Part shown: piece after piece, positions 1 to 64,000 of the stretch | Layout of the letters: each line of letters starts with the position of its first letter | Numbering within the stretch: the stretch's first letter is position 1 | From: an uncultured Elusimicrobia bacterium | GTDB taxonomy: Bacteria > Elusimicrobiota > Elusimicrobia > JACQPE01 | DNA: 64,000 bases | Assembly (NCBI GenBank): GCA_964357255.1 | Contig: CAYHKQ010000002.1 | Span: 727 to 64,726, forward strand | Direction: 5' to 3' | The notes under the pieces: model-generated | The model's database searches: none | The model's input: the letters and a program-made list of their open reading frames with translations, nothing else | What the model was told of the DNA's origin: nothing | Position numbers and translations under genes: made by a program

Positions 1-2803
1 CAAGACCGAACGGTATCGCCTGGCGGAAGCCCTGGCAGGAGCTTCGGGGCATGATGATGATCAATGGAGACTTCCTTGGAGCGCCCATCACCTGCTTCTC
101 CTAACGGCCACGCCGCATATGGGAAAGGACTATCCCTACTACGCCATCTGGCGGCTTCTCGAGCCGGAGATTCTCACCACGCCGGAGGCCTTTCACGAGT
201 TTCCCGCCGACCAGCGTCGATCCCGTTTCATCCGGCGTACTAAGGAGGAGATGGTTTACCTGGATGGCCGGCCCATGTATCCCAAACGGGTTTCCGATAC
301 TTTGGGCTACGACTTGACTCAAGGTGATGTCAGTGAGCAAAAACTTTATGACGAAACCACAGACTATCTACGGTTTGTCTACAACAAGGCGAAGCTGTTG
401 AATCGCGAGGCCGCACGATTGGCCATGAGCGTTTTTCAGCGCCGATTGGCCAGCTCGACCTACTCCCTCCTGCGCTCGTTTGAGCGCCGGATCGAAAAGC
501 TGGACAAATTCGTCGCCGACGTGCAGGACGGCAAGCTAACCCCAGACCAGCTTGTCACGCTGCAGCAGCGAATTCACGAGGACCATGACGTTCTGGAATC
601 TAAGACCGCGGATGATGAAGCCGGGGATGAAGGCCGCGAAGAAAACGAAATTGCCGAAGAAAAACTCCTTCAAGGCGTGGTCGCAGCCTCGCTTGCTGAT
701 TTGCTGGCTGAAAGAGAGCATGTCCAGCGGCTTCTCGATTTAGCGAAAAGGGTCCAGGATTCCGGCCAGGAGTCAAAATTCGAGAAGTTACGCGAGGTCT
801 TAACTGCATCCAAATTCAACGGCGAGAAGTTCATCGTTTTTACCGAGCATCGCGATACGCTCGACTTTATCGTTAGTCGGTTGGAAGGCATGGGCTACAC
901 AGGCCAAGTTGCACGAATCCATGGTGGCATGAGCACTCAACCCGACTCTGCGGCGGGTCTAAGCGAGCGCGAACGGCAGGTTGAATTCTTCCGTCGTTCT
1001 TTATCCGAAGGCGGCGCGCGGTTCCTTATATGCACGGATGCCGCAGGCGAAGGAATAAACCTCCAGTTCTGCTGGATCATGATCAACTATGACGTTCCCT
1101 GGAACCCGGCCCGCTTGGAGCAGCGCATGGGACGCATCCACCGGTACCTCCAAAAGCACGATCCCGTTATCATTGTGAACCTAGTCGCTCCCTCTACCCG
1201 CGAGGGGAAGGTCCTCAAGGTTTTGCTCGACAAACTTGAGAAAATTCGCAAGGAGCTCCAATCGGATAAGGTTTATGACTGCATCGGCCGGGTTTTTGAA
1301 GGCGTCTCCATCAAGCGGTATATGGAGTTAGCGGTGACCGAGGACGCCCAATCCGTGGCCCGCGAGTTGGATGGCCGGTTGACTAAGGAGCAGGTTGAGG
1401 CTATTGCCGCGCGGGAGAAGACCCTGTATGGGACCGGCGGCGACGTGGCCCAAGAACTCCCTCGTCTGCGGACCAATCTGGAGCACGATGTCTATTTTCA
1501 CCTTCTGCCCGGGTATGTGCGGCAATATGTCCAACAGGCTGCGCCGTTGGCAGGACTTGAAGTTGAAGGCGACATGGGGGGCGTTTTTTCTTTCCGGCCG
1601 GTCCGGCCCGGCGCCATTGATCCGCTGCTGTCTGTGCTTCAAATCTATCCCGAGAACTCCTGGGAGCGCCTTTCTGTTGCGCGCCCTATAGATCGCAAGG
1701 ACACCATCTGGCTCCACCCGGGAGAACCCATATTTGAACGATTCCGCGCGATTGTAAGCGAGCGATTGGCGGACGAGGGCAAACGTGGCGCAATATTTGT
1801 GGACCCGACAACGGAGAAGCCCTATCTGTTCCACCTGGCGCTCCTCTCCATTGTCCGGAAAGCGGACTCGGAAATCCCGGACCTTGCCCAAGAAGAATTG
1901 CTTGACTGCCGCCTCGTTGGGGTCAAGCAGTACGAAGGCTCGGAAATTACTCTCTGCCAGGTTGAACATCTCCTACTCTTGAAGGGTGGGCAAGGACTCC
2001 CTGCTTCTGCGCAGCGTCTAGCCGCAACTGCGAGTGAACAAAAAGAGTTTGCCCACGCTTATCTAGCTGAGCGTATGGCCCGGGAATTGGCACTCGAACG
2101 CAGAACGCGACTGCTGGATAGCCTGCCTGAACGGGAAAATTTCATTCTGCGGGGATTCGATTACCAAGAGATGGACTTGACCGCTGCCCGGGCCAAACAT
2201 ACTGGGAAAGCGCGTACCGGCAATCGCAAGGCCATCGAATCCCTGGAGGAAGTTAAGCGCCAACAGAAACTCCTAACTGGCCGCCGTGAAAATGCTCTGG
2301 CCTTGCTACGCCGCGAGCCAGAACTAATCGCGCCTGGACAGGTTACATTCATTGCCCATGCCTTGGTCGTGCCGTCCAGCGATCCAGTGGACATTGAACA
2401 GCATGAGGCTAATGTCGAGTTGGCCGCCATGAATCTGGCCCAGGCTTTCGAGGAGACGGCCGGGGCTACGGTTCATGATGTACATACCCCGGAGCTCGCC
2501 CGTTTGGCCGGGCTCCCGGACAATCCCGGATTTGACCTTCTCTCCGTTAGGCCCGGCAACGATAAGCGCGCCATAGAAGTCAAAGGCCGATCTGGCGCCG
2601 GAGAAATCGAGGTTTCCGCCAACGAGTGGGCCAAAGCCTGCAACATGCGCCAGGATTATTGGCTCTACACTGTTTATGATTGCGCCACCCCAAGCCCGCG
2701 ACTCATCCGGGTACAGGACCCTTTCGGCAGTCTCCTCGTGAAAGCCAAAGGGAGCATGCTAATTTCGTCATCGGAAATCACGGCGGCAGCACAAGCACAA
2801 TGA
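1..2803 (+). CDS. SNF2-family helicase (C-terminal half; 5' end truncated by the window edge) with a C-terminal DUF3883-like domain
   Basis: The frame is open from nt 2 with no stop before the first ATG at 119. Residues encoded at 92-190 read LLLTATPHMGKDYPYYAIWRLLEP, which is SNF2 motif III plus the ELWsLLnFL box. The helicase-C motifs IV-VI follow (FIVFTEHRDTL, LICTDAAGEGINLQ, QRMGRIHRYLQ). The C-terminus (GRSGAGEIEVSANEWAKACNMRQDYWLYTVYDC) resembles DUF3883. Confidence 0.75.
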   Translation, partial: KTERYRLAEALAGASGHDDDQWRLPWSAHHLLLLTATPHMGKDYPYYAIWRLLEPEILTTPEAFHEFPADQRRSRFIRRTKEEMVYLDGRPMYPKRVSDTLGYDLTQGDVSEQKLYDETTDYLRFVYNKAKLLNREAARLAMSVFQRRLASSTYSLLRSFERRIEKLDKFVADVQDGKLTPDQLVTLQQRIHEDHDVLESKTADDEAGDEGREENEIAEEKLLQGVVAASLADLLAEREHVQRLLDLAKRVQDSGQESKFEKLREVLTASKFNGEKFIVFTEHRDTLDFIVSRLEGMGYTGQVARIHGGMSTQPDSAAGLSERERQVEFFRRSLSEGGARFLICTDAAGEGINLQFCWIMINYDVPWNPARLEQRMGRIHRYLQKHDPVIIVNLVAPSTREGKVLKVLLDKLEKIRKELQSDKVYDCIGRVFEGVSIKRYMELAVTEDAQSVARELDGRLTKEQVEAIAAREKTLYGTGGDVAQELPRLRTNLEHDVYFHLLPGYVRQYVQQAAPLAGLEVEGDMGGVFSFRPVRPGAIDPLLSVLQIYPENSWERLSVARPIDRKDTIWLHPGEPIFERFRAIVSERLADEGKRGAIFVDPTTEKPYLFHLALLSIVRKADSEIPDLAQEELLDCRLVGVKQYEGSEITLCQVEHLLLLKGGQGLPASAQRLAATASEQKEFAHAYLAERMARELALERRTRLLDSLPERENFILRGFDYQEMDLTAARAKHTGKARTGNRKAIESLEEVKRQQKLLTGRRENALALLRREPELIAPGQVTFIAHALVVPSSDPVDIEQHEANVELAAMNLAQAFEETAGATVHDVHTPELARLAGLPDNPGFDLLSVRPGNDKRAIEVKGRSGAGEIEVSANEWAKACNMRQDYWLYTVYDCATPSPRLIRVQDPFGSLLVKAKGSMLISSSEITAAAQAQ

Positions 2804-2825
2804 ACCATTTGAAAGGAGATTATAA

Positions 2826-4019
2826 ATGACCGATAAAGAACTTGAAGCGCTCCTCGATGACATTGAATCGGACCGCGCGGAGCGTAAAGAATCACCATCG
2901 GACACGGGCAAAATCAGGCAAGCCATCTGCGCTTTCGCCAACGATATGCCAAATCATCGCCAGCCCGGCGTTTTATTCATCGGAGCCGACGATCTGGGAA
3001 ATCCCGTTGGACTCTCGGTAACAGAACAATTGATCCAAACGCTCTCGTCCATACGCTCGGATGGAAATATCCTGCCGCTTCCCGTCATGACCGTGCAAAA
3101 GCGAAAGCTTAAAGGGAAAGATTTGGCTGTGGTCGTGGTGCAGCCTTCAGACGCGCCGCCCGTTAAATTTAAGGGAACAATTTGGATTCGAGTTGGTTCG
3201 AGCCGGGCCATAGCGAGTCCCGATGAAGAGCGGCGACTGAGCGAGAAACGTCGGCACAAAGACCTTCCATTCGACGTTCGTCCAGTGGAAAGCGCGAAGA
3301 TGAATGTATTGGATGAGTTGGCCTTTCGCCAAATTTATCTTCCGTTGGCCGTTGCCGAAGATGTGCTGCGGCAGAACCAGCGCACGCTCGAAGACCAGAT
3401 GCTCGCATCAAAGTTCGCGCATACGGGTCCTCCCGTATGTCCGACGAACCTTGGAATTCTTTCCATCGGTAAAACCCCGACGGATTGGATCCCGTGCGCC
3501 TATATCCAGTTCGTGCGCTTTGCGGGCGGAACCCTTACAGATCCCATTAAGACGTCAAATGAGATCCGCGGTCCATTGCCGGAACTGCTTAGGAAGCTTG
3601 ACGAGATACTCAAGATCAACATTCAGGAAGCCCTGGATATCACCTCCGCAGACAAGGAGATCCGCAGGCCCGACTATCCGCTGGAGGCGCTCCAACAGCT
3701 TGCCCGCAATGCCGTTCTGCACCGCTCTTATGAGAATACAAACGCCCCCATACACCTGTATTGGTTTGAAGATCGCGTGGAAATTCAGAATCCTGGGGGG
3801 CCCTTCGGAGAAGTCAATCGAATAAACTTCGGCAAGACGGGAGTATACGATTATCGGAATCTCCATATTGCTACGGTCATGAAGGAATTGGGCTATGTTC
3901 AGCGATTTGGCATTGGGATTGAATTAGCGCGTAAGGCCTGCAGGGTCAATGGAAATCCGGATCCGGATTTCGCTGTAGAGGATACGTTCATAAGCGTAAC
4001 GTTGAGGAGGGCTTCATGA
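2826..4019 (+). CDS. AlbA_2/Schlafen-like putative DNA-binding protein with a C-terminal HATPase_c_4 (RecG-like C-terminal) domain
   Basis: The N-terminus is typical of AlbA_2 (KIRQAICAFANDMPNHRQPGVLFIGADDLGNPVGL). The C-terminus is RecG-C/HATPase_c_4-like (LARNAVLHRSYEN, RVEIQNPGGPFGEV). A GGAG ribosome-binding site precedes the start. The stop overlaps the next start (ATGA at 4016-4019). Confidence 0.6.
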   Translation: MTDKELEALLDDIESDRAERKESPSDTGKIRQAICAFANDMPNHRQPGVLFIGADDLGNPVGLSVTEQLIQTLSSIRSDGNILPLPVMTVQKRKLKGKDLAVVVVQPSDAPPVKFKGTIWIRVGSSRAIASPDEERRLSEKRRHKDLPFDVRPVESAKMNVLDELAFRQIYLPLAVAEDVLRQNQRTLEDQMLASKFAHTGPPVCPTNLGILSIGKTPTDWIPCAYIQFVRFAGGTLTDPIKTSNEIRGPLPELLRKLDEILKINIQEALDITSADKEIRRPDYPLEALQQLARNAVLHRSYENTNAPIHLYWFEDRVEIQNPGGPFGEVNRINFGKTGVYDYRNLHIATVMKELGYVQRFGIGIELARKACRVNGNPDPDFAVEDTFISVTLRRAS

Positions 4020-5008
4020 GCATTCCGGTTATCACATTCTTCAACAACAAGGGCGGCGTCGGCAAAACATCCATGATCTATCACCTCTCGCATATGTTCG
4101 CTGACAACGGCATGCGCGTGTTGTCGGCCGACCTTGATCCACAATGCAATTTGACGGCGGCGTTCATTGACGAAGACCGCTTGGAGGAAATATTCAAGGA
4201 CGGGTCGCACGACAAGACCATCTTAGGCGCCATTGGACCTATAAAAAGTGGAACGGGTGATATCGCCATGCCCTACGTCGAGCCAATAAATGACAATTTG
4301 AAAGTGATCATCGGGGATTTGGGTCTTTCCTCATTCGAAGATCATTTATCAGAATGCTGGCCGAAATGCCTTGCGGGTGACGAACGCTCCTTCCGGGTAA
4401 CATCCGCCTTCTGGCGCGTTTTGCAAATGGCCGGAAAGGACTGGGCGGATGTGGCGCTTATTGACGTTGGTCCCAATTTGGGCGCGACCAATCGTGCTGC
4501 CCTGATCGCATCCGATTACGTGGTGATCCCTCTCGGACCGGACATGTTTTCCCTGCAAGGATTAGACAATTTGGGTCCTGCCCTGCGAATCTGGAGGGCT
4601 GACTGGCGAGATAGACTTAGCCGCAAGCCCCAGATTAATTTTAATCTGCCTTCCGGCAAGATTGAACCGGTTGGCTATATGGTTTTAAGACACTCTATCA
4701 GGTTGGACCGTCCCGTTAAAGCCTTCGAGAAATGGATGGCGCGTATTCCGGAAACGTATGCCCGATCCGTACTCGATACTCCATCTGCGCGGACAGTGGC
4801 CTTGGATAATGACCCGCAATGCATCGCCAAGCTGCGCGACTACCGAAGCCTCATGCCGCTGGCCCAGGAAGCCAGAAAGCCGATGTTTCTTCTAAAGCCC
4901 GCTGATGGCGCATTGGGAGCGCACGCCAACGCCGTCCATGAGGTTTACAAAGAATTTTTTGCCGTTGCTAAGACTATCGCCAAGCGGACCAATCTCAAGA
5001 TGGAGTGA
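4016..5008 (+). CDS. ParA/MinD-family ATPase
   Basis: It carries a deviant Walker A (FFNNKGGVGKTSMIYHLS) and the ParA-type DLDPQCNLT box. It is translationally coupled to the upstream gene, and the downstream gene starts 4 nt after its stop. Confidence 0.7.
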   Translation: MSIPVITFFNNKGGVGKTSMIYHLSHMFADNGMRVLSADLDPQCNLTAAFIDEDRLEEIFKDGSHDKTILGAIGPIKSGTGDIAMPYVEPINDNLKVIIGDLGLSSFEDHLSECWPKCLAGDERSFRVTSAFWRVLQMAGKDWADVALIDVGPNLGATNRAALIASDYVVIPLGPDMFSLQGLDNLGPALRIWRADWRDRLSRKPQINFNLPSGKIEPVGYMVLRHSIRLDRPVKAFEKWMARIPETYARSVLDTPSARTVALDNDPQCIAKLRDYRSLMPLAQEARKPMFLLKPADGALGAHANAVHEVYKEFFAVAKTIAKRTNLKME

Positions 5009-5011
5009 ATC

Positions 5012-8000
5012 ATGTCCGATACATCACGTTTGATTGAACACGCTTTCCCCTTGAAGCAGACTTCTTTGGACTCGGTCCACGAGAAGAACGTTCGACATGG
5101 GCACATCTCTACCCTTCATATTTGGCCTGCGAGGCGACCGCTAGCAGCCTCACGGGCCGCCCTGATCGCCACGCTGTTGCCGGACCCGGGCACACCCGAG
5201 AAGCGAAAGGAGCTCTGCGAGAAGATCGGTGGTCAATTGGTCAAGAGCATCGAGAAGAAGAAGATGCCCAACGGGGAGGTCATTGAGCGCGAGAAGGAGA
5301 GTACCGAGGGCGGCATCCTCCATTGGGGTCGGGAGACCGAGAACAAAGCACTCTTGGAGTGGTTCCGAAAGGAAATCCGCAAGGCGTACGGAGGCCGAGC
5401 CCCCAAGGTCCTCGATCCTTTCGCCGGCGGCGGGGCGATCCCTCTCGAAGCGATGCGGCTGGGCTGCGAAGTCACGGCAGTGGACATCAACCCCGTGGCG
5501 TGGTTCATACTGAAGTGTACCCTGGAATATCCGCAGAAGCTCGCCGGCCAGACGCATCCATTACCGAAATTCATCCTTGACAACGACGAGTTCATGGAGG
5601 CGTTCTACAAGGCGCATCCGCAACTCGTTGGTCGGACGAGGTGGACCAAGAAACAGAAGGAGGACTTCTCTCAGGACCTTTTCATGCAAGAGAAGGAGGA
5701 CTCGGGCCGAGCCCCCAAGGCGGACTTAGCCTGGCATGTAAGGGCCTGGGGCCAGTGGGTGCTCGACCGGGCGCGGAAGGACTTGGCGAATTTTTATCCT
5801 ACCTATGCGGATTTCGAGCCAGTAGACAAGCTCAGCATGAAACCTTACGAGAAACAGCCCATGCGCTTGGTTCCTCTCAAAAAGGACGGGACACCGGGCA
5901 TCGAGTCGCTGAACAAGGACTTCAGCAAAGATTACTTGGCCGACAAACGCAATCCGCGATGGGTCGCCAAACCCACGGCAGCCTATTTTTGGGCGCGAGC
6001 GGTTAAGTGCAAGAATTGTCGGGCTGTGGTGCCTCTTCTCAAGACCCGTTGGCTCTGCAAAAAGGATCGGAAGCGCGTTCTCCTTGTGATGGAGCCAAAT
6101 GCGAAGAAGACTGGTGTAGTCTTTGGCATTGAGACGAACGTACCCGTGAAAGGCGGGAACGCTGCGCAGCGCCGCGAAGCCGACAAGCGGCTTGGTGCCG
6201 GCACGATGTCCCGCTCAGGTGCAAAGTGCCCTTGTTGCGGCGCCATCATGGAGATGGAAGCTCTCCGGCTTGAAGGCCAAGCTGGCCGGCTGTCTGACAT
6301 TAACACGGCGGTGCTCGTGGAGGGCCAGAATGGCAAGAAATATCGTCTTCCCACCAGCCATGAAACCAGCATGGTCGAAGAGGCGGCCAAGGCCCTTCAG
6401 TCGGTATTCAGTAATTTGCCTTTCGGCAGGCCGGACGACCCGATGCCTACCAAAGAGGCCCTGGGTTTTCGGGTCCCACTCTACGGCTTTGACAAATGGA
6501 GCAAACTATTTTCTGTCCGGCAGATGCTAAGCCTCGGTGTCCTCGTAAGCTGTCCACGAGAAATCGCAAGGACTCAGAAGCGCGCATATAACGATGAATG
6601 GCTGGCTGCCATCGTTTCCTACCTTGCGTTGGTCTGCGACAAGGTGGCCGACTACAACTCTTCGTTTTGCACGTGGCATAACTCCAAAGAACAGATGCGC
6701 CAAACTTTTGCGCGTTTTGCCATGCCCATGACATGGGACTGGGCAGAGCTATGCCCCGTCAACAATGTGGGGGGGTCGCTCCTGGCTCAGTTAGATTGGG
6801 TCGCCCGCTACGTCGATCATGCTCTTGTCGCCGGAGATGGGGCGCAACCCGTATCGGTGAGCCGACAATCGTCCACCTCTTTGGCCCTGGGTGGAGTGGA
6901 TGTAGTCGTGACCGACCCGCCGTACTATGATGCGATCACTTACTCAGACCTGATGGACTTCTTCTACGTCTGGTTGCGCAGGACCCTCAAGGGACTATCT
7001 CCGTCCTTCGATGAGGTGTTCGCGTTGCCACTCGCGCCAAAGTGGGATCATGAACGAAACGATGGCGAGCTGATCGACGATAAGAGCAGGCATGGCGGCG
7101 ACCGTCAGAAGTCTAAGGCGGTATACGAGGAAGGCATGGCCCGTGTGTTCCAAGCATGCCATGCCGCTCTGGTCCCTGACGGCAAACTGGTCGTCGTCTT
7201 CGCCCATAAACATCCAGATGCCTGGGAGACCCTTGTTTCGGCGATTATCCGTGCAGGCTTCACAGTGAACGGAAGCTGGCCGATCCAGACTGAGATGGGA
7301 ACCCGTATGCGGGCGTTGTCTTCGGCTGCCTTAGCATCCTCGGTCTGGCTTGTCTGCAAGAAGCGGCCCGCTTCGGCACGTCCGGGCTGGGACAACCAAG
7401 TTCTAGATGACATGCGCCGGAACATCCGCGAGAAACTGCGAGAGTTTTGGGATGCAGGGATTCGGGGCCCGGATTTCGTTTGGGCGGCAACCGGGCCAGC
7501 GCTGGAGGCCTACAGTAAGCATCCTGTCGTGAAGAAGGCTAACGAACCTGGGCCGATGTTGGTGGGTGAATTCCTGACGCATGTGCGCCGGATGGTTGTG
7601 GATTTTGTGGTTGGCCGGGTGCTTGCAGGGGAACAGGGAGGGGATGCAGAGCTTGCCGCTACGGACCGGCTGGATGAGCCAACGGCTTATTACCTGCTCC
7701 ACCGGCATGATTTTGGCATGGAAGAGGCTCCGGCGGGAGCCTGTATTCTCTACGCAATTTCGTGCGGTGTTTCGGATAAAGAGCTGTCCGACACCTGGGA
7801 CCTCATCGGATTCACGAAAGGCAAATTAGAAGAGGACGATGAAGAAGAGAAGGCTGACGTGGACGCAAAGACCGATTCGGATTCCGAGGAAGATTCCGGC
7901 AGTAAAGTAAAGCTCAAAACATGGGCGCAGCGTAAGGGCAAGTCTCTCGGCTACGAGGCTCCGGGTGGCAAGCCCATCCCGCTCATTGATCGCATCCATT

Positions 8001-8242
8001 GCCTAATGCACCTTTGGAAGGCTGGCGATCTGCCCAAGGTGGACGAATACCTGGATGACAACGGCCTGCGCCGACAGGAGCTATTTAAGCGGCTCCTACA
8101 GTCGCTCATCGAACTGTCCCCTCACGCAAGCGAGGAGCGTTCTTTGCTTGAATCTATCAGTAATCATGTCCAGGCAAAAGGAGCTGCGCCGGTTAAGGGG
8201 CCGGAACTGTTCGCCGCCGCAAGCCAGGAGGACGAGAGATGA
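5012..8242 (+). CDS. DUF1156-family DNA methyltransferase (N6A/N4C class; helicase- and DUF499-associated)
   Basis: The N-terminus is DUF1156-like (IEHAFPLKQTSLDSVHEKNVRHGHISTLHIWPARRP). It has the AdoMet motif LDPFAGGGAIPLEA and the catalytic motif IV VVVTDPPYYDAITY. There are Cys clusters (CKNCRAV, CPCCGA) and an acidic D/E/S-rich C-terminal linker. Confidence 0.75.
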   Translation: MSDTSRLIEHAFPLKQTSLDSVHEKNVRHGHISTLHIWPARRPLAASRAALIATLLPDPGTPEKRKELCEKIGGQLVKSIEKKKMPNGEVIEREKESTEGGILHWGRETENKALLEWFRKEIRKAYGGRAPKVLDPFAGGGAIPLEAMRLGCEVTAVDINPVAWFILKCTLEYPQKLAGQTHPLPKFILDNDEFMEAFYKAHPQLVGRTRWTKKQKEDFSQDLFMQEKEDSGRAPKADLAWHVRAWGQWVLDRARKDLANFYPTYADFEPVDKLSMKPYEKQPMRLVPLKKDGTPGIESLNKDFSKDYLADKRNPRWVAKPTAAYFWARAVKCKNCRAVVPLLKTRWLCKKDRKRVLLVMEPNAKKTGVVFGIETNVPVKGGNAAQRREADKRLGAGTMSRSGAKCPCCGAIMEMEALRLEGQAGRLSDINTAVLVEGQNGKKYRLPTSHETSMVEEAAKALQSVFSNLPFGRPDDPMPTKEALGFRVPLYGFDKWSKLFSVRQMLSLGVLVSCPREIARTQKRAYNDEWLAAIVSYLALVCDKVADYNSSFCTWHNSKEQMRQTFARFAMPMTWDWAELCPVNNVGGSLLAQLDWVARYVDHALVAGDGAQPVSVSRQSSTSLALGGVDVVVTDPPYYDAITYSDLMDFFYVWLRRTLKGLSPSFDEVFALPLAPKWDHERNDGELIDDKSRHGGDRQKSKAVYEEGMARVFQACHAALVPDGKLVVVFAHKHPDAWETLVSAIIRAGFTVNGSWPIQTEMGTRMRALSSAALASSVWLVCKKRPASARPGWDNQVLDDMRRNIREKLREFWDAGIRGPDFVWAATGPALEAYSKHPVVKKANEPGPMLVGEFLTHVRRMVVDFVVGRVLAGEQGGDAELAATDRLDEPTAYYLLHRHDFGMEEAPAGACILYAISCGVSDKELSDTWDLIGFTKGKLEEDDEEEKADVDAKTDSDSEEDSGSKVKLKTWAQRKGKSLGYEAPGGKPIPLIDRIHCLMHLWKAGDLPKVDEYLDDNGLRRQELFKRLLQSLIELSPHASEERSLLESISNHVQAKGAAPVKGPELFAAASQEDER

Positions 8243-8315
8243 ATTTTGGCCAGCTAATTTATAAACTTCTCTATGCTGCGCCGAGTATTCGATATAAAAG
8301 GGAATTTCCGGCGCC

Positions 8316-8714
8316 GTGACTGACGACTTTAGGGCCGTAGCGCCGCGCCATCTGAACGATGCGCATGTTTTATCTCAATCCAATCGTTGGGCTGCGGCTG
8401 CCTATATCGGGGGTTATGCGATTGAATGCGGTCTTAAGGCGTTTTTTCTAAAGTGGCAAGATGCGCGGGAATTTAGTCACGATATCCAGTGGTTGCACAA
8501 AGCAATAACGCTTCTTCATGTTGACTCAAGCTATGCAAAGTATGCTGTGCAATTGACCCCGCTTAGACCAGGCACGCTCTGCTGGAGCGAAAAACTGCGA
8601 TATAAAAAGGCCCATCCCGCATTTGATCCAAAATCTGTGAGCGATATCCTTGAAGACGCCTCGGCCATTGTTTGCTTAATGCAGGAGGCCATGTTGGACG
8701 GTAAGATTGCATGA
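8316..8714 (+). CDS. HEPN-domain protein
   Basis: The first helix is HEPN-like (AAAAYIGGYAIECGLKAFFLK). An Rx4H motif is present (EKLRYKKAHP). The gene sits in the lower-GC segment. Its stop overlaps the next start (ATGA at 8711-8714). Confidence 0.5.
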   Translation: MTDDFRAVAPRHLNDAHVLSQSNRWAAAAYIGGYAIECGLKAFFLKWQDAREFSHDIQWLHKAITLLHVDSSYAKYAVQLTPLRPGTLCWSEKLRYKKAHPAFDPKSVSDILEDASAIVCLMQEAMLDGKIA

Positions 8715-10042
8715 AATTGCATTTCTCTGAAACCCTGCTGGCCTCTGAAAAAGCTGCCTTGGCTTCGGGTATTGACAAATTCGCTGATGCCATCACCATT
8801 GTGCGTGACGTCTCCGGCAGGATTCGGTTGATTGTGGAAATAAAATTTGGAGTAGCCCTCGAAGGTCTTGCGGAATGCCAAAGGGCAAAGGATGAGCTGA
8901 AACTCAAGCTGGAAGATTATTTTGGAGGAATTGAATTTTTAACAATAAAAGAAACACGCAGTGATAAAATTATCCTGGATTTAATCGCTAAAACCCGCCA
9001 GAAACGAGAAGCTCCACCCGGTTCCCCCTGTTCCCAGTGGTATCTGCTAGAACGGCGTTTATCAAAAAATAGCTGGTTTGAAAAGCAAAATCCGCCTTGG
9101 CCCCTGCCAACATTGCAAAAACCTGCCCCCTTAATAGCATCCTTTTATTCATTTAAAGGCGGGGTTGGGCGAACCACGGCACTTGCCGCTGTAGCCATCA
9201 ATTTGTCGCGAGTCGGCAAACGCGTTGTGATTATTGATTTGGATCTTGAGGCCCCAGGGCTTGGCAGCTTGATGCAAGGAAGGACAACCTACGGGGCGCT
9301 CGATTATCTTTTTGAACATCCTGTTTTGGGAAGAGCGGAAACCCTGGATCCCTATTGTTCACTCCAAACAGAGCAAAAATTCATATTGACCGGCGAAGCT
9401 ATCCGCGTCATACCGGCAGGCGTCCTGAACGAGGAATATATTGAGAAACTTTCAAGGCTTAATTTTCTAACTCAACAACAAGATAATGGTGGTTCCGTGG
9501 CATCCGCGCTTTCCGATCTGTTGATTCAATGCCGCGACGCCTTTGGGGCGGAATACATTTTGCTCGACGCACGCGCAGGAATCCACGATATTGGGGGCCT
9601 AGCTTTGCATGGAATGTCCCATGTCAATATTCTATTTGGCAGAGCCAGTCCTCAATCGTACGAAGGATACTCCCTCATACTGCCAGAATTGGGCCGTTTG
9701 AATGTACAGCAAGGCGAGGATGCTCCCTTATGCCTGCCAGTTCACGCTTTCGCCCCCCCCGCAGGCGATCAAAACCGGGAAACGGAGATTGAGAATTTTC
9801 GTAGCACAATTTACGATCTTTTCGTTAATAACTACTATCCAAGTGAAGATGACATCCCGGATATTAATGATTCCGAGGCTGAACATTTTCCTTCGGTTTT
9901 GAGCTGGAATCCCTCGCTTGCCCGTTTTACGGATTTAACGGATGTCGTTGAATATTTAACGCAAGGGGAATACTCTGACTTAGCAGAGCGTCTCGCCGGC
10001 ATAAGAGGCGATTCTCTTTCCAGGAGGCAATCTTCCCCGTGA
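8711..10042 (+). CDS. ParA/MinD-like protein with a degenerate Walker A (KGGVGRT) and an about 150-aa N-terminal extension
   Basis: It has SFKGGVGRTTALAAVAINLS followed by VVIIDLDLEAPGL and ILLDARAGIHD (Walker B-like). The conserved P-loop Lys is replaced by Arg. The stop overlaps the GTG start of the next gene. Confidence 0.5.
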   Translation: MKLHFSETLLASEKAALASGIDKFADAITIVRDVSGRIRLIVEIKFGVALEGLAECQRAKDELKLKLEDYFGGIEFLTIKETRSDKIILDLIAKTRQKREAPPGSPCSQWYLLERRLSKNSWFEKQNPPWPLPTLQKPAPLIASFYSFKGGVGRTTALAAVAINLSRVGKRVVIIDLDLEAPGLGSLMQGRTTYGALDYLFEHPVLGRAETLDPYCSLQTEQKFILTGEAIRVIPAGVLNEEYIEKLSRLNFLTQQQDNGGSVASALSDLLIQCRDAFGAEYILLDARAGIHDIGGLALHGMSHVNILFGRASPQSYEGYSLILPELGRLNVQQGEDAPLCLPVHAFAPPAGDQNRETEIENFRSTIYDLFVNNYYPSEDDIPDINDSEAEHFPSVLSWNPSLARFTDLTDVVEYLTQGEYSDLAERLAGIRGDSLSRRQSSP

Positions 10043-11532
10043 GTTCTCTGAAATTAGAAAAACATAGCGCCTTGAATTCCGAGGAACGTCGCAACCTTCT
10101 AAATTCATTACTCGCGCTTTGTAAGCGAGATGCCGAAGATCCCAGCGAATCATCTCAGGATTTTCTTCGCCGTTTCTATAAGCACCCCCAATGCGATCAA
10201 GTCATGACGCCTGAGATTGTGCTCATTCTTGGCGTTCGGGGTGCCGGCAAAAGCGCCCTTTTTAAATATCTCCAGGCTGTGCGCGATTTTCCCGGTGGGA
10301 GCACCCTGATTTTACCCGCCTCGCAAAAAGATCTCTGGACACAAGGGCATGGTACTGGAGAAAATTTTCCACAGTCCGGCGTTCTTGGTCCGTTGGTCGC
10401 GCAAAAAAATACAAAGGATACGGCGGAGATGTTTTGGCTGGGACGATTGTTGGTAGCACTAATGAGGGTCCCGCGGATTGCTCCTATTCTTGAGAGTTCG
10501 CTAGGCCCGCTTTATTCGCAATTGAAAAATTTTGGAAACAGTCCCTCTAGCTGGCTTGACAATATTGCGTCAAAACGGGAAGAGGCGTATGGCGCGTTGG
10601 ATCAAATTGAGCGGAACCTCAAACAAGATAGCCTGCGGCTTTTTGTTGCCTATGATAATTTGGACGTCTTAACGCCGGATATCGAAGCCAGCAAGCGTTT
10701 GATCAGGCAGCTACTTCGCCAGTGGCTCGGTTTTTCCAATAGATACGCTTTTTTTCGCGGCAAGATTTTTTTAAGGGTTGATTTGTTTAAATCGAGCGAA
10801 CTTGATTTTCCTGACAGTTCCAAGCTTGCTGGAAAATCTATAAATCTAACCTGGGGCAAATCCCAGCTCTACGCCTTGCTTTTTAAGCGAATGGCTAATT
10901 TGTCCGGGGAGTGGGCCGAGTACCTAAAAAGCCTCTGCCCTGCCTTAATTTTAGAGAAAAAGGAAGCCCTTGGTTTTGTCCCCCAAAACGTAGGCGAACA
11001 AGAGCAAGCCGATATCATCAATGGTCTTGTTTCAGAAATGATGGGCAAAACAGCAAAAAAGGGCCGAACGGTTAAATGGATTCCTAACAATCTTCAAGAT
11101 GGCAATGGCGTGAGCGTTCCGCGCTCAATTTTTTCCCTGTTTGGAAACGCGGCGACGCACGAAACGACTGACCCAAAAGCAAAAAGGCGCCAACTATTGA
11201 CGCCGGATGATTTACGCTATGGTCTTGTCGAGGCCAGCAAGGCAAGGGTCAGCGAAATAGGAGAAGAAATGCCTTGGGTTGAAAGGGCTTGCAAAATACT
11301 CGAAGGGAAACGCGTTCCCCTTAAAAGGCACGAGTGTGAAAAATATTTTACCCAACTTCAGCTCAATGAAAATGATAACGAATGCCCCGCACACAACCCT
11401 TCAGAGTTGATTGATTGGCTGCACAATGTGGGTGTTTTGCGCTTGACAAAGGACGGCCGGATTCATATGCCGGATATTTACCGCTTGGCTTTTGGCGTCA
11501 AAAGAATAGGCGGGGTTCCGCTGCCAAAATAG
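10039..11532 (+). CDS. P-loop NTPase, family unassigned (Walker A GVRGAGKS)
   Basis: Motifs are ILGVRGAGKSALFKYL and a Walker B-like LFVAYDNLD. The GTG start at 10039 overlaps the upstream stop (GTGA). The region is lower-GC and A/T-rich. Confidence 0.45.
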   Translation: MSSLKLEKHSALNSEERRNLLNSLLALCKRDAEDPSESSQDFLRRFYKHPQCDQVMTPEIVLILGVRGAGKSALFKYLQAVRDFPGGSTLILPASQKDLWTQGHGTGENFPQSGVLGPLVAQKNTKDTAEMFWLGRLLVALMRVPRIAPILESSLGPLYSQLKNFGNSPSSWLDNIASKREEAYGALDQIERNLKQDSLRLFVAYDNLDVLTPDIEASKRLIRQLLRQWLGFSNRYAFFRGKIFLRVDLFKSSELDFPDSSKLAGKSINLTWGKSQLYALLFKRMANLSGEWAEYLKSLCPALILEKKEALGFVPQNVGEQEQADIINGLVSEMMGKTAKKGRTVKWIPNNLQDGNGVSVPRSIFSLFGNAATHETTDPKAKRRQLLTPDDLRYGLVEASKARVSEIGEEMPWVERACKILEGKRVPLKRHECEKYFTQLQLNENDNECPAHNPSELIDWLHNVGVLRLTKDGRIHMPDIYRLAFGVKRIGGVPLPK

Positions 11533-11572
11533 AGGGGAAAGACCATGACAAAAGAATTGGAAGGTAATTTCA

Positions 11573-14500
11573 ATGCCTAAACTGCCCTGGAAACCCTGGC
11601 ACGAGGTCGTAAAACTTCGCGAGGATTTACGTTCGGGTGAACTTTCGCTCAATATGTTCGCAGCGGACCTCTATGAGGTCCTGATGCAACGCGGGAAGAT
11701 GCCTGTTTATGAGAAGCCGGAGAATTTTTTCGCGCTGACATTCCCCACCTACAACCTGCGCCACCTCGTGCGCGACGTGGCGTTGCGCTTGGCGGGTAAA
11801 AACGACAAGGCCGTGCGCCAGTTGGAACTTACTTACGGCGGTGGCAAGACTCATACGCTCATCACTCTGCGCCACCTTGTCCATGAACCCGAAAAATTGC
11901 CAGATTTGCCGTCGGTGGCTGAATTCGTCCAGGAAATCGGCCAGAAGCCTCCCAAGTGCCGAGTCGCGGGCATCTGTTTTGACAAACTGGATGTAGAGAA
12001 GGGTATGGAAGTGCGCTCACCGGATGGCAAAGTCCGGACCTTGAAGCACCCTTGGAGCGTGCTGGCCTATCAAATAGCTGGCGATGCCGGCCTGAAGATT
12101 TTGCACGCTAACAACAAGGCCGAAGAACGCGAATCCGCGCCCGCTGAGAACCTGCTCACAGAGCTTCTGGAACTGCCGAATAAAGATGGATTGAGCACAC
12201 TTATCCTAATTGACGAAGTGCTGATGTATGCCAGAGAGAAGGTTGCCCAGGATAAGGAATGGAGGAGCAAGCTGGCGAACTTTTTTCATTATCTTACCGG
12301 GGCAGTGACTAAGGTAGACCGTTGTTGTCTGGTCGCCTCTCTCTTGGCCACCGACACGAGCAAAAGCGACTCTTTGGGACGCGAGATTCAAGCCGAGCTT
12401 TACAACATCTTTCAACGCCAACGCGAAGAAGCCGTCGAGCCGGTGGTGAAGGAAGACGTAGCTGAAGTCCTGCGCCGCAGATTTTTTGCGCCGGAGTCAT
12501 TGAAGGATCGAGATGCCTTCCGCCAGCATGTGATGGCTGCGCTCAAGGGTATCGGCGCGGTTGATGAACAAACTGCAAAGCAGGGTTCCGAGGCGGAGGA
12601 GCGTTTCCTTAAGAGTTACCCGTTCCATCCCGACCTGACAGAGGTTCTATATTCAAAGTGGACCCAGTTGCGCGGTTTTCAGCGCACCCGTGGCGTGTTG
12701 CGGACGTTCGCTTTGGCCTTGCGCGAGGCTGCGACTTGGGACGAGAATCCCCTGATCGGGCCTGCGATATTCCTTTCCGGGCCAGGGAAGGAGGGTCTTT
12801 CGGAGTCGTTGCGCGAATTGGTCACTGTCGCGGATACCGAGGAATGGGAGGGCAAAAAGCAGGCTTGGACAGGAATCCTGGACAATGAACTCTCTCAGGC
12901 CAGACGCATCCAGACCGAATCCGTCGCTCTGAGATTCCACGAGGTTGAGCAAGCGATTGTGGCGACCTTCCTGCATTCACAGCCCATTGGCCAAACAGCA
13001 AGAACCCGTGATCTTGCAGTGCTCCTCGGAGCCTCCCGCACGGATAAAATCGAGCTTGAGAAGGGTCTCTTGCGATGGGTGCAGACAAGCTACTGGCTTG
13101 ACGACCTATACACCGCTGTTTCCGAAGGGGCTTTGCCTGGCACTTGGCGGCTGGGCAACCGGCCGAACCTGACCCAGATGCATGCTGTCGTGGTCAAGAA
13201 TATGTCCGAGGATATGGTCCGGGCCCGCCTTTTCGATGAGGTCACGAAGGTAAAAACGCTTACTGCCAACGCCTCGGCGGCAGGCGTACGTGTCCACTCG
13301 CTTCCAGCAAGACCCAAAGATGTGGAAGACGAAGGCGCGTTTCATTATGCGGTTCTGGGGCCAAATGCGGCTTGCGAATCCGGTAAACCCAGTTCGGAGG
13401 CGGCACGATTTCTGGATGAGACGACAGGTCCAGACAAGCCCCGCGTCTATCGCAACTGCGTTCTGTTGCTTGCCCCGTCGAAGGATGGTTTAGAGCTCAC
13501 AATAGCCAGGATACGAGATTACCTCGCCTGGGAGGTGGTCCGCGAGGATATCAAAAAGCAGCAGAAGGACGGGAATGTCGATCCCGCCCGGGCCCAGACA
13601 TTGCAGATTAACATTGACAGAGCCAAGGCCCGCATCCCGGAAGCCATCAAGCAAGCCTACTGTATCGTAGTGACGGTTTCGGAAAAGGACGAGGTGCAGG
13701 CTTTTAAGATCACCATCTCGGAAGATACCCACTTCAATATTATCAAGACGGACCGGCGCTCTCGCGTCCAGGAGACGGCTGTCACAGCCGAGGCTCTGCT
13801 ACCGGAGGGCCCTTATAACCTCTGGCGTTCCGGCGAAAAGTCACGTCGCGTCAAGGATTTGGCCGGGGCTTTTGCCCAACTGCCACATCTGCCCAAGATG
13901 CTCAAAGCGAGCGCCATCCTCGAAACGCTCGTGGATGGGTGCGAGAAAGGAACATTTGTTTTACGACTTGTCCGCCCGGATGGAACGTCCCGGACGTGGT
14001 GGATGTCACGTCCGGACGATAACGCGCTCAATGATCCGGCGATGGAGTTGGTCCTTCCTAATACGGCAGAACTTGCAGATCTTTCTCCAGAGCTCTTGGT
14101 CCCCGGGAAGCTCCCTGACCTGTGGACTGAAAGTGAAATTATGGCCAAGACAGTCACCGAATATTTTGGCGGCTCGAAGGTCGTGCAAGTTGATCGTGGA
14201 GGCTACCGAGAGCCGATGCACATCCCAAAAGCCGGACAGACTATTGTGGATAAGGCCATCGGTGTGGCGGTAGAAAGCGGATCTATCTGGCTGCTTTCTG
14301 GCCCTTCCAGCATCCTTGGGGAACCTATGCCGGCAGGTATCCTCAACGCCAGCGCAAAGCTTTGCGCGCCTCCGGCCGTGATCGCCGCCGCGGAAATCCT
14401 GCCGGAGAATCTGCCGGCAGCCTGGAAGGACGTATCTGCTTCCGGACTTGCCATCTCAACTGCTTTGTCCGTGAAGGTTGGAAAGACATTGCCGTGGAAG

Positions 14501-14890
14501 ACTGTGAGGGGTGTAATTAGCAGCGCATTGCAGGCGCGATTCTTGGAGCTTACCCCTGATTCTAAGATTTGGCCCTGCGATCTGGCCGTCGCACAGTTCG
14601 CCAAATTCAAAGTCGCCATCCCAATCGCGGCCGGAGGATTTACCGTCGCCAGCGCAACAGGCAGCGGGTCAAAAGCGCTTATTGCAGCCGCCAATCTAGA
14701 GCCTTCGCAGGTTCAAGAGCTCGGCGATATCGTGCCAAAGCTACTGGCGATCAAGACCAAGGCAAACGTGCCCATACGATTCCACGTTCAGGTCGAGATG
14801 GGGGATGGTAAAACCCCGCCTCCACCCGAGACGGTGACTCAGGCGAACACCTTGCTCAAAAATGTGAATGCAGATCTGCAACTGCGATAA
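11573..14890 (+). CDS. DUF499-family ATPase (BrxC/PglY-like)
   Basis: The N-terminus is a DUF499 signature (PWHEVVKLREDLRSGELSLNMFAADLYEV ... TYNLRHLVRDV ... ELTYGGGKTHTLITL). The protein is 1105 aa. Confidence 0.75.
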   Translation: MPKLPWKPWHEVVKLREDLRSGELSLNMFAADLYEVLMQRGKMPVYEKPENFFALTFPTYNLRHLVRDVALRLAGKNDKAVRQLELTYGGGKTHTLITLRHLVHEPEKLPDLPSVAEFVQEIGQKPPKCRVAGICFDKLDVEKGMEVRSPDGKVRTLKHPWSVLAYQIAGDAGLKILHANNKAEERESAPAENLLTELLELPNKDGLSTLILIDEVLMYAREKVAQDKEWRSKLANFFHYLTGAVTKVDRCCLVASLLATDTSKSDSLGREIQAELYNIFQRQREEAVEPVVKEDVAEVLRRRFFAPESLKDRDAFRQHVMAALKGIGAVDEQTAKQGSEAEERFLKSYPFHPDLTEVLYSKWTQLRGFQRTRGVLRTFALALREAATWDENPLIGPAIFLSGPGKEGLSESLRELVTVADTEEWEGKKQAWTGILDNELSQARRIQTESVALRFHEVEQAIVATFLHSQPIGQTARTRDLAVLLGASRTDKIELEKGLLRWVQTSYWLDDLYTAVSEGALPGTWRLGNRPNLTQMHAVVVKNMSEDMVRARLFDEVTKVKTLTANASAAGVRVHSLPARPKDVEDEGAFHYAVLGPNAACESGKPSSEAARFLDETTGPDKPRVYRNCVLLLAPSKDGLELTIARIRDYLAWEVVREDIKKQQKDGNVDPARAQTLQINIDRAKARIPEAIKQAYCIVVTVSEKDEVQAFKITISEDTHFNIIKTDRRSRVQETAVTAEALLPEGPYNLWRSGEKSRRVKDLAGAFAQLPHLPKMLKASAILETLVDGCEKGTFVLRLVRPDGTSRTWWMSRPDDNALNDPAMELVLPNTAELADLSPELLVPGKLPDLWTESEIMAKTVTEYFGGSKVVQVDRGGYREPMHIPKAGQTIVDKAIGVAVESGSIWLLSGPSSILGEPMPAGILNASAKLCAPPAVIAAAEILPENLPAAWKDVSASGLAISTALSVKVGKTLPWKTVRGVISSALQARFLELTPDSKIWPCDLAVAQFAKFKVAIPIAAGGFTVASATGSGSKALIAAANLEPSQVQELGDIVPKLLAIKTKANVPIRFHVQVEMGDGKTPPPPETVTQANTLLKNVNADLQLR

Positions 14891-15424
14891 TCTGGTAACC
14901 ACGTTAACGCGATGAATCTATTTCGGGGGACACTATACAGTACGTATTTTCAGAGTTCCGGGGACACACACTTAATTTCCCGATTGTACCTCAGGACAAG
15001 AATTCTAGCGGAAGCGCATGGGCTTGGGTGGTACTGGGATCGGTAGGACGCCGTACTTCTCGGCGTTTAGCGCCGTTGCCGGTTTGACCGTCAGGGCGCC
15101 GCACTTACGGTTTCTGAGGTCCACCGCCTTGGTTAAATCGTCCCGGCGTCTGATGCCTTCCAGGAGGTAACCCGCGTTGCCCTCAGCCCGGCACAACCCC
15201 GAGACACTGATGCCAAGAAATCTTACCGTCAGTCTCGGCGGCCAGTATCGGCTCAGGATGCAACCGACTGTTCAAGGTTAGACTTAAAGTTGCGGTTGTG
15301 CGGTAGCGCTGTAGGCGGCTGTTAGGCTTGTCGGGAACCCCCTCAGCTTCAGGCGGTGATGATTTTTTTGTGTTTGAACAAAGTGCTGTGTACAATCGTG
15401 CGGCAGAATCGAACGGAGCTATTC

Positions 15425-16312
15425 TTATTTCAACAAGCTTCGCTTTAATTGCTCCGGGGAGGGAAGCTCTCCTGCGAACTGTTTGGGCAACTTTCGGGAC
15501 AGGATGTATTGGGCGACGCTCATGAGTTTATTAACCCCTCGCAGGGCGTATTCGACCTCAAGGCTATCTTTCGATTTGCAGAGGATGATCCCGATAGATG
15601 GATTTTCGTCTGGCAGCCGCACTTGGTCGTCCAGTAAATTGAGGTAAAAGTTCATTTTACCGGCGTACTCCGGCAAGAAATCGGTCATTTTTAGCTCCAG
15701 GGCCACCAGGCATTTTAAATGGCGATGGAAAAAGAGTAGGTCTATGAAATACTCTTTGTCCTTGAGAGTCAGCCGGTACTGACTTCCTACAAAACAGAAA
15801 CCTAGGCCCAACTCAATCAGAAAATTGCGGATGTGATCCAAAAGCCCGCGCTCTAACTCTCGCTCCCGCGCGCCCTTTGTTAACGTCAAAAAGTCAAAAG
15901 TGTACGGGTCCTTAACAATCTCCTGGGCAAGATCGGATTGGGGCTCCGGCAGGGTGCGCCTAAAATTGGTGGCGGCCTTGCCCTGGCGCTCGCAAAGGCC
16001 GGATTCGATTTGATGGACAAGAACGGTGCGGCTCCAGCCGTTTTCCAGGGTCTGGCGGATATACCATTCGCGCTGGGCCATGCTTTTGACCGAATTGAGC
16101 AAAGTGAGGTTTTGTCCCCAGGGTATTTCTGCGACAAGCCCTCGCAGTTTTGGGTAATTCTGGTATTCATCGCGGAACCTGCGCATGTCCCATAGATTGC
16201 GAGGAGAAAATCCTTGCATATCGGGAAAGTCGCGGCGCAAATCCACAGAAAGCCGCTCCACCACAGCCAGCCCCCAACCCTGCGTCTTCTGGGATCGGGG
16301 GACACCATACAT
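15425..16312 (-). CDS. YhcG-like PD-(D/E)xK nuclease (DUF1016 family)
   Basis: The C-terminal core (KEYFIDLLFFHRHLKCLVALELK) fits the D...E-x-K architecture of DUF1016/YhcG. It is convergent with the DUF499 gene. Confidence 0.6.
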   Translation of the reverse strand: MYGVPRSQKTQGWGLAVVERLSVDLRRDFPDMQGFSPRNLWDMRRFRDEYQNYPKLRGLVAEIPWGQNLTLLNSVKSMAQREWYIRQTLENGWSRTVLVHQIESGLCERQGKAATNFRRTLPEPQSDLAQEIVKDPYTFDFLTLTKGARERELERGLLDHIRNFLIELGLGFCFVGSQYRLTLKDKEYFIDLLFFHRHLKCLVALELKMTDFLPEYAGKMNFYLNLLDDQVRLPDENPSIGIILCKSKDSLEVEYALRGVNKLMSVAQYILSRKLPKQFAGELPSPEQLKRSLLK

Positions 16313-16800
16313 AATTCAATCGCCCCGTCCCTCGTTTGAATGGGATTCCAGGGGGGACAGTTTTTGGGTCTCTTTGTCTAGGATTTCTACTTTTTTGCGG
16401 ATGTTCAAAGCCTTCCGGCTCAAACTCGAAGAGATGCCTGTCTGGAGAGACTGGGGAGTGAAGAAAACCAAGAAACTGCTGGCTCAAGTGATTCTGTTTG
16501 GTATTGATTGTGAAGCGTTAAACAGGGCCCCACCCTAGCGGGGCTTCATGAGCGGGGAACATGAGAGGGAAAAGGCTGTGGGCAACTCCCGATGAAACAA
16601 CCCCCTTTGGGGGTAAGGGGGAGGTATGTCACAACAGAAAAGAATTCAGAGTCTGGATACCCGCCTGCGCGGGTATGACGGAACTTGGGGAACTTCTAGA
16701 GGTTAACATTGCTTGAGCCGAACGCGAGCATTAGATGTAAAATTGGGCATTCCAGAAGAGACTGATGATTCGTTTTGGTTTGAAGATTTGTGAATTGATT

Positions 16801-16858
16801 GGCCAGGTGGCAGAGTGGTCAAATGCACCGGTCTGTAAAGCCGGTGCGGGCCGAGTCG
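16801..16858 (+). pseudogene. tRNA-Tyr(GTA)-like 5' fragment with no T-arm or 3' acceptor strand
   Basis: Acceptor strand GGCCAGG, a 3-bp D-stem (GCA/TGC), anticodon stem CCGGT/GCCGG and loop CTGTAAA are all recognisable. Downstream sequence cannot form a T-arm or pair with the acceptor 5' strand. Confidence 0.35.
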
Positions 16859-16901
16859 CCAAAGAAAAAGTCCGGGGCGCAAGCCTTGGCGGGAGTGTAA
16901 T

Positions 16902-18401
16902 ATGCCGGTAGCAGAACTCAAAACAACAACCCTTAAACAATTTGTCAGCGGCCGATGGGTGGAAGGACGGGGGGACCGCGAGATTCTTTCTTTAAATCCG
17001 GCTGATACGAATGAAATCATCGCCGTTTTCAAAGGCGCGGATCGCCAGGATGCGCTGGCCGCCTTGGACGCGGCGGAACGCGCGTGGCCGGCCTGGAAAA
17101 AGACCCCTGCTCCCAAGCGCGGACGGATTGTGCAACGGGCTTTGGAAATCGCCCGTTCCCGCGTTGACGAACTCGCCCGGTTGCTCACGCGCGAGGAAGG
17201 CAAAATCCTCGGGGAGGCGCGCGGCGAAGTGGACAAGGGCATGAATCTGATGGAATGGTATGCCGGGGAGGGAATGCGCTTGATGGGCCAGACCGCCCCT
17301 TCGGAGCTTCCTTCCAACTTCCTTTATACAGTGCGCGAGCCATTGGGCGTGGTCTCGATTATTACGCCCTGGAATTTCCCTTGGGCCATTCCCTGCTGGA
17401 AAATCGCTCCGGCCTTAGTCGGCGGCAATGCCGTGATTTTTAAGCCGGCCTCCCTTGTGCCGGCCATGGCCGTGGAGTTGGTCAAAATATTTGAGGAAGC
17501 GGGACTTCCTCCCGGCGTGTTAAACCTGGTGCTGGGCTCGGGTTCCAGCGTTGGCGACGCGCTGGTTCGCGACCCCAGAATCCGCGCCGTGTCCTTTACC
17601 GGCTCCAATGAAATCGGCTCCGGCGTTCATAAAACGGCGGGGGAGCGGGGCATTAAAGTCACTTGTGAAATGGGCGGCAAAAATCCCTGTATTATCTGGG
17701 ATGACGCGGATTTAAACTTGGCTCTGGGCGGAGTCGTCAAGGGGGCTTTTGGCTCCACCGGTCAGCGTTGCACCGCCACCAGCCGCCTTGTCCTGCATGA
17801 AAAGATCGCGAGCCGATTTATAGAAATGGTTTTGGCTGAAGCGAAAAAGATCAAACTCGGAAACGGGCTTGATCCTGAGGTTGGAATGGGTCCACTGGTG
17901 GACAGCCGCCAACTTGAAACCGTGATGAACTATATTGAAATCGGCAAGAAAGAAGGGGCCAGGCTTCTCTTGGGCGGAGGAAAGCCGCAAGGCGCGGCTT
18001 ATCAAAACGGCTATTTTGTCGAACCCACGGTTTTTGGCGGCGTGATTTCTTCTATGAGAATTTTCCAGGAGGAAATTTTTGGCCCGGTTTTAACCCTCAC
18101 CACTGTGAAAACATTTGAAGAGGCCGTGGCCACGGCCAACGGCGTGCGCTTTGGACTCACAAGCGCGGTATACACGCAAGATTTGACTCTTGCCATGCGA
18201 TTCGTTGAGGATCTGCAAGTCGGCATGGTGCATGTGAATTCCCCCACAATCGGAGGGGAGGCCCAGATGCCCTTCGGCGGGATTAAAGCCTCCGGCGTGG
18301 GTGAACGTGAAATGGCTAAAGAAGGAATTAACTTCTTTACCGAACCCAAAACCGTATTTTTGGATTATACCGGCGTCCGCCGCGAATCCAATGTTTATTA
18401 A
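16902..18401 (+). CDS. NAD(P)-dependent aldehyde dehydrogenase
   Basis: The ALDH fold shows the catalytic Cys region (GQRCTATSRL), FTGS, and ELGGKNP (here EMGGKNP). Confidence 0.8.
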   Translation: MPVAELKTTTLKQFVSGRWVEGRGDREILSLNPADTNEIIAVFKGADRQDALAALDAAERAWPAWKKTPAPKRGRIVQRALEIARSRVDELARLLTREEGKILGEARGEVDKGMNLMEWYAGEGMRLMGQTAPSELPSNFLYTVREPLGVVSIITPWNFPWAIPCWKIAPALVGGNAVIFKPASLVPAMAVELVKIFEEAGLPPGVLNLVLGSGSSVGDALVRDPRIRAVSFTGSNEIGSGVHKTAGERGIKVTCEMGGKNPCIIWDDADLNLALGGVVKGAFGSTGQRCTATSRLVLHEKIASRFIEMVLAEAKKIKLGNGLDPEVGMGPLVDSRQLETVMNYIEIGKKEGARLLLGGGKPQGAAYQNGYFVEPTVFGGVISSMRIFQEEIFGPVLTLTTVKTFEEAVATANGVRFGLTSAVYTQDLTLAMRFVEDLQVGMVHVNSPTIGGEAQMPFGGIKASGVGEREMAKEGINFFTEPKTVFLDYTGVRRESNVY

Positions 18402-18435
18402 GGGACCGTTGCAACGATCCCCAAAAAGGCGCCTC

Positions 18436-19779
18436 ATGGCAAAAACGGCAGTCTTGGATGAAACCGAAGAAATAACGCAGGGCTTGACGACGCAAGAAAT
18501 TTTGGCTTTAAGAGCCAAGCATCTTCTTCCTTCGACCACGGCGTATTACTCCCGGCCTATTCAAATTGTCAAAGGGCGCGGCCAATATGTTTTTGACGAA
18601 AAGGGCAAAAAGTACATTGACGGATTTGCCGGCGTGGTGACCATCTCGATCGGCCATTGCCACCCCCATTTCGTCAAAAAGCTCCAGGCGCAAATCGCCG
18701 AGCTTTATCACACGACGACCATCTACCTTCAGCCACAATTGGTGCAGTACGCGCAACGCTTGGTTGGGCACGCCAAAGCCGCCAATCCCGATCTCGAAGT
18801 TTGTTTTTTCACTAACGCGGGTTGCGAGGCCAATGAATTGGCCGCCATCATCGCCAAAAATTACACGGGCCGCCAAGAATTCGTGGCGCTCCGCCATTCC
18901 TTCCACGGACGCACCTTAATGGCCATGTCGTTTACCGGCCAATCCGTTTGGCGCCATTCCATGCCATACGCGTTCGGCGTCTACCATGCCCCGGCTGATT
19001 ACACCTATCGCAGGCCCGAGGGCACGACGCCCGTTCAATATGCCGGGCTTTGCGTTCGGGAACTCGAAGAAATTATCAAGTATTCCACCTCCGGAAAAAT
19101 CGCGGCTTTCATCGCAGAGCCGATTTCCGGCTTCGGCGGCGTGATTGATCCTGAACCCGAGTATTATCCCGAGGCTTACCAAATCGTCAAGAAATACGGC
19201 GGGCTGTTCATTTCCGACGAGGTTCAAACCGGGGTAGGACGCACGGGCGGAAAATTTCTGGGCATCGAACAGTGGGGGGTTAAGCCCGATATCGTGACTA
19301 TGGCCAAGGGGCTCGGCAACGGGTATCCGCTGGGGGCTGTTATCACGACCAAGGAAATCGCCTCGGCCATGGCCGGCAAGGTTCACTTCAACACCTTTGG
19401 CGGGAGCCCCGTGGCCATGACCGCCGGTCTGGCGGTTTTGGATGTTTTGGAAAAAGAAAAATTAGCCTTTAACGCGGCCAATGTCGGCGGGTATCTCAAG
19501 AAAAAATTACAAGCCCTGGGGGAAAAATCTCGCTGGATCGGCGATGTTCGCGGCAAGGGCCTAATGCTGGGCGTCGAACTCGTCAAAAATAAAAAAACGA
19601 AGGAACCGGCTCCCCAAGAGCTTCTTAAGGTGATGGAGCTCGCCAAGGATCGCGGCGTCCTCTTGGGCAAGGGCGCAATGGACGCTAATGTGATACGGAT
19701 CAAGCCGCCTCTTTGCCTGACAAAAGCTGACGCGGACTCCATCGCCGATGTTTTAGAGGAATCGCTTAAAACGCTTTAA
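18436..19779 (+). CDS. Class III (omega) aminotransferase, PLP-dependent
   Basis: It has FISDEVQTGVGRTG and a TMAKGLGNG lysine motif. The true start is MAKTAVL at 18436, because the track's 18301 start overlaps the ALDH gene. Confidence 0.8.
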   Translation: MAKTAVLDETEEITQGLTTQEILALRAKHLLPSTTAYYSRPIQIVKGRGQYVFDEKGKKYIDGFAGVVTISIGHCHPHFVKKLQAQIAELYHTTTIYLQPQLVQYAQRLVGHAKAANPDLEVCFFTNAGCEANELAAIIAKNYTGRQEFVALRHSFHGRTLMAMSFTGQSVWRHSMPYAFGVYHAPADYTYRRPEGTTPVQYAGLCVRELEEIIKYSTSGKIAAFIAEPISGFGGVIDPEPEYYPEAYQIVKKYGGLFISDEVQTGVGRTGGKFLGIEQWGVKPDIVTMAKGLGNGYPLGAVITTKEIASAMAGKVHFNTFGGSPVAMTAGLAVLDVLEKEKLAFNAANVGGYLKKKLQALGEKSRWIGDVRGKGLMLGVELVKNKKTKEPAPQELLKVMELAKDRGVLLGKGAMDANVIRIKPPLCLTKADADSIADVLEESLKTL

Positions 19780-19963
19780 AGCGGCAACAATAAGATATAA
19801 TAACTACGAAGTTGAAGATATGAGTGAGTCCTTCCGTAAAGATCCTTTCTAGAAACTTGCCTACAAGCGGTTGCAGAAGGTTGGTTTGACTGGCAGGTAC
19901 CCATCGAAGTCGCAAGACTGTCTTCAACAATAAAAAAGTGAAAGTAAAGGAGTAACTGTAGAA

Positions 19964-20284
19964 ATGGGAAAACGACTGTATGTGGGGAGCCTCCCCTTCG
20001 ATACCACCGAGGAGCAATTGCAGACCCTCTTTAGTCCGCACGGGACGGTGGAGAGCGCAAAAATCATCATGGACCGTTACACGAGCCGTTCCAAAGGATT
20101 CGGCTTCGTAGAGATGGCAGATGACGCATCGGCCCAACAGGCTGTTCAGAAAATGAACGGCGCTCAGATTGGTAGCCGTAAAATTGTGGTGAGCGAGGCT
20201 CGACCCATGGAAAGCCGGGACAACGGCGGTGGAAACCGCGGTGGGTTCAGCGGCGAACGGAAATATAGCGCGAGCCGCTATTAA
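19964..20284 (+). CDS. RRM-type RNA-binding protein with a Gly-rich tail
   Basis: RNP2 is LYVGSL, RNP1 is KGFGFVEM, and the C-terminus is Gly/Arg-rich. A long A/T-rich 5' leader precedes it. Confidence 0.8.
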   Translation: MGKRLYVGSLPFDTTEEQLQTLFSPHGTVESAKIIMDRYTSRSKGFGFVEMADDASAQQAVQKMNGAQIGSRKIVVSEARPMESRDNGGGNRGGFSGERKYSASRY

Positions 20285-20318
20285 TTCTTGAGCTTGCAAA
20301 ATTGCAAGCTCAATTCAA

Positions 20319-20358
20319 CGAGAACCAGTTGCCCAAAGTAGCTGGTTCTCTTGTTTTG
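20319..20358 (+). terminator. Rho-independent terminator
   Basis: A hairpin (gagaaccag...ctggttctc) is followed by a ttgtttt T-run. It lies downstream of a second perfect hairpin (gagcttgc aaaatt gcaagctc) at 20290-20311. Confidence 0.5.
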
Positions 20359-20379
20359 AAAAAAATTAAATAATAACCA

Positions 20380-21600
20380 ATGCCTTTCACTAAGCTAGGA
20401 CTTCATCCGGATATTCTCAAGGTGGTCAAAGCCATGGGCTTTGAACAGCCGACGCCGATTCAGGCCCAAACAATTCCTTTGGCGTTAAAAAATATTGATG
20501 TGATGGGTTGCGCCCAGACAGGAAGCGGTAAGACCGCGGCCTTTGTCCTGCCCATTCTCCAACGCCTGATCACCAACCGCCGACCGGGTTTAAGGGCGCT
20601 GGTTTTAGTTCCCACCAGGGAATTGGCCGCCCAGGTGAGCGGGGTCTTTCAGGAGTGCGGCCACTTTTTAAATATTCGCGTGGCTACGATCATCGGCGGA
20701 GTGGGCTATCACGGCCAGAGGCAATCCGTGTCGCAAGGGGCACAGGTCATGGTGGCCACGCCGGGCCGGCTCCTTGACCATCTCAAACAGGGAAATTTCC
20801 GGCTGGAGGCTCTTGAGCATCTCGTGCTCGATGAGGCGGACCGGATGCTGGACATGGGATTTCTGCCGGATATCCGCGCTATTATCGGACGCCTACCGCG
20901 CGAACGCCAAACCATGTTATTTTCCGCCACATTGTCGTCTGAAATCGAACGTGTGGCCGCATTCACCTTAAGACATCCCCAGCGCGTCGAGGTATCCGCG
21001 CCGACAGCCCCGGCCGAAGGAATCAGCCAGATCGTTTATCCTGTTACCCAGGACCAAAAAGCGGATTTAACGGTCGCGTTGCTAAAAGCGATTCAAATGC
21101 GTTCGGTTTTGATTTTCTGCCGCACGCGACACGGGGCCGACCGGCTCGCGCGGAGACTCTCTCACTTGGGATTCTCCCCCGGGGTCTTACATGCCTCCAA
21201 GACGCAAGGCCAAAGAACATCGGTGATGGACGACTTTCGCCGGGGAAAAGTCAAAATTCTTGTAGCCACCGATATCGCGGCGCGCGGTATTGACGTGCGC
21301 CAGATCAGCCATGTGATCAATTACGACGTTCCCAGGCACCCGGAGGATTATGTGCACCGGGTCGGCCGCACAGCCAGGGCATACAGCGTTGGCGACGCTA
21401 TTACTCTGATGGATATGAACGAGCTAAGTTTTCTTAAAGCCATTGAACGATTTATTGGAGTCATCTTTCCAAGGGCCATGCTGCCAGGGTTCAATTATCG
21501 CATCCCGCCTCAATTGGAACCTCCCAAACCGCAGGTTGGCACAATCCGCTCCGGCCGCCGAATGTACGCGCGCTCATACAAAGCTCTATTCGGTCTCTAA
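20380..21600 (+). CDS. DEAD-box ATP-dependent RNA helicase
   Basis: Motifs present are the Q motif, AQTGSGKTAAF, PTRELA, DEAD, SAT and HRVGRTAR. Confidence 0.85.
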   Translation: MPFTKLGLHPDILKVVKAMGFEQPTPIQAQTIPLALKNIDVMGCAQTGSGKTAAFVLPILQRLITNRRPGLRALVLVPTRELAAQVSGVFQECGHFLNIRVATIIGGVGYHGQRQSVSQGAQVMVATPGRLLDHLKQGNFRLEALEHLVLDEADRMLDMGFLPDIRAIIGRLPRERQTMLFSATLSSEIERVAAFTLRHPQRVEVSAPTAPAEGISQIVYPVTQDQKADLTVALLKAIQMRSVLIFCRTRHGADRLARRLSHLGFSPGVLHASKTQGQRTSVMDDFRRGKVKILVATDIAARGIDVRQISHVINYDVPRHPEDYVHRVGRTARAYSVGDAITLMDMNELSFLKAIERFIGVIFPRAMLPGFNYRIPPQLEPPKPQVGTIRSGRRMYARSYKALFGL

Positions 21601-21612
21601 CCTAAAAAATTC

Positions 21613-21728
21613 GTAACTACTCAGGTCCTCCCTCCTCGTCATTCCGGCGTAGGCCGGAATCCAGACCCTCTTAATCTGGATACCGGCTTTCGCCGGTATG
21701 ACAAACGCAGAGGGACCTGAGTAGTTAC
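21613..21728. repeat. Compound palindromic element: 16-nt outer inverted repeat enclosing three internal hairpins
   Basis: The outer arm gtaactactcaggtcc pairs with ggacctgagtagttac. Inside are attccggc-gta-gccggaat, ccagac..ctgg and taccggc-ttt-cgccggta. It sits between convergent genes. Confidence 0.4.
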
Positions 21729-21759
21729 AAAAATTCAATTAAAGGCGAAGAAATGAAAT

Positions 21760-22266
21760 TTAAACTTTTTTCGTTAGGAAGGCTTTAACTCGATTGATCA
21801 AGTTGGATTTTGTCGCCCCGGACTGCGCGTCCAATGCCTTAGCGCCCTTGCGACTGGCTATGCGCTCAGCGATTTTGACCGCCAGATTCGGATTTGCCTG
21901 AGCCAATCTTTTCATGCCTTGAGCGGGCACAACAAAAAGCTCAATATCGTTTTTCGCCGTGACCGTGGCGTTGCAAACATCGCCGGTTAAAATAGAAATC
22001 TCCCCGAACAAGCTCCCCTCGCCGATGGTGACAAGCTTCTCGCGTCCGTTGGAAGTATCGGCCCACACATCAGCCTCCCCCGTGCAAATCATATAGGACG
22101 CGCCGCATTTCTGGCCTTGCCTAATGATGGTTTGGCCGGCAAAAACGCTCAATGGACTGATCGTCTGGATTAAAACGGACAAATCATCCCCGTTAAGATC
22201 AGTCAAAAAATCAACCGCCTTGAGCTTGTCTCTCAACCATTTAGTTTGCCCGGAAGACATCGCCAT
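21760..22266 (-). CDS. Cyclic nucleotide-binding domain protein
   Basis: It has a cNMP-binding beta-roll (FGEISILTGDVCNATVTA) and no DNA-binding domain. Confidence 0.7.
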   Translation of the reverse strand: MAMSSGQTKWLRDKLKAVDFLTDLNGDDLSVLIQTISPLSVFAGQTIIRQGQKCGASYMICTGEADVWADTSNGREKLVTIGEGSLFGEISILTGDVCNATVTAKNDIELFVVPAQGMKRLAQANPNLAVKIAERIASRKGAKALDAQSGATKSNLINRVKAFLTKKV

Positions 22267-22278
22267 ACTTTAATTTTA

Positions 22279-23802
22279 TTACTTGGCGGCCAAGATTTTA
22301 AGATAGTCCTCGCGTAGTTTGAGTTTTTGAATTTTGCCTGTGGCTGTTTTTGGCAAGGCTGGGACAAATTCAACTTTTCTTGGGCATTTATAGTCGGCCA
22401 CGAACGCGCGACAATGAACGATGATATCTTTGGGCGCGACGGTTTGGCCATCTTTAAGAACCAGGAAAGCGGCGACCTCTTCCCCCCATCGCTGATCAGG
22501 CAGTCCAATCACCGCGGCTTCGGCCACGGCCGGGTGTTTATATAAAACCCCTTCGATCTCAGCGGGGTAAATATTCTCCCCGGCACGGATGATCATTTCC
22601 TTTTTGCGGCCGACAATGAAAAAATAGCCGTCCGTATCCTTGTAGCCCAGGTCTCCGGTGTAGAGCCATCCGTCCCGAATCGTTTCGGCCGTGGCTTGCG
22701 GGTTATTGAAATAACCCTTCATGACGTTATCTCCCTTGACGACAATCTCGCCCACCTGGCCGATCGGGGATTCCCCGCCGCTGTCATTGACAATTTTCAT
22801 GGGCTGATGCTCCAAGGGCAGGCCGATGGAGCCTATTTTTCTGGCCCCGTCCCAGGGGTTGACCGAGGAGACGCAAGTGCCTTCGGAAAGGCCGTAGCCT
22901 TCCAAAATTTTAGCCTTAAATTTTTTCTCAAACTGCTCGAAGACCGGGACCGGCATGGGAGCCGCGCCGCAAATACAAAAACGCAAAGAACTTAAATCAT
23001 AATTTTGGCTGTCAGGGATATTCAATAACACCGCGTAAAGCGAGGGGACCGCGCTGAAGGCTGTGGCCTTGTAACGGGCCAAGGCCGGCAAAAATTCCTT
23101 GGGGCTGAATCGCTCCAAAAGAATCATGCTACCCCCGACCGAAAGAGGCCCCAAGGTGGTCACCACCTGGGCATTGACATGAAAGAGGGGCAGGATGCAG
23201 ACAAAGCGATCCTGTTCATTCATGAATCGCGGGGCAAATCCCGCCACGTCAAAAAGATAATTCTTATGGGTCAAGACCGCGCCCTTGGGGAAACCCGTGG
23301 TGCCCGATGTGTAGATGATGGCCGCGGGGTCGCGCGCCTCAACAAGGACTCTCGAGGCCTGGGCATGATTAGCCGCGATTTCCAAGGCCAGTTCTTTGGG
23401 CCTTGCCTCTTGAACGGTTTTCATCCAACGAATTGAGCCGCATTTTTGGCGCATTTGATCGCCAAGATCGCCGAACATCGCCCCCACAACAAATCCACCG
23501 GCATGGCAGTTGTTGAGCACGAACTCAACCTCGGGCGGTTTAAACGCGGCATTGATGGGAACGGCGATCGCCCCTGCTTTCATAACGCCGAAGAAAGCGT
23601 AGAGAAACTCCGGACAATTAGCCAGCATAATGGCTACGCGGTCTCCTTTCTTGATGCCATTGGCCAGAGCCTCCTGGGCAAACGCGTCCGTGATGCGGTC
23701 TAACTCCGCAAAACTGATTTCCTGATCGCGAAAGTAAAGAAAAGTTTTAGACGAATGTTTTCCGGCCTGCTCTTTTAACAACTCATTAATAGTTAAGGGC
23801 AT
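22279..23802 (-). CDS. AMP-dependent acyl-CoA synthetase (long-chain fatty acid-CoA ligase-like)
   Basis: The AMP-binding motif is IIYTSGTTGFPKGAVLTHKN, with a YGLSE box. The start was chosen at MPLTIN, preceded by AGGAGG. Confidence 0.8.
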   Translation of the reverse strand: MPLTINELLKEQAGKHSSKTFLYFRDQEISFAELDRITDAFAQEALANGIKKGDRVAIMLANCPEFLYAFFGVMKAGAIAVPINAAFKPPEVEFVLNNCHAGGFVVGAMFGDLGDQMRQKCGSIRWMKTVQEARPKELALEIAANHAQASRVLVEARDPAAIIYTSGTTGFPKGAVLTHKNYLFDVAGFAPRFMNEQDRFVCILPLFHVNAQVVTTLGPLSVGGSMILLERFSPKEFLPALARYKATAFSAVPSLYAVLLNIPDSQNYDLSSLRFCICGAAPMPVPVFEQFEKKFKAKILEGYGLSEGTCVSSVNPWDGARKIGSIGLPLEHQPMKIVNDSGGESPIGQVGEIVVKGDNVMKGYFNNPQATAETIRDGWLYTGDLGYKDTDGYFFIVGRKKEMIIRAGENIYPAEIEGVLYKHPAVAEAAVIGLPDQRWGEEVAAFLVLKDGQTVAPKDIIVHCRAFVADYKCPRKVEFVPALPKTATGKIQKLKLREDYLKILAAK

Positions 23803-23828
23803 TGAACCTCCTAAATTTAGCGATTTTT

Positions 23829-24977
23829 TTAATTCCTGCTTAAAATCCAGACGCAATGAGACTGGCCGGCTAGGCCGTTTTGCCCGTGGGCCAAAGCGAG
23901 CCTGGGCTCGCGGACTTGGGTTGCGGCTTCACCGCGCAATTGAAGCGTGGCCTCGATGATGCGCACTAGGCCGGCCACCAGCGGAGCGCAGGCTCCCAAA
24001 CAACCGCCCGAGGGATTAATGGGCAGGGCCCCGGTCGCTTGGGTTTGCCCGCTCTGCAAGAGGCGGCCCCCTTCGCCCTGCGCGCAAAATCCTAAATTTT
24101 CACTCCACAAAAGCTCCTGATGGGCAAAAAACTCGGAAATTTCAGCCACCTGGATTTCCTTGCTTGGTTCGCGCACGCCCGCAACGGCATAGGCGCGTTG
24201 GGCCGCCTCGCTTAAGGAAGGACTCTTCCAAAGCGTCCGCTCGCCAAGCCGGTAGTCTTCAGCCGAGGATCCAACGCCGGCCACCCACGCCGGACGCCGG
24301 GCCAATTTCTTGGCGAAATTCTCAGACGCCAGAATGATGGCGGCGGCGCCATCGGAAAGAGGCCTGGCTTCTAAAGCGTTAATCGGCGGCGCCAAATCAG
24401 GAGAGTTCATGACCTCGCTAAGGCTCAGCTCTTTTTGATGATGGGCGCAGGGATTTTTGGCCGCATTTTTTCGATTTTTAACCGCGACCCCGGCGAAATC
24501 CTCGCGCGCAAGTCCAAAGCGGCATTGATAAACCTGGGCTTGAAGCGCCGCTGCCGTGACATCGTCCACGCCCAGGGCGCGCTCGAAAATTGGATCAAAA
24601 AACGCGTTAGTGATCAGCCGATTATCCCCTTCCGATGCTTTGGCATGGGCCACAACCAAGGTGTTTTGGTAGGAACCTGAAAGAATTCTAGTTAAACCGT
24701 AAAGCGCGCCGAGCGTGCCATCGCCCTCTACGGTTGATATATTTTTTCCCCGTCCAAAGGCCGCGCCGGCCGCATCCCCGACTGCCATGGAGGAAATCGT
24801 GCGTCCGTCCCAAAAATCGTTGGACACGGTAACGATATTATCAATGTCCGCGATTTCCAAGCCCGCGTCTTTTAAGGCCCCGGTCGTAACCTCATAGACC
24901 AAATCCGCGAAGGTTTTGTCCACCCTGGGGGCGGAAAATTTTGTTTGGGCGACTCCGACAATGGCGATGCGTTCCAT
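23829..24977 (-). CDS. Thiolase-like protein (SCP-x/nsLTP-type, DUF35-partnered)
   Basis: It has the thiolase fold, including an N-terminal IAIVGVAQTKF and a C-terminal GGCLGACAPLV. Confidence 0.7.
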   Translation of the reverse strand: MERIAIVGVAQTKFSAPRVDKTFADLVYEVTTGALKDAGLEIADIDNIVTVSNDFWDGRTISSMAVGDAAGAAFGRGKNISTVEGDGTLGALYGLTRILSGSYQNTLVVAHAKASEGDNRLITNAFFDPIFERALGVDDVTAAALQAQVYQCRFGLAREDFAGVAVKNRKNAAKNPCAHHQKELSLSEVMNSPDLAPPINALEARPLSDGAAAIILASENFAKKLARRPAWVAGVGSSAEDYRLGERTLWKSPSLSEAAQRAYAVAGVREPSKEIQVAEISEFFAHQELLWSENLGFCAQGEGGRLLQSGQTQATGALPINPSGGCLGACAPLVAGLVRIIEATLQLRGEAATQVREPRLALAHGQNGLAGQSHCVWILSRN

Positions 24978-25441
24978 CAGGGCGCCGGCCTAAAATATTC
25001 AATGTCCAAGATGCTGCCTTTGCGTTCCTCGCGAAAAACAGGAGTAAGCTTCATGCCGGTCTTAAGGTTGCCCAAGGGCGATCCCCCGATCAAATGCAAC
25101 AAGGCCGTGCCGGCGCCGGAGAGCAGAATCAAACCGTAAATGGGTTGCTCGACGGGGTGGACAGGGCTTGGAGCGCGAGCCTGAGTAAAGGCTACGAGGG
25201 TTCCCTCGGGGCCCACCTCGACCCACTCCTGACACCGGACAAAACAGGCGCCGCAGGTTTTCTTGGGCGGGACATAAACCTTGTTGCATTCGGGGCAACG
25301 AAGTCCCAAGATTTTTTTGTGATCGCGAAGCTGGATCAAAAAATGGCTCCCCACTTCCCCTGCGGACCAGGAATAGGGCACCTTGATCCGGCTTTCCAGA
25401 ATTTGCGGTTTGATTTCATTTACCGTGTCCGACGTTTTCAT
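24977..25441 (-). CDS. DUF35 Zn-ribbon/OB-fold protein
   Basis: It has a CPECNKVYVPPKKTCGAC rubredoxin-like knuckle followed by an OB fold. Confidence 0.65.
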   Translation of the reverse strand: MKTSDTVNEIKPQILESRIKVPYSWSAGEVGSHFLIQLRDHKKILGLRCPECNKVYVPPKKTCGACFVRCQEWVEVGPEGTLVAFTQARAPSPVHPVEQPIYGLILLSGAGTALLHLIGGSPLGNLKTGMKLTPVFREERKGSILDIEYFRPAP

Positions 25442-25905
25442 ATTTTTTCAAAATGCGCTATATCTTGAAGATTGCCGCGTCTTATCTGGGCAAAAACCGG
25501 CGCCACGCGATCGCCGACCCGAAGGCCGCCGCCCTCCGGAATCTTGACGAAATGAAGAAGATTGGTGTCGGCTCCGTCCAAGCGGACAACGCCATAGCCG
25601 TACGGCACCGGCCTTTTTAAACCGGTTTCAGGATCAAGAAAAGCAAAACGGATAACGGTGAAAGTGGTCAGGGTTCCCTCCGGGCCCACCTCAACCCATT
25701 CATCCATTCCCTTAAAACAGGGCCCGCATATGAAGCGCGGGGGGACATAAACATTCCGGCAAGACGCGCAACGCACGCCGAAAAAACGGCCGCGCGATTT
25801 TAGTTCTTCCAAAAACCGGCTACCATACAGGCCGATGCTGTAATGGAAAGGCTGTTGAGCCTCGCCGCTCGATATTGTCAAAAGATTAGGGTTTTTGACT
25901 GCCAT
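25438..25905 (-). CDS. DUF35 Zn-ribbon/OB-fold protein (second copy)
   Basis: It has CASCRNVYVPPRFICGPC. It is a paralog of the adjacent gene. Confidence 0.65.
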   Translation of the reverse strand: MAVKNPNLLTISSGEAQQPFHYSIGLYGSRFLEELKSRGRFFGVRCASCRNVYVPPRFICGPCFKGMDEWVEVGPEGTLTTFTVIRFAFLDPETGLKRPVPYGYGVVRLDGADTNLLHFVKIPEGGGLRVGDRVAPVFAQIRRGNLQDIAHFEKI

Positions 25906-27040
25906 AAATCAGAAGATCGGACCAAAAACAACCGCCAAATCCGGTGGACAGCGCCGTTTTAACATCAGGCACCTGCCGCGCTCCGGCCTGGCCTGAAATC
26001 TGAAGCGCGCATTCCGCGGCCCGAATCAGCCCCGTGGCCCCGATAGGATTAGTCGAGATGACTCCGCCTGAGGGATTCATGGGAAGTTCCCCACCCATAT
26101 CCGTGACCCCGTCCCAAATTAACTTAGCGCCCTCGCCGGGCTTGGCCAGTCCTAAAGCCTCGATCCAGGAAAGATTGGCGTAAGAATAAGGCGTGTACAG
26201 TTCCATCACGTCAATTTCTTTTAACGGTTCGCGAATGCCGATTTTCGCGTAGGCTTCCTGCGCGGCCCAGACCAAGGCTTGCAAAGGATAAAAATCTATA
26301 TCCGAAGCATAGGAATAAGGGTGCCGGTTGGCCGTGGCCAAAATCCAGGCCGGTTTGGGACAAATTTTTTCCGCCACGTCTTCGCAGGCATAAATCACGG
26401 CGCAGGCGCCGTCGGAGCGAGGGCACATGTCCCAGATGTGCAAAGGATCAGACACTAATGGAGAGCGCAATACGTCCTCCACCGCAATTTCTTTTTTCAA
26501 ATGGGCATGCGGATTGTTGAGGGCATGCTTGCGATCGCGCACCGCGGCGCGAGCCGCGTCCTTGGGAGTAACGCCGAATTTGGCGCTATAGGCCGTGGCC
26601 TCCAAGGCCAGGCCGGAAATGGCTCCGGCAAATACCATACGATCCCAAACCGGATCAAAGGCCGTGGTAATAGCCGCTGTGGTGTCGGACTCGGAATTTT
26701 TTTCCCAACCAATGACAAGGAGCCTCTTAAAAAGGCCTGATGCCACGAAATGATACCCTGCAATGGCGAGCGTCGAACCCGTGGTGCCGCCCGTGGTGAG
26801 TTTGATCGTGGGTTTGCCCAGCCCGCCGTTGCCGTCGAGGCTCCAGAGCTCGACCCCGTTGATTCCCTCGAAGTGATCCATATTGCCCAGGATGACACCG
26901 TCAATGTCTTGGCGCTTGAGGTTGGTGTTCGCTAAGGCCCGACTCACGGCCTCATGGATAAGCTCAACGCCCGTGACATCCAGACGCGACCCCGTATGAT
27001 CCGTCTGCCCGGAGCCCACAATCGCCACCCGACTGGCCAT
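25886..27040 (-). CDS. Thiolase-like protein (second copy)
   Basis: It is homologous to the 23829-24977 product, with VAIVGSGQT at the N-terminus. Confidence 0.7.
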   Translation of the reverse strand: MASRVAIVGSGQTDHTGSRLDVTGVELIHEAVSRALANTNLKRQDIDGVILGNMDHFEGINGVELWSLDGNGGLGKPTIKLTTGGTTGSTLAIAGYHFVASGLFKRLLVIGWEKNSESDTTAAITTAFDPVWDRMVFAGAISGLALEATAYSAKFGVTPKDAARAAVRDRKHALNNPHAHLKKEIAVEDVLRSPLVSDPLHIWDMCPRSDGACAVIYACEDVAEKICPKPAWILATANRHPYSYASDIDFYPLQALVWAAQEAYAKIGIREPLKEIDVMELYTPYSYANLSWIEALGLAKPGEGAKLIWDGVTDMGGELPMNPSGGVISTNPIGATGLIRAAECALQISGQAGARQVPDVKTALSTGFGGCFWSDLLIYGSQKP

Positions 27041-27108
27041 GTTGCATTATAGAAAGCTTGGGGGACCGTTAAGCCAGCCTGCTAAAATTTGTAAATTTAG
27101 ACTGTCCA

Positions 27109-28260
27109 ATGGATTTTGAATTAACACCCCAACAAAAAGAGGTGCAACAGGCCTGCCGGGAGTTCGCCCGCAAAAAAATCGCGCCACGGGCGGCCCATAT
27201 TGACGAGGCGGATGAATTCCCCCGTGATCTCTTTGTGGAAATGGGACGCCTGGGATATTTGGGACTGACGATCCCGGAGGACTACGGCGGCCTTGGACTG
27301 GATTTCATCACAGCCACGGTCGCAATGGAGGAAATTGCCTGGGCTTCAGCGGGATTGGGGCTGTCCTGGGGAGCCCACTCTTTTCTTTGCGCCCATAATC
27401 TCTATAGCCTTGGCAACGAGGCGCAACGGAAAAAATACCTGCCGCGGCTTTGCTCGGGCGAGTGGATCGGCGCTTTCGCTTTAACCGAACCTGGGGCCGG
27501 TTCGGATTCGACCAATTTGGCCACCAAAGCGATCCAGAAGGACGATCATTGGATTTTAAACGGGAGCAAAATTTTTATCACCAACGGTTCGCTGGCCAAT
27601 GTGATCCTGGTTTTTGCCGCCACTCCCCGAAAACCCGGTAGCCAGGGGGCCTCTCTCTTTATTGTGGACAAGGACGCGCCGGGTTTTTCCGTAAGCAGGG
27701 ATATTCCCAAGATGGGAACCCGCGGCTCGCCTCTGTCCGAGCTGATTTTTGACAACTGCCGGATACGCCAAGAAAATCTTATCGGCAAGGAAGGCCGGGG
27801 GTTGAGCTACATGTTAAAATCCTTGGACGCTGAACGGGCGCTCCTATCTTCAATCGCGATCGGCGGGGCCCAGATGGGGCTGGATTTCGCTTTGGATTAC
27901 GCCAAAAAACGACGCCAGTTTGGGGCCCCGATCGCCAGTTTTCAATTGGTTCAAGAAATGCTGGCCCAAATGGCGACAGAGATCGAGGCGGCGCGCCTGT
28001 TGGTCCGCCAAGCCGCCTGGCGCTTGGACCAAAAACTTAATTTAAACCGCCAGGCTTCCATCGCCAAGCTTTTCGTCTCCCAAATGGTGATGCGCGTGGC
28101 CCAGCAGGCCATGCAAGTCTTAGGCGGCTACGGCTATTGCAAGGAATTTCCGGTGGAACGATTCATGAGAGACGCGGCTCTCATGAGCCTGGGGGCCGGA
28201 ACCAGCGAAATTCAAAAGCTCATCATTGCCCGCGATCTCATCAAAGAAAACGGCCGCTAA
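27109..28260 (+). CDS. Acyl-CoA dehydrogenase
   Basis: The ACAD fold shows FALTEPGAGSD and C-terminal YGYCKEFPVERFMRDA. Confidence 0.85.
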   Translation: MDFELTPQQKEVQQACREFARKKIAPRAAHIDEADEFPRDLFVEMGRLGYLGLTIPEDYGGLGLDFITATVAMEEIAWASAGLGLSWGAHSFLCAHNLYSLGNEAQRKKYLPRLCSGEWIGAFALTEPGAGSDSTNLATKAIQKDDHWILNGSKIFITNGSLANVILVFAATPRKPGSQGASLFIVDKDAPGFSVSRDIPKMGTRGSPLSELIFDNCRIRQENLIGKEGRGLSYMLKSLDAERALLSSIAIGGAQMGLDFALDYAKKRRQFGAPIASFQLVQEMLAQMATEIEAARLLVRQAAWRLDQKLNLNRQASIAKLFVSQMVMRVAQQAMQVLGGYGYCKEFPVERFMRDAALMSLGAGTSEIQKLIIARDLIKENGR

Positions 28261-29015
28261 AATTTCAACCCGGATTGGTAAATAACAAAAATTCCAAAGA
28301 GAAGGCTCAATGCCCCTGTGCCGAGAATTAAAAATCGTTCCAGGCCAATCCACCTGCGAACCAAATGCGACACGGAAAATTCGAACAAAGCGCTCATTGT
28401 CATCATTCCCATCATAGATCCCAAACTAAAAATTACCAGATAAAAAATTCCGGCGCGTGGATTAGGCAAGGCGCTCAACACTAAAAGCGCCACAGCCGCG
28501 CTTCCGGCCAAGCCGTGAACGATCCCGACGATAACTGCCCGCAGGGCTTGAAAAATCCCGATCCCATGAATCCATCGGTCAATCAAAGTGAAAGAAATCT
28601 CATGGAAATGCCAGTGAGCATGGGGGCCCTGCGCGGAAACCGGATCAATTTCATGACAATGTTCAGGGTGTTCGGGGTCGTGCTCGTGCTCATGCCCAGG
28701 CAGGCTGATCAGGCCCAAGCCCTTGCCCTTAAGGTTGGCCACGCCCAAAATCACCAAAACCACGCCCACTAAAAATTCCAGCGCCAAGCCCACGCGCGGC
28801 GCGATATGCACCTTAAAGACAATGATCGCGGCGCCGACTAGAAAAATCGTGACGGTATGCCCCAACCCCCAAAATGCCCCCAGAATCCAAGCGCGTCCTA
28901 ATTTTTTGTAGCGCGCCATCATCGCGGTCACGGCCACCACATGATCCGCGACCGTAGCATGGCGCAAGCCCAAAAGAAAACCCATAACAAGGATGGAAAA
29001 AAAGCGCGTTTCCAT
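28257..29015 (-). CDS. NicO-family nickel/cobalt transporter (RcnA/HoxN-like) with a His-rich loop
   Basis: It has GLRHATVADHVVAV (the HAxDADH-type motif), the loop HEHEHDPEHPEHCHE, and is polytopic. Confidence 0.6.
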   Translation of the reverse strand: METRFFSILVMGFLLGLRHATVADHVVAVTAMMARYKKLGRAWILGAFWGLGHTVTIFLVGAAIIVFKVHIAPRVGLALEFLVGVVLVILGVANLKGKGLGLISLPGHEHEHDPEHPEHCHEIDPVSAQGPHAHWHFHEISFTLIDRWIHGIGIFQALRAVIVGIVHGLAGSAAVALLVLSALPNPRAGIFYLVIFSLGSMMGMMTMSALFEFSVSHLVRRWIGLERFLILGTGALSLLFGIFVIYQSGLKF

Positions 29016-29120
29016 TCCTAGAGTATAAAAAAATTTGGCAACGGCTCAAGTTTACGGAATTGCCAACGATGGTTCTGCGGAATAATTGGGGGTTGATTTA
29101 TCGGCCCAATGACGAATGAG

Positions 29121-32100
29121 CTAGGCTTTCACTAACTTAACACGAGTGTCGTAAAAAACAGCGCTGGCGCCAATCATATCCGATAGGCACACGTTCCCCA
29201 AATGCGGATCTACCCGGATCGCGGCATTGGCATGAACGCCTTTGCCTCGGCGCGGATCGCCCTTGATCGTCTTGCCGTCAACAACCACGTCTGAGGCGCC
29301 ATAGGCCCAATGTCCCATGCCCAGATAAAACGCGGTGACGCCCGGGCGGATACCCTCGGTTACCTTGATCTTGCCTTCCATCGGCTTCTTAACGCCGTTT
29401 TGGAGATCCCACACGCCTTCGAGATTAGACGCTGAAACCACTTTCACTATTTCACCGTCTTTGATGCCAAGGCGCTTGGCATCATCCGGGTTAAGAAGGA
29501 AGTTGTTTTCCTCTTCTAAGTCCAGCAACCAATAGTTGGACACGGTGCGACTCTTGGTGTGCCACGCTCTTCTGTAGGTAATCATGGTTAATGGATAATC
29601 CTCGTCAGGCAGGGGCCGGCCCAGGCAGTCGAGGGCTGGCGGGACGTAGGTGGCGATCCCTGAAAATTTTTTGCCCGTCATGGAGTTCTTGGTGCCGGCT
29701 GTTTTTTCGCAATACATATTCACGAGGGCGCCGTATTTATTGGCCACCTTGGCGCCTTCGTAGGACTTTGCAAAATCCTGGAAACGCCCGCCTCTGTTAA
29801 GGACATAAACAACTTTGGGCCAAAGATCATCGCCCACAATTTTCTTCCACCGCTTGAGGTTATAGACGCTATTGGGCAGATGCCGCCGCGCCTCTTCAAA
29901 AATAGCGATCTCTTCTGCGTTGGCATCCGCAACCATGGCTGAACCATCCTCTTTTTCTCCATGGGCTAGGTTGGCGACCATGCGCAAATAAAAGTCATCT
30001 GGATGGATTAAATCCATGCCATCTTTGAGACCGTCCTTGCCGAACCCGGAAACCCCCAGCTCAAGCGCCAGGGCAATAATCATGGATTCCAAGCAGATCG
30101 GCATCTCCTGGCCTTTGATCTTGACTGTTTCCACCATCGGCATCATAGCTGGCTGGCGAACCGGCTGGACTTTTTGGGCAATTGTGGGATGCGATCCATG
30201 AAATTCCCAACGCTCCAAATAGGTCAAATCAGGGAACACATAATCAGCGTAAGCGGAGGTCTCGCCGATCAAAATGTCGCTGGTGATGAACAGGGGCAAT
30301 TTGTTGACATCCGCCAACACCTTGATATTGGTGTGGCCTGCGGGTAGCGCATACACCGGACTGCCCATATAGAGAATCATCGCCTTGAGCGGATAAGGAT
30401 ACCCGTCTCCTGCCGAAGGAATGATCTCCTGATAAATATCCGACGCCAAGGGAAACCATGGGCGTTTGGCGGGATAACCGGAGAACAGCGTGGTATCCTC
30501 GTATTTGGTGTTCGCCCGAATGATGTCAACGCCAAAAGGATTCATTTTGAGCGAATGGAGCTTTTTGAAGTTAAACGGTTTGCCCGCCTTTTCACCGGCA
30601 TGGTCATAGGTTGAGGCCTTAATCATGCCGCCGGTCCAGTCATAATTGCCGATGAGAATATTCAACGTCAACCACGCATGGCAGTTGTAATAACCATTGG
30701 TGTGTTGCGAAACGCCGCGATGGATATCAGCCGCCGCTTTTTTGCCGTGGCTGGTAAATTCCTTGGCCACTTCTTCGATAGCCGAGGCTTCCACTCCCGC
30801 CACTTCGGCCCACTGCGCAACCGTCTTAGAAGAAGCGCTGTCCCTGAGAACCTGCAAGGCGCTTTTAACTTTAATGCCGGAGATTTCCGTTTCAACAAGA
30901 AGATCTCCTTCCGCAACATTTTTTTCGTCTTTGGGATCGAAAACGACAGGCTTGCCATCCTTAAGAGTCACCATCTTGTCAAAGTCGTACTCAAAACCCA
31001 TCTTATCCAGCCGTTTTTCCTTCTTAACGCCGATTTCCGAGGCGCGCAGGAGCTCGCCGGGATGGCCGTCTTTGTCAACCTTAACCAGCCAGCAAGCATT
31101 GGTCCAGGTTGATTCACCATCCGCGGTGGATGCGGCCTTATTCGCATTCGCCAGAAACTTGGCATCATAACGATTGTTATCAATCACCCACCGGATAATG
31201 CCCAGAGCAAGCGCGCCTTCGGAGCCTGGTTTGTTCGGCATCCATTTCCATGCCTTGGAAGCCAACTCGGAAAAGCGCGGATCAATAACAGCGAATTTAA
31301 GCCGGCCATCCGCTACGCCGTTGATAATTCTTGGCGCCCGATAGGTGAGGTAGTTGCCCTCTAGAGGTGACACCCCCACATAAATCACAAACTCCGCATT
31401 GTGGTCATCCGCTTCCCAAAAAAATTTCTGGCCGCCAGTCCATTTGACCTTTCGGTCCTTTTCATCGTAATCATACTGTTCGCTCATCGCCTTGCCCGCA
31501 AAATAGAGCGAACCCTGGCAAACAGTGGTGTGGCCATGAGCATTGACAGTGCCGAACGAATCTAGCGCAAACCGTTTAATGAGATCGCCGCGGCCCGCCT
31601 TTAATCGGCCCCACACAAAAGCAAACTGATTGTTTTTGGGTCCCAGATCCGGTTTATCCGGATCAATCAAAGCGTCAAGATGCTCCGCAAATTTCTTTTT
31701 GAACGACTTGACGCTCATCTCCTTCTTGCCCACTTTTTTGGCCGCATCCGCAAGCTCTTTGCCGACACCGCCGTCGCGAATGGCGTAGATATCCTTTAAT
31801 CCTTCCACATGCCGGTTTTCCTCGCCCGGCACGTCGGAAAACAGCTTGCCCCCATGCGCAATTTCTTTAATCGCCTGGTGAAAATCAATGGTTTTCCATT
31901 TTCCCTCACCGCGCCGGCCTGCTCTCTTAAGGACCCTGACGATGCGATAAGGATCATAAGCGGTTTGCAATCCGGCCTGTCCCTTGGCGCACAAAGCGCC
32001 ATCGGTGGTGGCCGCATCTTTTAGCGGCGTTGCATAAGGAACGTGAGGCACCATGGTCCATGGACTATAGGGATTGCCGTCAATCTTGGCCGCAACGCCA

Positions 32101-32360
32101 TTGAGTGTTTTAACCTTAATGCCACAGCCCGTGTTGCATTGCAAACAAACTGTGCTGATAATATTTTTGGCTTGGGCCAGCTCGTAATTTTCAGCGGCAG
32201 AAAGGCCTCCTGTCTCCGCTTTTTCGGCCAGAGCCATCGCCTGCTCTATAAAAGGAAGCGCCAGGGCGCTGCCCCCTAAAAAAGCGCTACTTTTGAGAAA
32301 ACAACGCCGGCTGATTTTGTTATCTAAAAGCGATTGTTTTTTTTCCATGGTTCCCTCCAA
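29121..32360 (-). CDS. Molybdopterin oxidoreductase catalytic subunit, Tat-exported (TtrA/PsrA-like)
   Basis: It has a Tat motif (RRCFLKSSAFLGGSALA) and an N-terminal FeS Cys cluster (CLQCNTGCGIKV). The protein is 1079 aa. Confidence 0.75.
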   Translation of the reverse strand: MEGTMEKKQSLLDNKISRRCFLKSSAFLGGSALALPFIEQAMALAEKAETGGLSAAENYELAQAKNIISTVCLQCNTGCGIKVKTLNGVAAKIDGNPYSPWTMVPHVPYATPLKDAATTDGALCAKGQAGLQTAYDPYRIVRVLKRAGRRGEGKWKTIDFHQAIKEIAHGGKLFSDVPGEENRHVEGLKDIYAIRDGGVGKELADAAKKVGKKEMSVKSFKKKFAEHLDALIDPDKPDLGPKNNQFAFVWGRLKAGRGDLIKRFALDSFGTVNAHGHTTVCQGSLYFAGKAMSEQYDYDEKDRKVKWTGGQKFFWEADDHNAEFVIYVGVSPLEGNYLTYRAPRIINGVADGRLKFAVIDPRFSELASKAWKWMPNKPGSEGALALGIIRWVIDNNRYDAKFLANANKAASTADGESTWTNACWLVKVDKDGHPGELLRASEIGVKKEKRLDKMGFEYDFDKMVTLKDGKPVVFDPKDEKNVAEGDLLVETEISGIKVKSALQVLRDSASSKTVAQWAEVAGVEASAIEEVAKEFTSHGKKAAADIHRGVSQHTNGYYNCHAWLTLNILIGNYDWTGGMIKASTYDHAGEKAGKPFNFKKLHSLKMNPFGVDIIRANTKYEDTTLFSGYPAKRPWFPLASDIYQEIIPSAGDGYPYPLKAMILYMGSPVYALPAGHTNIKVLADVNKLPLFITSDILIGETSAYADYVFPDLTYLERWEFHGSHPTIAQKVQPVRQPAMMPMVETVKIKGQEMPICLESMIIALALELGVSGFGKDGLKDGMDLIHPDDFYLRMVANLAHGEKEDGSAMVADANAEEIAIFEEARRHLPNSVYNLKRWKKIVGDDLWPKVVYVLNRGGRFQDFAKSYEGAKVANKYGALVNMYCEKTAGTKNSMTGKKFSGIATYVPPALDCLGRPLPDEDYPLTMITYRRAWHTKSRTVSNYWLLDLEEENNFLLNPDDAKRLGIKDGEIVKVVSASNLEGVWDLQNGVKKPMEGKIKVTEGIRPGVTAFYLGMGHWAYGASDVVVDGKTIKGDPRRGKGVHANAAIRVDPHLGNVCLSDMIGASAVFYDTRVKLVKA

Positions 32361-33224
32361 TCAGACAAGGTAAAAGGTGGTGGGTTTGGTGCCCGCTTCT
32401 TCCTTGAGCTTCTTGACGCGTAGCGACCTGGCCAACTCCGCAATCAAACTAGAGCCTTCATTGAGATCGCCAAAAAATGTGGCATGGCCAATGCAAGTGG
32501 TTGCGCAGGCCGGCAACATGCCGGACTCCAGCCGATGCAAACAGTAGTGACATTTTCTCATCTTGCCAATGGGCGACCTATCGGGTGAATTGCGCTCCCT
32601 TTTGATTCCCATCTCAAAGGTTGCCGCTGTTTCAATAGTCGCCACATAAGGCGTGCCCTCGGTAAAGTAATTGCCCTCATCAAAAGCAGGCACGCCATAG
32701 GGGCAGGCAGGAATGCAGGCTTTAATACCCTGGCAAACATCGTAATCCACATACACAATGCCATCGGGCCGTCGTTTAATCGCATCGGCAGGACACGCTT
32801 GCAAGCAAGCCGGCTTTTCGCAATGCATGCAGGGCCTGGGCCGGTGGGTTCGCTTGATCGCCGGGTAGCTACCTTCTGTTTCTTCAAAAACAGGACGGTA
32901 GGTGACACCCGGCGGCGTTTTATTCTCCGCGCGGCAAGCAACGGTACAGGCTTTGCATCCAACGCACTTTTTAAGATCAATCGCCATGGCCCAATGCCGC
33001 TGCGCGGGTTGCTTTTTCAACGCGCGGCCAAGGTCTTCTTTCATGCGGTCCATCACGCTACTGGTCGCCGCAGGAGCCGCTGCAACCGCTTTGGCTAGAA
33101 CGCCAACTCCGGCTATGGCAACCAAACCGGTTCCTATTTCTTTTAAAAATTCCCGGCGAAACACTCCTCGGCTTCCTTGCTCAACCGCCTGTTTGACGGC
33201 TTCCTGCGCCTTGCCTGTGCCCAT
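32361..33224 (-). CDS. 4Fe-4S ferredoxin-type electron-transfer subunit (TtrB/PsrB/NrfC-like)
   Basis: Four Cys-rich cluster motifs are present (CVGCKACTVAC, CMHCEKPACLQACP and others). The N-terminus is Tat-like (RREFLK). Confidence 0.75.
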   Translation of the reverse strand: MGTGKAQEAVKQAVEQGSRGVFRREFLKEIGTGLVAIAGVGVLAKAVAAAPAATSSVMDRMKEDLGRALKKQPAQRHWAMAIDLKKCVGCKACTVACRAENKTPPGVTYRPVFEETEGSYPAIKRTHRPRPCMHCEKPACLQACPADAIKRRPDGIVYVDYDVCQGIKACIPACPYGVPAFDEGNYFTEGTPYVATIETAATFEMGIKRERNSPDRSPIGKMRKCHYCLHRLESGMLPACATTCIGHATFFGDLNEGSSLIAELARSLRVKKLKEEAGTKPTTFYLV

Positions 33225-33252
33225 AATATCCTCCTAAATTGCTTAGCCTCTA

Positions 33253-34284
33253 TCAGAATTTCATCTCGAGCTGGAAGAAGAGCCGATTTTCATTCGCGCT
33301 CGTATTTGTAGCCAACTGCTGACGCACGATTTGATCGTTGACTGATATCCTGACGCCCTCGGCAACCTTATAATCAACACCCCAAAGAGTGCGGGCTCGA
33401 CCATCAGAAGATGTTTCAGTGTCCGGGTCATAAAAGTCATACCGGCTAAAGGCGGAAAGGCTCAACGGCAGTTTGAGCGAACCGTGCAATGAGTATCCTT
33501 TGGACCGCGTATTTTTAACACCAGCGCCTGTTCTGGCCTTGAAACTGGATACCATGGCATGGAAACGCTTGTGCTGATAGCTCACGCCTCCCATAACACG
33601 GTCACGCAGATAGTTGTCCCCATCCTGCGCCCGGCCATTGTGAATATAGCCATGCAGTTTTAATCCGGACAGCGGCTCAAATTTAACCATCGGAGACAGC
33701 GTTAATCTGGCCATCGAATCCTTATGGCGGCCATTTTTGCCTGTTTTCTCCACTGCTGTCGTGCCTTCGCCATTGACATGCGCCGCATGGAAATCGCCAA
33801 AATCATTCGGTATCTTCAGCAACACGCCCACGCCTTTATCAGCCGATGAAACAACGCCTTCGCTATCAACAAAAACCTTCGAGATAAAGCGGCGTCCCCA
33901 AATTCCCTCTTCAAATCCGATCCAAGGGGTTCCAACTAAACCAAACTGGACATTGGCGTAATCATTCACCATGTAATCGCCAAACGCCTGTTTTAAGAAA
34001 ACAGAGTTGGAGCCATGTCCCGTATCGGTTGTTTGCGTTGTGTTGCTTTCCAAGACAACCTTGCCTTTGACTTTCGGACTGAATTTGGCTTCAGCGTTCA
34101 TATAAATACGCGTGATCCCAAACTCGCCGCGGTTCTTAGAAGACACTCCTGCTGTATCGGTCTGGCTCAAATGCCGCGCGTACTGCCCGAAGACTAATCC
34201 AGACAACTTGACATCAGCGGCCATCGCGCTACTCGCGCCCAAAGCAAATATCATTGCGCTTGCCGTAATCATTCTTGTATTCAT
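33253..34284 (-). CDS. Outer-membrane beta-barrel porin-like protein
   Basis: It has a signal peptide (ASAMIFALGASSAMA) and alternating amphipathic strands. The C-terminus is the aromatic ...QLEMKF. Confidence 0.45.
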   Translation of the reverse strand: MNTRMITASAMIFALGASSAMAADVKLSGLVFGQYARHLSQTDTAGVSSKNRGEFGITRIYMNAEAKFSPKVKGKVVLESNTTQTTDTGHGSNSVFLKQAFGDYMVNDYANVQFGLVGTPWIGFEEGIWGRRFISKVFVDSEGVVSSADKGVGVLLKIPNDFGDFHAAHVNGEGTTAVEKTGKNGRHKDSMARLTLSPMVKFEPLSGLKLHGYIHNGRAQDGDNYLRDRVMGGVSYQHKRFHAMVSSFKARTGAGVKNTRSKGYSLHGSLKLPLSLSAFSRYDFYDPDTETSSDGRARTLWGVDYKVAEGVRISVNDQIVRQQLATNTSANENRLFFQLEMKF

Positions 34285-34432
34285 TTAACAACCTCCGTGC
34301 GTTTAGGATATTGTCGCGCTTATCCCATAGCCTCCTGGGGTAGCCTTCTGCGACATCTTGGGCAAATTGTAATTTTTTTGTACTATAAATTTGCTTAAAA
34401 TCCGTTAAACATACAATTAAGTAAAAGCAATA

Positions 34433-35359
34433 ATGAAAGGTTCGCGATTACATCTGGATCTTTTCAAAACCTATCGAGATCTTGTGGAGTCAAAAAGTTT
34501 TTTAAGAACAGCGACGCTTCACTCTTTAAGCCAATCGGCCGTCAGTCAACAATTGGCTTTCCTTGAGCGACACTTCGGCAAGAAACTCGTGGATCGCGGA
34601 GGTAAACGATTTCTATTGACCGAGGATGGGAAGACTTTTCTCGAGGGGTGCGGGAATATCTTGGAGGCTTATGAGTCTATAGTCAGCAAGCTACGGAATG
34701 CCCGAAAGGAAATTCAGGGCACGGTCAGGGTGGAAACAGTTTATAGCATTGGCTTTTACAATCTTGCCCCTTATGTGCGCGCCTTTATGCGTTGCTGTCC
34801 TAGGGTAAATATCCATATTGAATATAACCGCTCGGACTGGATTTATCAAAACGTGCTTCGCGGCGAGTGCGATATGGGAATTGTCGCCTATCCATGGTCC
34901 CATCCACGGATAAGGATTGTGGATTTTCACAAAGAGCGCTTGGTTCTTGTTTGCCCGGCCCAGCATCCCTTCGCCAAGCGTTCCCGTGTTAGACTTAAGG
35001 AGTTAGATGGGGAGAATTTCATCGCCTTCGACCAGACAGTTCCAACCGGCCAAGTGATTAGTCGCATGCTTCGACAACAACGCATTCACGTGAATATCCT
35101 TCACCAATTTGACAATGTCGAGACCATTAAGCGCTCAATAGAAGTTGGAATGGGCATTAGCATCCTGCCGGATAAAACGATTCCTTCCCAGATTCGTGAC
35201 AAAACACTTGTCGGTGTCGCTATTGCAGGGAAACCCATTTACCGCCCTACCGGAATTATTCTAGATAGACAACGGTCTCTTTCAAGGGCTACGCTGGCTT
35301 TTCTTCGATGGTTGTCGGATGCCAGCAGGCGCGCGTCAAAGCATTGCCTATGCAACTAA
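34433..35359 (+). CDS. LysR-family transcriptional regulator
   Basis: It has an N-terminal HTH (LHSLSQSAVSQQLAFLERHFG) and a substrate-binding domain. It is divergent from the porin/oxidoreductase operon. Confidence 0.8.
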   Translation: MKGSRLHLDLFKTYRDLVESKSFLRTATLHSLSQSAVSQQLAFLERHFGKKLVDRGGKRFLLTEDGKTFLEGCGNILEAYESIVSKLRNARKEIQGTVRVETVYSIGFYNLAPYVRAFMRCCPRVNIHIEYNRSDWIYQNVLRGECDMGIVAYPWSHPRIRIVDFHKERLVLVCPAQHPFAKRSRVRLKELDGENFIAFDQTVPTGQVISRMLRQQRIHVNILHQFDNVETIKRSIEVGMGISILPDKTIPSQIRDKTLVGVAIAGKPIYRPTGIILDRQRSLSRATLAFLRWLSDASRRASKHCLCN

Positions 35360-35522
35360 CCTGCAACTTTTTATTTTTTTGCGAATAAATTACGCGTCCG
35401 TCGTCTGAAGCTACTGTTGCCGCGAGCTCTGCGAGCGACCTCCCTGAGGGAAAAGCGTGTGGGTAGTTTTCAAAATTTCTATAATGATAATGTCGCTTGG
35501 ATCTTTTGACCGAGACGATGCA

Positions 35523-36440
35523 ATGTTCAGCATAGAATCCGTTCTTCGCCCTCCCGTAAAAATCACGGTCCGTGATTTTGCCGGTAAAAAAAAGCGGGGC
35601 GTTCCAATTAGCATGCTCACGGCCTACGACTACCCCTCAGCCAAGGCCGTGGACGCGGCTGGGTTTGACTCCATCTTAGTGGGAGATTCGCTCGGCATGG
35701 TCGTGCTGGGCTACCCCAATACGCTCGCCGTCACCATGGACGATATGATTCATCATGCCAAGGCCGTGGCGCGCGGCGCCAAGCGCGCGTTTCTAGTCGG
35801 CGATCTTCCTTTTATGTCGTATCAGGCAAACCTCTCAGAGGCAATCCACAATTCCGGACGCTTTCTTCAGGAGGGCGGTATGGACGCAGTCAAGCTCGAG
35901 GGTGGCCAGGAAATCGCGGCCACGGCGCGGGCCATTGTAGCCGCGGGAATCCCGGTGATGGGACACTTGGGGCTTACTCCGCAATCCATCAATCAATTAG
36001 GCGGATTTAAGGTCCAAGGCCGCACAGCCGAAACCGCGGCCAAACTCCTGGCCGATGCCCAGGCCCTGGAAAAAGCCGGGTGTTTTGCCGTTGTTTTAGA
36101 ATCCATCCCGGCCCGTCTGGCCATGCTCGTTTCCAAAAAGATCAAAATTCCAACCATCGGCATCGGCGCCGGCGCAGATTGCGACGGACAGGTTCTCGTC
36201 TACCATGACCTCTTGGGCCTTTACGAGGAGTTCGCCCCAAAATTTGTCAAACGTTATGCGCGAATGAACACAATAATTGGCGATGCCCTGAGCGCCTTCC
36301 GCCAGGATGTGGAACAGCGCGCATTCCCGGCCGGCGAGCATACCTACGATATGCCGGAGGCGGAATGGAAAAAACTGATGGAAAAACTCGAGGGCAAAAC
36401 GCCGTCCGCACAACCGTTACTGCAAGAAATACTCTCATGA
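35523..36440 (+). CDS. panB: 3-methyl-2-oxobutanoate hydroxymethyltransferase
   Basis: The PanB motifs are LTAYDYPSAK and ILVGDSLGMV. The start was chosen at MFSIESV because the track's upstream extension is A/T-rich leader. Confidence 0.8.
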   Translation: MFSIESVLRPPVKITVRDFAGKKKRGVPISMLTAYDYPSAKAVDAAGFDSILVGDSLGMVVLGYPNTLAVTMDDMIHHAKAVARGAKRAFLVGDLPFMSYQANLSEAIHNSGRFLQEGGMDAVKLEGGQEIAATARAIVAAGIPVMGHLGLTPQSINQLGGFKVQGRTAETAAKLLADAQALEKAGCFAVVLESIPARLAMLVSKKIKIPTIGIGAGADCDGQVLVYHDLLGLYEEFAPKFVKRYARMNTIIGDALSAFRQDVEQRAFPAGEHTYDMPEAEWKKLMEKLEGKTPSAQPLLQEILS

Positions 36441-37372
36441 AAATCACTATTCTGGGCACAGGAGCCATGGCCTCGACATTAGGGGCTCAACTGTCCTTCC
36501 AATCTGATGTGACACTGTTGGGCACTTGGACCAAGGCAATTAACGCGATCCACGGCCATGGCCTTACCCTCAAAAGCGAACAAGGCGATTTACTGATTCC
36601 ACTTAAAGTCACGCAACGGCCCGAGGATTGCGCCGACAGCGATCTGCTGATCGTCCTGGTAAAATCCTGGCAAACTCACGAGAGAGCCCGATGGGCCGCC
36701 CCATGCTTATCGCCGGGAGGATTGGTTTTGACCCTTCAAAACGGATTGGGGAATGTCGAAACATTGGAAAAAATATTCGGGCCCAGGGTCATCGCCGGCG
36801 TCACCACGCTCGGCGCCACGCTGGTCGGGCCTGCTCTGGTCCGCTCCACGGGCCAGGCCGCTATTGAATTAGCCGGCCATCCGCGCCTGGGACTGGTCCG
36901 TTCGCTATTTACAAACATAGGGTTTGATGTCGTTGAGCGACCCTCCCTTCCTTCGCTTATATGGGGCAAACTCGTCATTAACGCGGCCATTAATCCATTG
37001 GGCGCTTTTCTTCGAAAAACTAACGGCGAACTGGCCGACTCGCCGCATCTTGCCCGATGGATGGGGGCCATTGCCGAGGAGACCGCGAGAGTGGCGACGG
37101 CTCTGGGAATTATTTTGCCTTATGAACAACCGGCCCAAGAGGCGCTACGGGTCGCCCGAGCGAGCGCAAGCAATCGTTCCTCCATGCTTCAGGATATGGA
37201 AAAGGGACGACCCACGGAAATTGACTCCATCAGCGGCGCCATTGTCCGGCATGCCCTGCGCGTCGGCCTGAAAGCGCCTCTTAATGAAACGCTTTGGCAA
37301 TTGATCCGTAATTCTTCGCCGATTCCATTAGCCAGACCCCATCGAGCCCATGCGCATCCTCAAAACGCTTGA
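36437..37372 (+). CDS. panE: 2-dehydropantoate 2-reductase
   Basis: It has the ApbA/PanE Rossmann motif MKITILGTGAMAS. The start overlaps the panB stop (ATGA). Confidence 0.7.
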   Translation: MKITILGTGAMASTLGAQLSFQSDVTLLGTWTKAINAIHGHGLTLKSEQGDLLIPLKVTQRPEDCADSDLLIVLVKSWQTHERARWAAPCLSPGGLVLTLQNGLGNVETLEKIFGPRVIAGVTTLGATLVGPALVRSTGQAAIELAGHPRLGLVRSLFTNIGFDVVERPSLPSLIWGKLVINAAINPLGAFLRKTNGELADSPHLARWMGAIAEETARVATALGIILPYEQPAQEALRVARASASNRSSMLQDMEKGRPTEIDSISGAIVRHALRVGLKAPLNETLWQLIRNSSPIPLARPHRAHAHPQNA

Positions 37373-38255
37373 AGAATTAAGGTCCTGGCGCCGGACGCTC
37401 CGTGATCCCCTTGGCTTTATTCCCACTATGGGTTACCTTCACAAAGGACATCTTTCCTTGGTACGCCACGCCCAACAGGAATGCGCTTCGACGCTGGTGA
37501 GCATCTTCGTCAATCCAACCCAATTTAGCCCCAACGAAGATTTCAGCCGATACCCAAGCGACATTAAACGGGATTTAAAACTTTTGGCCCCCTTGGGAGT
37601 GAACGGCGTTTGGATTCCGGAGGTTCAAGAGATTTATCCTGCGGGATTTCAAACCACGGTGCATGTGACTCGTTTGACTCAGCCCCTGGAAGGCCGAGTT
37701 CGGCCCGGGCACTTTGACGGGGTGGCCACCGTGATCACCAAATTATTCCATGCCGCGACGCCTCAGAGGGCTTACTTCGGACAAAAGGACGCCCAGCAGG
37801 TCCTGGCCATGCGCCAAATGTCGCGCGATCTTAATTTTCCCGTTGACATCATCGCCTGCCCCACGGTCCGCGAGCCTGACGGCCTGGCCCTCTCCTCGCG
37901 CAATTCATATTTAGCACGAGACCAGCGCGCGGTCGCCGGAATTCTGCATCGCTCACTAGTCGCGGCTAAAATTTCCTACGAAAACGGCGAGCGCAGGGCC
38001 GGCGCGCTACGCAAGACCATGCTCCGTATTCTTGCGGAAGAACCATCGGCCCGGCCCGATTATGTCTCCATTGCCAACGTGGCCACGCTTGAGGAACTCG
38101 AGGCGGTAAATGAGGAGGCGTTGTTCTCTCTGGCCGTCAGGATCGGCTCCACGCGGCTGATTGATAACTTTCTTTTGGAACGCGGCGTCTGGCAAACCGG
38201 CCGGATCGCCGGAGCCCCGACCGTAGCGCAGGAGGTTTATGCTCTTAACTATTGA
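37350..38255 (+). CDS. panC: Pantoate-beta-alanine ligase
   Basis: It has the PanC motif PTMGYLHKGHLSLV. Confidence 0.85.
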   Translation: MRILKTLEELRSWRRTLRDPLGFIPTMGYLHKGHLSLVRHAQQECASTLVSIFVNPTQFSPNEDFSRYPSDIKRDLKLLAPLGVNGVWIPEVQEIYPAGFQTTVHVTRLTQPLEGRVRPGHFDGVATVITKLFHAATPQRAYFGQKDAQQVLAMRQMSRDLNFPVDIIACPTVREPDGLALSSRNSYLARDQRAVAGILHRSLVAAKISYENGERRAGALRKTMLRILAEEPSARPDYVSIANVATLEELEAVNEEALFSLAVRIGSTRLIDNFLLERGVWQTGRIAGAPTVAQEVYALNY

Positions 38256-39054
38256 TATCGGCAATACCAATATCACGATTGGCCTTTACGAGGGCCAAAG
38301 TCTCGGGCCTCGATGGAGACTCGCCACCAATCACGACAGAATGCCCGATGAGTTTGGGCTAGACCTTTTAGGGCTTTTGTCGCATCAAAAAATCCCGTTC
38401 ACACTGATCAACAACGTCATTATCGCCTCAGTGGTGCCGCAACTAACCGGCAAATTTAAGGAAGCGTGCCAAAAATACCTCAACTGTGATCCCTTAATCG
38501 TGGACGCAGGGGTCCGCACGGGAATCCGCATCCGCTATGACGATCCCAAAGCGGTCGGCGCGGACCGCGTGGTGGACGCCGTGGCCGCGCATCAACTCTA
38601 CGGCGGCCCGGCCTGCATTGTGGATTTCGGCACAGCCACGACTTTTGACGCTATTTCAGGAGAAGGCGATTATTTAGGCGGCGCTATCGCCCCGGGAATC
38701 TCCGTTGCGGCCGATGCCCTGTTTCTTCGAACCGCCAAACTACCCCGCGTAGATTTTTCCAAGCCGCCCTCGGTGATCGGCAAAAACACGGCTCATTCTC
38801 TGCAATCCGGATTGTTCAACGGGTATATCGCCCTGGTGGAAGGAATGGTTGAGCGCTTCCGCCGTGAATTGGGAGCCCAGATGAAAGTCATCGCCACCGG
38901 CGGCTTGGCCGAGCTCCTGGCCCCGGAAACAACGGCTATTCAAATCGTGGCCCCCTGGCTGACGCTCGAGGGCTTACGGCTGATTCATGAAATGAACCGC
39001 GTCCATCAACCGGTTCTTAAATCCAATAAAACCAGAACCGCGGCTCTTGCATGA
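38239..39054 (+). CDS. coaX: Type III pantothenate kinase
   Basis: It has the CoaX motif LLTIDIGNTNITIGL. Confidence 0.8.
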   Translation: MLLTIDIGNTNITIGLYEGQSLGPRWRLATNHDRMPDEFGLDLLGLLSHQKIPFTLINNVIIASVVPQLTGKFKEACQKYLNCDPLIVDAGVRTGIRIRYDDPKAVGADRVVDAVAAHQLYGGPACIVDFGTATTFDAISGEGDYLGGAIAPGISVAADALFLRTAKLPRVDFSKPPSVIGKNTAHSLQSGLFNGYIALVEGMVERFRRELGAQMKVIATGGLAELLAPETTAIQIVAPWLTLEGLRLIHEMNRVHQPVLKSNKTRTAALA

Positions 39055-40268
39055 TTTTAAAAAACAAGCGCATTATTCTTGGCGTCACCGGCAGCATCGC
39101 CGCGTATAAAGCCGCGGACTTAGCCAGCAAGCTAGCTCAAGCCGGAGCCTTGGTGGATACGGTTTTAACCCAAGCCGCCGAGCGTTTTATCTCACCGCTC
39201 ACATTCCAGTCCGTCACAGGACGTCCGGCCTTCACAGACGGCGATCTTTGGAACGGACAATCCCATGTGCTCCATCAGCAACTGGCCGCAGGCGCCGGTC
39301 TTCTCATTATTGCTCCGCTCACGGCTCACACGCTGGCCAAGTTGACCCAGGGCTTGGGCAACGATTTGCTAAGCCTGGTCGCTTTAAGCGCCGATTGCCC
39401 CCTTCTTATTGCGCCGGCCATGGACGGCGGTATGTGCAAACATCCGGCGGTTCAAGAAAATTTACGCCTTTTAAGGGAGCGCGGCGCCGTCATTGTCGGG
39501 CCCGAGCATGGACACCTGGCCTCAGGTTTAGAGGCCGTGGGCCGCATGAGCGAACCTTCGGAAATTTTAGGTCAGGCCCGCTATCTTTTGTCGCGCTCCG
39601 GCCCTTTAAAAAACCGGGTCGCGGTGATCACGGCCGGAGGCACTCAAGAGCCCGTGGACCCGGTGCGAGTTTTGGCTAATCGTTCCTCCGGCAAACAAGG
39701 GTTTGCCTTGGCGCAAGCCGCTCTTGACGCCGGAGCCCAGGTAATTTTGATTGCCGGCCCAACCGCCTTGTCGACTCCCATTGGAGCCCAGCGAAAAAAC
39801 GTCCACACGGCAGAGGAAATGGCCCATGCCGTGCTCCATGCCTGCCATGAGGCGGACGCCTTGATTATGACGGCCGCTGTCGCTGATTTTAAGCCCTCCC
39901 AACCCGCGCGCCAAAAAATCAAAAAAGACAATGGTTTGGCCGCTATTGACCTGGAACCAACGCCGGATATTTTAAAGCTTATCGAACGCCAGCGCCGCCA
40001 AACAGGATTCCCAAAAATTGTGATCGGCTTTGCCGCGGAAAGCGAATGCCTTATCGAAAACGCCATGGCTAAACTTAAGAATAAAAATCTTTCCCTCATC
40101 GCGGCCAACAACGTCTCTGACGAAAATTCCGGCTTCGGCGCGGATGTCAATCAAGTCACCTTAATCGGCGCAGACGGCGCCGTAGAACCTCTCCCCAGGC
40201 TCCCCAAAACCGAAATCGCCCAAAAAATTATCCAACGATTGCTCGGGCTCCTGGCCAATTCCTCTTGA
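39051..40268 (+). CDS. coaBC: Bifunctional phosphopantothenoylcysteine decarboxylase / phosphopantothenate-cysteine ligase
   Basis: It has a flavoprotein N-domain (ILGVTGSIAAYKA) and a CoaB C-domain (ITAGGTQEPVDPVR). Confidence 0.85.
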   Translation: MILKNKRIILGVTGSIAAYKAADLASKLAQAGALVDTVLTQAAERFISPLTFQSVTGRPAFTDGDLWNGQSHVLHQQLAAGAGLLIIAPLTAHTLAKLTQGLGNDLLSLVALSADCPLLIAPAMDGGMCKHPAVQENLRLLRERGAVIVGPEHGHLASGLEAVGRMSEPSEILGQARYLLSRSGPLKNRVAVITAGGTQEPVDPVRVLANRSSGKQGFALAQAALDAGAQVILIAGPTALSTPIGAQRKNVHTAEEMAHAVLHACHEADALIMTAAVADFKPSQPARQKIKKDNGLAAIDLEPTPDILKLIERQRRQTGFPKIVIGFAAESECLIENAMAKLKNKNLSLIAANNVSDENSGFGADVNQVTLIGADGAVEPLPRLPKTEIAQKIIQRLLGLLANSS

Positions 40269-40337
40269 AAGCCTCCTCTGGAGGTAGCGGCCCCCAATCA
40301 AACCCTTTTCAATAAGTAAATTTTTCTAATTTATGTC

Positions 40338-40856
40338 CTACTTGCCTCCCGAATGGAAAGAGCTCAGGCAGTTGATTCTCCAAAGAGACTTCAGGCGTCG
40401 TATAAATTCATTAAAAACCGGGGGGGTCTTGAATTTCAGTAAGCCGGGGACGTTTTCCATCGAAACTATATCGGGCTGAATCTTTTCAATGAGATCGGCG
40501 AAGTTATAAAGAAGGCTCCATTTGTCGCCCTTAGGCTTCTTGCTAGTGTAGCCAGAAAACGGTTGACACGGAGCGCATCCGACCAATATTCGCGTGTGTC
40601 CTTTCGGATACAGAGCGTTAATTTCGCTGGCCTTTATGTCCCGCACGTCGCACTTAATGAATTTTGCGACGTTATTTTTTTCATAGGAATATTTGCACGT
40701 GGGATCATTATCGATACCGGCCGCGATATTAAATCCTTCCTTAACGAAGCCATGTGTCATGCCGCCAGCTCCACAAAACAGATCAATGACGCTGACTGGA
40801 TGAGGTGGGCTGCCAGCACGTTTACGAACATCCCTTCTCTTTCTAAAAATAGTCAT
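40338..40856 (-). pseudogene. C-terminally truncated DNA cytosine-5 methyltransferase fragment (motifs I, IV and VI only)
   Basis: It has DLFCGAGGM (motif I), GCAPCQPFS (motif IV) and ENVPGLL (motif VI). The ORF stops after about 172 aa. Only 70 nt remain before coaBC, so the target-recognition domain and motifs VIII-X are absent. Confidence 0.6.
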
Positions 40857-40857
40857 G

Positions 40858-41280
40858 CTAAAAACAGCGTATCGCACTCCAAATCCTAAAAATATGGCTT
40901 TCCGGGTCGTTTTTAACGTCATGTTCCCAGATTCTTATAACTTTCCAACCCAAATTTCGAAGCCGACGATTTATCTGGCGATCCCTTCTTCTGTTCGCTG
41001 TGATCTTTTGAATCCAAAATGCCGCGTTGGTCGATGGAGTCAAATTGCGGGAGCACTTCGTGCATCCATGCCAAAAGCAACCATCAATAAATAGGCTCAA
41101 CCGATGTGCAGGGAAAACAAAGTCGGGGGTACCTGGAAGACCTGGAAGATGTGATCTCCATCCACTTATATGATGAACACGTAGTAAGCGGCGAATGGCC
41201 ATTTCCGTAGATTTTGTTCCACGCCCCTTGATTGCGACCATGATCTTGGAGCGTTTTTTTGCGGTAAAAACGTCTGCCAT
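40858..41280 (-). CDS. vsr: Very-short-patch repair endonuclease
   Basis: It has the MADVFT...RSKIM N-terminus, LPGTPDFVF and FIDGCFWHGC. The start was chosen at MADVFT. Confidence 0.8.
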   Translation of the reverse strand: MADVFTAKKRSKIMVAIKGRGTKSTEMAIRRLLRVHHISGWRSHLPGLPGTPDFVFPAHRLSLFIDGCFWHGCTKCSRNLTPSTNAAFWIQKITANRRRDRQINRRLRNLGWKVIRIWEHDVKNDPESHIFRIWSAIRCF

Positions 41281-41391
41281 CTTATTTCTCCAACCCTGAA
41301 TATTTCCCGTTCCCATAAATATTCTCACGCATTAAGTAGTTACCCAATTTTATTTTTTGACTTTGCGGCCAATCGTATCCATTTTGATCTC

Positions 41392-42501
41392 TCATCTGGC
41401 AATGACGAGGATACCTGCCGGACGTCGATTGGCGAGCAGTTTTACCAAAGAAGACTTCGGGGGGCACACCCCTAGACGAATGATGTCCTGAAACGACGGT
41501 TTGTTTGGAGTCCCGTCGGGGCGAATTGGCCCCGCGAACAATTTTCCTTGGGCTAATTCCACAACGCCATGTTTCTTCTCCATATCGGTCCCGTAAGACA
41601 ACGCCATTACGTTGACTTCGGAGGTTCGCTCGGCCAGAAATTGGCGCAGGTCCAGCGCCGTCGATCTCGATATGTAATCCACGAGCACGTCCTGCAGAAT
41701 CCAAAAAGCTGTTCCGCCCCAACGAATGGCTATCTCTGACTTAACCACCAGCTGGCTGACCATCCGTGCCCACACCTGCCGGTAATTGATGCCTGGTGCT
41801 TCGTGCTCCTTCCCAAGGATTGCATCCTCGAAGGACATTGGGATGGTATTTCTTTTGGTCTTGTTGCCTCCCGATGTGCTGCAGGTCATGATTTCAACAA
41901 GCATCGGTTCTCCGTAGGGAAAGTCCTCTACAAAATACTTGCCTTCTCTTCGCGCCATTGAGTACCCCGCGCTTTCGGCGGCATCCCTGACGAGCCCCCA
42001 TTTTTGCCCAGTATCACTTTCAACGTCGCGCTGGGAACGCCGGCCAAGCGGCATCACGATATAATCGAAAGCGTAGTCGAAGGTCCTCCTTGTCCCATCA
42101 TCGGACATTTCGAATTTCAATTTTACTTCGGGCCAGACGCCTAGCCTCGTCCCGGGGCGGTACTTGCTGTGCTTCAGGAGAAAGGATTTGGTCGCGTCCT
42201 GGTGGCGAGGCGCTTTTCCTCCATGCGACGCCAAGACCATGAGGCGTCTTGGACAAACGATCCAGGGGGCTTCATTGGGGCGGGGCTGGATCGAGCATAC
42301 GCCAGAAGGGACGACCTTTTTGCTTGGAAAGTAGCGTTGCAACCCCGGCTTGCCGGCAAGGGTGACATTTGAAAGATAGCGATTCCCGCCGCCGTCGCAA
42401 TCGAGACCTGAAAACGGACATAGCGCCGCCTTGCGGCAGGCCTCCGCCTCGGGCGACCTGTCGGTTATGCGGTGACCAAAGAGTTCGTAGATTTTCGGCA
42501 C
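41392..42501 (-). CDS. Putative type II restriction endonuclease with an N-terminal Cys-rich region (possibly NotI-like)
   Basis: It overlaps the upstream C5-methyltransferase by 37 nt. The N-terminus is FGHR...CPFSGLDCDGG, with WIVCPRR and the candidate catalytic segments DYIVMP and EIMTCS. The NotI resemblance is from memory only. Confidence 0.45.
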   Translation of the reverse strand: MPKIYELFGHRITDRSPEAEACRKAALCPFSGLDCDGGGNRYLSNVTLAGKPGLQRYFPSKKVVPSGVCSIQPRPNEAPWIVCPRRLMVLASHGGKAPRHQDATKSFLLKHSKYRPGTRLGVWPEVKLKFEMSDDGTRRTFDYAFDYIVMPLGRRSQRDVESDTGQKWGLVRDAAESAGYSMARREGKYFVEDFPYGEPMLVEIMTCSTSGGNKTKRNTIPMSFEDAILGKEHEAPGINYRQVWARMVSQLVVKSEIAIRWGGTAFWILQDVLVDYISRSTALDLRQFLAERTSEVNVMALSYGTDMEKKHGVVELAQGKLFAGPIRPDGTPNKPSFQDIIRLGVCPPKSSLVKLLANRRPAGILVIAR

Positions 42502-43613
42502 GTGATAACCTTGACGATCTGTTGAGCAATGGCCCGAGCTACTGGGGGAGGAACAGAATTCGCTACCTGCCGGTGCTGATCCAGGTCTCGAACGGTTCCG
42601 GTTCTCCTTCTAATCGGCCCCTTCAATACATACGAGTCAGGATATCCATGAAGCCGCAGGTACTCTCGCGGCGTAAGGTAGCGGTCCTTGATTGGATGGA
42701 AGAAAATCTCACCGCATCTAAGCGTGTTTGAGGCCTTGTTTCTAGCCAAACGCCGAAACTTCGTCGAATCTTTTAGCTTCAGATTCATCACCTGATCTTT
42801 TGGCAAATGCAATTGCGCGCCAAGGTAGCTCCCCTCAGGCACGCCCTGCATCCTCTCTATCTCTCTTTTCGGCGTAACGTCCACGTGGCTGTCCTCGCGG
42901 AGCTTGCCGCTCTTGATCTTTTTTCCAGGCTTCCCCAAATCCCTGATCGCCTCGTCTACCGTCACATAGGGCATCAGAGGGAATAACGAGTCAACGCGGT
43001 CTTCCGGCCCATGAGTCGGCGAAGGAAACTCAAATCCATTCGGCTTTTCTGTCGCAACGATGAACACGCGTTCTCGCAATTGGGGCACGCCAAAATCTGC
43101 GGCCTTTATTACTCGCCACTTGGGAACATAGTCTATGTCCTCAAGTTTCGATAGGACAAGATCGAACACTCCGCCCCTGCGGCCTTTCTGATCCGGAGCC
43201 GTCATTAGCCCTTTAACTTGCTCGAAGAGAATCGCCTTTGGCCTAAGTGCTTCGGCAAATCGGATGAGTTCGAAAATCAACAAACCACGCGGATCGGAGA
43301 GCGAGCCCTGCTTGCCGATTTGAGAAAACGGTTGGCAGGGCGGACCGCCAAATAGTAGGGCGAGCTCACCACGCACAAGTCCAACCTCCTTCCTAATTTC
43401 CTCTGGGTTTGCGTTCCTGACGTCGCCTTCGAACACCTTCGTTCTGCGATTCTCTCTAACAATATTTGTCCGGAGAGTATCGCAGCAGTGACGATCTAGC
43501 TCGAAGCAGGCAAGCACATCAAACCCAGCGCCTGTGACCCCAATATCCATTCCACCGGCACCCGTGAACAGCGAGATCGCCGACATTCTTTTCATCACAT
43601 TTCTACTATTCAT
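42465..43613 (-). CDS. DNA cytosine-5 methyltransferase (complete)
   Basis: It has LFTGAGG (motif I), GGPPCQPFS (motif IV), EQVKGL (motif VI), QLRERVFIV (motif VIII) and ANSVPPPVARAIA (motif X). Confidence 0.85.
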   Translation of the reverse strand: MNSRNVMKRMSAISLFTGAGGMDIGVTGAGFDVLACFELDRHCCDTLRTNIVRENRRTKVFEGDVRNANPEEIRKEVGLVRGELALLFGGPPCQPFSQIGKQGSLSDPRGLLIFELIRFAEALRPKAILFEQVKGLMTAPDQKGRRGGVFDLVLSKLEDIDYVPKWRVIKAADFGVPQLRERVFIVATEKPNGFEFPSPTHGPEDRVDSLFPLMPYVTVDEAIRDLGKPGKKIKSGKLREDSHVDVTPKREIERMQGVPEGSYLGAQLHLPKDQVMNLKLKDSTKFRRLARNKASNTLRCGEIFFHPIKDRYLTPREYLRLHGYPDSYVLKGPIRRRTGTVRDLDQHRQVANSVPPPVARAIAQQIVKVITCRKSTNSLVTA

Positions 43614-43824
43614 GGAAATTTTTAGGACACTTTGCCTATCTTTAACATGTGAGTAAACATTCTATTGAATTATGTGGGGCATCATCCGGATTGCGGTATT
43701 TATTTTATCGTACGCACGCAGGAGTCTGCTTCCCTCGCATCTATTTGATCGTTGGGGTTCAGCTTAAAACTTGAACTTTTCCTCAAACGAAGGTAGCACC
43801 TCTAGCTCGGCCTTGGGCTGGGCG

Positions 43825-44295
43825 ATGGAGGTACTTATGGAAAAATCGAAAAAATATCTGCCGGAGATAACCCCAGAAGAAAGGGGAGCGCAGATCGTTG
43901 AATTACTGGCGGCAGCCGCTGTGCGGCTTGCCAGAAAACAGAAAGCCACGGGGAAGGAGGTTTCGGCTACTGAACCGAGAGTTTCCGGGGAGGTTGTTAA
44001 AATCACTGTTTCAAAACCTATCCCCAAAGAGATCGTTATTGACCTTCCCCCATTTCAAAAAGGACGTATACCCTTTGGGGAAAGTCGGGCCGGTCAAGGC
44101 ATAAGGAAAATAAACGCCACCGAATTGTCCTGGATGAAACGAATCCTGGCCTGGGCCTCCGAGGGTCACTCGCTGGCCAAGATTGTGGGAAGGCTGAATA
44201 AAGAAGATCATGAGACTAGATACGCCGGTAAATGGAATAGAGCCAAGGTCTGGTGGGTCTTAAAAAGGGCAAAAGAGCAGGGCACCACAGAATAA
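43825..44295 (+). CDS. Small HTH-domain protein (resolvase-type HTH-like), paralog A
   Basis: The C-terminus is SLAKIVGRLNKEDHETRYAGKWNRAKVWWVLKR. It is about 45% identical to the 49430-49858 product, and the two share a leader. Confidence 0.4.
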   Translation: MEVLMEKSKKYLPEITPEERGAQIVELLAAAAVRLARKQKATGKEVSATEPRVSGEVVKITVSKPIPKEIVIDLPPFQKGRIPFGESRAGQGIRKINATELSWMKRILAWASEGHSLAKIVGRLNKEDHETRYAGKWNRAKVWWVLKRAKEQGTTE

Positions 44296-44504
44296 CCCCG
44301 TAGCGACTTACCCATCTTACCTGGATTAAATTGGCCAAGGCTTGGGTTGTTCATTTCAAAATAGTCCCATTCGTCAAATAATCCTCCTGGCCGCTAAAAA
44401 AGATATGAGCGCCAAAAATCCTGCCCGGGTCCAACGGTAATAGAAAAAGTTTCGCTGACCGTCCAACATCTGACCCCGAGTCCAACGGTATCAGAAACCG
44501 ATTA

Positions 44505-44993
44505 TTGCAATTAAACCCACTTTTATTCCTGGAAAACGATCCCGACGGGCCTTTGCTGTGGGATGAATCCCATTTTGAAATCGTTAGGCTTGCCAAGGGC
44601 CAAAAAGTCATGTTGTCGCCCGATGAAGCCCAAGCCATAAAACAACACCAGCGCCGCTACCGGGAACCGCGCCCGCCTCGGATTCAGCTTCTTCTAAGGC
44701 AAACTTATCGCCTGAAGGGCCGCCTGGACGGGACCCCTGGCTTAACCCGCGATGCTTTGGCTGGGGAGGCTGACATTAGCCCCTCCTACCTGACTCGAAT
44801 CTTAAATCTTCTTAACTTGGCACCGGAAATCCAGCGGCACATTTTGGCCATACCACCATCCGCAAAACAGGGGTCGATCACGGAGCATCGGATAAAACAT
44901 TTAACCCGAAACGGAAATTGGAAGTTTCAGATCAAAGAGTTTGATCATCTCCTCGACCTAAACGGCAAAAGTAGGCCCGCCGTCCCCATCTAA
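44505..44993 (+). CDS. ParB-HTH-like DNA-binding protein (no ParB N-terminal domain)
   Basis: It has ISPSYLTRILNLLNLAPEIQRHIL, which resembles the ParB HTH region. It is preceded by a direct-repeat array. Confidence 0.4.
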   Translation: MQLNPLLFLENDPDGPLLWDESHFEIVRLAKGQKVMLSPDEAQAIKQHQRRYREPRPPRIQLLLRQTYRLKGRLDGTPGLTRDALAGEADISPSYLTRILNLLNLAPEIQRHILAIPPSAKQGSITEHRIKHLTRNGNWKFQIKEFDHLLDLNGKSRPAVPI

Positions 44994-45002
44994 TTTTTGG
45001 AT

Positions 45003-45040
45003 ATAGAACAATTTATTGAACACTTGACATATCGTTCTAT
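45003..45040 (+). promoter_or_regulatory. Palindromic operator overlapping a TTGACA -35 box upstream of the LexA-like gene
   Basis: atagaac (45003-45009) and gttctat (45034-40) are exact reverse complements separated by 24 nt. TTGACA lies at 45024-29 and taacat about 18 nt downstream. Confidence 0.4.
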
Positions 45041-45060
45041 CATCTGGTAACATTATCTCA

Positions 45061-45672
45061 ATGGCGCAAGTCCAGTTAAACCCAATTCAAAATAAAATTT
45101 TGAAACTCATGGAGCGGAATATCGAGGAGCCGCTTTCTTACCGCGATCTGGCTAGAGAAGTTGATGTTGCGTCAACCAACACCATCGCTTATCACCTCCG
45201 CCTGCTTGAAAAAAAGGGATACCTTAAACGCGATCCGGTCAATCCGCATGGCTATGCTGTGCTAATCAAGCCGGAAACCGGCGTGGCTTACCTTAATCTT
45301 TACGGGTTAGCCCATTGCGGACCAAGGGGGTCATTGTTGGATGGCCATCCCATTGATAGGCTGCCTGTCGCGGCGCGCATGATTCCTTTTTCCGTAGCCG
45401 ATGCTTTTTTAGTTAAAGCCAAAGGGAATTCGATGGAACCGCGAATTTATGACGGGGATATTGTCGTGGCCAAAAAACAAAATATCGCCGAAACAGGCGA
45501 CCTTGTCGTTTGCGTAAATCAAGGCGAATCTCTGATCAAAAAAATCAAGCGAGAAAAGCATGGAATTATTCTTAGCTCGCTAAACACAAAATACGAACCC
45601 TTTTTGGCCTCCAAGGAAGATTTTCGAATCGAAGGAACAGTGAAGGCAATAATTTCCAAAACGGTGGCATAA
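45061..45672 (+). CDS. LexA-like repressor (winged-helix domain plus S24 peptidase domain)
   Basis: The N-terminal wHTH is LSYRDLAREVDVASTNTIAYHLRLLEKKGYL. The C-terminal S24 Ser/Lys dyad region is KAKGNSMEP...VVAKK. Confidence 0.7.
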   Translation: MAQVQLNPIQNKILKLMERNIEEPLSYRDLAREVDVASTNTIAYHLRLLEKKGYLKRDPVNPHGYAVLIKPETGVAYLNLYGLAHCGPRGSLLDGHPIDRLPVAARMIPFSVADAFLVKAKGNSMEPRIYDGDIVVAKKQNIAETGDLVVCVNQGESLIKKIKREKHGIILSSLNTKYEPFLASKEDFRIEGTVKAIISKTVA

Positions 45673-45674
45673 TA

Positions 45675-46631
45675 ATGGAAGATATGGCAGGAACGCTTTT
45701 CTCTAAAGTTAATCCAGTTGGGAAAATTATGCGGAATTATAATCCCGATGCCGCCGCAACGCTTTATCTTGGCGATCGCCTTGAATTGCTTAAACAAATT
45801 CCTTCCAAATCAGCCAGACTTATCGTAACGTCACCGCCTTACAATATCGGCAAGCAATACGAAAAAAGAACAAGCCTTGAGGATTACCTGCGGGGCCAAG
45901 AGGAAACCATAACGGCATGTTATGAAGTGCTTGCTGACGATGGTAGTTTATGCTGGCAGGTCGGTAACCATATCAGTCTTGACGGCGAAGTTTATCCGCT
46001 CGACATTTTGATTTACCCCATCTGCAAAAAATTAGGCCTTAAACTCCGCAATCGTATCGTCTGGACCTTTGAGCATGGCTTGCACTGCACCAGGCGGTTT
46101 TCCGGCCGCCACGAAACGATCTTGTGGTTTGCGAAATCAGATCAGCACATTTTTAATCTGGATCCGGTTAGAATTCCACAAAAATATCCAGGTAAAAAAT
46201 CGTTCAAGGGTCCTGATAAAGGAAAATTTACGTGCAACCCCCTTGGGAAAAACCCCGGAGACGTTTGGGTAATTCCAAACGTAAAAAATAACCATATCGA
46301 AAAAACCATTCATCCTTGCCAATTCCCAATAGAACTCATTGAGCGTTTGGTGCTAAGTATGACCAGTCGGGGCGACTTGGTGATTGATCCATATATGGGT
46401 GTGGGCAGCGCCCTTTGTGCGGCTGTCCGGCATGGCCGGCGTGGAGCGGGTGCTGATATTAATAAGGACTACCTGGATGTTGCCAGGCAGAGGGTTACAT
46501 TAGCGGTTCAGGGTTTGCTAAAAACTCGACCAATGGGGAAACCTGTTTATACCCCTAACGGCAATTGCAAGTTGGCCAAGCCGCCTAAAGAGTTTGAGTT
46601 GCTCCGCAAGGAAGCCTTGCTGATTTCCTAA
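45675..46631 (+). CDS. DNA methyltransferase, N4-cytosine or N6-adenine (beta class)
   Basis: It has the catalytic TSPPY and the AdoMet-binding region DPYMGVGSA. It starts 3 nt after the LexA-like gene. Confidence 0.8.
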   Translation: MEDMAGTLFSKVNPVGKIMRNYNPDAAATLYLGDRLELLKQIPSKSARLIVTSPPYNIGKQYEKRTSLEDYLRGQEETITACYEVLADDGSLCWQVGNHISLDGEVYPLDILIYPICKKLGLKLRNRIVWTFEHGLHCTRRFSGRHETILWFAKSDQHIFNLDPVRIPQKYPGKKSFKGPDKGKFTCNPLGKNPGDVWVIPNVKNNHIEKTIHPCQFPIELIERLVLSMTSRGDLVIDPYMGVGSALCAAVRHGRRGAGADINKDYLDVARQRVTLAVQGLLKTRPMGKPVYTPNGNCKLAKPPKEFELLRKEALLIS

Positions 46632-46637
46632 TCCCGT

Positions 46638-47348
46638 CTATTTCGGACCAGGCTTAGTTTTCTTCCGAGGCCGGTCGGCCTCTTTCGCAGCATAAAGTGC
46701 CTGGGGATTCTCAAGAAACCGGCGTTGTTTTTCCTCTTTGGCTTTTTCTTCTGCGTCGGTTAAGCCAATTCCAAGAACTAATACCGGAATGTCAATGTTG
46801 GAAACGCCGCGCTCCTTGAAATCAATTAAAATTTGCTCGAACTCAGAGACGCCAGTAGACATTTCGTGAGCTAGAGAACTATAGGCCACGATCTCGATGC
46901 CGCAGTCAATAAAACCCCTTTTATGAAAAATGATCATCTTTGAAAAAATGTCATATCCCATGAAAGCGTATTTGCCGAACTGGATTTCAAGACCCACTTT
47001 GTTTTTAATACCATCCATTTCGCGGAAACGGTTTTCGCCAAAGCCAATGCGAGGTTCCTTGAATTTTTTCTTTTTACCAGTCGCGGCTTCCGTCCATCCT
47101 AATGGGTGCAGGAAAGTTTTGATTTCTTCGTTCAGAATCGCCGGCGCAAACAACAGGTGGTTCGGCATGGTTTTTTCCTCGCTGACCTTGCGCAGGCATT
47201 CAATGGCTTTCGTTTGAGTTATGGCATTAACCACGTCTTGATATTCAGCGGGATGAGTCGAGCGGATAAACTTTTCTCCGCCATTGAAGGAATAGGTTTC
47301 GATAATTTTCACAGCCCATAGTTTACATAGTAAAAACTTTGAGACCAA
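46638..47348 (-). CDS. BglII/BstYI-family type II restriction endonuclease (tentative)
   Basis: It has DGIKNKVGLEIQFGK, a D-x8-E-x-Q arrangement like the BglII active site. It is convergent with the methyltransferase. Confidence 0.5.
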   Translation of the reverse strand: MVSKFLLCKLWAVKIIETYSFNGGEKFIRSTHPAEYQDVVNAITQTKAIECLRKVSEEKTMPNHLLFAPAILNEEIKTFLHPLGWTEAATGKKKKFKEPRIGFGENRFREMDGIKNKVGLEIQFGKYAFMGYDIFSKMIIFHKRGFIDCGIEIVAYSSLAHEMSTGVSEFEQILIDFKERGVSNIDIPVLVLGIGLTDAEEKAKEEKQRRFLENPQALYAAKEADRPRKKTKPGPK

Positions 47349-47451
47349 AAACTAAAATGGGGGAATAATCCCTCGTTTCCTCTTAGAATGCCTGGGGTTA
47401 TAGGCAGAGGTTTCGTAGGTTGCCAGATACGGTCGTTTTGGACAGAAAGGA

Positions 47452-47997
47452 TTAAAAGGAAAGAGAGGACTGCAGGCCGCGTGAACCGGCGGGAAATTTA
47501 CGCTTGTAGATTCCCTTATACAGCACGGCCACGACGTCGATAATGGCTTGTAGGCCTCGCGAAACGCTTCGCTCATCAATAACCGGAGCATCCTTGGGAT
47601 GCGCCAACTTATTTCTGAGCAATTGAGCAGATTGGAGGTCGGACCACCAACTTGAACTTCGATCAATCGACTTCCCTGAGAATCGGCGATAAAGAAATTG
47701 GATTCTGTCATCCAAACGGTATATCTTCAACTTGGCTTTTTCGATAACAAATTCTCCATGGCTCAATTGAATATCCTTTTCAGTAAGAATAGAGCGGTCG
47801 GTGAGGCTGAGGTCTTTTCGAGTAAGAAAATCGTCGGCGATTGCGTTGACATGTGCCTCGAGGCTGCAGAATCCTAGATTCAGCGCAGCGTGAAGATACG
47901 CCGCTTTTCCATCTACGCTCATCTCAGACTGGGCCTTTTCTAGAAAACGTTTGGCTTCTTCCAGGAGAACGCCAGAAATTTCGTCGACGGCTGCCAT
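47452..47997 (-). CDS. HEPN-domain protein
   Basis: An Rx4H motif (LLRNKLAHP) lies in the C-terminal helix. It sits immediately downstream of the DGQHR gene. Confidence 0.5.
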   Translation of the reverse strand: MAAVDEISGVLLEEAKRFLEKAQSEMSVDGKAAYLHAALNLGFCSLEAHVNAIADDFLTRKDLSLTDRSILTEKDIQLSHGEFVIEKAKLKIYRLDDRIQFLYRRFSGKSIDRSSSWWSDLQSAQLLRNKLAHPKDAPVIDERSVSRGLQAIIDVVAVLYKGIYKRKFPAGSRGLQSSLSF

Positions 47998-47998
47998 C

Positions 47999-49321
47999 TT
48001 AGGCTTTTCCCTCAGCCTTCAGAACCTCTAATTGCGCCTGCTTGGCGTGGTATTTCTTTATTGCCAGATCTACCATGGTAGCGTTGATACCCTCGCCCTT
48101 TTCGGCTTGGGAACAGAATAGCTCAACAAAGCGCCCACGCTCCTTCGCATCTGTGCGGTAGCCTAAACCACGGTAGTTCTCGGGATCAGTTTTATGCTTC
48201 CCCTTCGCCAAGACGGCAGCATTCAACGGGTCCTTCCCTGTGGCTGCCTTGAGATTGTAATGCCTTACGAGGCGTGCCTGGTTCTTGTGAAGCACCCCTG
48301 TCACGTAGGCCCAAGCGGACAAGATGGCGAAGTTCAGGGTCTTCTCTGCATAATCTCTATTGCTGCCACCTTTCTTCCCCGACCATGCCGCTCTTTGGGC
48401 GAGGATCAACTGGGAAAATTCTTTACCTGCTTCCAGCAGTTTTGAGTCTTCCCAAAGCCTGGGATGCCTTTTTTTTAACATCTCCCACTCATCAGCCGCG
48501 TCGCCGGAACCGCAGATTATGGGAGTAGTATCCGTCGTGTCAAACTTGCTGTCATCTATCACCTTTCCTTGGAGATAGTTCATAATAAATGTTCGCGCGG
48601 TCTGAACCGTGACGGCCGCCCCCCGTTCACGTTTGGAAGAAAAATCCTTCCCCTCTGGGAGCAACCCGGTCATGTGACACCAGTTTCGCAATTCCGGACC
48701 TCGGACCGTCTCCTGCATCCGATCGATAAGGTCGCGCGATACGGCTATGGTGGTATTTGAAATCAACTGGACATCAAGGCGCTGATCTGTGTCGAGACCG
48801 AAGTAGACCTTGACGCCGTGATATTCGTCTACCTGTTGCTCCTCGAAGGCTATCCTAATCGCCTCAAATCGGTGCTGACCTCCAATTATCTTGAGTGGCT
48901 TCTCGGGATTGTACTGGTTCGTATATTCAGCAACGATGTTGCTAAAGCTCCGACGATTCCTAGCGTCCTCCTGCATTTTTGAAAATGCAACGTGGTCAAC
49001 TTCGATATCTCGATTTGCCCGATACTCAGCTTGCTCCTCAGGATCAAGGGGAACATCAATCGTCCCAAGGCTTATGAGCTTGCTAGCAAGAATATGGCAT
49101 TCGCAATATCGCGACAGGTTGATCGCGTCCGTCAAAACAAGAAATTCATTCCCCGCTTCTAGTGGAACGAACTGCGCGATGAATTCTTTGACGATCGGGT
49201 CAACTGTCGGGAGCGACTTATTTACCCCGACAGGTACCCGGTGCTTAATTGAAACTCCCGTGTCGTTTGGCATCAAACTCCTCCTCAATCGTGATGTTTC
49301 ATGGTCCGCCTCTTGGGCCAT
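47999..49321 (-). CDS. DGQHR-domain protein (DndB/ParB-like)
   Basis: It has KIIGGQHRFEAIRIA (a DGQHR-type motif). The protein is 440 aa. Confidence 0.55.
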   Translation of the reverse strand: MAQEADHETSRLRRSLMPNDTGVSIKHRVPVGVNKSLPTVDPIVKEFIAQFVPLEAGNEFLVLTDAINLSRYCECHILASKLISLGTIDVPLDPEEQAEYRANRDIEVDHVAFSKMQEDARNRRSFSNIVAEYTNQYNPEKPLKIIGGQHRFEAIRIAFEEQQVDEYHGVKVYFGLDTDQRLDVQLISNTTIAVSRDLIDRMQETVRGPELRNWCHMTGLLPEGKDFSSKRERGAAVTVQTARTFIMNYLQGKVIDDSKFDTTDTTPIICGSGDAADEWEMLKKRHPRLWEDSKLLEAGKEFSQLILAQRAAWSGKKGGSNRDYAEKTLNFAILSAWAYVTGVLHKNQARLVRHYNLKAATGKDPLNAAVLAKGKHKTDPENYRGLGYRTDAKERGRFVELFCSQAEKGEGINATMVDLAIKKYHAKQAQLEVLKAEGKA

Positions 49322-49429
49322 ACACCCGTTTGTCTTTATCTCAATACCAACAGTGTTGGCATGATCATAAAATCCTTGACCTGTTGCTTTAACGAAGGTA
49401 ACACCTCTGACCCGGCCTGAGGCCGGGCA

Positions 49430-49858
49430 ATGGAGGTATCTATGGAAAACTGGAGAAAATATCTTGATCCTGACGACATAACGCCCGAAGAGCGCGAAGA
49501 ACGTGTCATTGAGCTATTGGCAACCGCAGTTGTGCGGTTGATGGGGGACGAGAGAAAAGAAGAAACAAAACCACCCATCTTAGTCTCGCCTTCTCAATCG
49601 GAAATCGCTCATGCGCCGCTCGTTAAGGGACGAATTCCTTTCGGACAGGAAACCGGCGGTATGGGACGGGTTTTTAATGAAACGGAAACTCGCTGGATTA
49701 AAAGAATCCAAGAGCTGGCAGCGCAAGGCTGGTCCTCGGAAAAAATCGCGCGGCAGCTGAACCTGGAAGATCATGAGAGTAAGCGCGCCGGCAAATGGTC
49801 CAGGACAGCAGTTTGGCGAATTTTGAAAAGGCTCAAAGAAAAAGGCGTTACAGAATAA
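49430..49858 (+). CDS. Small HTH-domain protein, paralog B
   Basis: It has KGRIPFGQE...WIKRIQELAAQGWSSEKIARQLNLEDHESKRAGKWSRTAVWRILKR. The leader includes a perfect hairpin cccggcc-tga-ggccggg. Confidence 0.4.
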   Translation: MEVSMENWRKYLDPDDITPEEREERVIELLATAVVRLMGDERKEETKPPILVSPSQSEIAHAPLVKGRIPFGQETGGMGRVFNETETRWIKRIQELAAQGWSSEKIARQLNLEDHESKRAGKWSRTAVWRILKRLKEKGVTE

Positions 49859-50018
49859 TTTTGTAACGCCTGGCCTTTTTTGTCTTGCCCGCTTGAATAT
49901 TTTGCCGTGCTAGTCGTTTTATTTTTTTGTCTCATTTAGTTCATTTCTCGACGGAGTTTCTAGTACCGTCAAACCTGCTCATTCAAAAACCGTTACAAAT
50001 CAACCCTTTTAGACCAAA

Positions 50019-50089
50019 TCTGCCGGGCTAGGATTCGAACCCAGACAAAACGGTTCAGAGCCGTTTGTGCTACCGTTACACCACCCGGC
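50019..50089 (-). tRNA. tRNA-Gln (anticodon CTG)
   Basis: The reverse complement folds as a cloverleaf with acceptor UGCCGGG/CCCGGCA, anticodon loop CUCUGAA and T-loop GGTTCGAATCC. Confidence 0.8.
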
Positions 50090-50189
50090 AATTCTACGGG
50101 ACCGATCTTCGAAAAACTTTCATCGTCCTCGCCTGCCTTTTTGCCCAAAGGGAGCGAGCTTCAAAAATTTTTAACTAAGCCTGTTATTT

Positions 50190-52517
50190 TTACTTCTGTC
50201 CCCGATGGCTTTGGAATTGTTTGAGCTCATCCAGGCGTTGGGCAAAATCAGCCACGTCGGGGTAGCGGCTATTCAGGCCCTCATAAAGCTCGGTCTTTTT
50301 TTTGAGGGCGTCCGGCTGATCGCCCGGCGCCTTAAACTCTTCATAAAGCCAAAGAACCGTGTTCCAAGCCGGAGGGAGCTTGGCCGCTTCCTCCTGGGAC
50401 ACTACATTATAGAGAAAGAGCGGGGATTTGGATTTATAAAACTTCTCGGGAATGGCATCCTCGCGTAACAAGCGCACATGGCCACGCCACATCCGGCAAA
50501 ACAAGGCCAGGGTGGATTCCGGCCAATCCATTATGCCGTAGCCGAGCACGCGCCGGCCTTCCAAAAGATTGACCAGGATATGCGTGATGCCCTCCCGACG
50601 AAATCTTTGATACAACTGCTCGGGCGAAGAAAGCCCCAGGGACCATTGAGCGGGCAAAGCCACATCAAAGACACCGGATGCCAAAAAAGGAATATGACAA
50701 CTCGCCACTTTTTCATCGCCTAAAATTAAAAGCTTGCTACCGGCGGGCAAATTTTTCTTTGACCATTCATACAGCGCGGTAGAGGGCTGGGGATACATGC
50801 CGGGGTGGGTGTACGACAAGAACTCCTGCGGCGTTTCCGCGCCCAAAAGCGCTGGCCAAGGATGATAGGAGGAGGGAATTGTTTGAAAGGCCGTGAGCAT
50901 ATTAACCCCGGCCATCAGCGTTGCTAAGATATGAAAAGCCCATCGCCGAAACGGCGTAGCGGCGCCCTCCTCGCAGATCAAACCAACCGGCATCACCAAA
51001 ATTGCCAGATAGGGCAACCAGTACCGTGTCAGGCGATTAATCGCGGCCACGCCGAGGCAACCGCAAAGACCTAAAAGAAAAATCATTTTCATCGGCGTTG
51101 AAACATCCTTGCGGGCAAAGAGCCCCCACGCGGCGACCGGAAAAACCGCCAACACGAAAGGGCCGGGGAAGGAAAGCGAAGACCCCCCCTCAAAGGCGAG
51201 TCGCCACGGCAACCGGCACCACTGCCAAAATGAATCAGGGGTCATGCCCCGGTTCTCCGCGTACACGTGCGCCATGCGCGCGGGGTCAATGCTGGCGAAA
51301 AAACTGCCGCCAAACGGAAACACGGGATTGCCCGTAAAAATATAGGCGCGAATAAGCCAAGGCAGGGCCATGGCAAAAGAGACCACTCCCATAAAAAAAC
51401 ATTCCCGGATGACGCCGCGGATCGCTCGACGCGCAACAATTCCCCACGCCAAATGAAACACGGGCAACAGCGCCATGACCAAGCCCGCGGTTAATTTGGA
51501 GCCAAAACACAGGCCCCCAAAAATCCCCGCCAGCGCCAATAACGAGCGGTCCGCGGACTCCTCGGGCGAATCTATAAAACGGAACCAGCACCACGCGCCG
51601 GCCAAAGCAAAAAGACTGACTCCGACATCAGTGCCGGTGCTCCACCAATTCCACATCACCATGGGCATGCTCAAAAAAATAAGGGCGGCCCAGGGACCGG
51701 CGCGGGGGCGACGCTCCTCGTTGGACCAGGCAATCAGGCCCAGCATAATCAAGACCCCGCAGGACCAATGCACTAACTTGGCCGCGGTGTCGCCGCTTAA
51801 GGCCAAGCCAACGAGATAAAGCATGGACATGGTCAACGGATAGTTGGCATGAAGATTCGGATATTCCTTAATCCCGCCCATGAGCAAATACCAACGGGGA
51901 ACACCCAGGTGATAAACATGGGAGTCGTAAAAAATCTCGGGAACAAAAGCCAATAGGAAAGCCACGGCCACCATAATCAGGAGCGGCAGAACAAGCAAAA
52001 GCGAAGAAGCCTTGAGGCTCACCAAAAGTTCGCCAAGCGCATTTTCTATCAAGGCGCCCAACTGCGGCTTTAAGCGCCAGAAAAACAATCCGGCGAGCCC
52101 CGCCCAAAGTAGGGCAAGAATCCAGGTGCGATAAAGCCCGAGGGCGCCCAGCAAATAAACCGCATACGCGACGACTCCCAAGCCGAGCGCGTTTGCAATA
52201 ACAAGACGGCCCAAGGCTGAACGGTTGAAGCGCTCGCCCAAAATCCAGGCGCCCAGCGCCAGGGATCCCGCTAAAAGACCTGCGCCCACGGCCAAACCGC
52301 GCAGATGCCGCCCCAGAGCCGCCAGCGTTGGAAAGCCCGGCGGCCAAAATTCATTAAGCACGGGAAGGAGATTTACGGGCGCCGAACGATGGACGTAGCT
52401 CAATGCCACGAAAGCCATCCACGCAAGACCGGCCCACCAGCCAAATTCGACCCAAGGAAAGACAGCCGGACCGACGATTGTGTCCGGCATCCGGCGTTCC
52501 CGCGATTTACGGCTCAT
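50190..52517 (-). CDS. Large polytopic membrane protein, putative GT-C glycosyltransferase (ArnT/PMT-like)
   Basis: It has more than 12 predicted TM helices and a C-terminal soluble domain. It is followed by AsnB-like and GT2 genes. Confidence 0.35.
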   Translation of the reverse strand: MSRKSRERRMPDTIVGPAVFPWVEFGWWAGLAWMAFVALSYVHRSAPVNLLPVLNEFWPPGFPTLAALGRHLRGLAVGAGLLAGSLALGAWILGERFNRSALGRLVIANALGLGVVAYAVYLLGALGLYRTWILALLWAGLAGLFFWRLKPQLGALIENALGELLVSLKASSLLLVLPLLIMVAVAFLLAFVPEIFYDSHVYHLGVPRWYLLMGGIKEYPNLHANYPLTMSMLYLVGLALSGDTAAKLVHWSCGVLIMLGLIAWSNEERRPRAGPWAALIFLSMPMVMWNWWSTGTDVGVSLFALAGAWCWFRFIDSPEESADRSLLALAGIFGGLCFGSKLTAGLVMALLPVFHLAWGIVARRAIRGVIRECFFMGVVSFAMALPWLIRAYIFTGNPVFPFGGSFFASIDPARMAHVYAENRGMTPDSFWQWCRLPWRLAFEGGSSLSFPGPFVLAVFPVAAWGLFARKDVSTPMKMIFLLGLCGCLGVAAINRLTRYWLPYLAILVMPVGLICEEGAATPFRRWAFHILATLMAGVNMLTAFQTIPSSYHPWPALLGAETPQEFLSYTHPGMYPQPSTALYEWSKKNLPAGSKLLILGDEKVASCHIPFLASGVFDVALPAQWSLGLSSPEQLYQRFRREGITHILVNLLEGRRVLGYGIMDWPESTLALFCRMWRGHVRLLREDAIPEKFYKSKSPLFLYNVVSQEEAAKLPPAWNTVLWLYEEFKAPGDQPDALKKKTELYEGLNSRYPDVADFAQRLDELKQFQSHRGQK

Positions 52518-54460
52518 CGGGCCTGATCCCTTGAGAGCGGCTCGACATTCTTATGCGCGAATCTCGCGAGCGCCAAAATCGCCCACAGTCGGCGCGAATG
52601 ATCGAATTTTTTGGCGCTATGCTCACGAAGCAGATTTTCCACCGCTCCCTGACGCAAAACACCCAACTCGCGAAAGGGTTGAGCATTGGTGACATCGCGC
52701 AAAAAATCCTGAAACTTTCGCTCCGTCAGCCAAAGGGCCAAGGGCGGGGTAAACCCCTTCTTCGGCATCTTAAGCACAGACTGGGGCAGTCTCCGGCGCA
52801 TGAGATGGCGCAAAATCCATTTAGTCTGGAAGCCGCGAATTTTAAATTTCGGAGGTATGGAAAACGCGAACTCCGCCAGCTCCGGGTCAAGCAAGGCGGG
52901 CCGCAGTTCCAAGGAGTGGGCCATGCTGGTCATATCGGATTTGACCAAATAAAGATCAAGTAAATAGGCGCGCAAGTCCGCCAGCATGAGTTGGTCCTCC
53001 AGGACAATTCCTTCTAAGCGGCCCATGGCGCAAGCCATCGCGTCAAAAGGGGATCGGCCCCCGAGTGAATCCAAAAAGGCGGGTTCGTAAAGGGCCGGAC
53101 GGTCCTGCCCCAACAAAGCGCTCCGCCAAGCAAAATGCGCAGGGAGAAGCTCCGTCATATCCTTGGCCACGTCAACAAAACGCTTGATTTTATAATCCAG
53201 GCTGATGCGCTCAAAGCTGGTGGGCAAAAGCTGAGCAAGCGCCGGTAGTCGGCGCCGGCGCAAAGCCTCGGGCAGATGGCGGTAATAGGCGAGGGCTTTA
53301 GTGGCAAGCGTGGTCGGATAACCTCCAAAGAGCTCATCGCCGCCGTCCCCGGTCAAGGCCACGCTGATATAAGAGCGGGCAGACCGGCAAAGAAGGTAGG
53401 TCGGCAGGGCCGAGAGATCGCCGAAAGGCTCGTCAAAAACGCCGAGAACCTCCCAGGCGAATCCCGCCAAATCCTCCGGCAAGGACATCGGGATTTCCGT
53501 GTGCCGCGTGCCGAGTTGGCGGGCTACCTCGCCGGCTTCGCGGCGCTCGCTGTAACTGGCCTGATCAAAATAAAGCGTGAAGGTGCGGATGTCCGACAAA
53601 TGGCGGCGCGCAAAATAGGCCGTGGTTGTGGAGTCTAAACCCGCGGACAAAAAAACGCCGAGCGGCACGTCGCTTCGCAACATCAAGCGCACGCATTCCG
53701 AAATTTTTGCCTCGAGCTTCTCTTCAATTTCCTCTAAATTACCCAATCGATGCAGACCGCCTTCCCTCATGCGCTCCGCCGCGTCCCAATAACGCGCCAA
53801 GCGCGGCTCGCGAGCGGGCTCGACCGATAAAACGGTTCCGGCATCGAGTTTTTTTAAACCCTGGTAAATCGTTTTTGGCGTGGGCACAAAAAGAAGCGTT
53901 AAAAAATCATCCAACGCCTCGGGGTCCACCCGCCGCTCAAAGGCCGGATGAAGCCGGATGGCTTTGATCTCCGAGGCAAAAAGAAGATTCCCCCCAAAAA
54001 TTCCCCAAAACAGCGGCTTAATGCCGAAATGATCCCGGCCCAACAAAAGCCTGCGCTTCTTGCGGTCCCAAAGAGCAAAGGCAAACATGCCGCGCAGGCG
54101 GCGAGGGAATAGTTCCCCCTCCTCCTCATAGAGATGGACCAAAACCTCGGTATCCGAGGCGGTGGAAAAGCAGTGGCCCTTACCCTGTAGCTCACGGCGC
54201 AATTCGACGTAATTGTAAATCTCGCCGTTAAAAACTACCGAGACACTGCCGTCTTCATTGCTGATGGGTTGCTTGCCTGTGGCCAGGTCAATAATTTTTA
54301 GACGGCGCATGGCCAAATACGCCGGATCGTCCGTCAAATAACCTTCATCATCCGGCCCCCGGTGCGTCAAGGTCTGATTCATGGCGCGAAGAATGGAGGA
54401 AGTCTCGGCTGGGCCGCCGGCAGGGCCCTTGAGTCGCAGGAAGCCGGCAATGCCGCACAT
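52514..54460 (-). CDS. Asparagine synthase (glutamine-hydrolysing)-like amidotransferase
   Basis: It has the N-terminal nucleophile MCGIAG and the PP-loop SGGLDS. Confidence 0.85.
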   Translation of the reverse strand: MCGIAGFLRLKGPAGGPAETSSILRAMNQTLTHRGPDDEGYLTDDPAYLAMRRLKIIDLATGKQPISNEDGSVSVVFNGEIYNYVELRRELQGKGHCFSTASDTEVLVHLYEEEGELFPRRLRGMFAFALWDRKKRRLLLGRDHFGIKPLFWGIFGGNLLFASEIKAIRLHPAFERRVDPEALDDFLTLLFVPTPKTIYQGLKKLDAGTVLSVEPAREPRLARYWDAAERMREGGLHRLGNLEEIEEKLEAKISECVRLMLRSDVPLGVFLSAGLDSTTTAYFARRHLSDIRTFTLYFDQASYSERREAGEVARQLGTRHTEIPMSLPEDLAGFAWEVLGVFDEPFGDLSALPTYLLCRSARSYISVALTGDGGDELFGGYPTTLATKALAYYRHLPEALRRRRLPALAQLLPTSFERISLDYKIKRFVDVAKDMTELLPAHFAWRSALLGQDRPALYEPAFLDSLGGRSPFDAMACAMGRLEGIVLEDQLMLADLRAYLLDLYLVKSDMTSMAHSLELRPALLDPELAEFAFSIPPKFKIRGFQTKWILRHLMRRRLPQSVLKMPKKGFTPPLALWLTERKFQDFLRDVTNAQPFRELGVLRQGAVENLLREHSAKKFDHSRRLWAILALARFAHKNVEPLSRDQAR

Positions 54461-54466
54461 AAGCGG

Positions 54467-55375
54467 CTAAATGCGAGGGATATTCTTTCGGTGAAGCATA
54501 ACGAGGAGGTCCGCTAAAAATCCGGCAACGCCGATCAATATCCCCGTCAAAAATAGCGAGACGTCAAGCCCCCCGACATGATGGTACTTAATCCAATCGT
54601 AAACGATTTTAACGCAGGATATGCCAATAAACAAAATGGACAACGGCAAAAGAACGCGAAGGGGATTAAAATACATCACCGTTCGAATAACGAGCAAAAT
54701 CATACTGTAGGTATCCTTGAGCGGATGAAAAGTCGAATGGCCTCCCTTGCGCTTAAAATAATTTATTGGAATAAACCGAACGGGATGACCGTTGCACAAA
54801 AAGGCCAACGTGATAGTGCTCTCCCATGAATGGCCCTCGGGCAGAAGGGAAAAATACCGCACGGCCACGGATTTTTTAAAGGCCCTCAAGCCGGTATTGA
54901 GGTCCTTGATGTCAACGCCGCTTAAGCGACTGGCCAAAAGACGGATGGTGTTTTTCGGCCAAAGCCGGTAAAAAGGCTCCTGGGCCACCAGGGTTCTCGC
55001 GCCAATGGCCATGTCAAAATCAGGAAAACATTCGAGTAGTTTTGGGATGTCCTCATGAGGGTAGGTGCCGTCCGCGTCGCTTGTGACTATAATCTCGCCG
55101 GACGCCTCCAGAATCCCGGTTTTACGCGCGGCTCCCACGCCGCGATTAATCGAATGGCGGATCAACCGGACCCCCTTGGAGGCCGCGACTTCGGCGGTTC
55201 GATCTTTCGAGCCGTCATCCACCACTAAAATTTCAAAAGGCCAGGGCGTGGCCGTCATGGCCCGACGAATCGCGTCAATCTCCGCGGCCACGGTGGATTC
55301 CTCATTATAGGCCGGCAATACGACGCTCACGACGCCGCCGGGCTTAGAATCCGATTTTGTGACTTCCTGTCCCAT
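54467..55375 (-). CDS. GT2 polyprenyl-phosphate glycosyltransferase (ArnC/GtrB-like)
   Basis: It has VVLPAYNEES and ILVVDDGSKD, and C-terminal TM helices. Confidence 0.8.
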   Translation of the reverse strand: MGQEVTKSDSKPGGVVSVVLPAYNEESTVAAEIDAIRRAMTATPWPFEILVVDDGSKDRTAEVAASKGVRLIRHSINRGVGAARKTGILEASGEIIVTSDADGTYPHEDIPKLLECFPDFDMAIGARTLVAQEPFYRLWPKNTIRLLASRLSGVDIKDLNTGLRAFKKSVAVRYFSLLPEGHSWESTITLAFLCNGHPVRFIPINYFKRKGGHSTFHPLKDTYSMILLVIRTVMYFNPLRVLLPLSILFIGISCVKIVYDWIKYHHVGGLDVSLFLTGILIGVAGFLADLLVMLHRKNIPRI

Positions 55376-56907
55376 TATTCTTGAATCGGCGCCCCTGCTA
55401 AAGAATTTTTTAAGCCTGCCAAACGCGCCACTCGCCCCAACGTCCAGTCCCGGCCCAATAAAGCGATCATATGAAACAGGCTTGGGCCCTGAAGCTTGCC
55501 GGAGACGGCGAAACGAAGAGGGTGAAAGACCTCGGTGTTCTTCCAGCCGAAATCCTTGGCCAAGGCCCGCAGGCTAACCTCGACGCCGGCCACGGAAAAA
55601 TCCGCCAGGCCGCCCAGACGCTTGGCAAGTTCGGCCAACACCCGGTCGAGATCGGCCCGGGTTTTAAGATTTAGGCTTTTTGCCATCAGGCCCTCAATGT
55701 CTTCCCATCGGTAGTCAAAATTATCATTGAAAAAAAATCCAAGGAGGTCCCTGGCCTCGGCAAAGGTCCGGTACTTCTCCTGCTCCAGAGCCACGATTTC
55801 TTCTAAAATCGGCTCCAAATTGGCCGGGACCGGCCCTAAGAAAGGCCGCACCGCGGCCAAGAGTTGGGATTTGGTGAGCTTGCGAATATAAATGCCGTTC
55901 ATCCACTGGAGCTTGGCATAGTCAAAGGCCGCTGGATTTTTTTGGCAACGCTCAAGCTCAAACTTGGCGATCAACTCCTCATGAGCGAATAGATCCTGAC
56001 TGTCTTGAGTCGCCCAACCTAGAAGCGCCAAATAATTAACCACGGCTTGGGACAAGTATCCCTGATCTTTAAATTCCAAAATGCTTGTGGCGCCATGGCG
56101 CTTGGAAAGCCGCGAGCCGTCGGGTCCCAAAAGAATGGACAAGTGGGCATACTGGGGCGCCGGCCAACCGATGGCTTGGAATATCAATATCTGCTTGGGC
56201 GTGTTGGAAATATGATCTTCGCCCCGAATGACATGGGTGATCTCCATTAAATGGTCATCAACAACGCAGGCGAAATTATATGTGGGCCCGCCGCTTGATT
56301 TGACCACAATAAAATCTTCCAGCTCGAGATTGCTAAAGCTCACGCGGTCACGAATGCTATCGTCAAAAACGGTTTGGCCCTCTTCCGGCACGGCGAATCG
56401 TAGCGTGGGCGCTCGGCCCTGGGCCCGAAAGGATTCTTTTTCTTTTTCGCTTAAACGGCGGCAGAGCTTGCTGTAGCGCGGGGCGCGCTTGGCCAAGAGC
56501 GCTTGATCGCGATGGGCCTGCAACTCCTCCTCAGTGCAAAAACACTCATAAAGCGCTCCCTTGGTTAAAAGCTCCTGCGAATACTTTCGATAAATCTCCT
56601 GCCGTTCCATCTGAAAATAAGGCCCGAAATTTCCTTTCGAAGCCCATCTTTTTTTCTCGCCCCCTCGCCCACTCGCCCCCTCGCCCCCGTCGAGCGGCCC
56701 CTCGTCCCAGTCCAGTCCCAGCCAACGAAGCGAATCAAAAATCTGCCGCACGGAATCATCGCTTGAGCGAAGTTCGTCCGTGTCTTCAATGCGAAGAATA
56801 AAGGTCCCCTTAAGTTTTCTGGCTAAAAGCCAATTGTAAAGCGCCGTGCGCGCGCCGCCCACATGAAGATACCCAGTAGGGCTCGGAGCAAAACGCACGC
56901 GCATCAT
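55375..56907 (-). CDS. gltX: Glutamate-tRNA ligase
   Basis: It has RFAPSPTGYLHVGGARTAL (HIGH region) and KLSKR. Confidence 0.85.
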   Translation of the reverse strand: MMRVRFAPSPTGYLHVGGARTALYNWLLARKLKGTFILRIEDTDELRSSDDSVRQIFDSLRWLGLDWDEGPLDGGEGASGRGGEKKRWASKGNFGPYFQMERQEIYRKYSQELLTKGALYECFCTEEELQAHRDQALLAKRAPRYSKLCRRLSEKEKESFRAQGRAPTLRFAVPEEGQTVFDDSIRDRVSFSNLELEDFIVVKSSGGPTYNFACVVDDHLMEITHVIRGEDHISNTPKQILIFQAIGWPAPQYAHLSILLGPDGSRLSKRHGATSILEFKDQGYLSQAVVNYLALLGWATQDSQDLFAHEELIAKFELERCQKNPAAFDYAKLQWMNGIYIRKLTKSQLLAAVRPFLGPVPANLEPILEEIVALEQEKYRTFAEARDLLGFFFNDNFDYRWEDIEGLMAKSLNLKTRADLDRVLAELAKRLGGLADFSVAGVEVSLRALAKDFGWKNTEVFHPLRFAVSGKLQGPSLFHMIALLGRDWTLGRVARLAGLKNSLAGAPIQE

Positions 56908-56983
56908 AAAATAGAGCGGTTGAGCGGATAAGCGATTGGGCGGTTAAGTGAAGAATAAAAAAATTTCAACGCTAAACAGCTTT

Positions 56984-57907
56984 TCATAATTCAGAATAAA
57001 CCAAGCCGCATGGAATTTTAGGCCAAAAGTAGGTCGTCTTTCTCGCAAGCAAACGGCCCTCCTTGGCTCCGGCGATAATCTCCTCGAGGCCAGGCGGCTC
57101 GCCCTTCAAAGCTTTTCGCCCAGGCACGGGAGGATGTCTACCTAGAAGCCCCGCGCCGGATTTCGAACTCGTCACATAGCAGAGCGTCCTTGACATAAGC
57201 CCCTCCTGAGCCAACTCGCAAGCCGCGCTAAAACGATGGTGGCCATCCGCCACCAAAAAGCCGTCTTGAGGTTTCAAGGCCCCGGCCAGCACGCATGCGT
57301 CCCCCGGCTCGCCAATAGGATAAAGCGCGCGCTCCACGCCGTCGAACACAGAGGCGGGAAAAGAAACCCCGCCGGGGATGCCCGCGTACTTAAGCGCCAA
57401 TGCCGAAAGCAATCCGGCCAACTCTCGATTCTTATCTTCCGCAACGAGAAAAATTGGCGACAAATGAAAGCGCATCTTGAAAAAATGTCTTTTCCGCAGT
57501 TCGATAAAACGCCGGTAACAGCGCTCATGGGGCCAAATTTCAGCCGGCCGCCCCTCTTTGGAAAGCCGAATCATGGCCAAAAGCCCGATGCGCTCGCGGC
57601 CCTCAAAACGCTCAATGAGCAAATAATAGGAGGGGACGTCTTGCGTAAGAAAGCCCTGCTTTTTCCAAGCGGACCAAAGCTTAAACGCCGAAGATAGGCG
57701 CGGTTTTGGCTCTTCCAAATAAATGGCATTCAAGGACGATTTTCTGAGTTTGGCCTCAAGTTCCGGAGTTAAACAGTCGTAAGGCAGGCACAGCATCTCC
57801 TGGCCGGATCCCAGTTCGGCCCCAAAACGCAAGCCTGCGAACGGCGCTAAAAGCTCCCGGGCCGCAATCGCCGATCGAGCCGGCTGGGCCAATTCTTTAA
57901 GTGGCAT
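56984..57907 (-). CDS. DUF1015-family protein
   Basis: It has the ADGHHR motif and SYYLLIE. The start was chosen at MPLKEL because the track's 58024 start overlaps the Trm112-like ORF. Confidence 0.55.
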   Translation of the reverse strand: MPLKELAQPARSAIAARELLAPFAGLRFGAELGSGQEMLCLPYDCLTPELEAKLRKSSLNAIYLEEPKPRLSSAFKLWSAWKKQGFLTQDVPSYYLLIERFEGRERIGLLAMIRLSKEGRPAEIWPHERCYRRFIELRKRHFFKMRFHLSPIFLVAEDKNRELAGLLSALALKYAGIPGGVSFPASVFDGVERALYPIGEPGDACVLAGALKPQDGFLVADGHHRFSAACELAQEGLMSRTLCYVTSSKSGAGLLGRHPPVPGRKALKGEPPGLEEIIAGAKEGRLLARKTTYFWPKIPCGLVYSEL

Positions 57908-57945
57908 TACTTTTTCAATTTTTGTTTCACGGTTCACGTCTAGCG

Positions 57946-58116
57946 CTAGTAGCTTTTCGCCTCCTCGACCAGCATCATAGGAATGTCGTCTTTGATGGGA
58001 TAACGCAGACGATCTTGACTGCAATCAAGCCACTCCCGAGCCCCCTCCTGGACGCACACGAGCGGCCCCTTGCATTTCGGGCAGGCTAAGATGGCGAGCA
58101 ATTCTTCTTTGATCAT
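57946..58116 (-). CDS. Trm112-like small protein (56 aa; below the ORF-track size cut-off)
   Basis: The translation is MIKEELLAILACPKCKGPLVCVQEGAREWLDCSQDRLRYPIKDDIPMMLVEEAKSY, matching the Trm112/YcaR pattern (ILACPxCKGPL...YPIxDxIPxxL). Confidence 0.55.
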   Translation of the reverse strand: MIKEELLAILACPKCKGPLVCVQEGAREWLDCSQDRLRYPIKDDIPMMLVEEAKSY

Positions 58117-58163
58117 CGTTCAATGCTCCTTAAAATGTATTTTTAACAACTCTCGCGCTATTT

Positions 58164-58397
58164 TTAACGATTGAGCCAGGCAATAGCCAAAATAATCACG
58201 CCCAGTAAAATCAGCACACTGCCAATGCGATGGCGATTTAAACTGATGTAAGCATCGTTAAAAATAAAATCCTTGAGAATAGAATGGAACTCCATGATTT
58301 TTTTTGGCTTCGAAATATATAAAAACCCCACCCATAAAAAAATCCCGGCAAAAATGACTAGTAGCAAGCGGGCCAACATAACATTTGGCAAAGGCAA
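58164..58397 (-). CDS. Small hypothetical membrane protein
   Basis: It has two hydrophobic helices. The region is A/T-rich. Confidence 0.3.
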   Translation of the reverse strand: MPLPNVMLARLLLVIFAGIFLWVGFLYISKPKKIMEFHSILKDFIFNDAYISLNRHRIGSVLILLGVIILAIAWLNR

Positions 58398-58434
58398 TTA
58401 TTGCGCTTTAATAATTACCCTTGCCAAATGTATT

Positions 58435-59877
58435 CTAATTTTTTCTTTGAACTAAAGCTAAGGCGATCTTTGTTAAAACGCCGCTAAAACCTTCGTCCCT
58501 GCGCCGAAGCGCGGGGCCGGCCATGCGCTCGATCCGCGCTACAAGTGGTCCGAGCCTGGTTTTTGTTTTGAGCTGTCCGAGCCTGCCGGATTGAGCGACG
58601 GCCCGGGCGCCGGCCAAGGCCTCGGCCGCCATAATATGGGCGCTATTGCGCACAACGGCCTTGAGCTTTAAGGCCGCTCCCATAGACATGGGAACCACGT
58701 CTTCCTGACCGGCGCTTGAAGGAACGGAGTCAAGGCTCGCCGGTTGGGCCAATCGCCGGTTTTCCGCGACCAAGGCTCCCTGGGCCGTTTGTAGCATCAT
58801 TAATCCTGAACTGCGAGGAACGGCCGGCAACATGGGAGCTAAGCCACTCTTTCCGGCCAACAGATGTTCCATCCGCCGCTCGCCGGCCATGCCGACGAGA
58901 TGTAGCGCCCATGCGGCCTCATCCGCGGCCAGGGCCACGCTGATGCCGTGAAAATTAGCGCCGTGCAAGACGGCTGGAACTCGCCCCAAAATCAACGCGG
59001 GATTGTCCGTTGCGGAATCCGCCTCATCCTCCAAAAGTTTCTTAGCCGACCCCATTAAATGGCGGGAGGCGCCAAAAAGCCCGGGCGCGGCCCGAAGCGA
59101 GTACGGATCCTGAGGCAAACCACCCTGGGCATAACGGCCGAGCCAATGGGTCAAATCCTTCGCGCAAGCAATGCCCTCAGAATGCTTTTTGCATCCCACA
59201 AGCCTCGCGTCCCAAGCCTCGGTCTTTCCTTTCATGGCAAACAGCGTTAAGGCGCAAATTTGCTCGGCCGAACCGAGCAATGCCTCGGCTTCGTCAAAGG
59301 CCAATAAGGCCACGCCCAATGACGCCTGCGTGCCGTTGACCAAAGCAAGCCCATCGCGGGGTCCCAGTCGCCCCTGGGGGACGCGCCGCAAAACATCGAG
59401 CGCCGCATGAGCCAAAGGAATCAAATCTCCGCACGCTCCGACCGAACCCTGGCTTGGGATAATCGGTAGCCTGGAGCTATTGAGCGTATTGACATAAGCC
59501 TCGAATGTCCCCTTGCTCACGCCGGAGCCGCCTCGAGCGAGTTCGCGCGCGCGCAAATACATCATCCCGCGCACCTCGTCCGACGCAAGAGCCGGCCCAA
59601 CCCCACAGGCGTGGCTCGCCACTAAACAGCGCTGATGATCTTCAAATTCCGAAGGGCCAAGGCCCTGGCCCTGGAGCCCGCCAAAACCAGTGTGAACGCC
59701 ATAGACATCGGCGCCCTTGCGGCGTAACAAAAGGTTAAGAACCTCGAAGCCCTTGCGAACCCTGGCCAATGCCCGGGACGAGGACACAACCCTTGCCCGG
59801 CCTCGAGCAACGGCAAAAAAATCACTCCAGGAAAATTGTCCGGAGGATTCGATGAGGATAATTTTAGAGGCCTGCAA
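58435..59877 (-). CDS. Histidine/aromatic ammonia-lyase family protein with an Ala-Cys-Gly triad
   Basis: HAL motifs are VNGTQ, QDPYSLR, SATDNP and NFHG. The MIO position reads GSVGACGDL instead of the usual GxVGASGDL. Confidence 0.75.
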   Translation of the reverse strand: MQASKIILIESSGQFSWSDFFAVARGRARVVSSSRALARVRKGFEVLNLLLRRKGADVYGVHTGFGGLQGQGLGPSEFEDHQRCLVASHACGVGPALASDEVRGMMYLRARELARGGSGVSKGTFEAYVNTLNSSRLPIIPSQGSVGACGDLIPLAHAALDVLRRVPQGRLGPRDGLALVNGTQASLGVALLAFDEAEALLGSAEQICALTLFAMKGKTEAWDARLVGCKKHSEGIACAKDLTHWLGRYAQGGLPQDPYSLRAAPGLFGASRHLMGSAKKLLEDEADSATDNPALILGRVPAVLHGANFHGISVALAADEAAWALHLVGMAGERRMEHLLAGKSGLAPMLPAVPRSSGLMMLQTAQGALVAENRRLAQPASLDSVPSSAGQEDVVPMSMGAALKLKAVVRNSAHIMAAEALAGARAVAQSGRLGQLKTKTRLGPLVARIERMAGPALRRRDEGFSGVLTKIALALVQRKN

Positions 59878-60478
59878 TCTTCAACAACTCGTTGAGACGG
59901 ACTATGCCTTCACGTTGACGCAACTGCGCCGTCATCCGCTCAAAAACATCTCTCAGAAGCAACACGTCGGTCATGGCGCGGTGCAGGCGCGCGCCGGGCT
60001 CGGGAGCCTCTAGGCGGGGAACTGAAAGGCCCAGGGAATGCGCCACCTCGACTAAAGCGCAAGATCGCAAGGAAAATTTGCGCTTCGCCAGCCTGACGGT
60101 ATCAAGAGCCGCAACATTAAGAGGGATCATGCCAAGGCGCCGGAACTCCTCGGAGAGAAAATTCAGGTCAAAGGATACATTATGCCCCACCACCGCGGCC
60201 GAGCCGAGTCCCTCTAAAATTTCAGGGACAATCTCGATAAAACGAGGCTTACCCTCGAGCATTTCAGCGCTGATGCCGTTGACAAAATAGGCTCCCAAGG
60301 AAATCCCTCTCTCGGGATTAATCAAGGTCTCAAAACTTTTTATCACCTTTCCCTTTTCGACTCGCAACAACGCGATCTCGCAAATCCGGTCGCCATGGAA
60401 AGGATCCAAGCCCGTTGTTTCACAATCAAAAAAACATAAAGGCGCTTCCTCAATATAAATGTCGCTTAAAACTTTCAT
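59864..60478 (-). CDS. DnaQ-like 3'-5' exonuclease domain protein
   Basis: The DEDDh motifs are FFDCETTGL, VGHNVSFD and HRAMTD. Confidence 0.7.
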   Translation of the reverse strand: MKVLSDIYIEEAPLCFFDCETTGLDPFHGDRICEIALLRVEKGKVIKSFETLINPERGISLGAYFVNGISAEMLEGKPRFIEIVPEILEGLGSAAVVGHNVSFDLNFLSEEFRRLGMIPLNVAALDTVRLAKRKFSLRSCALVEVAHSLGLSVPRLEAPEPGARLHRAMTDVLLLRDVFERMTAQLRQREGIVRLNELLKIAGL

Positions 60479-60527
60479 AAGCTTATATTCTTTCTTCGAG
60501 TATACCGAACTCCGGAAGGGAAAGCCA

Positions 60528-61226
60528 TTAAGCCCCGCTACGGACGCTGATTCGATTCTTAAGAAGCACCCACAAGGCCGCTAGTCCGTCGCGCCACTTA
60601 ATTTTTTTGCCCTCTTTTATACTACGCGGATGGTAGGAAATAGGGACCTCGATAATTCGATGGCCCCCAAGCGCCGCCTTGGCCGTCACCTCCGGACAAA
60701 ACTCAAAACCCCGGCATTCCAAATTCATGCCCCGAAGAACTTCCGTTTTGAAAACCTTGTATCCGGTCGGCTCGTCCGTAATCGCCGTGCCGTAGAGCCA
60801 ATTGGTCACAAAACTCAACAAACGTCCGCCCAAATAATACGACCAGCCGGCCTTGGGATTATTGCGTCCCAGAATTCGCGAGCCGTAGACCACCTTGGTC
60901 CGGCCGGATAAAATCGGCTCAAGCAACCTAGAATATTCGGCCGGATCATACTCCAAATCAGCGTCCTGGATAATCACCACCTCGCCCCTCGCCTTTGCAA
61001 GCGCCGCGCGAATGGCCGCGCCCTTGCCCTGATTGACCTGATGGCGCAGTAAAACAACGCGCGGTTCGCCGAGAGCCTCAACGGCCTCCTGCGTCGCGTC
61101 GCTGGAGCCGTCGTTCACGACCAAAATCTCCATGTCCAAAGCGGGGTTCGCGTCCGTGACCCGACGGATCGTTTTGGCAATCGTGGCCGCCTCGTTATAA
61201 ACGGGAATAATGACGGAAATTTTCAT
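60528..61226 (-). CDS. GT2 glycosyltransferase (Dpm1/ArnC-like)
   Basis: It has ISVIIPVYNEA and ILVVNDGSSD. The start was chosen at MKIS, which overlaps the upstream stop (ATGA). Confidence 0.75.
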   Translation of the reverse strand: MKISVIIPVYNEAATIAKTIRRVTDANPALDMEILVVNDGSSDATQEAVEALGEPRVVLLRHQVNQGKGAAIRAALAKARGEVVIIQDADLEYDPAEYSRLLEPILSGRTKVVYGSRILGRNNPKAGWSYYLGGRLLSFVTNWLYGTAITDEPTGYKVFKTEVLRGMNLECRGFEFCPEVTAKAALGGHRIIEVPISYHPRSIKEGKKIKWRDGLAALWVLLKNRISVRSGA

Positions 61227-62449
61227 CCGGCCCTCTTGGACCAATAAGCGCTCAAACGCGAAAACGCCGCGGCCGCATAGATAGCCAAAATCGGATGAAG
61301 CGGGACGCGATAGCGAATTTGAACCCAAAACATAATATGAATCAAGGTGAAATAAATCAAAAATCCATTCAACAACAGCCATTGAACATCAGCCGCCACC
61401 CAGCGAAGCGACACGGCCGCTAACAGCGCCAGCGGGGCAAAATAAACAACGCTAAGAAACCGCTGGGAGCGCGAGTAGGGATAATAAGGATAAAATCTCC
61501 AGAACTTGATCAGCTTTCTTAGAGAAAGTTTCGCAAAAGCGACGGGATCACGGCGGACATGATCCTTGGATTTTTTCCAAAAATAACGGTCCATCTCCAT
61601 GACGCCTATTCCCGCGGCTTCAATCGCCTCGCGCTCACGAGCCATGGCTTGTTGCCAACGGTCTATATCTTCCTTGGTCTGAAAGTTTGGATTAAGTCCC
61701 TCCCAAAACGTCCAGCCTCCATGGGCGGTCGTGAATACCCATTGGCCTGTGACCATTTTATTACGCCAAGCCCACGGCGTCGTCAAGGCTAAAAATCCGG
61801 CCAAAAGTCCGGCGGACAGGACGGCCGCCCTTCGGCCGCCGACAATAAAAAAATATACGCCCGGGACCACCCAAACAAACATAAAAACCGACGGACGACA
61901 TAAAGCGGCCAGGGCCCACAGGCATCCCGCAACAATGGCTTTGACGGGGAACCGGCGTCGCTCCTCTAGACTGGCCTGCGTCAGCCATAGCGATGCCAGC
62001 GCCAAAAGGATGAAAAAAACCTCGGTCACCTGCTTGTTCGTATAAAAAATCTGGAAAGGGTCCAGGGCGGTCATGAACGCGGCGGCCATGGCCCATCGTT
62101 GATCCAAAAATTTTAGCCCCAACAAATAGACCACCACGCCGCAAAACGCGCCCAGGAACGCTTGAACGACGCCGACGGCCAACGGGGAAACGCCGGCCAC
62201 GGCGTACACCGCGGCCAATAGCAAGGGATAGGACGGAGGACGGTAGAGAGTGGGCCGGCCGCCGAGTGAATAGCCTTGAGCGCTCAAAAGGCTTTGGGCG
62301 ATGCCGGAATAACTTCCCTCGTCGCCCACCGGCGAGCCCGGGGCAAACACGAGAAGATACCCCAGGCGCAGACCAAGCCCGCAAAGAAAAACCGGCACGG
62401 CCGGACTGCGCAAAATTCTTCGCATGAATTCTACCGTTCGGAGCGACAC
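61223..62449 (-). CDS. GT-C membrane glycosyltransferase (GT39/ArnT-like)
   Basis: It is polytopic, with an N-terminal periplasmic-loop region (PVGDEGSYSGIAQSLL) like PMT_2/ArnT. Confidence 0.5.
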   Translation of the reverse strand: MSLRTVEFMRRILRSPAVPVFLCGLGLRLGYLLVFAPGSPVGDEGSYSGIAQSLLSAQGYSLGGRPTLYRPPSYPLLLAAVYAVAGVSPLAVGVVQAFLGAFCGVVVYLLGLKFLDQRWAMAAAFMTALDPFQIFYTNKQVTEVFFILLALASLWLTQASLEERRRFPVKAIVAGCLWALAALCRPSVFMFVWVVPGVYFFIVGGRRAAVLSAGLLAGFLALTTPWAWRNKMVTGQWVFTTAHGGWTFWEGLNPNFQTKEDIDRWQQAMAREREAIEAAGIGVMEMDRYFWKKSKDHVRRDPVAFAKLSLRKLIKFWRFYPYYPYSRSQRFLSVVYFAPLALLAAVSLRWVAADVQWLLLNGFLIYFTLIHIMFWVQIRYRVPLHPILAIYAAAAFSRLSAYWSKRAG

Positions 62450-62543
62450 GGAGTTTATTCTATGAAAGCAAAAGCCCCGTCCGCTTGCGCGGACGGGGCT
62501 TGAAAGGTCAGACTTGGAAATGACTCTAAGCCTGAAGTCCTGT

Positions 62544-64000
62544 TTAGTACATCTCGCCTGGATGGCCGCCCGGAGCGGAAAGCTTCTCTTTCTTCTCCGG
62601 AATATCAGTCACCATGCACTCGGTCGTCAGCAGGAGGCCGGCGATCGAGGAAGCGTTCTGAAGCGCTACGAGTTGGACCTTGGTCGGATCCACAATGCCG
62701 GCTTTAACGAGATCAACGTACTCGTTGGTCACCGCATTTAGACCCCAGTTGGCGTCAAGAGGCAGAACCCTCTCAATGGCCACGGAGCCATCGATGCCGG
62801 AGTTCTCCGCGATTTGCCGCAATGGCTCCTCGCAGGCCCGTTTGACGATGTTGATGCCGATCTGTTCGTCAGCGTTGCTCCCTTTGAGCGTCTCCAGGAT
62901 TCTGGAAGCTCTGAGCAGGGTCACGCCGCCGCCCGGCACAATACCGTCTTCGACCGCCGCGCGGGTCGCGTTTTTTGCGTCCTCAACCTTAAGTTTTCGA
63001 GATTTCATCTCGCTCTCGGTCGCTGCGCCAACGCTGACCACAGCCACGCCGCCGGAAATTTTCGCGAGCCGCTCTTCGAGCTTTTCGCGATCATAATCCG
63101 ATGTCGTGTCTTTAATCTGACGGCGGATTTGCTCGGCACGCTTGCCGATCTCGGCCTTCGGGCCGGCGCCGCCGACCACGGTGGTGTTCTCTTTATCGAG
63201 AACCACGCGCTTGGCGCGTCCCAACATGTCTATCGTGGCGTTCTCGAGTTTGAACCCGAGCTCTTCGGAGATGACTTTACCATCTGTTAAAACGGCAAGG
63301 TCTTGAAGCATCTCCTTGCGCCGATCACCGAATCCGGGGGCTTTTACCGCGGCGCACTTTAGCGTGCCACGCAGTTTGTTGACGACCAGGGTCGCCAATG
63401 CCTCGCCCTCGACGTCCTCAGCGATCAAGACGAAGGGTTTGCCGGTCTGCACGATTTTTTCTAAAGTCGGCAGAAGGTCATTCATCGCGGAAACTTTTTT
63501 GTCCGTGATGATAATGTAGGGGTCATCAAGGACCGTTTCCATCCGCTCGGAGTCAGTCACAAAATAAGGACTCACCCATCCGCGGTCGAACTGCATTCCT
63601 TCCACGACCTCCAGGGTCGTTTCAGCGGATTTGCCTTCCTCGACGGTAATGACGCCCTCGTGGCCGACTTTTTCCATGGCCTCGGCGATCAGACTGCCGA
63701 TCTCCTTATCGTTGGCGGAGATGGTGGCAACCTGAGCCTTCTCTTCCTTTGTTTTAACGGGCTTGGCCATGCGGCGGATTTCCTTGGCCACCGCTTCCGT
63801 CGCCTTCTCGATACCTGCGCGAATGAATATCGGATTGGCTCCGGCCGTCACGTTCTTCAAGCTCTCATTGGTGATCAACTGGGCCAGAACGGTAGCCGTG
63901 CTGGTGCCGTCGCCGGCGACGTCGTTGGTTTTAGTGGCCACTTCACGAAGAAGCTGGGCCCCCATATTCTCCATCGGGTCTTCCAGTTCGATTTCCTTGG
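62544..64000 (-). CDS. groEL: Chaperonin GroEL (60 kDa), partial; the N-terminus lies beyond the window end
   Basis: It has [19 protein letters not shown] and AAVEEGIVPGGG. The ORF is still open at the window edge. Confidence 0.9.

Follow-up and report, generated by a model that had tools for sequence, protein, structure and literature searches.

A low-GC island lies between two restriction-modification (R-M) systems in the 64,000-nucleotide stretch of DNA analyzed here (hereafter, the window), and it carries two adjacent genes, A and B, encoding a ParB-like protein and a HEPN protein, respectively. The locus raises the question of whether these two genes constitute a system of their own and, if so, what such a system might do.

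The initial annotation had described an IIGGQHR protein of 440 amino acids followed, after 1 nt, by a same-strand Rx4H protein of 181 amino acids, and this layout was confirmed by the list of open reading frames (ORFs) and by our reading of the sequence. Gene A, a 440-amino acid ORF, occupies positions 47,999-49,321 of the minus strand. A protein identical to its product is called as 424 amino acids in the databases (P0001; L083/L084), and the true start is therefore probably Met17, at position 49,273. Its KIIGGQHR motif lies within the segment PLKIIGGQHRFEAIR, with the GGQHR box at residues 147-151 of the 440-amino acid ORF (48,869-48,883, minus strand). Gene B, at 47,452-47,997 of the same strand, is a 181-amino acid ORF of the RiboL-PSP-HEPN type, and its HEPN motif, R128-N129-x3-H133 (RNKLAH, in LLRNKLAHPK), is encoded at 47,599-47,616 (minus strand). 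At the junction of the two genes (47,995-48,013, minus strand), the TAA stop codon of gene A (48,001-47,999) is separated by a single nucleotide (47,998) from the ATG of gene B (47,997-47,995), which is preceded by a Shine-Dalgarno-like element, GAGGGA, at 48,013-48,008; this arrangement suggests translational coupling. A scan of the locus for promoters and terminators gave 7 promoter-like sites versus 6.5 expected, which is not above background.

Database searches returned 1433 relatives of protein A and 445 of protein B at E ≤ 1e-3, and both the GGQHR and the RNxxxH motifs were invariant in 30-sequence alignments of the respective families. We therefore conclude that A and B are genuine genes, and not chance ORFs. 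In a wider sample of unique copies, GGQHR was kept in 111 of 114 A proteins and RNxxxH in 85 of 89 B proteins, that is, in >95% of copies in each case.

Family assignment of the two proteins

Protein B is predicted to be a RiboL-PSP-type HEPN and, as such, a metal-independent endoribonuclease. Direct scans with the protein from the window gave no Pfam, PADLOC, or NCBIfam match (E ≤ 0.1 for Pfam); among 30 members of its family, which are 50-60% identical, 21 matched PF18735 (HEPN_RiboL-PSP). When four members were examined singly, the matches spanned nearly the full model, with one (P0141) scoring 28.5 bits, the cut-off being 28.4, and the remaining three 25-27 bits, and by these scores the membership of protein B in PF18735 would hold at the level of the family and is borderline. 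The Rx4-6H motif lies in the last long helix region, as in HEPN proteins, and R128, N129, and H133 are invariant. The AF2 model (pLDDT 91, pTM 0.87) is the all-alpha helical bundle of the HEPN fold, made up of long helices with a beta-hairpin insert, and a Foldseek search with this model recovered the HEPN protein AF_0298 (probability 0.94, target TM 0.59), the HepT toxin (probability 0.96, target TM 0.63), and the HEPN domain of Csm6, all at E ~0.2-0.4. Taken with the PF18735 matches of the relatives, the model and its structural matches bear out the original assignment of the 181-amino acid protein to HEPN. The C-terminal tail is modeled with low confidence, and contains the invariant residues P169, S177, and the terminal F181.

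The modeled structure of protein A points, at the level of the fold, to an enzyme of the ParB/Srx superfamily, in the DUF262/DndB/AIPR branch. The AF2 model (pLDDT 84) has a ParB-type N-terminal alpha/beta domain, in which strand 143-147 is followed by helix 149-162 at GGQHR, giving the strand-G-x-x-R-helix box that is characteristic of such domains, and a C-terminal half that is helical and conserved. We take the GGQHR box to be the counterpart of the phosphate-binding or catalytic arginine box of ParB/Srx, DUF262 (DGQQR), and DndB (DGQHR) proteins. A Foldseek search of BFVD gave 11 matches at E ≤ 1e-3, nearly all with a probability of 1.00, which included three GmrSD-N proteins along with one protein of the DndB type and one HNHc protein; weaker E-values (listed to 2.5e-3) were obtained for AIPR and DUF262 proteins and for additional ones of the GmrSD-N and DndB types. 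Despite the high probabilities, the TM-scores for protein A were low (0.2-0.3). The top meaningful matches in the PDB were the N-domains of ParB-CTPgammaS, PadC, and KorB, with a probability of 0.8 and E > 0.1.

At the level of sequence profiles, direct scans with the protein A of the window gave no Pfam, NCBIfam, or PADLOC match (E ≤ 0.1). The DndB model PF14072 was matched weakly by 23 of 30 relatives (best E = 0.01), and the six that were examined reached 13-15 bits, below the cut-off of 29.1, with alignments of ~20-43 residues around GGQHR. Similarly, the DGQHR model TIGR03187 was matched weakly by 11 of 21 diverse members (best E = 1.8e-4), and those examined singly did not exceed 16.7 bits, where the cut-off is 58.85, with alignments that extended at most over model positions 78-189 of 276. 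The matches to both models are centered on the GGQHR box. On these scores, the relationship of protein A to the DGQHR domain is one of remote homology and not of membership, and protein A is not a member of the DndB family (PF14072; TIGR03233). The motif itself differs, since the aspartate of DGQHR is a glycine in the 111 of 114 copies that carry GGQHR; this form is also invariant in an alignment across architectures, where many charged residues are invariant over both domains. The label given to protein A by the initial annotation, "DGQHR (DndB-like)", thus stands as a placement in the DUF262/DndB/AIPR branch by fold (Foldseek), and fails as a family name, given the lack of a Pfam or NCBIfam match, the scores of 13-17 bits versus 29.1 and 58.85 among the relatives, and GGQHR in place of DGQHR. 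The annotation had made its claim depend on a DGQHR/ParB fold being recognized in profile analysis; this was borne out at the fold level only, with the profile matches falling below threshold.

Searches of PDB sequences, with single sequences and with A, B, and cross-architecture profiles, found nothing meaningful, and the matches to colicin, designed helical repeats, and PsaN were regarded as noise. A profile search of 1.84 billion representatives recovered 321 clusters, with no bridge to DndB or DUF262 among the 150 matches listed. Two further domain candidates in protein A were rejected. A Rhodanese match at the N-terminus of 11 of 30 members (best E = 1.5e-3) covered model positions 10-64 of 102 and lacked the catalytic loop, and was judged spurious, and a cryptic HEPN domain in the C-terminal half was not supported by an hhalign comparison with the partner HEPN family (probability < 0.1%).

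Pairing, distribution, and alternative partners

In 73 of 82 loci, gene B lies directly downstream of gene A and has the same orientation. The nine loci without a downstream B comprise five at contig edges and four in which A is decayed, and all five copies of A on viral contigs also carry B. Over 68 loci, the spacing between the genes is mostly -4, -1, or ≤ 3 nt, with overlaps of 4 or 1 nt dominating. Evolutionary distances within the A and B families co-vary (r = 0.67, Mantel p = 0.001), with a mean identity of 55% for A and 42% for B. No third conserved gene was found in the 82 loci, where the highest-ranking "clusters" proved to be antisense shadow ORFs lying within the two genes themselves, and the 140 nearest neighbors of the pair, from 79 genomes, fell into 117 Pfam families, none of which occurred in more than three neighbor proteins. 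A small ORF with a Recombinase domain upstream of gene A in the window was rejected as a component, as it is confined to the window's own sub-lineage. Genes A and B are an autonomous two-gene cassette with obligate adjacency. Five frameshifted copies from metagenome-assembled genomes (L068, L071, L072, L078, L082) were left out as evidence on toxicity, since assembly or sequencing errors are possible.

In the list of families to which the 140 neighbors belong, no dnd, ssp, or dpd genes appeared, nor were dndCDE (or dptCDE) or dpdA found as neighbors, and the 40-56 kb region of the window contains no dnd-type genes. The idea that the pair stands alone, distinct from dnd and ssp clusters, therefore held up in the co-occurrence analysis of homologues that had been proposed with it, in which the relatives (82 loci, 140 neighbors) revealed B downstream of A and no larger conserved cluster.

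The pair is rare and patchily distributed: 86 matches, with identities of 51-63%, were found in 185,579 species genomes, and they come from at least 12 phyla. No homologues were found in 72,556 plasmids or in 50,697 GenBank phages. The pair does occur on genuine prophage contigs, and it adjoins an integrase in Burkholderia. Defense or mobile genes are often close by; its neighbors include AbiH, Schlafen/AlbA_2, ResIII, Vsr, PIN, and R-M genes, and many of its neighborhoods consist of plain housekeeping genes.

The core of protein A also occurs with other partners. In some relatives, it is fused to an N-terminal HNH domain of the zinc-ribbon type (PF01844), and these fusions occur as solo genes, for which six-frame translation gave no B match; in viral contigs, the scan for such fusions matched the HNH part only. 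In a sister clade, the core carries an N-terminal ribbon-helix-helix (RHH)-like extension (that of P0251 matches RHH_6 at E = 0.01) and is followed directly by methyltransferases (MTases) of the N6/N4 or Dam type. One locus (L110) has a tight MTase-core-HEPN arrangement, and at one locus of the extended core an MvaI-like restriction endonuclease (REase) follows. Given that the core is fused to HNH where HEPN is lacking, and lies beside MTases in its extended form, these arrangements suggest that it is a DNA-state reader which controls interchangeable nucleases.

Function of the pair

The pairing itself is not new, having been listed in 2013 as "Ribo L-PSP-HEPN ... operon with ParB" (Anantharaman, Makarova, Burroughs, Koonin & Aravind 2013, Table 1; PMC3710099). 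That entry very probably refers to the pairing seen here, given that the B family matches PF18735, has the Rx4-6H motif, and adjoins a gene of the ParB superfamily (73/82 loci and 5/5 viral contigs). It is, however, one line of a table, which neither describes the ParB partner nor offers experiments or a Pfam model for it, and it does not include the HNH and MTase variants; the B protein of the window itself falls below the Pfam threshold. The couplings of the same core to HNH and MTases in sister clades are new here and refine the earlier idea. No experimental work on the RiboL-PSP-HEPN/ParB pair was found in the literature searched.

ParB-HEPN operons and fusions feature among predicted conflict systems (PMC3710099, PMC3632139), and enzymes of the GmrSD/BrxU type, which combine ParB and HNH domains, are established restriction factors (PMC12839542). 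Like GmrSD, BrxU, and SspE (DUF262 NTPase plus DUF1524), the pair couples a predicted nucleotide-binding domain with a (D/G)GQ(Q/H)R box to a nuclease effector, and the resemblance to GmrSD extends to the several GmrSD N-terminal-domain proteins matched by the model of protein A and to the HNH fusions of its relatives. Unlike in GmrSD and BrxU, the nuclease of the pair is a separate HEPN RNase and not a fused DNase; protein A has neither a DUF262 or DUF1524 Pfam match nor a nuclease domain, and the HNH domain of its relatives is N-terminal and of the PF01844 type. DndB and DpdB, of the phosphorothioation and 7-deazaguanine systems, appear to belong to the same superfamily branch, with DGQHR versus GGQHR and weak profile and fold similarity. 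According to Makarova et al. 2013, DndB consists of a ParB-like domain joined to a HEPN domain, which would amount to the A-B domain pair in one polypeptide. Protein A, however, scores far below the cut-offs, has no dndCDE or dpdA neighbors, and has a C-terminal half that is unlike the HEPN partner family.

The only ParB-like plus HEPN pair to have been studied experimentally is lactococcal AbiU (PMC13064643), a two-gene abortive-infection locus with a ParB/COG1479-class nuclease-like protein and a HEPN protein (classified in PMC3632139) that delays phage transcription. Its likeness to A-B is by domain composition only, and neither A nor B has a Pfam match of the AIPR/AbiU type. In that system, AbiUi (ParB-like) alone confers resistance, and AbiUii (HEPN) reduces it (Dai et al. 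2001, reviewed in PMC13064643), a polarity opposite to the one that we propose below, in which A controls B.

We propose that A-B is an autonomous, horizontally mobile conflict module, of the abortive-infection type directed against phage or of the toxin type, in which A is a DNA-state switch and B an RNase effector; we judge this reading about evenly balanced between right and wrong. By analogy with the ParB/Srx superfamily, the GGQHR box would bind or hydrolyze NTP while protein A engages DNA. Acting as reader and switch, protein A, on meeting triggering DNA (invading, unmethylated, or otherwise marked), would license its effector, B, to cut RNA, and the cutting would halt growth or phage development. 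The analysis establishes what the two domains are, by family and by fold, along with the adjacency, autonomy, motif retention, and partner swapping described above; like the sensor-effector mechanism of the initial annotation, the NTP dependence, the sensing of DNA, the control of A over B, the RNA cleavage, and the defense phenotype are inferred.

The setting of the pair in the window could indicate a wider system, as it is followed by a BglII-type R-M system (45,061-47,348) comprising a LexA-like controller, an N4/N6 MTase, and a REase. Genes A and B and the BglII-like REase are co-directional, the 103-nt gap between B and the REase contains no terminator-like site on that strand, L083 has the same arrangement, and MTase-core-HEPN occurs in the sister clade, all of which would fit an accessory role for the pair in a five-gene composite system (45,061-47,348 plus A-B). 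We consider this very improbable, and rejected the R-M system as a part of the pair's own, because an 85%-identical relative lacks the BglII-type genes, no neighbor recurs (140 neighbors, 79 genomes), and a detectable MTase lies within 5 kb in only 4 of 79 main-clade loci; moreover, the BglII-like REase, MTase, and controller already make up a complete type II system. It is just as hard to credit that protein A serves a DNA-modification pathway as an accessory ATPase or regulator, in the manner of DndB or DpdB, and that the pair is a housekeeping or epigenetic device without a role in defense. The remote similarity to DGQHR, DndB, and DpdB models, the fold matches to "DNA-sulfur modification-associated" proteins, and the MTase partners in the sister clade are in keeping with such a role, but no dnd, ssp, dpd, or other conserved modification gene lies beside the pair, a HEPN RNase would have no obvious part to play, and the rare, patchy, cross-phylum spread argues against housekeeping.

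A classical toxin-antitoxin (TA) addiction module, in which B is a HEPN toxin neutralized by A and the pair mainly stabilizes mobile DNA, is unlikely in our view, yet has several features of the locus on its side. TA pairs typically have the regulator upstream of the toxin and translationally coupled to it, as in this locus, and an RHH-like N-terminal extension, which some A relatives carry, is typical of autoregulating antitoxins. The pair is scattered among housekeeping genes. As in HepT-MntA (type VII TA), a HEPN RNase would be under the control of an upstream, co-translated enzyme, and HepT is among the best PDB fold matches of B, whose C-terminal tail (P169, S177, F181) is a possible docking or modification site. 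Protein A might accordingly act by binding or, as MntA does on HepT, by NTP-dependent covalent modification; among the enzymes of the ParB/Srx fold are phosphotransferases that depend on ATP, for example sulfiredoxin. Against this, protein A has the ParB/Srx fold and not that of a nucleotidyltransferase (MNT), with no MNT signature and no nucleotidyltransferase Pfam match in itself or its relatives; it is unusual for an antitoxin both in its size (424 amino acids) and in being better conserved than the putative toxin; and its core exists without HEPN (HNH fusion, MTase pairing), so that its function cannot be only to neutralize B. We regard as distinctly unlikely the converse arrangement, in which the effector is A, as a ParB-like DNase or an enzyme that degrades NTPs, directed at invading DNA or at nucleotide pools, and B is a modulator or backup, as in AbiU. 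ParB/Srx proteins are known to nick DNA and hydrolyze NTPs (PMC10853773, PMC12839542), and AbiR, which has a ParB-like subunit, is toxic without its cognate methylase (PMC13064643). The strong conservation of A, with many invariant charged residues in both domains, would suit an effector, and the RHH-extended cores adjoin MTases or a type II REase, a position in keeping with that of a restriction subunit. However, with MTases within 5 kb in 4 of 79 main-clade loci, a nuclease for unmethylated DNA would be self-toxic; HNH is fused precisely in those copies without HEPN, which suggests that the core has no killing activity of its own and needs a nuclease partner; and the strong selection on the HEPN catalytic motif would not be expected of a mere modulator.

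Some observations count against the conflict module with A as switch and B as effector. Protein A is better conserved than protein B (55% versus 42%), and far better than typical fast-evolving defense sensors, as would be expected of an enzyme under constraint more than of a surface that recognizes pathogens. The housekeeping neighborhoods, the absence of homologues from the plasmids and GenBank phages searched, the sub-threshold profiles and low Foldseek TM-scores of protein A, and the lack of a matching PADLOC-DB model weigh in the same direction.

A broader form of the proposal, which we hold to be unlikely, is that the ParB/DUF262-like core is a general reader of DNA state (e.g., methylation) whose outputs are a HEPN RNase in trans, a HNH DNase in cis, or a protective MTase. 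The pair would then combine discrimination of the R-M style with an RNA-cutting response, a combination for which we found no characterized defense system. In a more speculative variant, NTP-dependent covalent modification of B by protein A would take place at the invariant C-terminal tail, a new chemistry akin to that of type VII TA systems.

If the proposal is true, A-B would be a compact two-gene immune or toxin module, present in at least a dozen phyla and missing from PADLOC-DB v2.0.0, with at its center an unusually conserved protein that no Pfam, NCBIfam, or PADLOC model matched above threshold. If the pair is instead a plain TA module, protein A would represent a new class of antitoxin for HEPN toxins. 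In addition, the natural swaps among HEPN, HNH, and methyltransferase partners provide ready comparative cases for asking what ParB domains of the DUF262/DndB type sense, and how their nucleases are controlled.

An autonomous two-gene unit within a defence island

In the ORF listing, gene A is a 440-aa ORF (47999-49321, minus strand) that contains PLKIIGGQHRFEAIR, and gene B is a 181-aa ORF (47452-47997, minus strand) that contains LLRNKLAHPK. Reading of the sequence revealed that the TAA stop of gene A (48001-47999) is separated by one base from the ATG of gene B (47997-47995), with a GAGGGA element 11 nt upstream of that ATG. The initial annotation, which had reported the lengths of the two ORFs, their motifs, the 1-nt gap, and the shared strand, was correct in all of these details. 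Both ORFs are real genes, with 1433 database relatives for protein A and 445 for protein B, and with the GGQHR (A) and RNxxxH (B) motifs both invariant in alignments of 30 sequences. Given that database gene calls assign 424 aa to a protein identical to A, its translation probably starts at Met17.

The two genes are obligately coupled. Gene B lies directly downstream of gene A on the same strand in 73 of 82 loci from genomes and metagenomes, the nine exceptions being five contig edges and four loci with a truncated or fragmented A, and it is present in all five viral-contig copies. The A/B overlap is mostly 4 or 1 nt, and pairwise distances of the two proteins co-vary (r = 0.67, Mantel p = 0.001), A being the more conserved partner (mean identity 55% vs. 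42% for B). No third conserved gene was found near the pair, where the best-ranking clusters were antisense shadow ORFs, and the 140 nearest neighbours are spread over 117 Pfam families, each occurring in three neighbour proteins at most. Since no third gene is conserved and no neighbour recurs, the pair is autonomous; relatives show no larger known cluster, in keeping with the stand-alone unit proposed at the outset.

The pair was detected in 86 of 185,579 species genomes at 51-63% identity. The phyla include Acidobacteriota, Planctomycetota, Verrucomicrobiota, Bacteroidota, Bacillota, Actinomycetota, Chloroflexota, and Nitrospirota, among others, and the pair also occurs in Alpha-, Beta-, and Gammaproteobacteria and in Ignavibacteria. 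Such a distribution, rare yet reaching many phyla at this level of identity, indicates horizontal spread under strong purifying selection. A phage-type integrase adjoins the pair in one Burkholderia contig, and further copies reside on genuine prophage contigs, which also encode terminase, tail sheath, and tape-measure proteins; none was found in 72,556 plasmids or 50,697 GenBank phages. The nearest neighbours include AbiH, Schlafen/AlbA_2, ResIII, Vsr, PIN, a C5 methyltransferase (MTase), and a PstI-type restriction endonuclease (REase), together with many housekeeping genes. In a divergent lineage the pair adjoins an AccI/Eco57I-type restriction-modification (R-M) system and a MazE gene, and an 85%-identical relative has an NspV-type REase nearby. 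The R-M adjacency seen in the window is local: locus L083 shares it, the 85% relative does not, and only 4 of 79 loci of the main clade (the window type, with a HEPN partner) have an MTase within 5 kb.

In the window, the pair sits inside a low-GC island at about 40300-50000 (~10 kb; GC 0.445-0.55 vs. 0.55-0.57 in the flanks), bordered by a coaBC-like gene (39051-40268) and the gene for a 775-aa membrane protein (50190-52517). With two R-M systems and the A+B pair, this is a typical defence island. We placed the pair between the C5 MTase/probable REase/Vsr system and the LexA-like/N4/N6 MTase/BglII-like REase system. The former (40338-43613, minus strand) comprises a truncated C5 cytosine MTase fragment of 194 aa with FxGxG and PCQ motifs only (40338-40922), Vsr (40858-41328), recognised from sequence and from Vsr matches among neighbours elsewhere, a 369-aa ORF without a family match that is the probable cognate REase (41392-42501), and a full-length C5 MTase (42465-43613). 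The latter (45061-47348) comprises a LexA-like repressor (45061-45672) that carries an S24 self-cleaving peptidase domain and directly abuts an N4/N6 DNA MTase (45675-46631), and a BglII-like REase convergent with both (46638-47348). It is unusual for the controller to be of the LexA type, and thus potentially SOS-responsive, and not a classical C protein.

Two paralogous ORFs (46% identical) match only PF07508, the "Recombinase" domain of large serine recombinases, and lack a catalytic domain: one of 174 aa (43771-44295, plus strand), divergent from the C5-MTase/REase/Vsr operon, and one of 142 aa (49430-49858, plus strand), divergent from the A-B-REase operon. Their 5′ ends fall within a 90-nt direct repeat of 80% identity (43770-43859 and 49375-49464). 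Such an ORF accompanies the pair only in the sub-lineage of the window (loci L083, L084, L133, and L134); it may have a regulatory role or be what is left of a cassette-mobilising element. Between the first of these ORFs and the LexA-like gene, a 162-aa ORF (44505-44993, plus strand) with weak HTH_31, HTH_3, and ParB-HTH matches may be a further regulator of the island.

Family and fold assignment of proteins A and B

Neither protein has a Pfam, PADLOC-DB, or NCBIfam match at E ≤ 0.1, and neither has relatives in the PDB by sequence or profile searches. Because A and B match no family directly, the labels in the initial annotation rested on two short motifs, and family-level tests were needed.

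For protein B, PF18735 (HEPN_RiboL-PSP) is matched by 21 of 30 relatives. Four relatives examined singly covered nearly the whole model, one scoring 28.5 bits against a gathering score of 28.4 and the other three falling within a few bits of it. The AlphaFold2 model, a confident one (pLDDT 91), shows a bundle of helices into which a beta-hairpin is inserted; its best meaningful PDB fold matches are AF_0298, the HepT toxin, and the Csm6 HEPN domain (probability up to 0.96, with weak E-values). R128, N129, and H133 are invariant in the 30-sequence alignment, and RNxxxH is kept in 85 of 89 unique copies. We therefore assign B to the HEPN proteins of the RiboL-PSP type, at family level and with borderline profile scores, and predict that it is catalytically competent; fold and motif retention bear out the HEPN label. 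The last ~13 residues (47452-47490, minus strand) are modelled with low confidence (pLDDT about 55); this tail holds the invariant P169 and S177 and the terminal F181 (61 of 89 unique homologues end in Phe), and it may serve protein A as a site of docking or modification.

Protein A is better placed by fold than by its weak sequence-profile matches. PF14072 (DndB) is weakly matched by 23 of 30 relatives (13-15 bits vs. a cut-off of 29.1), mostly over 20-30 residues around GGQHR, and a weak match to TIGR03187 (DGQHR domain) is present in 11 of 21 diverse members, the best at E = 1.8e-4. No member examined singly scored above 16.7 bits for the latter model (cut-off 58.85), and the matches spanned about 100 of its 276 positions at the most. 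A profile search with the A family against 1.84 billion representatives returned 321 clusters; no bridge into other families was seen among the 150 listed, and by sequence the family appears compact and isolated. In the AlphaFold2 model (pLDDT 84), GGQHR sits at a strand-to-helix junction, and the best meaningful PDB matches are the N-terminal domains of ParB-CTPγS, PadC, and KorB (probability about 0.8, E > 0.1). Among predicted viral structures, 11 matched at E ≤ 1e-3 (with probability 1.00 in almost every case), including three "GmrSD restriction endonuclease N-terminal domain" (DUF262) proteins, one "DNA-sulfur modification-associated" (DndB-type) protein, and one HNH-domain protein; further such proteins, together with AIPR, DUF262, and ParB-like nuclease proteins, followed at weaker E-values. 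We conclude that the place of protein A in the ParB/Srx superfamily is the DUF262/DndB/AIPR branch. The original "DGQHR (DndB-like)" label thus holds as a remote relation, but membership of the curated DndB or DGQHR families is rejected, as scores are below cut-off and the box is GGQHR, not DGQHR.

The helical C-terminal half of A is conserved as strongly as the N-terminal half; a resemblance of this half to the HEPN partner was rejected (hhalign probability below 0.1%). Residues about 40-90 (about 49050-49200, minus strand; "vLvDaRt.arYcECHI...") resemble Rhodanese (PF00581) weakly in 11 of 30 members (best E = 1.5e-3). These matches are probably spurious, since they are confined to model positions 10-64 of 102 and miss the catalytic Cys loop. 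The E-C-H triad of this segment is nearly invariant in all architectures.

Partner swapping around the A core

The most informative new result for the pair is that the A core occurs with different partners. Divergent members keep the whole core (ECH, NR, DA..GR.F, P.K..GGQHR, SNTNI, DR..E, DPL, YRG..R). One architecture consists of 513-541-aa proteins in which an N-terminal zinc-ribbon HNH endonuclease precedes the core (PF01844 at or above cut-off in three of four Pfam-positive proteins); the four examined are all solo genes, and six-frame translation of their loci gave no match to the B profile. Another comprises proteins of about 470 aa with a ribbon-helix-helix (RHH)-like N-terminal extension (in protein P0251 a weak RHH_6 match, E = 0.01). 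These are followed by an adjacent or overlapping MTase (N6_N4_Mtase in L090; Dam-type D12 in L094, L106, and L116), by an MvaI/BcnI-like type II REase (L107, 2299-3048), or by a divergent HEPN gene. A third has a tight MTase-core-HEPN order in L110 and looser versions in L108 and L125. The HNH domain is found in just those members that lack HEPN, which suggests that the core controls a nuclease and is not itself the source of the damage; the occurrence of MTase partners suggests that the core engages DNA whose methylation state matters.

Two loci show further company. In L086 (Logan SRR19627839 contig), the HNH-core fusion P0245 (5001-6542) lies in a region that looks like a Mu-like prophage (a faint GemA match and numerous small ORFs without assignment); about 750 nt upstream, the other strand encodes an N6_N4 MTase. 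In L104, the gene after a core whose N-terminal extension is unclassified encodes a YhaM-like 3′-5′ exoribonuclease (5500-6480).

Possible modes of action and relation to known systems

We give roughly even chances to the pair being an autonomous conflict module in which A is a DNA-engaging switch that licenses B. Protein A would act as a nucleotide-dependent switch of the ParB/DUF262 type; on meeting a triggering DNA state, it would license the HEPN RNase, whose activity would cleave RNA and lead to growth arrest or abortive infection. The analysis itself establishes the identity of the domains (by family and fold), the coupling and autonomy of the two genes, the keeping of both motifs, and the swapping of partners, whereas the use of NTP, the sensing of DNA, the direction in which control runs, the RNase activity, and the phenotype are inferred. 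That R-M-style discrimination of DNA state is coupled to an RNase output via a pluggable ParB-like reader is a more speculative proposal, and one we consider rather improbable.

A toxin-antitoxin pair, with A neutralising B, would fit the gene order, the RHH-like fusions, and the invariant C-terminal tail of B; however, A is large and more conserved than B, and its core exists in HEPN-free architectures, and we regard this reading as unlikely. Somewhat more doubtful is the idea that A is the actual DNase or NTPase effector and B its modulator: that polarity is reported for AbiU, and the clade with the RHH-like extension keeps R-M-like company, but MTases are mostly missing near the pair in the main clade and HNH substitutes for HEPN. 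We give very little credence to the pair being part of the neighbouring BglII-type R-M system, and just as little to A serving, as DndB or DpdB do, as an accessory of DNA modification.

The pairing had already been noted: "Ribo L-PSP-HEPN ... operon with ParB" is listed in Table 1 of Anantharaman et al. 2013 (PMC3710099). Makarova et al. 2013 (PMC3632139) described a fusion of a ParB-like domain to HEPN in DndB, and frequent fusions of COG1479/DUF262 to HEPN, HNH, or PD-(D/E)xK nucleases. GmrSD/BrxU is the functional paradigm for a ParB-like domain with a nuclease (PMC12839542), and lactococcal AbiU is the only studied two-gene ParB-like and HEPN locus (PMC13064643). The domain logic is already established. 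The literature searched held no experimental work on a RiboL-PSP HEPN/ParB pair; as the one paper in it that mentions RiboL-PSP was unrelated and PADLOC-DB has no model matching A or B, the system appears experimentally uncharacterised within that literature. Nor did the literature found describe the isolated, unusually conserved A family and its series of HEPN, HNH, and MTase partners. The initial interpretation is thus supported in part: the domains and modularity stand, the sensor-effector mechanism is a proposal, the DndB-like DGQHR relation is remote only, and the association had been noted earlier. The pair would come as no surprise to specialists; it is a sound candidate for a defence or toxin module, one that lends itself to testing and whose natural variants are informative.
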